Shown here in pieces: positions 1-32,000 of a stretch of 32,000 nt of DNA (within the stretch, counting starts at the first letter, position 1; every line of letters starts with the position of its first letter). Location of the stretch: the NCBI GenBank assembly GCA_003858585.1, contig RQZE01000003.1:60001-92000 (forward strand), in the 5' to 3' direction. The DNA comes from Erysipelotrichaceae bacterium OH741_COT-311. Its GTDB lineage: Bacteria > Bacillota_I > Bacilli_A > Erysipelotrichales > Erysipelotrichaceae. The translations under genes and the position numbers were made by a program. A model generated the notes under the pieces. It did not search any database. It saw only the letters and a list, made by a program, of their open reading frames with translations, and was not told where the DNA came from.

Positions 1-656
1 TTTGCTTTAAAAATCATAAGTATAATAGTATTTTATTGCTTGTGTTGTTATTGTTAATACCTTTTGCATCAAATGTTATATTGATTTTTTCGGATATTAA
101 AACATTGTTTTATCATATATTAATGACACATCACTATGTGTTGATTGTTATATTTCCTTTAACGTTTATTAAAATTAAAAATATTAAATTAAATAATTTA
201 GTGATGCTTTCTACTGTTTTAATAGTATTTAATTACTTTATTGTAGCAAACGTAGCGTACTTCAATATGCAACAAAAATATGAAAAAAGTTATGCATTAG
301 CGTTGAGAGTGATTGATCGTATGGAGCAAACAGGTTGCTCTCTTTCAGAATCAAAAGTACTTTTCACAACAAAACTATTTGGCAATCCTAACACTTACTT
401 TTCGCAAGAGACTTCACGAAGTGTAACAGAGCGTTTAAAAGGTGCTGAAGGAAATCATATTTTAGTAACACCATTTCATTTTCAACAATTTGCGAAACAT
501 TATATAGGAATTGATCTAGATATTTATACTGAAGATGAAATTGATGGTATAGTAAAACAGTTAAATATTAAAGATATGCCTCAATGGCCACATAAAGATT
601 CTATTCAGTGTATTGATAATAATACGATTGTGATAAATTTTATTGGAAAGCAATAG
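1..656 (+). CDS. C-terminal part of a polytopic membrane protein whose 5' end lies outside the window; possibly a GtrII-like / GT-C-type glucosyltransferase
   Basis: The frame is open from nt 3 to the TAA at 654-656, with no in-frame stop upstream of the TTG at 36, so the gene begins left of the window. The translated part has hydrophobic helices followed by a ~130-aa soluble tail. The family suggestion rests only on my recollection of similar C-termini. Confidence 0.55.
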   Translation, partial: CFKNHKYNSILLLVLLLLIPFASNVILIFSDIKTLFYHILMTHHYVLIVIFPLTFIKIKNIKLNNLVMLSTVLIVFNYFIVANVAYFNMQQKYEKSYALALRVIDRMEQTGCSLSESKVLFTTKLFGNPNTYFSQETSRSVTERLKGAEGNHILVTPFHFQQFAKHYIGIDLDIYTEDEIDGIVKQLNIKDMPQWPHKDSIQCIDNNTIVINFIGKQ

Positions 657-663
657 GTGTATA

Positions 664-1713
664 ATGATGAAACACAAAGTTAAATATGATTTATTGAGAG
701 TTTTTGCAATTTTTGGAGTTATTGTTATTCACATAACTGCATATCCATATAACTATGGGGATGTATACACTATAACTTGGAAAATCGCTAATACATATAA
801 TACGTTTTTTAGGTGGACAGTTCCTGTGTTTTTCATGTTAAGTGGAGCTCTATTACTCAATAAAGAAAAAATAAATTTTAAATTATTTATGTCTAAATAT
901 ATTTTGAAATATTTGGGTATTTTTATCTTGTTTACTGTCTTATATGCAATTGCAGAATTAAAACCTATTACATCAATATTTGCTGAAAATAGATGGAAAT
1001 TTATTTTTCTTTTATTCAATTATAAATATCATTTATGGTTTTTAATCACTATGATCGGTGTATATTTGTTATATCCTATATTTATGGCATTGAAAAAATA
1101 TGAAAATGGAAAATATGTAATTTATTACTGTGTGTTATTTTTTGTGTTTGGAATTCTATCTTATTCTATAAAAACAATAAATTTTGAAGGTGTTTTGGAG
1201 TATATACCAACTTTATTTTCTAATTTCAATTACGAACTTTTCGGATACAGCGGTTATTTTTTAACTGGATATTATTTAAGTAATTTCCATTTTCCAAAAG
1301 CTAAAATAAAAATGATAGTCGCATTCTTATTTATTTTTTTGATAACAATTACGCTTTCACAGTATTACGTAAATACACATGGAGTAGTAAGTACGAGTTA
1401 TACTAACTACTTCTTTATTGCCACATACTTGGAATCTATACTTGTTTTTTTAATTTTTAATTCTTTAGAAGGAAATTTAACAACAAAAATAGAAAATATC
1501 TTTATAGAAATGTCATCTGTAACTGTATACGTTTATTTAATGCATGTATTTGTTATAGAATGGATGTTGAAGTATTATCCAAAAACAGTCACACATTATA
1601 ATAATGTCTTAGTTCCATTTTTTTCTTCTTTATTTGTTTTTGGTGTATGTTTCTTAACTGTAACTACCGTAAAAAAATTCTTATGCATATTAAAAAAATA
1701 TATAAGCAATTAA
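664..1713 (+). CDS. Acyltransferase family 3 membrane O-acyl(acetyl)transferase
   Basis: The protein is multi-TM throughout. The N-terminal 'YDLLRVFAIFGVIVIHI' matches the conserved Arg/His block of Acyltransferase_3. AGGTG at 655-659 precedes ATG 664, so I prefer this start over the track's TTG at 643. Confidence 0.85.
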   Translation: MMKHKVKYDLLRVFAIFGVIVIHITAYPYNYGDVYTITWKIANTYNTFFRWTVPVFFMLSGALLLNKEKINFKLFMSKYILKYLGIFILFTVLYAIAELKPITSIFAENRWKFIFLLFNYKYHLWFLITMIGVYLLYPIFMALKKYENGKYVIYYCVLFFVFGILSYSIKTINFEGVLEYIPTLFSNFNYELFGYSGYFLTGYYLSNFHFPKAKIKMIVAFLFIFLITITLSQYYVNTHGVVSTSYTNYFFIATYLESILVFLIFNSLEGNLTTKIENIFIEMSSVTVYVYLMHVFVIEWMLKYYPKTVTHYNNVLVPFFSSLFVFGVCFLTVTTVKKFLCILKKYISN

Positions 1714-1813
1714 TTTTTAGATGTATACCATATAATATCACGGTAGTTGTAGTTAAAGAATAATTTAAATGGGGTCATATATAAAATGAATTTTTATAAT
1801 TTGTAGAAGTTTG

Positions 1814-1843
1814 TTGACTTTTACTTTTGTGCATTGTAAAAAT
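1814..1843 (+). promoter_or_regulatory. Orphan sigma-A-like promoter candidate (TTGACT, 17 nt, TAAAAA(T))
   Basis: TTGACT lies at 1814-1819 and TAAAAA at 1837-1842, with TG at 1835-1836. No + strand ORF follows before the hairpin at 1993-2016. Confidence 0.3.
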
Positions 1844-1992
1844 AATAACGAATATAGTTATATCAAATTTAAAAATAGATAAATTTTTAAAATATATCTA
1901 ATGTAAAGGATTTTGAAAAATATAAAAGTAGCACATAAATAAGAACGATACTGTACACTTATAATTTTCTTGGCCTAATCGTTGCATGTTTT

Positions 1993-2016
1993 AAAGGGTA
2001 GCCTATGCTACCCTTT
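1993..2016. terminator. Stem-loop between convergent genes; a possible weak bidirectional terminator
   Basis: AAAGGGTAGC (1993-2002) pairs with GCTACCCTTT (2007-2016) around a 4-nt CTAT loop. The flanking A/T runs are short, so the U-tract is weak on both strands. Confidence 0.4.
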
Positions 2017-2133
2017 ACTACAATTCTTTTGAGCTAGCCACGCCACTATGATTATTTAACCACAATTTTGATACTCTAATCCACAGGATTTATTATAATG
2101 TCATTATTTTAAAGAAGATTACATATGTAGTTT

Positions 2134-3711
2134 TTAAAATGGTAATAACATATTTATTGTAAATATAACATTCAGTAAAAATGCTCTCATCTTTGTTTCA
2201 TGCATATTAACGACACGAATATTCATATCGTATAATTGTTTGTTTAAGACTTTTTTCATAGCAAGATGGTGTTTATCTTCGATTCGATCTAGTAAGGGGA
2301 TTCTAAATAAAAGGTCTAGAAAGATACGATTGTTATAAACAAATGTTATTTCACTGTAAATACGCATTTCGCTGATGTTTAATCCACCCCAGCTACCCCA
2401 AGTTACTTCGTTGTAATGTAGGTCTGCAGCAGGATACATAGCTGGTACTTTGTCATATTCAAAGTCTTGTATATACTGCTTAAATACTTTGTCTGTTTCT
2501 AAGGCAAGTGGACGATTGAAAATAAAGATTTTATATAAATTTCGATAAAGTTTTGATGATAATTTTGGCATGGATTTTCTTCCATAATGTTTATACCAAT
2601 AGCATCTTATGGTTTCACTTACCCATGATTTCACTTCTACATCACCATCAAATTCTTGCATTAAGGCAACACGTTTACGATATTCATGATCTTTACCTTT
2701 TGCTACATATCCATTATTATGGTCAATAATAGCTTTTATAAGATCGAAGTTTGGATAATCTTCATTTTTTTCTTTGATTGTATACAATTTGTGTGGGACT
2801 TTAAATTCTTTGGAAATTTTTTCTGCTGCTTCAACGTCAATAGTTTCTTTATGAGCGGATAAATAACTAAAGCTTTCGATTTTATCGTATAGACCATTTG
2901 CACATGCAAATGTTGTGTTTGAATCAATACCTCCCGTTAAAGAAATACGTGGTTTATTCCATTTCTGTATGATTAACTGCATATTGTTTTTCAAAATATC
3001 GCTTGCTTGTTGGATGACATTTGCATATTCTTCTTTACTTTTTACTCCTTGTATATTTTGCAAAGGGTAGAAACGTTTATGTTGGATAGTTATTTTGTTG
3101 TAATGGTATTCAATGTTTGGAACAATGCGTTTTATTTCGTTAAATGCGGTTAAATCTGCAGGTAGATAAGGACCCATAACTCGATAATACCATTTATAAT
3201 TGATTAATTTTTCAACATAGTCACTTCTTTTAAGATTTAATAGGTCTCCAATTAGTTGAAAATGAGAAGATAAATAAAATTCATTATTAACCATGCCGCT
3301 ACATGCCGATTGCATACCAGATGGATCCACTTGATAAAATAATTCTCCATTTTTTATATATCCAATTACAAAAACACCTGTTAACTCATCAATAAGACTT
3401 TGTATAGGTTTTTTAACACTTTCTTTAGCAATATATTCTAGGATTTCTTCTTCTTGTACTTGCATTGTAAATGGATTATAACAATGGCCAAGAATAAATA
3501 GAGTTAATGTTTCATTTTTATAGAAATTTAGTTTAGCTTCTTTGTGAACGTAGAAGTAATAGGAATCAATTTCTGTCATACTGAAGTTATCGTACAAAGG
3601 GAATGTATTATTCAGGTCTACTGGTTTCGTTGTAACTAAAAAGGATTTGTAAAACACATATTTTTTTAATTCTGGTTTTTTATTTAATTCTATTTGTATT
3701 TGATGATTCAT
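2134..3711 (-). CDS. Asparagine-synthase-like PP-loop ATP pyrophosphatase (adenylating amide-forming enzyme) lacking the N-terminal Cys nucleophile
   Basis: 'ISLTGGIDSNTTFACANG' is an SGGxDS-type PP-loop. The N-terminal half carries an AsnB-like 'LTGVFVIGYIKNGELFYQVDPSGMQS' block. The protein starts MNHQ, not MC. AAGGAG (CTCCTT at 3717-3722 on +) lies 5 nt upstream of the ATG. Confidence 0.6.
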   Translation of the reverse strand: MNHQIQIELNKKPELKKYVFYKSFLVTTKPVDLNNTFPLYDNFSMTEIDSYYFYVHKEAKLNFYKNETLTLFILGHCYNPFTMQVQEEEILEYIAKESVKKPIQSLIDELTGVFVIGYIKNGELFYQVDPSGMQSACSGMVNNEFYLSSHFQLIGDLLNLKRSDYVEKLINYKWYYRVMGPYLPADLTAFNEIKRIVPNIEYHYNKITIQHKRFYPLQNIQGVKSKEEYANVIQQASDILKNNMQLIIQKWNKPRISLTGGIDSNTTFACANGLYDKIESFSYLSAHKETIDVEAAEKISKEFKVPHKLYTIKEKNEDYPNFDLIKAIIDHNNGYVAKGKDHEYRKRVALMQEFDGDVEVKSWVSETIRCYWYKHYGRKSMPKLSSKLYRNLYKIFIFNRPLALETDKVFKQYIQDFEYDKVPAMYPAADLHYNEVTWGSWGGLNISEMRIYSEITFVYNNRIFLDLLFRIPLLDRIEDKHHLAMKKVLNKQLYDMNIRVVNMHETKMRAFLLNVIFTINMLLPF

Positions 3712-3803
3712 AAAAACTCCTTTATAAATTATGTTAGAATATATAAGTAATATATTAACTTAAATATTATACATCTTTGATGTTAATTTAAAAAGGAGTT
3801 ATC
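3712..3803. promoter_or_regulatory. Divergent promoter region
   Basis: On the + strand there is an extended -10, TGtTAGAAT, at 3732-3740, with GGAG at 3795-3798 before ATG 3804. On the - strand, TATAAT (ATTATA on +) lies at 3766-3771 and TG is adjacent. The -35 elements are weak on both sides. Confidence 0.45.
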
Positions 3804-4403
3804 ATGTATAAATATTTCAAAATAGTACTAGATTATATTTTTGCAATTATACTTACAATTATTTTATTACCTATTTATATTGTGATTTGTATTTTAATCA
3901 AATTAGATTCAAAGGGACCAATTTTATTTCGTCAAAAACGTTTAGGTGTACGTGGAAAAGTCTTTGAAATCTATAAATTTAGAACGATGAAAGTAAACTC
4001 TGAAAAGTATGGTGTATATTCTGGAAAGGATGATCCAAGAGTAACAAAAATAGGTAGTTTTTTAAGAAAAACAAGTTTAGATGAAATTCCTCAATTATGG
4101 AATATTTTAAAAGGCGAAATGTCTTTTGTAGGACCAAGACCTGCATTAACATACCATCCTTGGCCTTTCGAAAAATACACAGAGCATCAAAAACACATGT
4201 TTGATGTAAAACCAGGCATTACAGGTTATGCTCAAGTTAATGGTCGTAAAAACGTACCTTGGCCAGAACGAATTGAAATGAATGTATATTATGTTAACAA
4301 CATGTCTTTTCTTTTAGACTTAAAAATTCTAATAAAAACATTTGTGAAAGTGGCACGCAACGAAGATAATTTTAATGTCAATGAAACAGCACATAAGGAG
4401 TAA
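3804..4403 (+). CDS. Small monotopic priming phosphoglycosyl transferase (bacterial sugar transferase family; PglC/EpsL/WbaP-C-terminal type)
   Basis: The protein has one N-terminal hydrophobic helix. It carries 'ILFRQKRLG', 'YKFRTM', 'DPRVTKIGSFLRKTSLDEIPQLWNILKGEMSFVGPRP' and 'KPGITG' signature blocks. Confidence 0.9.
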   Translation: MYKYFKIVLDYIFAIILTIILLPIYIVICILIKLDSKGPILFRQKRLGVRGKVFEIYKFRTMKVNSEKYGVYSGKDDPRVTKIGSFLRKTSLDEIPQLWNILKGEMSFVGPRPALTYHPWPFEKYTEHQKHMFDVKPGITGYAQVNGRKNVPWPERIEMNVYYVNNMSFLLDLKILIKTFVKVARNEDNFNVNETAHKE

Positions 4404-4408
4404 CCAGT

Positions 4409-5212
4409 ATGATAAAACTAATGTTAATTACAAATAATCCAGAAGTAGCTAAGGTAGCAGATACAACATCCATTGATCGTATTTTCATTGATTTAGAACA
4501 AAATGGTAAAAATCAAAGACAGGCAAATTTGGATACTTTAATTTCTAATCACAAGTTAGAAGATATTAAAGAAGTAAAAAAAGTTTTAAAAAGTACTGAT
4601 GTTTTAGTTCGGCTTAATAGCTTTTATGATCAAACAAAATATGAAGTAGAACAAACTCTTTTGTATGGTGCCGATATTATTATGTTGCCGTATTTTAAAA
4701 CTGCAAAAGAAGTTTTTGATTTTGTTTCTTATGTAGATGGTAGAGCAAGAGTTTGTATTCTTTTAGAGACGAAAGAAGCAGTAGAGTGCTTGGATGATAT
4801 TTTGAAGATTAAAGGCATTGATGAAATACATATCGGTTTGAATGATTTGGCAATCAGTTATGGGTTTAAGTTTATGTTTGAATCTTTACAAAATGGATTG
4901 ATTGAAGAAATTGTTAAAAAAATTAAAAAGAAACATATTTGTTTTGGGATTGGTGGTATTGCAAAGTTAGGCTATGGTTTGGTTCCGGCAGAGTATATTA
5001 TTGCGGAACACTATCGTTTGGGTTCCCAAATTGCGATTTTATCTCGTAGTTTTTATAATGCGAATGTAGATACAATTGAAGATGTAAAACATCATTTGGC
5101 TATTGAAATTGAAAAGATTAGAGCATTTGAGTGTGGTATTTCTAATATGAATTTAGAAGAAAATAAAAAAATATTAGATCAATTGATTTTAAATGTAATT
5201 AAGGAGAATTAA
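4409..5212 (+). CDS. HpcH/HpaI aldolase / citrate-lyase-beta (CitE)-like TIM-barrel enzyme
   Basis: The blocks 'DRIFIDLEQNGK', 'LVRLNS', 'GADIIMLPYFKTAKEV' and 'CILLETKEAVECLDDIL...IDEIHIGLNDLA' follow the HpcH/CitE pattern (DLED-like, VRxN, xLPK-like, IET...G.NDL). AAGGAG precedes the ATG. Confidence 0.65.
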   Translation: MIKLMLITNNPEVAKVADTTSIDRIFIDLEQNGKNQRQANLDTLISNHKLEDIKEVKKVLKSTDVLVRLNSFYDQTKYEVEQTLLYGADIIMLPYFKTAKEVFDFVSYVDGRARVCILLETKEAVECLDDILKIKGIDEIHIGLNDLAISYGFKFMFESLQNGLIEEIVKKIKKKHICFGIGGIAKLGYGLVPAEYIIAEHYRLGSQIAILSRSFYNANVDTIEDVKHHLAIEIEKIRAFECGISNMNLEENKKILDQLILNVIKEN

Positions 5213-5213
5213 T

Positions 5214-6107
5214 ATGAAATTCTTGATAATGAATAACTTTGAAATATCGATTGAAATTGAACAAATACTTAAGGGAAAGTATGAGATTGAATATGTAAAT
5301 GATAATCAAGCATATGGTGGAGACAAACAGTGTATTATAGGTGTTATATGCAATGGATTTTTTAGATACAATGACATTAAAGATTTTCCTAATCTAAAAT
5401 TTATACAGTTGTTAAGTATGGGTATGGATCAAATAGATCTAGAGTATTGCAAAAAACATTTTATTACCGTAAAAAATGCTGGAGATACCTATGCAATACC
5501 TATTGCTGAGTATGTGGTAGGAGCTTTATTGACTTTATTTCGTGGGATTCATCTTCATTTGCATCATCAAAAGGAAAAACAATGGATAAAGATTCGACAG
5601 TTACAAGAATTGAACGAACAAAAAGCTATGATTTTAGGCACAGGTAACATTGGTCGAGAAATTGCAAAACGTTTAAAGGCTTTTAATGTTTATGTATGTG
5701 GTTATAATCAAAGCGGTAAAAAAGTAGATTATTTTGATCAGGTAATTCATCAAGATTTATACGAACATCTTAGTCATTATGATATAGTAGTATGCACGTT
5801 ACCTTTGACAGATAAGACAAATCAAATGATTAATGATGATTTTTTTACACATTGTAAAAATGGAATAGTTTTTGTGAATGTTTCACGTGGACAATTAGTT
5901 GATGAATTATCATTAATTAGAAATATGAAACAAGGGAAAGTTGATAAGGCTATTTTAGATGTATATGAACAAGAACCGTTAAATCCAGAAAGTGAATTAT
6001 ATACATTTAAACATTGTATTTTAAGCCCACACAATTCTTATGTTTCTGCAGGAAATTATCAACGTTTAAAAGCGATTATTGCAAATAATATAAGGAGCAT
6101 TGTATGA
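5214..6107 (+). CDS. D-isomer-specific 2-hydroxyacid dehydrogenase, NAD(P)-binding
   Basis: 'ILGTGNIGREIAKRL' is a GxGxxG motif. 'VNVSRGQLVDE', 'LDVYEQEP' and 'SPHNS' supply the Arg/Glu/His catalytic pattern of this family. Confidence 0.85.
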   Translation: MKFLIMNNFEISIEIEQILKGKYEIEYVNDNQAYGGDKQCIIGVICNGFFRYNDIKDFPNLKFIQLLSMGMDQIDLEYCKKHFITVKNAGDTYAIPIAEYVVGALLTLFRGIHLHLHHQKEKQWIKIRQLQELNEQKAMILGTGNIGREIAKRLKAFNVYVCGYNQSGKKVDYFDQVIHQDLYEHLSHYDIVVCTLPLTDKTNQMINDDFFTHCKNGIVFVNVSRGQLVDELSLIRNMKQGKVDKAILDVYEQEPLNPESELYTFKHCILSPHNSYVSAGNYQRLKAIIANNIRSIV

Positions 6108-7177
6108 CAAAAGTTTTAATTGTCGCATCTGTATTAAGCCATGTGGCTCAATTTCATAAACCTCTTATTGCAATGTTGAAGGATAAAGGTTGTGTAGTAG
6201 ATGTTGTAGCAAGAGATAATTTAAAAGATAAGGATCAACTCCAGTTAGAAAATATTGATCATTTTTTTAATGTCGATTTTTCACGAAACCCATTTACTTT
6301 AAAAAATGTAAAAGCGTATTTTGAATTAAAGAAAATCATTGATGAAAATTCCTATAATATTGTACATTGCAATACTCCTGCAGCTAGTGTTCTTACACGC
6401 CTAGTTCATCCGTTAAAGAGATGTTATCGTTTAATATATACAGCACATGGCTTTCATTTTTATAAAGGTGCAAGTAAGAAGAATTGGCTGATATATTATC
6501 CGATTGAGAAGATACTTTCAAAATTTACTGATGATATTGTGACCATTAATAAAGAAGATTACGCCTGTGCAGTAAATAAATTTTACTGTAATGTTCACTA
6601 TATTAATGGTGTTGGTATCCATACAAAAAGATTTCACCCTAAAAAAGAAGAATCTAAAAATCTAATTCCTCAAATTTTGTGTGTTGGAGAACTTAATGAT
6701 AATAAAAATCAATTATTTTTATTAGAAGCTTTAACAAAAATAAAAGAGACTAGGTATCAATTGCAACTAGCTGGAAATGGTCCCAACAGGGAGAAAATAG
6801 AGCAATTTATTAAAGAGCATAGAATGGAAAATTCTGTAAACTTGCTAGGTTATCGAAGTGATTTGGAATTAATTCTTAAAGATACTGATATTTTGGTAAG
6901 TGTAAGTAAACGTGAAGGATTGCCTATGAATGTGTTAGAAGCTATGTATGTTGGTGTAGCTATTCTTTGTAGTGATAATCGTGGTCATCGAGATTTAATT
7001 GATAATGGAGTTAATGGATTTATTACATACACAATGGATGATTTGGTTGATAAATTAAATTGGTTGATGAAAGATAAAGGGTTAAGAGAACAATTAGCAA
7101 AAAATGCTCATACAAAAGCATTGTTATATACCGATGTTGAAGTTGTCAAACAGTTGGAAAAACTATATAACATATAG
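6104..7177 (+). CDS. GT4 (GT-B fold) glycosyltransferase
   Basis: 'EGLPMNVLEAMYVGVAILCSDNRGHRDLIDNGVNGF' is an E(x7)E region. The start overlaps the upstream stop as ATGA. Confidence 0.85.
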   Translation: MTKVLIVASVLSHVAQFHKPLIAMLKDKGCVVDVVARDNLKDKDQLQLENIDHFFNVDFSRNPFTLKNVKAYFELKKIIDENSYNIVHCNTPAASVLTRLVHPLKRCYRLIYTAHGFHFYKGASKKNWLIYYPIEKILSKFTDDIVTINKEDYACAVNKFYCNVHYINGVGIHTKRFHPKKEESKNLIPQILCVGELNDNKNQLFLLEALTKIKETRYQLQLAGNGPNREKIEQFIKEHRMENSVNLLGYRSDLELILKDTDILVSVSKREGLPMNVLEAMYVGVAILCSDNRGHRDLIDNGVNGFITYTMDDLVDKLNWLMKDKGLREQLAKNAHTKALLYTDVEVVKQLEKLYNI

Positions 7178-7207
7178 CTGACATGCGTGTTATTACAACC
7201 TATTTTA

Positions 7208-7216
7208 TGCTATAAT
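7208..7216 (+). promoter_or_regulatory. Possible internal promoter with an extended -10 (TGcTATAAT)
   Basis: TGCTATAAT lies at 7208-7216 in the only sizeable intergenic gap of the operon (7178-7234). AAGGAAG at 7221-7227 precedes ATG 7235. I saw no convincing -35. Confidence 0.35.
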
Positions 7217-7234
7217 CTTTAAGGAAGTGATAAA

Positions 7235-9058
7235 ATGAGTCAAACATTACGAAAATATAGAAGTAGCATTATTTTTCTAATCGATATGATAGCTGTATTA
7301 GGATCATATATTTTTTCGTTGCTTATTCGTTTTGAATTTGATGTAAAAACAACATTGATATATTTTAATGTCTTTCAACATTTAATTCTATATATCATAG
7401 TTATTTATACAAGCTTCTTTATACTTTTTAAAGTCAATAAAAGTGTATGGAAGTTTACTAGTATTGAAGACAGTATTAGAATCTTTTTAGCAAGCTTTAT
7501 TTCAAATGGGTTGTTGTTTTTAGTGTATAGCTTTAGCTTAAAAGAAGGATTGCCACGTAGTATCTTCTTTTTTAGTGCATTTATAACTCCTGGTTTTTTA
7601 CTAGGTATGCGTGTGCTTTATCGTTATCTCATGTATAAAGGAAATTTGAAAGCACGTAATAAAAATGCCTTGATTATTGGGGCTGGAGATGCCGGGAATA
7701 TTTTAAGTAAAGAGATTTATGCAAATGATGCGTATAATTGTCGTATTGTTGGCTTTGTGGATGATTCGAGCTTTAAACAAGGACGCATGGTAAATGGGAT
7801 TCCTGTTTTAGCCAAGATTGATCAGCTAAAAGAAGTGGTAGAGAAATACCATGTTGATGAAATATATATCGCTATGCCAAGTGTCAGTTCAACACGCTTA
7901 AAAGAAATCTTAGACCAATGCAATGGCTTAGTAAAAGTGGTTAAGATTATGAGCTTAGATGAAGTAAGCTCAACGAAAAAAGCAGTATTACGTTCGGTTT
8001 CCATCGAGGATTTACTTGGTCGAGGTGTAATTGAAATTGATAATTCAGATATTAGTTTCTATCTAACAGATAAAGTTGTTATGGTAACTGGAGGAGGAGG
8101 TTCGATTGGCTCTGAGTTAGTGCGTCAAATTCTAACCTTTAATCCAAAAGAAGTTATTATTTTTGATATTTATGAAAATAATATGTATGCCATTCAACAA
8201 GAAATTATTATTAAACAAAGATTAAAACAAGTGAACCCAGATATTAACATTACTTGCATTATTGGTTCGGTGCGTGAAAAGGCTCGATTGGATGAAATTA
8301 TGCAGGAATATAAGCCTAGTGTTGTATTCCACGCTGCTGCTCATAAACATGTGCCTTTAGTTGAAGACTCACCAAAAGAAGCGATAAAAAACAATGTGTT
8401 TGGAACATATAATACGATTTTATCTTGTATTGAACATAAGGTGGATAAGTTTATCTTGATTTCAACGGATAAAGCGGTTTATCCAACTAATGTCATGGGT
8501 GCTACCAAGCGTTTATGTGAAATGATTGTACAGTCTTTTAAAGATAATGGTGTAACTAAGATTGGGGCTGTTCGTTTTGGAAATGTGCTGGGGTCAAATG
8601 GTTCTGTGATTCCGCTTTTTGAAAAGCAAATACAAAATGGTGGACCGGTAACGGTTACTGATAAAAATATTACACGTTATTTTATGACCATTCCTGAAGC
8701 TGCAAAACTTGTCTTACAGGCAGGGGCATATGCCAATAAAGGAGATATTTTTGTTTTAGATATGGGTCAGCCTGTTAAGATTTTAACACTAGCTGAGAAT
8801 TTAATTAAGCTATCAGGACTTGTTCCTTATGAAGATATCCAAATCGAATTTACGGGGCTAAGACCTGGTGAAAAAATGTATGAGGAATTATCTTTAGGAA
8901 ATGAAGTTCGTTATAAAACAAAGAATAATCTTATTTATGTAAATGAACCGATGAATATTTCACAGGAAAGTATTGCTGAAAAGATAAAAGCATTAGAGTC
9001 TGCAATGGATTTGGATAACCATGAAGTGAAGCAGATTGTATTAGGGATTATTGATTAG
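7235..9058 (+). CDS. Membrane-bound CapD/PglF/EpsC-type UDP-N-acetylglucosamine 4,6-dehydratase (polysaccharide biosynthesis protein)
   Basis: There are four N-terminal TM helices. 'LIIGAGDAGN' and 'VTGGGGSIGSEL' are Rossmann motifs. 'STDKAVYPTNVMGATKRLCE' is the catalytic block typical of CapD-like extended SDRs. Confidence 0.9.
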   Translation: MSQTLRKYRSSIIFLIDMIAVLGSYIFSLLIRFEFDVKTTLIYFNVFQHLILYIIVIYTSFFILFKVNKSVWKFTSIEDSIRIFLASFISNGLLFLVYSFSLKEGLPRSIFFFSAFITPGFLLGMRVLYRYLMYKGNLKARNKNALIIGAGDAGNILSKEIYANDAYNCRIVGFVDDSSFKQGRMVNGIPVLAKIDQLKEVVEKYHVDEIYIAMPSVSSTRLKEILDQCNGLVKVVKIMSLDEVSSTKKAVLRSVSIEDLLGRGVIEIDNSDISFYLTDKVVMVTGGGGSIGSELVRQILTFNPKEVIIFDIYENNMYAIQQEIIIKQRLKQVNPDINITCIIGSVREKARLDEIMQEYKPSVVFHAAAHKHVPLVEDSPKEAIKNNVFGTYNTILSCIEHKVDKFILISTDKAVYPTNVMGATKRLCEMIVQSFKDNGVTKIGAVRFGNVLGSNGSVIPLFEKQIQNGGPVTVTDKNITRYFMTIPEAAKLVLQAGAYANKGDIFVLDMGQPVKILTLAENLIKLSGLVPYEDIQIEFTGLRPGEKMYEELSLGNEVRYKTKNNLIYVNEPMNISQESIAEKIKALESAMDLDNHEVKQIVLGIID

Positions 9059-9065
9059 GTGTTTT

Positions 9066-10040
9066 ATGAAGCCTCTTGTATCGGTAATTATTCCAGCTTA
9101 TAATGCGGAAAAAACAATTGAACGATGCATACATAGTGTTATCAATCAAACTTATCAAAACATAGAAGTGATTGTTGTTGATGATGGATCTATTGATAAT
9201 ACTTTTTTGCTATGTGAAAAGTATATGGAATTAAGTAATTTTATTTATCATAAACAAGAAAACCAGGGAGTATCTAGTGCACGCAATAAAGGAATCAAAC
9301 TGTCAAGTGGAGAGTATATTGCTTTTGTGGATAGTGATGACTACATTAAAGAAAAAATGATTGAAGTATATATTCATCATTTGGATAAAGATTTAGTATG
9401 TTCGTCTGTTTTGAATTCCATACTACACTTAAAAGATAAAGAAAAAATTAGCCAATATAATAGTTTAAAAGATATAGATAAAGATTTATACTTTTTATTA
9501 ATTAATGGATTTTTTACTTCTCCCGTTTGCAAATTGTATAAAAGAAAGTATATTGATACATTTTTTGATATTGATATTTCTTATGGAGAGGATCTACTTT
9601 TTAATTTAAAATATTTTTCTAATATAAGTTCAATTATTTTTATACATGAGCAACTTTATTTTTATGATCTTAGTGATAGTGGTTTAACGAAAAAATTACA
9701 CGAGGATGAGTTTGAGACTATTTTAAAATTATCAAAAAGTTTTTTGGAATTTTATAAAGATAAAATCAGTAATACGAAAGTGATAAATGAAAAGTTATAT
9801 GATTTTTTGGCTAACTATTTTGTTGTGTTTTTTCAAAAATATTGTTTTAAACATAAGCTATGGGACTTGCGTTTAAAGCCATATTTAAAGAATAAAGAGT
9901 ATCAATTTATTTTAAAAAATAGCACGAATTCTTCTTTAAACATGAAGGTTTTAAAAACAAATTCCGCATTGCTTATTGCATCTTTTTTCAAATGCAAACA
10001 ACTCGTGAAATTTGTACTAGCAAGAGGTAAAAAGATATGA
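9066..10040 (+). CDS. GT2 glycosyltransferase
   Basis: The protein carries 'VSVIIPAYNAEKTIERCIHSVINQTYQNIEVIVVDDGS' and 'VDSDDY' (DxD). I prefer ATG 9066, after AGGTG at 9056-9060, over the track's TTG at 9051. Confidence 0.85.
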   Translation: MKPLVSVIIPAYNAEKTIERCIHSVINQTYQNIEVIVVDDGSIDNTFLLCEKYMELSNFIYHKQENQGVSSARNKGIKLSSGEYIAFVDSDDYIKEKMIEVYIHHLDKDLVCSSVLNSILHLKDKEKISQYNSLKDIDKDLYFLLINGFFTSPVCKLYKRKYIDTFFDIDISYGEDLLFNLKYFSNISSIIFIHEQLYFYDLSDSGLTKKLHEDEFETILKLSKSFLEFYKDKISNTKVINEKLYDFLANYFVVFFQKYCFKHKLWDLRLKPYLKNKEYQFILKNSTNSSLNMKVLKTNSALLIASFFKCKQLVKFVLARGKKI

Positions 10041-10993
10041 GTTTAATTAGCGTAATTGTTCCGGTATATAATGTTGAAGCTTATTTAAGACGTTGTTTAA
10101 ATTCTTTGCAAAAACAATACTATAAAAATCTTGAAATAATTGTTGTTGATGATGGTTCAACCGATCAAAGTTATCGTATTGCAAAAGAATATGAATTTCA
10201 AGATGCTCGTTTTAAAGTTGTTCAAAAAGCAAATGGTGGTTTATCATCAGCCAGAAACTTTGGGTTACAATATGCTTCAGGAGATTATATTTCTTTTATT
10301 GATTCCGATGACTTTATTAGTGAAGATTATTATTCTCTAATGATGAACTATATAAATAAAGATACAATTGTCATGTGTTATTTTCAACGTTTTACAAAAG
10401 AAGAGGAATTAAATCGTTTCGATGAATATAAAGTGAAATCCTATACCAATAAAGAAGCATTGAATCTTCTTTATAGTGATGATTATGTACAGACGGTAAT
10501 TGCATGTAATAAGTTGGTACCAAAAGACTTAGTACAAAAAAATCTATTTCCTTTAGGTGTCATTTATGAAGATGAAGCTACCACGTATAAGTGGTTAGAT
10601 CAATGTAAAACGGTAACTATTGTTACAAAACCAATGTATTATTACTTCATTCGTGAGGGATCTATTACGAAAGTAAAGTATCATAAGCGTCGTTTTGATT
10701 ACTTACAAGCTTTAAAAGATCGAGTGAGTTACTTCTCAAATCATAATGTTGAGATGTATGCCAAGACAGTGAAAGCTTGGTTTTATGCAACATTTGAATT
10801 TATGATGGAATTAAAAGTAAATCACATCAAAGATGATGAGAAAAAACATATTCTATATCTTCAACGCAAGGAAAGTTACCATTTATTGAGAAAAATAAAG
10901 TATTTTTCGCTTAAGACAAGATGTATGTACCATTTGGCATATTATGTTCCATTTTTATATTATGCCAAATTGAAAGGAGTGCAACATGATTAA
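10037..10993 (+). CDS. GT2 glycosyltransferase
   Basis: The protein carries 'ISVIVPVYNVEAYLRRCLNSLQKQYYKNLEIIVVDDGSTD' and 'IDSDDF'. The start overlaps the upstream stop as ATGA. Confidence 0.85.
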   Translation: MSLISVIVPVYNVEAYLRRCLNSLQKQYYKNLEIIVVDDGSTDQSYRIAKEYEFQDARFKVVQKANGGLSSARNFGLQYASGDYISFIDSDDFISEDYYSLMMNYINKDTIVMCYFQRFTKEEELNRFDEYKVKSYTNKEALNLLYSDDYVQTVIACNKLVPKDLVQKNLFPLGVIYEDEATTYKWLDQCKTVTIVTKPMYYYFIREGSITKVKYHKRRFDYLQALKDRVSYFSNHNVEMYAKTVKAWFYATFEFMMELKVNHIKDDEKKHILYLQRKESYHLLRKIKYFSLKTRCMYHLAYYVPFLYYAKLKGVQHD

Positions 10994-12065
10994 AGTATTA
11001 CAAGTCATCGGTTCTTTGAATATTGGTGGAGCTGAAAATATGATTGTATCTTGGCATGAAGGTATTAACCCGAATGAATTTCAGTTTGACTACATTGTAT
11101 TTAATGAAGAAAATAGTGATTATAAAAACCGTGTTGAAAAAATAAACGGTCGTATTTTTAATCTGCCAAGTCCAACTCGAAATCCGTTTAAGTTTTATCG
11201 TATGCTTAAAGAGATACAAAAGCAATATCACTATGACATCCTTCATGCACATACACTTTTTAGTAATGGAATTATTTTAAAGATGGCAAAGCATCTTGGA
11301 TTTAAAAAACGTATTTCGCATAGTCATAGTGGAAAAAACAGAGTTAAAGAAAATGCCGTTACAGTAGCCTATGGCAAGTGGATGCAGGCATTGATTCAAC
11401 AAGAGGCAGATGTATATTTGGCGTGCAGTGAAAGTGCCGGTAATTTCTTGTATGGTGAAGCTTTTTTCAAACAATATGGAACATTGATTGAAAATGCCAT
11501 TTTAGCGGAAGCTTTCACTTACAAGGCAGAACTTGCTCAAGCATTAAAAAAACAATATCATTTAGAAGATTCTATTGTAATTGGAATGGTCGCAAGATTT
11601 CATGAAGTGAAAAATCATACTTTCATGATTGAAGTATTAAAGAGTTTAGTGCAAATTCATCCAAAGTATACATTAGTCTTAGCTGGGGATGGTCCCTTAT
11701 TGCATGAAATCCAAGCGAAAGTAAAAGATAATCATCTGGAAAAACATGTATTGTTTTTAGGAATGGTGAATAACGTCAAAGAGCTTTTAAATGTGTTTGA
11801 TGTGGTAGTTATGCCATCCTTCCATGAAGGATTTCCACTGGCGTTATTAGAAGCACAAGCCAACGGTGTAGCGACCATGATCTCAAATGCGATTACACAA
11901 GAAGTAAAACTTGCGGATAACTTAATGCATTTGCCACTTGAAGTAGATGCTTGGGTATCGGCAATTGTAAATATGCAACAAAGCAAACGTATAAATCATA
12001 TTCTAAATACCAAGTATGACTTAAAGACTTCTATTTTAAAATTGGAAGAGATTTATCGTAGATAA
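10986..12065 (+). CDS. GT4 (GT-B fold) glycosyltransferase
   Basis: The protein carries N-terminal 'LNIGGAENM' and C-terminal 'EGFPLALLEAQANGV'. It overlaps the upstream gene by 8 nt. Confidence 0.85.
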   Translation: MIKVLQVIGSLNIGGAENMIVSWHEGINPNEFQFDYIVFNEENSDYKNRVEKINGRIFNLPSPTRNPFKFYRMLKEIQKQYHYDILHAHTLFSNGIILKMAKHLGFKKRISHSHSGKNRVKENAVTVAYGKWMQALIQQEADVYLACSESAGNFLYGEAFFKQYGTLIENAILAEAFTYKAELAQALKKQYHLEDSIVIGMVARFHEVKNHTFMIEVLKSLVQIHPKYTLVLAGDGPLLHEIQAKVKDNHLEKHVLFLGMVNNVKELLNVFDVVVMPSFHEGFPLALLEAQANGVATMISNAITQEVKLADNLMHLPLEVDAWVSAIVNMQQSKRINHILNTKYDLKTSILKLEEIYRR

Positions 12066-12073
12066 GAGGTTTT

Positions 12074-13555
12074 ATGAAGAACATTACATTTAATGAGTTA
12101 TCGAAGTATTTAACTCCATATTTTATTGAACATAATATCAATCGTCATAGTGAATATGATATTTTAACGATAAATGCTAAGGATTTAATACATTATAAAC
12201 GGATTGATTTGATTGCTAAAGTTGAGTATGTAAAACATTATCTAGCTAAACAACACAATCCTTTTATGGAAGAATTGTATAAGGCTCATATTGAAGCTTT
12301 TTCCGATGGAAATTTTACAGAATTAGGAAGTGAGGAGAAAAACTCAATATCCAAATATTTAGAAAGTTTTCATCAATTGATTGATTCTATTGTGGAAGAT
12401 GGATTTAATCAAGACATTTCTTTGGTGCCGGTTGGCGATGATAATGTGATTTTAGATGGTGCTCATCGTGTTTCCATTTGTGCTGCCTTAAATAAAGAGA
12501 TTACGATTATTAAATTTAAGGGGCTTACACGTCAATATGATTTACAGCATTTTCAAAAGCATTTACTGCCTTCGATTTATCTGGATTACTTAATGCTTCA
12601 ATATGTAAAAGTAGATCCTCAAGTCTATAGTTTTATATTCTGGCCAAAGGGCGATAGTGACTATAAAGAGATTGCGATTAAAAAGATTGAAGAACACTTT
12701 CCTATTTTATATCGTAAAAAAATAGCGCTAACGTATAATGGTTTAAAGAATTTTATGATTGAAGTCTATAAAAATCATTCTTGGTTAGGGGATTATAAAA
12801 ACCATTATCAAGGTGTATATGGACAACTAGATCCTTGTTTTCAAAAGGATAAAGTACTGGAAGTACTCTTTGTAAAAGCCAATGGATTAGAAGATATGTT
12901 AAAGGTAAAGAGTGATATACGTTCTTTGTATAATATTGGAAATTATTCCATTCATTCTACAGATAATCAAGATGAAACCTTAACTGTAGCTCAACTTTTA
13001 TTGAATGAACATAGTATACATTTCTTAAACTATGGTTATCACGATGGTTATCCAAATTTTTATCGTAATCTATTGCTGTTTAAAGAACGTCTACCTGAAA
13101 GTGAAGTAGAAGCGACGATCATTGATTCTAGCAGTATTATGGCAATGTATGGGATAAGAGAAACAGAAGATGTAGATTACATAAACGTACATAGTTATGT
13201 GGTAGAAGGTTTTGACTTGCATAATGCATATGTTTCATACTATCAAGCAAATATGGAAGAATTAATATACAGTCCAAAATGTCATTTTTATTACAATGGA
13301 TTAAAGTTTATAACGTTACAAAAACTTCTGGAATTTAAATTAAAGCGTAATGAAACGAAAGATCAAATTGATGCAGCACTGATTACGAAGTTTTTAAAAC
13401 ATAATCGTACTGGTTTTTCTTATGAGAAGTTTCAAGTAGAATGGAAACGTTTTAAACGTAATAGTAATTTAAAATTACGAAGTTTTGCGAAAAAAACTTT
13501 AAAAGCATTGGGGATTTATCATTTATATAGTAAAATTGCACATAGAAAGAAATAA
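12074..13555 (+). CDS. Uncharacterised soluble multi-domain protein with an N-terminal ParB/Srx-like segment, a central NDK-like segment and a C-terminal nucleotidyltransferase-fold-like segment
   Basis: Three motif regions were seen: 'LIDSIVEDGFNQDISLVPVGDDNVILDGAHRVSICAAL' (DGxHR), 'NYSIHSTDNQDE', and 'IIDSSSIMAMYGIRETEDVDYI' with 'ITLQKLLEFKLKRNETKDQIDAALI'. AGAGG precedes the ATG. The gene sits 8 nt after the GT4 stop and ends 1 nt before the wzx start. I recognised no standard polysaccharide-enzyme family. Confidence 0.5.
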   Translation: MKNITFNELSKYLTPYFIEHNINRHSEYDILTINAKDLIHYKRIDLIAKVEYVKHYLAKQHNPFMEELYKAHIEAFSDGNFTELGSEEKNSISKYLESFHQLIDSIVEDGFNQDISLVPVGDDNVILDGAHRVSICAALNKEITIIKFKGLTRQYDLQHFQKHLLPSIYLDYLMLQYVKVDPQVYSFIFWPKGDSDYKEIAIKKIEEHFPILYRKKIALTYNGLKNFMIEVYKNHSWLGDYKNHYQGVYGQLDPCFQKDKVLEVLFVKANGLEDMLKVKSDIRSLYNIGNYSIHSTDNQDETLTVAQLLLNEHSIHFLNYGYHDGYPNFYRNLLLFKERLPESEVEATIIDSSSIMAMYGIRETEDVDYINVHSYVVEGFDLHNAYVSYYQANMEELIYSPKCHFYYNGLKFITLQKLLEFKLKRNETKDQIDAALITKFLKHNRTGFSYEKFQVEWKRFKRNSNLKLRSFAKKTLKALGIYHLYSKIAHRKK

Positions 13556-13556
13556 T

Positions 13557-15086
13557 ATGAATACACTAAGTCGTTCTTACAATTCAATTCGTAATATAGT
13601 CATTGGTTTTGCAACACAAATCATGACCTTTTTACTATCGTTTATATTAAGAACGTTTTTTATCTATTATTTTGGTAAAGAATTATTAGGTGTTAATGGA
13701 TTATATAGTAATATTTTAACGATTCTATCTTTAGCGGAATTGGGGTTAGGAACGGTTATGATTTATAGTTTATACAAGCCCATTAAAGAACAAGATCAAC
13801 TTAAAATTACTCAGTTACTTTATTATTTTAAAAAACTCTATCATTTCATTGCCTTAGTGATGTTGGTGGTAGGATTATTATGCCTGCCAATTTTGCCTTA
13901 CTTTATTGTAAGTGATTTGAATATCGCTGATTTAAGAGTCTATTATGCTTTGTTTTTATTAAATACGGTATGTAGTTACTTTAATATTTATAAAACAGCT
14001 TTAATCAACGCTGATCAAAAGCAATATCTCATAAAAAATGTAACAATGCTTGTTTTTGTAGTTACTTCACTTGTTCAAATTGGTATAGCTTTCTATTTTC
14101 AAGATTATCGTTTATATTTAATGAGTGCGATTCTTTCAACCTTAACAACAAACTATATTTTAGGGAAGGTGGCAGATAAACGTTATCCGTTTATTAAACA
14201 AAAAGTAGAAGAACTATCAAAAGAAGAAAAAACAACTATTTTTGCAAATATGAAAAGTATGTTTTTATATAAAATTGGTGTTGTGATTATGAATAATACA
14301 GATAACATCTTAATTTCAAAGCTAGTTGGAACCGTTTGGGTTGGTTTGTATTCAAATTATGGTTTGTTTGTAAATATGGTTAATTCGTTTATTAATACTT
14401 TTTTATATGGGATTTTTGCTAGTTTAGGGAACTTGAATGCGGGTGAAAATCAAAAACGAAAATATGAAATCTTTGAAATGTTGCTGTTGCTGTTTCATTG
14501 GCTAGCAGCGTTTTGTAGCATCTGTTTTATCGTATTATTTAATGATACGATTACTTTATGGATTGGTAAAGAATATCTATTTGATGAATTGGTTATCTTT
14601 GCGATTGTCTTTAATTTCTATTTAGCAAACATTGTAAATCCGGTATGGATGTATCGAGAAACAACAGGTTTGTTTCATCGTATTAAATACACTATGTTAG
14701 TATCTAGTGTTATTAATTTAGTGTTATCGATTGTCTTAGGAAAGATCTATGGTATATTTGGTATTTTAATGGCTACGGCTGTTTCACGCCTACTTACAAC
14801 CATTTGGTATGAACCATATGTCTTATTTAAAGATTATTTTAAGATACACCCATGGAAATATTATCAAAGACAGTTAACATACATCATAATTTCTGTAATT
14901 GGTTTTGCCACAACCAGATATGCTGTTTCTTATATATCGAATGTTTCATTTATAAATTTGATTGTAAAGTTACTAATATGTATTATACTTTTTAACACTA
15001 TTTTCTTAATTTTGACTTATCGAAGTAAACCATTTAGGCTAATAAAAGAAAATTATATCGACAAACGATGTAAAAGGGGGAAATAA
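13557..15086 (+). CDS. wzx: Wzx-type oligosaccharide flippase (MOP superfamily polysaccharide biosynthesis protein)
   Basis: The ~500-aa protein has about 12-14 TM helices and the typical N-terminus 'YNSIRNIVIGFATQIMTFLLSFILRTFFIYYFG'. I prefer ATG 13557 over the track's TTG at 13536, which would overlap the previous gene. Confidence 0.8.
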   Translation: MNTLSRSYNSIRNIVIGFATQIMTFLLSFILRTFFIYYFGKELLGVNGLYSNILTILSLAELGLGTVMIYSLYKPIKEQDQLKITQLLYYFKKLYHFIALVMLVVGLLCLPILPYFIVSDLNIADLRVYYALFLLNTVCSYFNIYKTALINADQKQYLIKNVTMLVFVVTSLVQIGIAFYFQDYRLYLMSAILSTLTTNYILGKVADKRYPFIKQKVEELSKEEKTTIFANMKSMFLYKIGVVIMNNTDNILISKLVGTVWVGLYSNYGLFVNMVNSFINTFLYGIFASLGNLNAGENQKRKYEIFEMLLLLFHWLAAFCSICFIVLFNDTITLWIGKEYLFDELVIFAIVFNFYLANIVNPVWMYRETTGLFHRIKYTMLVSSVINLVLSIVLGKIYGIFGILMATAVSRLLTTIWYEPYVLFKDYFKIHPWKYYQRQLTYIIISVIGFATTRYAVSYISNVSFINLIVKLLICIILFNTIFLILTYRSKPFRLIKENYIDKRCKRGK

Positions 15087-15089
15087 TCT

Positions 15090-16274
15090 ATGAAGAAACT
15101 ATATGAAATAGTAAATAACAGAGCATTATTTTTAGTTGTACTATTATTTTCTTGTTTTTACAATGCCCTTTATTATCAACCTTTAGGAATGGGTCGTAAC
15201 TATTTTTTCTATCTTAGCTGTATATGGGCCCTTTATTTTTTAATAGAAGGCTTTTTGACAAAGAAAATAAATATTGCTTCAAAATTAACGTGGAGTGCCC
15301 TTGGATTTCTAGCAGTGTTACTTATTTCAACCTTTATCAATTTTAAGCATACTTCTATGCTTTCAATTACATATCTATATAGCACGATTATGTATATCTT
15401 CGTTGTTTATCTTTATCAAGATGAAATCTATTTTGACCCTACTTACTACATTATCGTCTTTTTATTTATTGCTTCGTTGATTTCATTATTGATGTTTCTG
15501 TTTGGATATTTTAAAGAATTACCATTTGCTAAACTTGGTTATCGAACTGTATTATATGGAATTTATAATGGATCCAATGCCACCGGCTTTTGCAGTGCTA
15601 TAGCCATTTTATTATCTTTAAAGAAGATGAGTAAAATTAAATTAGTTAATAAGTGGTTAACTTTTAATATAGTAATTCAATCAATTACTTTATGGTTATC
15701 AAGATCTCAAAACAGCATTGTATTTTTAGTCATCAGTTGTGTTATATATTTTATGCTTAAAAAAACAAAGATAAAATTAAGTCAACGCTTGCTATATCGT
15801 CTATTGATAATTGGTGTACTTCTTATTGTTGTAATGATTATCATTATTTATAGTGAAGATAGTCGCTATCGCTTTTTTAATCATCTTTTTAATCGTAGAG
15901 TAGAGTTATGGTTAGATTCTTCTTTGGAACTTTTAAAACAACCAATCTTAGGATATGGGGTTGGAACATTTAATAAGATAATGTGTGGAGTAAAACCACC
16001 GGATAATTACATTTGTGTAGATGTGATACATAGTGGACATAATGTAATCTTTGATGTGTTATTTTATGGAGGGGTTTTAGGTATTATTACTTTTGGATGG
16101 TTTGTAAAAAATATCATTCAGCATAGCAATTTGGAAAATCGATATGATGCTTTTGTGTTAGTAATGTTTATTTTAATGATTTCGATGTTTGATTACAGTT
16201 TCTTATTTGCTAATTCTTTAACTGCCTTTGTATTCTTTAATGAAGCTAGAAGTGTCTTGAGGAAGCCATCATGA
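15090..16274 (+). CDS. wzy: O-antigen polymerase/ligase family (Wzy-like) membrane protein
   Basis: The protein is polytopic with a large late loop. 'SGHNVIFDVLFYGGVLGI' resembles the Wzy_C His-Asn block. It lies directly after wzx, and AGGGGG precedes the ATG. Confidence 0.7.
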   Translation: MKKLYEIVNNRALFLVVLLFSCFYNALYYQPLGMGRNYFFYLSCIWALYFLIEGFLTKKINIASKLTWSALGFLAVLLISTFINFKHTSMLSITYLYSTIMYIFVVYLYQDEIYFDPTYYIIVFLFIASLISLLMFLFGYFKELPFAKLGYRTVLYGIYNGSNATGFCSAIAILLSLKKMSKIKLVNKWLTFNIVIQSITLWLSRSQNSIVFLVISCVIYFMLKKTKIKLSQRLLYRLLIIGVLLIVVMIIIIYSEDSRYRFFNHLFNRRVELWLDSSLELLKQPILGYGVGTFNKIMCGVKPPDNYICVDVIHSGHNVIFDVLFYGGVLGIITFGWFVKNIIQHSNLENRYDAFVLVMFILMISMFDYSFLFANSLTAFVFFNEARSVLRKPS

Positions 16275-16879
16275 GTATTGTAAATGTAAAGTTACGTAAA
16301 CTGGTAAATTGGTATCATCAAAAACAGTTGAAGAACCATGATTTTTCGATTATCGCAAGCAATTGTATCGGCAGTTTCATTTGTCATGATTTACATGTGC
16401 GTTTTAATTTGCCGTTTGTAAACTTATGGTTACATGCCGATGATTTTATGAAATACTTACAAAATATGAGACATTACAATTCTTGTAATCTTACATTTAT
16501 AAAAGAAGAAGGGGTTGAATATCCGATAGGTTTGTTGGATGATATTAAGATATATTTTCAACATTATAAAAGTGAAGAAGAAGCTAAAATAAAGTGGATA
16601 CAACGAGTAAAGAGAATTAATTATGATAATCTATTTGTTATGTTTACAGATCGTGATGGTTGTACATATCAACATTTAAAGGCTTTTGAAGATCTGGATA
16701 TTAAAAATAAAGTCGTTTTTACTCATAAACCTTATTCTGAGTTTAAATCTGCCTATCATATCAAAGGCTTTGAACAACAAGATAAACTAGGGAATTTATA
16801 TGAATATAGACATCGTTTTACAGGATTTAAATATTACGATCAATTTCAGTATGTAAAGTGGTTGAATAAAGGAGAATAA
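16271..16879 (+). CDS. DUF1919-like exopolysaccharide-locus protein of unknown function
   Basis: 'FSIIASNCIGSFICHDLHVRFNLPFVNLW' resembles the N-terminal 'IISNNCWGG...SPTVGL' block I recall for DUF1919. The protein is soluble and about 200 aa. The start overlaps the upstream stop as ATGA. Confidence 0.55.
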   Translation: MSIVNVKLRKLVNWYHQKQLKNHDFSIIASNCIGSFICHDLHVRFNLPFVNLWLHADDFMKYLQNMRHYNSCNLTFIKEEGVEYPIGLLDDIKIYFQHYKSEEEAKIKWIQRVKRINYDNLFVMFTDRDGCTYQHLKAFEDLDIKNKVVFTHKPYSEFKSAYHIKGFEQQDKLGNLYEYRHRFTGFKYYDQFQYVKWLNKGE

Positions 16880-16880
16880 A

Positions 16881-17969
16881 ATGGAACGAAATAGCCGTAA
16901 TTTTCATTTGGATTTAATTAGAGTTTTTGCCTTATTTTTATTAATCGGACTACATTTTTTTCTGCACACAGGATTTTATCAGGAAGTTATTAACTCTAAT
17001 CGAGCTTTTTTAGTAACATTTTTAATTGTAATTTTCTTTTGTTGTGTTCCGTTGTTTATGCTTTTAACGGGATATTTACATTTAAATCAAACGTTAGAAA
17101 TGAAGTTTTATAAGAAACTGTTTAAAATTTATTTCACTTACTTTGTGATTGGCTGTATATGTTTTTTCTTTGAAAGTTATTATTTAGGAAGACAGCAGTC
17201 TATATTTGATTTTGTAAGAAAAACATTAGCTTTTTCCTTAGCTCCTTATGGTTGGTATGTAGAAATGTATATAGGACTTTTTCTACTTATTCCTTTTTTA
17301 GCGCTGTTGTATCGTAGTTTACCAAGTAAACTATGGAAAAAAAGATTAATATTTGTTTTAATCTTGTTAACTTCCGTTTCAAGTGTTGTAAATGCCTATG
17401 TATTTGATAGTGTATCTTGGTGGCTACAGCCTTCTTCCTCGAATGAGTTTATCAAAATTATTCCTCAATGGTGGGTTCAAATGTATCCTTTAACTTATTT
17501 TTTTATCGGATGTTATTTGCGAGAATATGGTTTAGAGATTAGTAGAAAAAATAATATCTTATATTTAGTATTATCGTTATTTTTCTTTGGTCTTTATAAT
17601 GTTTGGAGAAGTGTAGGTGGTTTATATGTTCATGGTGGTTGGAACTATTGGGAGTCTATAAATAATATAATTTTATCCTCTCTTATTTTTAATTTGTTAC
17701 TAAATATTCAATGGAGTTGGTTTCCTACATATCTTAAAACACTCATTTCAAAAATCTCCCATTTAGTATATGGTGCATATTTAATATCTTGGGTCTTTGA
17801 AGTTATTGTATATGAACATTTGAATCATTTTGTTCCTATTTCAAACAAAAGATTAGAATATTTTGTTATTGTTGTGCCTGTAATTATGATTCTTTCATTA
17901 ATAGGATCATACTTAGTTAATGTAGTTATGAAATTTGTTTTTAAATCATTTAAAACAATTAGGTTTTAA
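16881..17969 (+). CDS. Acyltransferase family 3 membrane O-acyl(acetyl)transferase (second copy)
   Basis: The protein is multi-TM and carries 'FHLDLIRVFALFLLIGLHFF' as its N-terminal block. AAAGGAG precedes the ATG. Confidence 0.8.
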   Translation: MERNSRNFHLDLIRVFALFLLIGLHFFLHTGFYQEVINSNRAFLVTFLIVIFFCCVPLFMLLTGYLHLNQTLEMKFYKKLFKIYFTYFVIGCICFFFESYYLGRQQSIFDFVRKTLAFSLAPYGWYVEMYIGLFLLIPFLALLYRSLPSKLWKKRLIFVLILLTSVSSVVNAYVFDSVSWWLQPSSSNEFIKIIPQWWVQMYPLTYFFIGCYLREYGLEISRKNNILYLVLSLFFFGLYNVWRSVGGLYVHGGWNYWESINNIILSSLIFNLLLNIQWSWFPTYLKTLISKISHLVYGAYLISWVFEVIVYEHLNHFVPISNKRLEYFVIVVPVIMILSLIGSYLVNVVMKFVFKSFKTIRF

Positions 17970-17970
17970 C

Positions 17971-17998
17971 AAGTGTATAGCAGTACACTTTTATTATT
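17971..17998 (+). terminator. Weak AT-rich stem-loop ending the first operon
   Basis: AAGTGTA (17971-17977) pairs with TACACTT (17984-17990) around a 6-nt loop. TTATTATT follows. The hairpin starts 2 nt after the TAA stop. Confidence 0.4.
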
Positions 17999-18026
17999 AG
18001 CATTTTTATGTATTTTTTGATAAAAT
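17997..18026 (+). promoter_or_regulatory. Promoter candidate: TTAGCA, 18 nt, extended -10 TGaTAAAAT
   Basis: TTAGCA lies at 17997-18002. TG lies at 18018-18019 and TAAAAT at 18021-18026, upstream of ATG 18053. Confidence 0.4.
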
Positions 18027-18052
18027 TATTGTGGATTTTAATGGGTGATTGT

Positions 18053-18727
18053 ATGAAAGAGATTTTACTTGTAATACCTGCTTATAATGAACAGGATAAT
18101 ATATTAAATGTATTAAAAGATATTGAAGATAATTTATCGAATTGTGATTATCTTTTTGTTAATGACTGTTCAAGTGATGGTACAGGTAAACTGTTAGATG
18201 AACACAACATCAATCATATTGATTTGCCGATTAACTTAGGACTGGCGGGTGCTGTACAAGCTGGTTATAAATATGCCTATTATCATGGATATCAAGCTGC
18301 TATTCAATTTGATGGAGATGGACAACACAAAGCCATCTACATTCATCAAATGAAACAAGAATTGGATAAGGGCTATGATATTGTCATTGGATCACGTTTT
18401 GTAAAGCAAAAGAAATCATTGAGTTTACGTATGCTTGGTAGTCGTATAATCTCGTTTTTAATTAAGCTTAAAACGGGTGTGACAATTAAAGATCCAACGA
18501 GCGGTATGCGTTTAATGAATCGTAAATTAATCTATGATTATGCTTTTAATATGAATCGCAAACCGGAGCCGGATACATTGGTGTATCAAATCGCTAAGGG
18601 AGCCAAGATCAAAGAAGTACAAGTGGAAATGAATGATCGTTTATATGGTTCAAGTATTTATCATAGTACATTTAATTCTGTAAAATATATGATTAATATC
18701 ATGATTTCGATTATCTTTTTTAACTAG
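18053..18727 (+). CDS. Short GT2 of the GtrB/CsbB/DPM1 type (polyprenyl-phosphate hexose/HexNAc synthase) without C-terminal TM helices
   Basis: The protein carries 'ILLVIPAYNEQDNILNVLKDI', 'VNDCSSDGT', 'QFDGDGQH' and 'DPTSGMRLMNRKL'. It ends after about 225 aa with only about 12 hydrophobic residues. I prefer ATG 18053 over the TTG at 18008. Confidence 0.75.
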   Translation: MKEILLVIPAYNEQDNILNVLKDIEDNLSNCDYLFVNDCSSDGTGKLLDEHNINHIDLPINLGLAGAVQAGYKYAYYHGYQAAIQFDGDGQHKAIYIHQMKQELDKGYDIVIGSRFVKQKKSLSLRMLGSRIISFLIKLKTGVTIKDPTSGMRLMNRKLIYDYAFNMNRKPEPDTLVYQIAKGAKIKEVQVEMNDRLYGSSIYHSTFNSVKYMINIMISIIFFN

Positions 18728-18736
18728 GAGGAAACT

Positions 18737-19108
18737 ATGTCATTACAAGTACAAATTTTATTAATTATTGGATCTGTCTTATTCTTCCTATTTTTAGTAC
18801 GTAATATAAAAAAATCAAAGTTATCGATTGAAATGGCTGTCATATGGGTGCTTTGGGGTATAGGCATTATTGTCATCAGTATATTTCCACAACTTGTATA
18901 TAAATTAACTCGTATGATTGGGATACAGGCTCCAATCAATACCATCTTCTTAATTATGATTTTCTTATTATATACCTTAACGTTTTTTCTGTATATTAAG
19001 ATTTCTGTTTTAGAAGATAAAACAAAGAGTGCTATTCAAGAAATTGCATTGCTTAGAAAGGAATTAGAAGATTATGCTGGTAAGCATCGTAATTCCAATC
19101 TACAATAG
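18737..19108 (+). CDS. DUF2304-like small membrane protein (3 TM plus a C-terminal amphipathic/coiled-coil tail)
   Basis: Three hydrophobic helices are followed by 'LEDKTKSAIQEIALLRKELEDY'. AGGAGG lies 9 nt after the GT2 stop. I recall the GT2 plus DUF2304 pairing as common, but could not verify it here. Confidence 0.55.
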   Translation: MSLQVQILLIIGSVLFFLFLVRNIKKSKLSIEMAVIWVLWGIGIIVISIFPQLVYKLTRMIGIQAPINTIFLIMIFLLYTLTFFLYIKISVLEDKTKSAIQEIALLRKELEDYAGKHRNSNLQ

Positions 19109-20009
19109 TGAAGTTTATTTAGAAAAATGCTTAGATTCTTTGATTCAACAAACTTACCAACAGATTGAAATCATTTGTGTAAATGATGGTTCCACCGATG
19201 GTTCCTTGGATTGTTTAAATAAGTATGGGATAAAAGATAAACGTTTGAAAATCATTACAATTGAAAATGCCGGGCAAGGAAATGCACGTAATGTAGGTAT
19301 GTTGCACGCATCTGGTGAGTATTTGATGTTTATTGATAGCGATGATTATGTTGATAAGGATTATGTAGAGCGCTATGTAGAATGTGTAAGTGATTATGAT
19401 CTTGTTTATGGCTACATTCACCGTATTTTTGAAGATAGACCAAATTATTTAGAGAAAAGCTTTAAGTATCAAGCGAGTGAAAGTCAAAAGGAAGGTCGTG
19501 TGAATGAGGTACCAAGTGTTATTTTAGATGTCATCAATGCTCCTTATGCTAAGTTAATTCGCAAGGCTTTCTTATTAGAACACGAAGTATTCTTTCCTGT
19601 AGGAATGATTTATGAAGATGCGGTTTTTACACAGAAACTATTAAGCTATAATCCTAAAGTATATGGTATGGATTACATGGGTTATCAATACATTGTACAT
19701 AAAGGTTCAACCATGACAAACAACCGTAAGATTACAGATATGTTTAAAGCTGCAGAATTAATTCTAAATCAATATCAACAGACACCTTACTATTCGTTAG
19801 TGAAGCAAGAATTAGACTATTATATTTTTCATCACGTAGCGATTGGTTTGGTATATCGACAATTTAAATTTAATCCATTTAAGGTTATAAAAATGATAAA
19901 AGAAACAAAGACATTCTTAAGGAAACATAATATAGAATTAAAAAAGAACGGTTATTTAAAGAGACAAGGGTTTATAATCAAGGCTTTTTATCAATTATAT
20001 CGAGGTTAA
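19074..20009 (+). CDS. GT2 glycosyltransferase
   Basis: The protein carries 'VSIVIPIYNSEVYLEKCLDSLIQQTYQQIEIICVNDGSTDGS' and 'IDSDDY'. It overlaps the upstream gene by 35 nt. Confidence 0.85.
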   Translation: MLVSIVIPIYNSEVYLEKCLDSLIQQTYQQIEIICVNDGSTDGSLDCLNKYGIKDKRLKIITIENAGQGNARNVGMLHASGEYLMFIDSDDYVDKDYVERYVECVSDYDLVYGYIHRIFEDRPNYLEKSFKYQASESQKEGRVNEVPSVILDVINAPYAKLIRKAFLLEHEVFFPVGMIYEDAVFTQKLLSYNPKVYGMDYMGYQYIVHKGSTMTNNRKITDMFKAAELILNQYQQTPYYSLVKQELDYYIFHHVAIGLVYRQFKFNPFKVIKMIKETKTFLRKHNIELKKNGYLKRQGFIIKAFYQLYRG

Positions 20010-20012
20010 TAT

Positions 20013-21305
20013 ATGAAAAAAAAGAATTATTTTATTATTATTTTATTTATTATTTTATCCATTGTCACGTTTATTAGCCCAATGGTAGCAGATGATTATG
20101 GATATATTAATGTACTTGGAGAAGGTAGACGTATTTCATCTTTATGGGATATTTTTATTTCTCAAGCGAATCAATATCGTTTGATGAATGGGCGTGTTTT
20201 AGCACATTTTTTTGCACAGTTATTTTTATGGATGCCAAGAATTGTTTTTAGTGTAGTTAATGCAGGTATTATTATCGCTTATTTATTAAAGATTACAGAA
20301 ATCAGTAAAAAAAATACATTGCTTGATTTTGTAATCGTAGGTTTAATGTTTTTATTTTTTATGCCGGCTATTGGAAATACGATATTCTGGTTAACCGGTT
20401 CAACGAATTATCTGTGGACAACAACTTTTATACTTTTTTACTTGCACATTCTTTATCTATGGCTATTTGAAGATAAAGATGTACATAAATGGTATGTTAT
20501 ATTAGGTTTTTTTGCAGGTGCTTGTAATGAAAATACTTCAGCTTCTATCATTGCGATAACATTGTTTTCTCTTGTTATAAAATGGTTCTTAACCAAACAG
20601 ATAAATAGAGTAATATTGATTACGTTTCTTGCCAGCGTATCTTCATTTATTTTTATGATTTTAGCTCCTGGAAATGCCAATCGATTAGCTTACGTTTCTA
20701 ATGGTCAAAAAGCAACTTTGACAACGTATATTAACCGTATTTTTGATGTTACGAAAGTTGCGTTATTTACGGAACATTTATGGGTTTTAATTTTTATTAT
20801 TATTGGTTTATTTATATATTATTTATATAAAAAAGACTTTAATAGAGTATTGAGAGGATTCTTTTTCTTTGTTATTGCCTTAATGGCAAACTATGCCATG
20901 ATTATTCCGGGTGTTTATCCTGATCGAGCTATGTTTGGATTTGTAAGTTTATTGCTTATTACATTTTATGTTTTATTGCCTGTATTCCATGCAAAACAAG
21001 GAGTTATCATTGCTTTATTGTTAGCTATTTGTACTGCACAAATTCTATATCAAGGGGCATTTGAACTTGCGTATGTTTCTTATCATTGCTACTTGCGTGA
21101 TAAACGTATTCAACAACAAAAACAAAAAGGTATTTTAGTGTTTGATGATGAAGAATTTATTGGTGGAATTTATAAGTTGAATCCAAAGGCAAATATGGCA
21201 GATTTATCACGTGATAGTAAGCATTGGTTTAATCGTGGGTTTGCTCATTATCATGGTATTGAAAGTATAAAATCGAATAATTCTCCAATATATGGACATG
21301 AGTAA
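20013..21305 (+). CDS. Polytopic membrane protein; candidate GT-C-type extracytoplasmic glycosyltransferase (DUF6056-like by recollection)
   Basis: The protein has about 10-11 TM helices. An acidic 'MVADDYGY' motif follows TM1 directly, in the position of the GT-C first-loop Asp motif. The C-terminal tail is soluble. Confidence 0.45.
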   Translation: MKKKNYFIIILFIILSIVTFISPMVADDYGYINVLGEGRRISSLWDIFISQANQYRLMNGRVLAHFFAQLFLWMPRIVFSVVNAGIIIAYLLKITEISKKNTLLDFVIVGLMFLFFMPAIGNTIFWLTGSTNYLWTTTFILFYLHILYLWLFEDKDVHKWYVILGFFAGACNENTSASIIAITLFSLVIKWFLTKQINRVILITFLASVSSFIFMILAPGNANRLAYVSNGQKATLTTYINRIFDVTKVALFTEHLWVLIFIIIGLFIYYLYKKDFNRVLRGFFFFVIALMANYAMIIPGVYPDRAMFGFVSLLLITFYVLLPVFHAKQGVIIALLLAICTAQILYQGAFELAYVSYHCYLRDKRIQQQKQKGILVFDDEEFIGGIYKLNPKANMADLSRDSKHWFNRGFAHYHGIESIKSNNSPIYGHE

Positions 21306-21319
21306 GAAAGGGTAAAAAA

Positions 21320-23236
21320 ATGAAGACATTAATACCAACGATAATGGCATTTGGTATAATACTGTATTTGTCTTTTTGTTATGGATTAATTGGTAGAATG
21401 TGGTTTTCAAAAATAAAATATACAACACCTTTGGGTTTTTATATTCTTTTGGGCGTTCACTACATACTTATGATTCCTTTATCTAAATTTTATTTAGATA
21501 AAGGAATAGCTACTAATGTACTAGGTACACTTATATATATCCATCTTTTTATTTCATCGTGTATTTTAATTTTGTATCTGATAAAACATAAAAAAAATAT
21601 TAAATTTAAAATTGATTGGAAAGATATTTCAGTGGTAGGTTTCTTTTTGATGATTTGTCTTTTAACCATTTACTTCTTTGTAGACTTAGATCCAAGAAGT
21701 CCTGGAGATAACTATTTTTATCTGGGCTATGTATGGGAAAATGTTATAAATAAAGATATCAATGTTGTTGATCCATTTAGTGGTGTTATTGGTTATGTTA
21801 TTTTACCGATTTATCGTTTTCAAAGTTATTACCATCTGATTAGCGGTTTATTCAAACTAGTGCAATCTAATCCGTTTTTATTTTCCATTTGGATCATTCC
21901 TTTATGGCTAGTGTATATCAATGTATTGACAATCATTAACTTTTTGAATTATAAAAAATATTCTTATTTACTACTTTTTGTTGCGATACCGTTTATAGTA
22001 AGTTATGGTGAGCTTTCACAGGCGATTAATGGTAGTAATTTTAAGTTTTCGTTATTTGTTTACTTGTATTTTGTGTATCAGTATTTCAAAGAGAAGCCAA
22101 GTAATGTTCTGGCAATCTTGTTATTTTCAGCTGGATTGTCTTTGCATTCAACGTTTATGTTTCAAGGGTTAATGATGTTGTTTGTTATGACACTGTTAAA
22201 TCGGAAAGAACATAATTATATTGATATCCTTGTTTATAGTTTATTACCTTTTTTTATCTATTTATTACAATTTTATGGATATTATCAATACATGATGTGG
22301 ATTGTTTTGGTATATGCACTTTATTACGGGATAGGCAAGTTTACAAAAATTGATCCGGTTATATTTTTGTATATTAGTAAATGTATTGCGTATGTAGTCA
22401 TATTGGTGATCGTTGTATATGGTGTATATTCTGTTGTGTATTCTATAAATACTCCGTTTAATGCAATAGATTTCTTCCAACATTTGCAACAATCCATTAC
22501 CTTTCAAGAAAGCTATGATGTATTTATATATGGTTTATTGCTTCTTAGCCTTTTATTTAACTATAAACAGCGTGTCGTAAAGTATAGTTTATTGATGATT
22601 TTAGTGTTCTATAATCCTATTTCTATTTATTTTGTAAGTAATTTCATTACACAGGAAGTGTATTTTAGAATACGTGAAGTTTTTATTCAAAATCCGGTTA
22701 TTGTTTTACAACTAATTGTGTTATTAAATTATCGTAAAATTGGAATAGTCATAGCTTCCCTTTGCGCTTTAGTAGAATTTAAAATGGCTTATCCAAGTAT
22801 CACAATCTATGATGATGTAAAATCAAATTTATATCGTATGCCTTATGCTTTGGTCGATATGGCTGTTAAATTAAATCATCTAGATACGAATGTAGATGGG
22901 AAATTCAGGGCTTCTGTGGTATCAAGTGATGTACGTTTGCGATTATTTACTCGTAATTTTAGCTATCTGTATTCCGTATATGATGAGCGTCAACAACAAC
23001 TTTCAGTAGGACAACAAGTAGATAAACCGATTTGGAATTTAGTAGCTGCTATGAATAAATCTGAGTATTTTAAAGAAAGTCTAGGTGTTATTTCTTATGG
23101 AATCTTTGAATATCAGGTAGATTATCTTGTGTTAGATAAATTTCAGGCTAAAGAGATTTACGGGGCAATCGATAATATATGTAATCCGGTCAGTGAAAAT
23201 GAAGAGTATATTGCTTATAAGTGTTATTACAAATAG
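21320..23236 (+). CDS. Large polytopic membrane protein with a ~150-aa C-terminal soluble domain; function unknown (candidate GT-C-like transferase or polymerase)
   Basis: The 638-aa protein has about 14 or more hydrophobic helices. It has an acidic loop 'VDLDPRSPGDNYFY' and a soluble C-terminus. I recognised no family signature. Confidence 0.4.
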   Translation: MKTLIPTIMAFGIILYLSFCYGLIGRMWFSKIKYTTPLGFYILLGVHYILMIPLSKFYLDKGIATNVLGTLIYIHLFISSCILILYLIKHKKNIKFKIDWKDISVVGFFLMICLLTIYFFVDLDPRSPGDNYFYLGYVWENVINKDINVVDPFSGVIGYVILPIYRFQSYYHLISGLFKLVQSNPFLFSIWIIPLWLVYINVLTIINFLNYKKYSYLLLFVAIPFIVSYGELSQAINGSNFKFSLFVYLYFVYQYFKEKPSNVLAILLFSAGLSLHSTFMFQGLMMLFVMTLLNRKEHNYIDILVYSLLPFFIYLLQFYGYYQYMMWIVLVYALYYGIGKFTKIDPVIFLYISKCIAYVVILVIVVYGVYSVVYSINTPFNAIDFFQHLQQSITFQESYDVFIYGLLLLSLLFNYKQRVVKYSLLMILVFYNPISIYFVSNFITQEVYFRIREVFIQNPVIVLQLIVLLNYRKIGIVIASLCALVEFKMAYPSITIYDDVKSNLYRMPYALVDMAVKLNHLDTNVDGKFRASVVSSDVRLRLFTRNFSYLYSVYDERQQQLSVGQQVDKPIWNLVAAMNKSEYFKESLGVISYGIFEYQVDYLVLDKFQAKEIYGAIDNICNPVSENEEYIAYKCYYK

Positions 23237-23241
23237 TAATG

Positions 23242-23264
23242 ACACTTTTTTGTGACAAAAGTGT
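23242..23264 (+). terminator. Weak AT-rich stem-loop after the 21320-23236 gene
   Basis: ACACTTTT (23242-23249) pairs with AAAAGTGT (23257-23264) around a 7-nt loop. There is no clear U-tract. Confidence 0.25.
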
Positions 23265-23280
23265 TATATTCAAAAATGAC

Positions 23281-23309
23281 TTCAAAATTGAATAAAAATT
23301 AGGTATAAT
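23281..23309 (+). promoter_or_regulatory. Promoter candidate: TTCAAA, 17 nt, TATAAT
   Basis: TTCAAA lies at 23281-23286 and TATAAT at 23304-23309, with a second TATAAT at 23311-23316. GGAGGTG at 23324-23330 precedes ATG 23335. Confidence 0.5.
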
Positions 23310-23334
23310 ATATAATGTTTTTTGGAGGTGGACC

Positions 23335-25665
23335 ATGAATAAAAAGCAAATTAACAGTATATTAACGGTTCTATGCTTTGTTCCCTTAATGGTAGCTTTG
23401 TATACTTGTTATAGGGTAAATGCATTTGGTGGACTTGAAGATGGTCACAAATTAGTTATTTATTTTGTATTAATATTATTAGCAGTTCTAGTTGGTTTTT
23501 TAGGAATTTATTTATTACATTCAAAGTTAAAGAAAAAAGTAAAGACATCCATTACAGTAGTATCGGTGATTTTATCAGCTATTTTTGTTGGTGCAAATAT
23601 TTATGCTTCAAGTTTACTTACAAAAGTACACGATACCTTAACAAAGATTTCGACTCAAGAAGAAACCCATATTGGTGGTATTGTAGTGTTAAATGACAGT
23701 AACTATAAGAGTGTCAGTGAATTAAAAGGTAAAAAGATTGGGCATTTTGAGCTACAATCAAGCATGGAAAACTATGTTATTCCTATGAGTATTTTATCGG
23801 ATGCGGGAATTGATAAAGATGTAACTTATGTATCTTTTAATGATATGAGTTCTCTAATTGATGCACTGTATTCAGGTAAAGTAGATGCGATTATGGCTAG
23901 TTCAAGTTATATTTCAACATTTGAAAACTTGGAAGGATATGCAGATGTTGCTCTAAAGACAACCATGATTGAATCAAAAGAAGAAACAAAATTAGTAGAA
24001 ATTGATAATAAAGGAGATATTACAGCTTTACAAGAACCGTTTGCGGTTTTGTTTATGGGTGTAGATACGAATAAGCCATCTAAGAATGGTAGTTTAGTTG
24101 GTAATGCGGATGCGTTGTTTTTAGCAACAGTCAATCCAAAGAACTATACAATCAATATTACAAGCATTCCACGTGACTCTTATGTTCCTATCGCATGTTA
24201 TGGAGATAAACGTCGAGATAAGATTACACATTCTAATGTTGGTGGAACAGAGTGTGTTGTAAATACAGTAGCTGATTTATTTGATATTAAGATTGACTAT
24301 TATATTAAAATTAATTTTAAAGGATTAGAAGATTTAGTAGATGCCTTAGGTGGTGTTTATGTTGAAGTAGATGCTGAAAAATATCCAAACGGTGTGGTTG
24401 GACAAAATGGAAAACGTCACTATGAAAGTGGATATAAATGGATTTGGGTACCACCTGGAAAGAATAAAGTAAGCGGTGAACAAGCATTAGCTTATGCACG
24501 TATTCGTAAGACATTGGAAAATGGAGCAACAGAACGTGCAGCTAACCAAACCATAGTGATTGATGGTATCATTAAGGAGTTTTTATCACTAGATACAGCT
24601 GGTAAGATTTTTGATGTATTGGATGTAGCGGGTAAAAATATTCAAACTAACTTTACAGCAGATCAAATGACATCGTTTTATACATTGGGGATTGAAATTT
24701 TGAATCGTTCTCACAACTTAAATGTAAATGATTCTGTTATTATTGATTATTATCTAGTGTCTGGATATGATCGTAAGATTTATCATGACGGAGAAGAAAA
24801 ATTATTATATTACTATGTTCCATTTGAAGGAAGTATTAAAGATATTAAGAAAAAGATTCATCAAAATCTAGGATTAGAGCCTTATGATAAAGTAGGATCG
24901 TTTGATTATGATTCAAAAGTTGTATATACAAAAGACAATGCAGTATTTTATTACTATGATGAAAAACAGGAAGTATTCCAAGTTCCTGATTTAGTTCCTG
25001 ATATGTATGGTATGGATGTAAATGATGCGATTGCTTGGGCACAAGCAAGAGGTATTGGTTATAGCATTAATGAAATCTTGCCGGGACATGAATTGTATAA
25101 TGAATCATTAGGAAATGGTTTTGTTATTGGGCATAATGAAAAGATTAATCGTCGTTCAAGTAAAGTGTCTAATATTGTTATTAACGTAATTAAGACAAAT
25201 ACAGTAGTAGCGACTCCAGAGATTAAGTTGAGTAAAACACAAGATAGTATTATTGTTGGTGATCCATTACCAAGCTTACCTGAAGCAAAGGCATATAATG
25301 CTAAGGGTCAAGATGTATCAACGAATATTCAAGTAGCTGGTAATCGTGATAATACAGTGGCAGGTACGTATGTGGTCGTATTTAGTGTAGTTATCGATGG
25401 ACAAACATACACTGCAAATTACACGTTGACAGTAAATCCTAAGGTTACACAGCCATCGTCATCAAGTTCATCAACGACATCTGAAACAACATCACAAGAT
25501 ACAACAACGCCAACACAAGCAACACAACCAACAAATCCAAACACAGAACAACCAAATCCGGGAGAACAACAACCAAATCCTAGTCCAGGGGATGGTGGTT
25601 CAGCTGGAGGTGAAGTACAGCCAAATGTACAACCTCAAGCGAATAATGATACTGTTACACCATAA
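23335..25665 (+). CDS. LCP (LytR-CpsA-Psr) family glycopolymer-to-cell-wall phosphotransferase with extra domains
   Basis: There are three N-terminal TM helices. The LCP core is 'FAVLFMGVDTN...NADALFLATVNPKNYTINITSIPRDSYVPI...IKINFKGLEDLVDALGGVYVEV...EQALAYARIRK'. It is flanked by a periplasmic-binding-protein-like segment, a PASTA-like segment, an Ig-like segment and an S/T/P/Q-rich tail. Confidence 0.85.
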   Translation: MNKKQINSILTVLCFVPLMVALYTCYRVNAFGGLEDGHKLVIYFVLILLAVLVGFLGIYLLHSKLKKKVKTSITVVSVILSAIFVGANIYASSLLTKVHDTLTKISTQEETHIGGIVVLNDSNYKSVSELKGKKIGHFELQSSMENYVIPMSILSDAGIDKDVTYVSFNDMSSLIDALYSGKVDAIMASSSYISTFENLEGYADVALKTTMIESKEETKLVEIDNKGDITALQEPFAVLFMGVDTNKPSKNGSLVGNADALFLATVNPKNYTINITSIPRDSYVPIACYGDKRRDKITHSNVGGTECVVNTVADLFDIKIDYYIKINFKGLEDLVDALGGVYVEVDAEKYPNGVVGQNGKRHYESGYKWIWVPPGKNKVSGEQALAYARIRKTLENGATERAANQTIVIDGIIKEFLSLDTAGKIFDVLDVAGKNIQTNFTADQMTSFYTLGIEILNRSHNLNVNDSVIIDYYLVSGYDRKIYHDGEEKLLYYYVPFEGSIKDIKKKIHQNLGLEPYDKVGSFDYDSKVVYTKDNAVFYYYDEKQEVFQVPDLVPDMYGMDVNDAIAWAQARGIGYSINEILPGHELYNESLGNGFVIGHNEKINRRSSKVSNIVINVIKTNTVVATPEIKLSKTQDSIIVGDPLPSLPEAKAYNAKGQDVSTNIQVAGNRDNTVAGTYVVVFSVVIDGQTYTANYTLTVNPKVTQPSSSSSSTTSETTSQDTTTPTQATQPTNPNTEQPNPGEQQPNPSPGDGGSAGGEVQPNVQPQANNDTVTP
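25438..25662 (+). repeat. Low-complexity S/T/P/Q/N-rich coding tail of the LCP gene with short imperfect repeats
   Basis: The translation is 'PKVTQPSSSSSSTTSETTSQDTTTPTQATQPTNPNTEQPNPGEQQPNPSPGDGG...'. The unit gaacaaccaaatcc recurs, and the stretch is visibly richer in C/A than its surroundings. Confidence 0.6.
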
Positions 25666-25668
25666 GAA

Positions 25669-25703
25669 AAAAAGTTAACTAAGTTTATATTAGTTAACTT
25701 TTT
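25669..25703 (+). terminator. Intrinsic terminator after the LCP gene
   Basis: AAAAAGTTAACTA (25669-25681) and TAGTTAACTTTTT (25691-25703) form a perfect 13-bp stem around a 9-nt loop. The 3' arm ends in a T-run and ATTT follows. Confidence 0.6.
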
Positions 25704-25723
25704 ATTTGTGTACTTATAAACTA

Positions 25724-25732
25724 TGTTATAAT
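25724..25732 (+). promoter_or_regulatory. Extended -10 promoter (TGtTATAAT) placed for a leaderless yfhO transcript
   Basis: TG lies at 25724-25725 and TATAAT at 25727-25732. Only 6 nt (ACAACC) separate the -10 from ATG 25739, and there is no Shine-Dalgarno. Confidence 0.45.
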
Positions 25733-25738
25733 ACAACC

Positions 25739-28426
25739 ATGAATAAAAAACATATCACTTATTTCATTGTGGGAATTTCTATTACGTATGTAGTTATTGC
25801 AAGTTATTTAGGCTTACTTACTCTAAATGTAAGAAGTGTATCGTATTTAGTGCTTTTAGGTTCTTTATCTCTTGTTGTTAGACATGTTATAAAGAAACAA
25901 AATCCAACTAAATTTTTTTATGCTAAGTATGCATTTTTTACGATATTACTTTTTTTGTTGTCTTCGATGCTATTTTTGAATATTTATCCGTTTGGAGACC
26001 GAATTTTTTCAACGATTGATTTATTTCATCAATATACACCATTTATAAGTCACTATCAGGATATTATCTTGAAAGGAAAGTTCTTTTTTTATGACCCTAT
26101 GATTGGGTTTGGAACAAACTTTCTAGCTTTTTTTGCTTATTATTTAGCTTCACCTTTTCATTTACTGTTAGTTTTAGTTCCAAAAACATATAGTGCAGAA
26201 GCTATTGCTGTTCTGATTGTGTTCAAAATAGCATTAACAGCCTTTACGTTTTCTTATTATTTACAAGAAGAGTTTAAACAAAACAATATTACAAATTACA
26301 TTGCATCGATTATTTTTGCAAGTATGACTTACTTGGTAGGGTATTCTTGGAACATTATTTGGCTAGATTGTTTTTATTTATTGCCACTTATTCTAGTGGG
26401 ATATAGTAAGTTAATCAAAGAAGATAAACCATGGCTTTATGTGATTTCTTTAAGTTTATCTATTTTTAGTAATTACTACATTAGCTATATGATTTGTCTG
26501 TATGTAGGTTTGCATTTTATATTAGAAATGATTATATACCGTAATATAAATAAAAAACAATTTATTAAGTTTTCGATTTACTCTATTTTATCTGCAAGTA
26601 TCTGGGCATTTATGTTGATTCCAACCATTAAAACATTAGCTATTACTTCATCAGCATCAAAGGATATTTTTCCTGCTTTTAAAATGAATTTTGATATAGT
26701 TTCTTTTTTAGTGAATCATAATATTGTTAGTAAGCTAACCATTGAAATTTTCTCTTTGCCGGCCTTAGCATCATCAACGTTGTCGATTGTAGCTCTATTT
26801 ATGTTTCTGGGGAATAAGAGAATTAAGCACAATGTAAAAGTGTTTTACATGACGTTGTATGGTATTTTAACTATCAGTATGTTTGTTGCACCTTTCGATT
26901 TTATATGGCATGGGTTTCATATACCTAATGGCTTACCTTATCGTTATTCTTTTTTATATGTATTTGTAATAGTAACGATAGTGTTTATAGAATTAAATCA
27001 TTTTCAGAAAGAGGATATTCATTACATATGGATTCCTATATTACTTTTTTTAGGCTCTGGCATCTTTTTAACAAATTATATCTTACAAATAAGTTTAACT
27101 ATCTTCATTATGATTATACTTTGGCTTATATTTAAGAAAGGTGAAAGTAATTATAAGGTTTTAACTATTTTTATTGTATTGGAATTATTATTTGTTACGA
27201 ATTATCGCTATTATGATTTTGGTATTGATCCAAGCATTGTAAAAAGAGAAGATTCTTTTGAAGGGAAATGGGCATCTTTAATCTATGAAGCATCCTCATA
27301 CATTAACGAAACGTACTTATCAGATTCAAGCTATGCGTATAAAACAGAGATCTATCCAAGATATAATAGTAATCCTGGGTTACAGTTTCAATATAATGGA
27401 GTAACAACGTTTTCCAGTATGAATCATTATAATCTTTTGGTCTTTTTAAATTCCATAGGTGTTGGTACAAATCATTTAAATAGTATTACAAGTGATAAAA
27501 TATTTGTATATACAGATGCTTTATTGGGTTTAAAATATTATATTAGCAAAGATAGGGTATCAAGTAAGCATGCATCTTTATTAAAAAAGATTGAACATGA
27601 TGGTCATAAGGTGTATATCTATGAAAATAAACATGCTTTATCTGTAGGATATATGGTTGATGAAGCGGCGTTAGACTATGATGTAAAAAAGGATGTAGTT
27701 GAATCAACAAATGATTTTTTTAAGAAAATATCAAACATTGATGAAGATGTACTGATTAGGATTCCGTTTGAAAATATAACAAATAATGTAGAAATGAAAG
27801 ATAAACATACATTTTATTATACACATGATGAAACGAAAGATAATAATGTACAGTTTATAAGTAGTGTGCAGCAAGGAAATGCCTTTGTGTATATAGATGC
27901 CTATTTAACAGATGATATTAAAGTAGAATATGAAGATGAAACTCAATACATTACACCATATTATGCATATTTTCATGAAATTAAAACTTCACACAATACG
28001 GACGTAATCATCACATTGCCTATGAAAAGTACAAGCAATATAGATATCTATGTTATCAAGGTTAATGAAGATGTTTATGATAAAATGATTGAAAAATTAT
28101 CACAAAATCAACTACAAGTAACAAACTATCAAGAAGACATTCTTGAAGGCACAATAGAGTCTAATGGAGGATTATTGTTTACTAGAATACCGTATGAAGA
28201 AGGTTGGAGTGTATATGTTGATGGGGTAAAGAGAAAGATTACTCCTGTAAGTGATGCCTTGATTGCTTTTTATGTAGAAGAAGGAAAACATAAGATAACG
28301 TTAAAATATCACGATGACAATTTCTATAAAGGAATGATAATAAGTAGTATAAGTGTATTTATATTACTTGGGCTTTATAGTGTAAGTAGATATAAAAAGA
28401 AGCATGGGATGAAATCATATGAGTAA
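25739..28426 (+). CDS. yfhO: YfhO-family polytopic membrane glycosyltransferase (GT-C-like), copy 1
   Basis: The ~895-aa protein carries 'YPFGDRIFSTIDLFHQYTPFISHYQD', 'AYYLASPF', 'SWNIIWLDCFYLLPL' and 'PYRYSFLY', and ends in a C-terminal extracytoplasmic domain plus a final TM. The start at 25739 is supported by alignment with the paralog N-terminus (MNKK... versus MSKK...). Confidence 0.85.
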   Translation: MNKKHITYFIVGISITYVVIASYLGLLTLNVRSVSYLVLLGSLSLVVRHVIKKQNPTKFFYAKYAFFTILLFLLSSMLFLNIYPFGDRIFSTIDLFHQYTPFISHYQDIILKGKFFFYDPMIGFGTNFLAFFAYYLASPFHLLLVLVPKTYSAEAIAVLIVFKIALTAFTFSYYLQEEFKQNNITNYIASIIFASMTYLVGYSWNIIWLDCFYLLPLILVGYSKLIKEDKPWLYVISLSLSIFSNYYISYMICLYVGLHFILEMIIYRNINKKQFIKFSIYSILSASIWAFMLIPTIKTLAITSSASKDIFPAFKMNFDIVSFLVNHNIVSKLTIEIFSLPALASSTLSIVALFMFLGNKRIKHNVKVFYMTLYGILTISMFVAPFDFIWHGFHIPNGLPYRYSFLYVFVIVTIVFIELNHFQKEDIHYIWIPILLFLGSGIFLTNYILQISLTIFIMIILWLIFKKGESNYKVLTIFIVLELLFVTNYRYYDFGIDPSIVKREDSFEGKWASLIYEASSYINETYLSDSSYAYKTEIYPRYNSNPGLQFQYNGVTTFSSMNHYNLLVFLNSIGVGTNHLNSITSDKIFVYTDALLGLKYYISKDRVSSKHASLLKKIEHDGHKVYIYENKHALSVGYMVDEAALDYDVKKDVVESTNDFFKKISNIDEDVLIRIPFENITNNVEMKDKHTFYYTHDETKDNNVQFISSVQQGNAFVYIDAYLTDDIKVEYEDETQYITPYYAYFHEIKTSHNTDVIITLPMKSTSNIDIYVIKVNEDVYDKMIEKLSQNQLQVTNYQEDILEGTIESNGGLLFTRIPYEEGWSVYVDGVKRKITPVSDALIAFYVEEGKHKITLKYHDDNFYKGMIISSISVFILLGLYSVSRYKKKHGMKSYE

Positions 28427-31097
28427 AAAAACATTGACATTGATTATACTTGGAATAACGATTGTTATTGTAATAATAGGTTCTTACTTTAAACTATTGA
28501 ATATTTCTGTCAAAAGTATTGTATATCTTTTGTACTTTGTTCTTTTTGCATTTCTTTTAAGAAATGTAATTCATGGAAAAAAAGATAATCATTTCTTTTA
28601 TGCGCAAAGTGCTTTTTTGATGATGTTTCTTTTTATATTGTCTTCTGCTTTATTTATAGATATTTATCCATTTGGAGATCGTATCTTCTCTACGGTTGAT
28701 TTATATTCACAATACACGTCTTTTATTAGTGGTTATCAAGATAGGCTACTTCAAGGGAAAAGTTTAGTGTATGCTTCAAATATTGGACTTGGTAATAACT
28801 ATATCGCCTTATTTGCTTATTATTTAGCTTCACCGTTAAATATTCTTATGATAGTAATACCTAAGGCGTTTATTACGGAAGGTATATTTTTATTAATTGC
28901 TCTCAAGTTATCGCTAGTGGCGTTTACTTTCACTTACTATTTACAATATGAATACAAAGTGGATAATCGTTTTGCCTTTGTAGGTGGTCTTATGTATGCA
29001 GGAATGATTTATTTTGTGAGTTATTCTTGGAACATTATGTGGTTAGATTGTTTTTACTTACTTCCGGTTGTTTTAATTGGCTATCGTATGTTAATGCGTG
29101 GACAACAACCATGGCTCTATTTGTTTGCCCTAGCAATTATGATTTTTAGTAACTACTATATTAGTTTTATGATTTGTATTTTCTTGGGGTTACACTTTAT
29201 TTTTGATGTAATCTTTCAGAAAGAATTTAATATTAGATATGCCCTACGTTTTGTACTATATAGCTTCTTAGCGGTAGGTTTGGTATCCTTTTTGTTACTT
29301 CCAACTTATCAAGTATTGAAACTAACATCAGCGGCTAATGAAGCATTTCCTAAGTTTAAATTCAAATTTGATGTTTTACATTTTTTAGCGAATCATTTTG
29401 TAACAAGCGAAATAACGGTACGTTCAAAAGATTTACCAAATGTAGCGACATCAACATTAGCTCTGCTTTTCTTCTTTATGTTTCTATTCAATAAACGTAT
29501 TTCTTTCCGTATTAAAGGTAAGCTATTGGGTTTATTAATTCTATTGGCAATGAGTCTATGGATTAATCAATTGGATATTATTTGGCATGGTTTTCATGAA
29601 CCAAATGATTTACCATATCGTTATTCCTTTTTATATGCCTTTGTTATGGTTGTTATTGTTATTTTACAACTGCATTATTTTGATAAAAAGAGTTGGAAGT
29701 ATGGCTTTTTAGGCATTGTTTTATGTCTATTGTGTGGATATTTCAAAGTCTTAACATGGTATATGTTACTAATTAATTTTGTTTTATTGACTTTGTATAT
29801 GAAGGTAACTTATCATCGAGAAAAAACAAATCTGTTAATCATCGTTATTGCATTAGAATTACTGTTTGTAAATAATTATCGCTATTATAATTTAGCTAAT
29901 AAAGAAGGAATTGCTGTTAGAGAAGACTCTTACGTTAGTCAGGACTCTATGTTAGTTTATAAAGTCGTAGACCAATTAAAAAAGAATCACGTAGATAGTA
30001 AATATGAATACAAAGTAATGGTAAATCCAGTAGAAACATTAAATCCGGGCGCCATGTTTGGCTATAATGGGATTACCTCTTTTACAAGTACCAATTACTA
30101 TCAAACAACTAAGTTTATGCATGCATTAGGTTATGCAAGTAATGGGGTAAACAGTTATTTACAGAAGAGTTTTGTGGCTCCGATGGATTCCCTTTTATCA
30201 ACAAAGTATTATATTTCAAGTCATAATTTAAGCAATCATAAACACCTAAAAAAAATTGATGAAGTAGAAAGAGGAGCTTATAAAGCCAATATCTATGAAA
30301 ATAAAGAGGCATTAAGCCTAGGATTTGTAGCTAACCAGCGTATTTTAGAATATCAATATTACTACTATAATCCGATACGCAGCGTAAATTCTCTGTACCA
30401 TCATTTATTAGATATGGATCAAAACCTTTTGGAGATACAACCAATTTCAAGTCAGGATCCAAATGTTACTATAAATGGAGACTACAGCTTTAAAATTGAA
30501 AATCCGTTAAAGAGTGAATTAGAATCAATCATTCATGTAAAAATTAAACAAAAAGGACAAAGTTATATTTATATTGATTGTCGATCTGCTGAAAAAGTGC
30601 AAGTTCAAGGGGTAAATCAATGGAGCGTTTCACCAAGAGAACCATACTTTATTGATAATTCGATTCGTAACGTTGGTGATGATGTAAAGGTTACGATTAA
30701 AACCGAAAAAGATGTAAATGGTAATATCTTTGTTGTAACGTTAAATGAAGATGCGTATCAACAAGCTATTCAAAAACTAAAGCAACACCAACTACAAATT
30801 GAGGTATACAAAGAAGATATGATTAAAGCCCATGTAGAATCTAATGGAGGAGTAGTATTTACCCGCATTCCATATGATAAAGGATGGAACGTGTATGTAG
30901 AGGATCAGCCGGTAGAAACCTTTGCGATAGGAAAAGGGTTGTTAGGTTATCGAGTTCCTAGTGGACATGTAAAGATTAAAATGCAGTTTATCGCTTCCGG
31001 TTTAAAAGAAGGCTTATGGATTAGTGGTGGCAGTTTATGCATTGTTATACTCTTAGCTGCCTTACAATATAAGAAAAAGAAAATGTCTGGAGCTTAA
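28419..31097 (+). CDS. yfhO: YfhO-family polytopic membrane glycosyltransferase (GT-C-like), copy 2
   Basis: The protein is colinear with copy 1 along its whole length ('YPFGDRIFSTVDLYSQYTSFISGYQD', 'SWNIMWLDCFYLLPV', 'PYRYSFLY'). It overlaps copy 1 by 8 nt (ATGAGTAA). Confidence 0.85.
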   Translation: MSKKTLTLIILGITIVIVIIGSYFKLLNISVKSIVYLLYFVLFAFLLRNVIHGKKDNHFFYAQSAFLMMFLFILSSALFIDIYPFGDRIFSTVDLYSQYTSFISGYQDRLLQGKSLVYASNIGLGNNYIALFAYYLASPLNILMIVIPKAFITEGIFLLIALKLSLVAFTFTYYLQYEYKVDNRFAFVGGLMYAGMIYFVSYSWNIMWLDCFYLLPVVLIGYRMLMRGQQPWLYLFALAIMIFSNYYISFMICIFLGLHFIFDVIFQKEFNIRYALRFVLYSFLAVGLVSFLLLPTYQVLKLTSAANEAFPKFKFKFDVLHFLANHFVTSEITVRSKDLPNVATSTLALLFFFMFLFNKRISFRIKGKLLGLLILLAMSLWINQLDIIWHGFHEPNDLPYRYSFLYAFVMVVIVILQLHYFDKKSWKYGFLGIVLCLLCGYFKVLTWYMLLINFVLLTLYMKVTYHREKTNLLIIVIALELLFVNNYRYYNLANKEGIAVREDSYVSQDSMLVYKVVDQLKKNHVDSKYEYKVMVNPVETLNPGAMFGYNGITSFTSTNYYQTTKFMHALGYASNGVNSYLQKSFVAPMDSLLSTKYYISSHNLSNHKHLKKIDEVERGAYKANIYENKEALSLGFVANQRILEYQYYYYNPIRSVNSLYHHLLDMDQNLLEIQPISSQDPNVTINGDYSFKIENPLKSELESIIHVKIKQKGQSYIYIDCRSAEKVQVQGVNQWSVSPREPYFIDNSIRNVGDDVKVTIKTEKDVNGNIFVVTLNEDAYQQAIQKLKQHQLQIEVYKEDMIKAHVESNGGVVFTRIPYDKGWNVYVEDQPVETFAIGKGLLGYRVPSGHVKIKMQFIASGLKEGLWISGGSLCIVILLAALQYKKKKMSGA

Positions 31098-31110
31098 GTT
31101 CCAGACATTT
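31081..31110. terminator. Bidirectional intrinsic terminator shared by convergent genes
   Basis: AAATGTCTGGA (31081-31091) pairs with TCCAGACATTT (31100-31110) around the loop GCTTAAGT. T-rich tracts follow on both strands (ATTTT on +; CATTTTCTTTTTCTT on -). Confidence 0.6.
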
Positions 31111-31756
31111 ATTTTGCATAAAATTTATAGATATGGATTTTATCATCCTTTTTGATACACTCTACATAAGCACCTGTTTGAAAGTCTTTTGTCGAGAAAC
31201 CATTACCACTTTTATAAGTCCATTCTACATCAACATAGAAAATACGATATCCATCTTCGTCTAAGCCCATATCGGTAGAACCGATCACTTTCACTTCCGT
31301 AACTTCAGGCAAGTTTTCTTTTCCAAAATCTTTAATATAAAGTTCTAAATTTTTATAGTAACTATTAATCGCTTTTTCTCTTAAGTTAATTCTCGCTTCT
31401 GTTTGCCAGAATTGTGTCCCACCAATATCATTTTTAATGGATTTATTTGTTAGTGTAAAGAAATCAGCTACATAGTTTTGCGCTACTGATTCTGAAATCT
31501 TTTGCCAATCTTTCGTTTTAACCACATCTTTTAATTCTTCATATAGTTGTTTTTGGTAGTCTGTGGCATTTGCACGAATTGCGTAATACTCTTTATCTTC
31601 TTTTATCGTTACCACATCATGTTGACTTGTACTATCACTAGGTTTTTGTGTTAATATTTTATATCCTAAGAATACTAATACTAAAATTAATACAGGAATG
31701 GAAACAGCCAATATAAGGTTGATTACACTAACCTTTCTTCTTTGTTTTTTTACCAT
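31109..31756 (-). CDS. Hypothetical single-pass membrane-anchored extracytoplasmic protein
   Basis: N-terminal 'KKQRRKVSVINLILAVSIPVLILVLVFLGY' is a signal-anchor, followed by a ~175-aa soluble domain. AAGGAG (CTCCTT on +) lies upstream of the ATG at 31756. I recognised no family signature. Confidence 0.6.
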   Translation of the reverse strand: MVKKQRRKVSVINLILAVSIPVLILVLVFLGYKILTQKPSDSTSQHDVVTIKEDKEYYAIRANATDYQKQLYEELKDVVKTKDWQKISESVAQNYVADFFTLTNKSIKNDIGGTQFWQTEARINLREKAINSYYKNLELYIKDFGKENLPEVTEVKVIGSTDMGLDEDGYRIFYVDVEWTYKSGNGFSTKDFQTGAYVECIKKDDKIHIYKFYAK

Positions 31757-31807
31757 AAGATACTCCTTTTACTATACCTATAATATTATAAAGAAAATAG
31801 ATATAAA

Positions 31808-31839
31808 TGACAATAATAAATATAATTACGATATTGTCA
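31808..31839. promoter_or_regulatory. 8-bp inverted repeat in a divergent intergenic region (candidate operator)
   Basis: TGACAATA (31808-31815) and TATTGTCA (31832-31839) are separated by 16 nt, between the divergently oriented genes at 31756 and 31898. Confidence 0.25.
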
Positions 31840-31866
31840 CTTATACATGAAAAAAAGCAATATAAA

Positions 31867-31875
31867 TGATATAAT
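31867..31875 (+). promoter_or_regulatory. Extended -10 promoter candidate (TGaTATAAT)
   Basis: TG lies at 31867-31868 and TATAAT at 31870-31875. GGAGG at 31888-31892 and ATG 31898 lie downstream. Confidence 0.35.
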
Positions 31876-31897
31876 ACTAATGTTTATGGAGGCCCGT

Positions 31898-32000
31898 ATG
31901 CGAACTAAAAATTCTTTTTTAAATATGATTACAAATTTAGTTCCCAGTTTAATTATTCCAATCATTTCATTATTTAAACTGAGTTGGTTACTGAAGGTTT
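31898..32000 (+). CDS. 5' end of a probable MOP/Wzx-like polysaccharide flippase gene that continues beyond the window
   Basis: GGAGG lies 5 nt before the ATG. The translation 'MRTKNSFLNMITNLVPSLIIPIISLFKLSWLLKV' resembles the N-terminus of the Wzx in this window ('YNSIRNIVIGFATQIMTFLLSFIL'). Only 34 codons are visible. Confidence 0.4.
   Translation, partial: MRTKNSFLNMITNLVPSLIIPIISLFKLSWLLKV

Follow-up and report, generated by a model that had tools for sequence, protein, structure and literature searches.

Gene, junctions and family

What does a protein of no recognisable family do between a glycosyltransferase gene and a flippase gene? The question is raised by the target gene at 12074..13555 (forward strand) of the window, by which we mean the whole stretch of 32,000 nucleotides analysed here. 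The ORF starts with ATG and its translation is a protein of 493 aa, for which the AF2 model is compact (pLDDT 92.6, pTM 0.92) and consists of three globular domains followed by a basic tail. The gene upstream (10986..12065) was assigned to GT4 by Pfam (Glycos_transf_1 / Glyco_transf_4) and lies 8 nt from the target ATG; direct reading of the sequence places a Shine-Dalgarno motif, AGAGG, at 12065..12069 (forward strand), overlapping the GT4 stop codon. Downstream, a Wzx-like (MOP-type) flippase gene occupies 13557..15086 on the forward strand, with an alternative TTG start at 13536. A preliminary description of this DNA had placed the gene between a GT4 gene and wzx with gaps of 8 and 1 nt. 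The first gap is as described. The second holds for a flippase start at the ATG of 13557; the longest flippase ORF, from the TTG, gives a 20-nt overlap instead. The target gene is translationally coupled to both the GT4 gene and the flippase gene. Compared with its 97% ortholog in locus L008 it shows 34 synonymous and 17 non-synonymous codon differences, and its homologs scored between E=0 and 1e-122 in the homolog search; as judged from the sequence, the ORF is real and under purifying selection.

Searches of Pfam, NCBIfam, PADLOC and the PDB sequences with the target protein and with a 36-sequence profile gave no significant match, in keeping with the earlier statement that no polysaccharide-enzyme family could be recognised. 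The LicD, Stealth, TagF and pyruvyl- and acetyl-transferase families were not matched by the target in Pfam or NCBIfam at E<=10. The family to which the protein belongs has no annotation and no Pfam model, and at least 4,210 representative clusters (50% identity) match the target at E<=1e-3. Members occur in at least four bacterial phyla, the range taking in Firmicutes, Proteobacteria, Fusobacteria, a cyanobacterium-like contig and giant viruses, and they were found in capsule, O-antigen, EPS and flagellin-glycan loci. A second homolog search, with a profile built from 75 sequences, found the same 48 proteins again, and tblastn against phages detected no phage homologs. When the clusters of 10 representatives were looked up, the one name obtained was 'FkbM family methyltransferase', for a 2,570-aa fusion (P0123), leaving the three-domain module itself unnamed; no description of a three-domain family of this kind was found in the literature.

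Domain architecture and conserved residues

The preliminary description had picked out ParB/Srx-like, NDK-like and nucleotidyltransferase-like segments by eye. The peptides that it quoted were all found at the residues given, and the three fold calls were upheld: strongly for the NDK-like domain, moderately to well for the ParB/Srx domain, and moderately to weakly for the nucleotidyltransferase-like domain. Taken by themselves, the sequence comparisons do not reach significance for the NDK or the NTase assignment. Across 197 aligned segments three sites keep near-invariant polar residues; every motif is intact in 164 of the 197, and those of the N-terminal and middle domains are almost never altered.

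The ParB/Srx-like domain (residues 1-182; 12074..12619, forward strand) carries a helical insert, and its near-invariant residues in the 197 segments are R43, D45, K49, Y69, E83, K89, G129, H131 and R132. Sequence, conservation and hhalign all mark the signature block FHQLIDSIVEDGFNQDISLVPVGDDNVILDGAHRVSICAAL (residues 99-139; 12368..12490, forward strand), within which G129-x-H131-R132 is the predicted nucleotide-phosphate-binding site. The block shows the strand-turn-helix signature of the superfamily, with the 'SI..xG' helix ahead of the G-x-x-R / DGxHR phosphate-binding motif, and G129, H131 and R132 are invariant. The DGAHR block of the family profile aligned by hhalign with E. coli YbdM at P=9.4e-4 (41% identity over 34 columns), compared with P values of 0.14-0.64 for the controls. 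Several viral proteins described as ParB/Sulfiredoxin or ParB-like nuclease were matched when the full-length model was searched against BFVD (E 0.04-0.2, probability up to 1.0), and one homolog, P0005, is named 'ParB/Sulfiredoxin domain-containing protein' in one UniRef entry. PF02195 (ParBc) was not matched in Pfam by the target protein or by 36 homologs. At the position of the catalytic Cys of sulfiredoxin the target and the family consensus have Ala130 (D-G-A-H-R). The HTH and dimerisation domains of canonical ParB are absent from the AF2 model, in which the NDK-like and NTase-like domains follow the ParB fold, and in place of the parA/parS context of canonical ParB this family has a glycan-locus context.

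The middle domain (residues 183-321; 12620..13036, forward strand) has an NDK-like ferredoxin fold. The top 50 Foldseek PDB matches were all NDK or NDK-domain proteins, the best being 3fcw (TM 0.67 on the target, probability 1.0), and NDK matches for the model also appeared in the BFVD fold search. Near-invariant here are Y213, K215, Y232, W237, K279, R283, S292, H294, D297 and E301. In an hhalign alignment that is not statistically significant (E 0.12), H294-S-T-D297 corresponds to H117-G-S-D120 of E. coli NDK, so that the His294 codon (12953..12955, forward strand) is aligned with the phospho-accepting His; this residue is conserved at 95% and is replaced by Tyr in five sequences. The His of H-x-x-D, the helix-A Tyr and the 'HRD' Arg line up with those of NDK (PF00334), the NDK ligands Y52 and R88 having their equivalents in Y232 and R283. 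In contrast to NDK, the position of K12, the beta1 Lys, is taken by W190, the Kpn-loop segment with the ligands T94, R105 and N115 is deleted, K215 and K279 are new invariant residues, and the domain forms part of a protein with two further domains. PF00334 was not matched in Pfam by the target and was matched by one of 36 homologs (E 0.009). Since the Kpn-loop residues and the beta1 Lys are missing, the domain is not a canonical NDK, and the missing ligands, together with the Tyr at His294 in five sequences, mean that the canonical phospho-His mechanism is not assured. The NDK layout proposed earlier stands for the fold and for the register of the catalytic His, but not as a canonical NDK.

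The C-terminal domain (residues 322-447; 13037..13414, forward strand) was modelled separately with a pLDDT of 94.7 and resembles Pol-beta nucleotidyltransferases, to which about 20 of its 27 Foldseek PDB matches belong. These matches are weak (best E 0.54, TM ~0.48-0.49, none at E<=1e-3), and the same is true of the structural neighbours, which include the DUF1814-type JHP933 (4o8s, TMq 0.49), MNT and poly(A) polymerases (E>=0.5). Conserved in the 197 segments are G360, R362, D366, D368, H383, K411, K422, R425, K429, D430 and D433, with D366 at 91% and D368 at 89%; D366-V-D368 (13169..13177, forward strand) is the candidate metal-binding DxD. For the earlier nucleotidyltransferase call, then, the conserved DxD and the NTase-type fold matches speak in favour and the low fold scores against. 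Minimal NTases of the DUF1814/AbiEii/MenT type, for example H. pylori JHP933, share with this domain a Ser-rich turn, a DxD and a later K...KD..D helix, and we take the pattern D366/D368/K422/D430/D433 to resemble motifs I, III and IV of AbiEii/MenT. The target reads S352/S353/S354-x(11-13)-D366-V-D368-Y; it differs from these enzymes in that the Gly of hG[GS] is replaced (D351-S352, D351 occupying the Gly position in a sequence reading), in its length of 126 aa, in having no Pfam match and in lacking a toxin-antitoxin or defence context. A defence-system or AbiEii-like toxin reading is ruled out by the glycan context and by PADLOC, which gave 0 matches.

This domain is the least conserved of the three and is dispensable in some lineages. 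It is altered or absent in 17 of the 197 segments in which the N-terminal and middle domains are intact, which indicates that the three modules are not equally essential, and proteins made of the first two domains alone occur in glycan loci. For one of these, P0044, the ORF upstream was considered as the missing C-domain and showed no similarity to it. The target protein ends in basic, partly amphipathic helices (residues 448-493; 13415..13552, forward strand), recognised from the AF2 model, charge and hydrophobic moment: residues 445-493 hold 15 K/R against 2 D/E, and the model has helices at 449-479 and 482-492. We propose that these helices are a membrane-interface anchor. In fusion proteins the basic tail is swapped for linkers to FkbM or DUF1919.

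Genomic context and fusions

Across orders, flippase orthologs share 36-49% identity, and in nearly all cases they adjoin the target gene. The flippase protein of the window had no Pfam or NCBIfam match; its Paenibacillus ortholog (49% identical) matched Polysacc_synt weakly (E 0.0038), three of nine orthologs matched the NCBIfam model WZX_like (E 1.9e-5), and the Wzx-like profile found no match among the PDB sequences. The 'wzx' label of the preliminary description is moderately supported. A flippase gene was adjacent in all five of the first contexts examined. The same Wzx-like subfamily lies directly downstream of the target gene in 8 distinct genomes (the window and L008 taken as one) and no more than a few kb away in 4 others. 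In many loci the target gene is translationally coupled to a GT. The loci examined, among them those of a genome scan made with an alignment of 8 sequences, have a glycan-assembly context throughout, save for an Alkalibacterium gene pair that lies outside any glycosyltransferase cluster. As to whether homologs are confined to Wzx/Wzy loci, a survey suggested earlier, a Wzx-type flippase adjoins the gene in most loci, but two fusions lie beside Wzm/Wzt(Wzt_C).

Fusions to an FkbM methyltransferase account for 25 of the 43 long members. Further partners of the module are GT2, GT10, TPR and DUF1919, GT fusions being common, and P0096 has the architecture FkbM-module-TPR-GT2-GT10. DUF1919 is fused to the C-terminus of the module in P0089 and P0217 and is encoded in the window by a stand-alone gene recognised by Pfam (16271..16879, forward strand), an arrangement that suggests a functional link; the literature on DUF1919 was uninformative. 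The module-FkbM fusion P0078 comes directly after Wzm and Wzt_C genes, and a module-DUF1919 fusion lies in a locus with Wzm, Wzt(+Wzt_C) and a class-I methyltransferase. Both would occupy the expected place of a WbdD-type methyl-phosphate chain terminator, and no kinase recognisable by Pfam was found in either locus.

The window also holds HpcH/HpaI and 2-hydroxyacid dehydrogenase genes (4409-6107), which were considered as the pathway of the target and rejected. They are absent from the syntenic L008 locus and from the other contexts, which indicates that no dedicated substituent pathway travels with the target gene; across the loci examined, no conserved substituent-supplying gene was found to travel with the family. 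A role in replacing a BY-kinase is likewise ruled out, since Wzz or a BY-kinase is present alongside the gene in some loci.

A proposed glycan kinase

We propose that the target is an NTP-dependent glycan kinase, not homologous to WbdD, that acts on the lipid-linked repeat unit before flipping, and we put the probability of this reading at roughly 45%. The FkbM fusions, the neighbouring transporters with Wzt_C and the dispensable C-domain point to it as the simpler reading, in which the glycan is phosphorylated directly. The enzyme would be a cytoplasmic, membrane-associated phosphotransferase of a previously undescribed family, kept at the membrane by its basic C-terminal helices, and would modify the repeat unit on its undecaprenyl-diphosphate carrier, once the glycosyltransferases have done their work and ahead of export by the co-inherited Wzx-like flippase. 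NTP would be bound by the ParB/Srx domain via G129-x-H131-R132, as in SerK, SbnI and sulfiredoxin, and the tightly packed NDK-like domain would provide a second nucleotide or phosphate site in which His294 may serve as a phospho-relay or as a general acid/base. These two domains would form the obligate catalytic core, with the Pol-beta NTase-like domain as an accessory module, nucleotide- or acceptor-binding or catalytic, that was lost in some lineages. In ABC-transporter-dependent loci, the module-FkbM fusion would be a WbdD-like terminator, and its (methyl-)phosphate cap would be read by the C-terminal domain of Wzt.

FkbM-type methyltransferases usually methylate hydroxyls. The fused FkbM methyltransferase could act independently of the module, and a methyl-only cap requires no kinase. 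Phosphate as the product group is inferred by analogy. The kinase model also leaves the well-conserved DxD/K/D..D set of the C-domain unexplained, and three nucleotide-type sites exceed the need of a simple kinase.

ParB-fold proteins can be ATP/ADP-dependent hydroxyl kinases or phosphotransferases, as in the case of SerK (PMC5120207), and SerK, SbnI and Srx have been summarised together as ParB-fold kinases/phosphotransferases (PMC12704722). In SerK (Thermococcus), SbnI (S. aureus) and sulfiredoxin the substrate of the fold is a hydroxyl or sulfinate rather than DNA. The target keeps their pre-helix signature (DGAHR) and has no other detectable sequence similarity to them. It differs in the family-specific helical insert (residues ~45-90), with the invariant Y69, E83 and K89, and in the two further domains fused to it; in contrast to sulfiredoxin the catalytic Cys of G-G-C-H-R is replaced by Ala, and in contrast to SerK and SbnI its presumed acceptor is a glycan.

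Like members of the target family, WbdD (E. coli O9a / K. pneumoniae O3) is a glycan-locus enzyme paired or fused with a methyltransferase, and in two loci of the family the module adjoins Wzm and a Wzt with Wzt_C, in the expected place of a terminator. Its kinase has a eukaryotic-like protein-kinase fold. WbdD and the target have no sequence or fold relationship, and the target had no Pfam or Foldseek/BFVD match to a protein-kinase-like or aminoglycoside-kinase-like fold. The copy in the window further differs from WbdD in lying in a Wzx/Wzy-type locus, the window containing no methyltransferase, and its activity is a predicted one. The chemistry proposed for the target is that of WbdD, in which a sugar hydroxyl is phosphorylated and then methylated (PMC11231755). 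Methyl-phosphate capping is the work of a methyltransferase paired with a kinase, and from one serotype to another these kinases vary in sequence and predicted structure; terminal caps are recognised by transporters whose Wzt carries a CBM (PMC11231755). A precedent is the multidomain synthase ORF6 of K. pneumoniae O7, in whose N-terminal methyltransferase-kinase part an unannotated domain adjoining the methyltransferase proved to be the methyl-phosphate kinase (PMC11231755); its layout, MTase-kinase-spacer-GT-GT, resembles that of P0096. The O7 kinase is, however, a single aminoglycoside-kinase-like (AmiN-like) domain of 223 aa with a catalytic Asp, whereas the target module has 450 aa and three different folds.

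Alternative readings

The preliminary description had suggested an undescribed step that activates or transfers a phospho- or nucleotidyl-linked substituent, and the findings are compatible with this. Close to that suggestion is a possibility that we hold tentatively, a multi-step enzyme that activates a group and then transfers it to the repeat unit as a phosphodiester-linked substituent. The ParB/Srx domain would act as a kinase on a small alcohol, in the way that SerK and SbnI phosphorylate serine; the NTase-like domain would make an NDP-linked donor or transfer the phospho-alcohol to the glycan in the manner of LicD or fukutin; and the NDK-like domain would recharge the nucleotide. Such an enzyme would make use of three separate nucleotide-type sites, all of them conserved, and of a C-domain with NTase fold matches and a conserved DxD at S-x(11-13)-DxD spacing; small-molecule kinases with a ParB fold exist, and the compact model would permit channelling. 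However, the loss or degeneration of the C-domain in 17 of 197 segments and the two-domain proteins in glycan loci are hard to reconcile with it, and neither a substituent-supplying gene travelling with the family nor an explanation for the strong methyltransferase linkage comes with it. LicD and fukutin are NTase-fold DxD enzymes that add phospho-linked groups to glycans, the function supposed in the preliminary description, but the target had no likeness to LicD, FKRP or TagF by Pfam or fold search, FKRP/LicD structures did not appear among its fold matches, and no CDP-alcohol synthesis genes are conserved nearby.

A similarly speculative idea is that the family is a new class of glycan-tailoring enzyme in which a phospho-His of the NDK-like domain shuttles a phosphoryl or pyrophosphoryl group between the NTP site of the ParB/Srx domain and the Pol-beta NTase-like site. 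In logic this would be analogous to pyruvate phosphate dikinase or to Cj1418, a glutamine kinase of Campylobacter. No known enzyme family would make the resulting modification, for example a nucleotide-activated or unusual phospho-group. The fused FkbM would methylate this group, dedicated Wzx flippases and the CBMs of Wzt would recognise it, and giant viruses and flagellin glycosylation would make use of it as well.

We regard as unlikely a non-catalytic role, in which the protein would be an NTP-dependent switch or scaffold whose conformation is toggled by nucleotide binding, as in the ParB CTPases, and which gates the glycosyltransferase complex or links it with the flippase or ABC transporter. 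In its favour, the ParB-CTPase fold is known above all for its switches and shows much variety in fusion partners and in the nucleotides it recognises; there is also the close linkage of the gene to flippase genes, and Tyr can stand in for His294. Yet residues of catalytic type hardly vary in two or three of the pockets, the partners fused to the module in cis are enzymes (methyltransferase, GT, DUF1919) and not transporters, and both the HTH and the dimerisation domain are missing. An enzyme acting at the precursor level seems equally improbable: its NDK-like pocket would bind an NDP-sugar, which would be phosphorylated or tailored before use by a glycosyltransferase. NDK folds do bind NDPs, and the frequent translational coupling to a GT and the common GT fusions agree with this, but the possibly membrane-binding basic tail and the linkage to the flippase and Wzt_C fit an assembled lipid-linked glycan better, and conserved partner genes for a precursor were not found. 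Least plausible is a nucleotidyltransferase whose catalytic C-domain moves NMP to a hydroxyl or phosphate of a glycan or carrier sugar, the other domains binding or supplying NTP, for despite the Pol-beta NTase-like matches, JHP933 (4o8s) and poly(A) polymerases among them, and the conserved D366, D368, K422, D430 and D433, the fold scores are poor (best E 0.54), the domain concerned is the one lost in some lineages, and to our knowledge nucleotidylated bacterial glycans are essentially unknown.

Significance

If the target is a glycan kinase or terminator, the family would add to WbdD and the Klebsiella O7 enzyme a third, non-homologous way of capping with methyl phosphate or phosphate, and it would give both the ParB/Srx fold and the NDK-like fold their first catalytic role in polysaccharide assembly. 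The family also illustrates that whole branches of the ParB-CTPase fold (PMC12704722) are missed by Pfam-based surveys. Tightly co-inherited with a single Wzx subfamily, it lends itself to the study of how flippases recognise their substrates, and, should the kinase reading be true, the gene would be a candidate for the source of unexplained phosphate groups on Gram-positive exopolysaccharides.

The target gene and its locus

The target gene (window 12074..13555, +) encodes a protein of 493 aa. It begins 8 nt after a GT4 gene (10986..12065; Pfam Glycos_transf_1/Glyco_transf_4), whose stop is overlapped by its AGAGG Shine-Dalgarno sequence, and it ends 1 nt before the ATG (13557) of the downstream gene, whose longest ORF starts from a TTG at 13536. 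With ATG 13557 as the start, the coordinates and both gaps agree with the preliminary description. No terminator-like site was seen between genes from 3000 to 19000 of the window. Comparison with a 97%-identical ortholog in a syntenic locus of an Erysipelotrichaceae MAG (L008) gave 34 synonymous and 17 non-synonymous codon differences; the gene is therefore functional and purifying selection acts on it. Searches of Pfam, NCBIfam, PADLOC and PDB sequences, including those with a 36-sequence profile, produced no significant match to the protein, which bears out the earlier view that it falls outside the recognizable polysaccharide-enzyme families.

The surrounding genes form a locus of the Wzx/Wzy type for a cell-wall or capsule polysaccharide, in the order PglC-like Bac_transf, HpcH/HpaI-like, 2-hydroxyacid dehydrogenase, GT4, CapD-like dehydratase, GT2, GT2, GT4, target, Wzx-like, Wzy_C, DUF1919 and Acyl_transf_3, beyond which lie a GT2/DUF2304/GT2/DUF6056 set, an LCP protein and two YfhO paralogs. 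The HpcH/HpaI aldolase/citrate-lyase-like and D-2-hydroxyacid dehydrogenase genes (4409-6107), flanked by the priming transferase gene and the first GT4 gene, are missing from the otherwise syntenic L008 locus; they resemble a strain-specific cassette, perhaps one that provides a hydroxy-acid substituent of the glycerate or lactate type. The genes at 18008-21305 (a 239-aa GT2, DUF2304, GT2 and DUF6056) and the tandem YfhO paralogs at 25706-31097 (906 and 892 aa) together resemble a set for extracytoplasmic, lipid-carrier-dependent glycosylation appended to the Wzx/Wzy locus. The LCP (LytR-CpsA-Psr) protein (23335-25665) is an unusual fusion, with matches to phosphonate-binding/NMT1-type periplasmic binding domains in its N-terminal part. 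A divergently oriented 525-aa protein encoded immediately before the locus (2134-3711, -) had only a weak PP-loop ATPase signature (QueC/Asn_synthase, E about 1e-4). The ORFs at 21320-23236 (638 aa, between the DUF6056 and LCP genes), 36-656 (206 aa) and 31109-31756(-) (215 aa) had no Pfam match at E<=0.01.

The downstream gene had been labeled wzx. Its product itself matched nothing in Pfam or NCBIfam, and the label has moderate support through its orthologs: a Paenibacillus protein, 49% identical, has a weak Polysacc_synt match (residues 13-290, E 0.0038), and three of nine orthologs match NCBIfam WZX_like (E 1.9e-5). We accept the product of 13536-15086, on these sequence relationships, as a probable divergent MOP/Wzx-type flippase. 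Members of this subfamily lie directly downstream of a target homolog in 8 distinct genomes (the window and L008 counting as one) and within a few kb of one in four further genomes, with orthologs at the homolog loci L001, L007, L012, L013, L016, L020, L021 and L023; a MOP/Wzx gene adjoined the target homolog in the first five contexts examined. Members from Bacillales, Lactobacillales, Clostridia and Erysipelotrichales share 36-49% identity, which is unusually high for Wzx/O-unit flippases, and the subfamily is co-inherited with the target.

Predicted structure of the target protein

The AlphaFold2 model of the target (36-sequence alignment) is compact (pLDDT 92.6, pTM 0.92), with three globular domains followed by two C-terminal helices. 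All three folds proposed in the preliminary description were supported, with weaker fold evidence for the third than for the ParB/Srx-like and NDK-like ones. The N-domain (residues 1-182) contains a block, LIDSIVEDGFNQDISLVPVGDDN-VILDGAHRVSI, that aligns to the E. coli ParB-like protein YbdM (LQKSIEIDGFTQPIVVTHTDKNAMEIVDGFHRHEI) at P=9.4e-4, while cross-domain comparisons serving as controls gave P=0.14-0.64. Many matches of the full-length model to viral structures are named ParB/Sulfiredoxin, ParB-like nuclease or GmrSD-N, and one UniRef entry calls a target homolog 'ParB/Sulfiredoxin domain-containing protein'; Pfam ParBc is unmatched by this domain. It carries a family-specific helical insert in which Y69, E83 and K89 are invariant. 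Although the ParB/Srx signature is present, the target is not a ParB proper, as it lacks the HTH, the dimerisation domain and a par context, nor a sulfiredoxin, as Ala replaces the catalytic Cys.

For the NDK-like M-domain (residues 183-321), the top 50 Foldseek matches in the PDB were all NDKs or NDK-domain proteins, the best being mimivirus NDK 3fcw (TM 0.67 on the target, prob 1.0). Its alignment by profile with E. coli Ndk fell short of significance by sequence alone (E 0.12). In it, H294-S-T-D297 pairs with H117-G-S-D120, Y232 with the active-site Tyr and R283 with the 'HRD' Arg; W190 takes the position of the beta1 Lys, and the Kpn-loop segment (T94, R105, N115) is deleted. The target shows the fold of NDK and has the catalytic His in register, but it is not a member of that family, as it lacks the full ligand set and a profile match.

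The third proposed fold, nucleotidyltransferase-like, is plausible for the C-domain (residues 322-447; pLDDT 94.7 when modeled alone) but statistically weak. By our count about 20 of its 27 PDB fold matches, all weak (best E 0.54, TMq <=0.49), are Pol-beta-superfamily nucleotidyltransferases, including giant-virus and vaccinia poly(A) polymerases, TUT7, CCA enzymes, MNT, GLD-2 and DUF1814-type JHP933. The sequence has S352-354 followed 11-13 residues on by a DxD, D366-V-D368, and conserved K422, R425, K429, D430 and D433. The two-helix tail (residues 448-493) is basic (15 K/R and 2 D/E over residues 445-493; peak hydrophobic moment 0.54), and we read it as a putative membrane-interface anchor; in fusion proteins, linkers stand in its place.

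Size and conservation of the family

A word-indexed homolog search found only 48 clusters, whereas exhaustive searching with an HMM yielded 4,210 representatives at 50% identity, of which 1,742 had E<1e-30; many of the 4,210 are parts of proteins of 700-4,050 aa. None of the sources searched gives a name to the three-domain module itself. Near-invariant polar residues occur in all three domains across 197 aligned segments, and all three motif sets are intact in 164. In 17 segments the C motifs are altered or absent with N and M intact, while N or M changes are rare, and natural N+M-only proteins occur in glycan loci (homolog P0044). We therefore regard ParB/Srx plus NDK-like as the obligate core. 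Five sequences (P0025, P0027, P0046, P0180, P0189) have Tyr for His294, some with degenerate C motifs also, and Vallitalea has an N-only ORF. An ORF overlapping the start of P0044 (locus L028, 2572-3381) has a '...VILRNYDNL...GDVDIL' pattern that recalls another nucleotidyltransferase type; it has no detectable similarity to the target C-domain.

Distribution, neighborhoods and fusions

Carriers include Erysipelotrichaceae, Bacillus, Paenibacillus, Trichococcus, Alkalibacterium, Lachnospiraceae, Oscillospiraceae, Epulonipiscium, Vallitalea, Gallaecimonas, Ilyobacter and Jannaschia plasmids, and a cyanobacterium-like contig; homologs in Klosneuvirinae giant viruses (E down to 8e-16) are annotated 'glycosyltransferase'. 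Of the bacterial contexts examined, almost all are glycan loci. The exception is in Alkalibacterium sp. f15 (L003 10001-13526), where a homolog of the target forms an isolated pair with a Wzx-like gene (22% identical); the neighbors are ribonuclease/barstar, NERD and bactofilin genes, and glycosyltransferases are missing from the vicinity.

The 43 long members contain FkbM methyltransferase (25), GT2 (20), GT10 (10) and TPR (7) domains. DUF1919, a separate gene in the window (16271-16879, three genes downstream of the target), is elsewhere fused to the module C-terminus (P0089/P0217, L035 10001-12175; a cluster on dozens of contigs), a Rosetta-stone link between two uncharacterized families. 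That fusion locus contains Wzm, Wzt with Wzt_C, a class-I methyltransferase and GT10. A module-FkbM fusion (P0078) directly follows Wzm and a fragmented Wzt with Wzt_C; the coding sequence of the Wzt ATPase upstream (L033 7660-8941) is broken up into three or more ORFs (Walker A, signature/Walker B, Wzt_C), either by an assembly frameshift or as a pseudogene. The 2,570-aa P0123 (L034 10001-17713) combines FkbM, the module, GT10, Methyltransf_24, two GT2 domains and TPR, and is encoded in a flagellar gene cluster, next to an MptE/Maf-like gene and genes for TPR-GT41 proteins, which implies use of the module in flagellin glycosylation.

Proposed function

By profile, fold and context comparisons the target is not a WbdD- or APH-type kinase (WbdD being the kinase-methyltransferase chain terminator of E. 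coli O9a and K. pneumoniae O3), a LicD, Stealth or TagF protein, or a member of any defense family (PADLOC null). Wzt with a C-terminal CBM exports only terminally capped chains, and methyl-phosphate caps are made by methyltransferase-kinase pairs; the O3/O9a and O7 kinases show no relationship in either sequence or predicted structure, and the latter is a formerly unannotated domain adjoining a methyltransferase (PMC11231755). ParB-fold ATP/ADP-dependent phosphotransferases are established in SerK (PMC5120207, PMC12704722), SbnI and sulfiredoxin (PMC12704722). Given these precedents and the fusions and neighborhoods, the module is most economically read as a third, non-homologous glycan kinase, which would act in the window on an Und-PP-linked repeat unit before flipping (probability about 0.45). 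The folds, residues, fusions and neighborhoods are observed, and from them we infer phosphotransfer, its acceptor and the part played by each site: the ParB/Srx NTP site and the NDK-like His site would form the kinase core, and the repeat unit would be phosphorylated at the cytoplasmic face and then taken by a co-evolved flippase.

This glycan-kinase reading has weak points. FkbM enzymes as a rule methylate hydroxyls, the site in the NDK-like domain departs from the canonical one, and the isolated Alkalibacterium pair is left unaccounted for by repeat-unit modification. The conserved C-domain is left unexplained by it. The functional idea of the preliminary description is plausible, but we narrow it towards direct phosphorylation of the glycan; the multi-step activate-and-transfer route to a phospho-linked substituent, as suggested there, is unlikely. 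An enzyme acting at the NDP-sugar level and a non-catalytic NTP switch are each improbable, and a nucleotidyltransferase proper, the class to which the C-domain matches point, slightly more so.

An RNA-end-modifying branch of the module may also exist: P0048 (L030 8001-9401), a distant M+C-only relative on a giant-virus-like contig, lies beside an mRNA cap (guanine-N7) methyltransferase gene, and 'mRNA capping enzyme' is the annotation of some of the viral structural matches, while others (Yasminevirus, Catovirus) are 'glycosyltransferase' fusions. The domain architecture of the target is absent from a Pfam-based survey of ParB-CTPase fusions (PMC12704722). It is doubtful that the target performs chemistry without known enzymatic precedent; if it is a kinase, systems of that kind are already known. 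The module represents a large unannotated family and a new domain architecture in glycan assembly.
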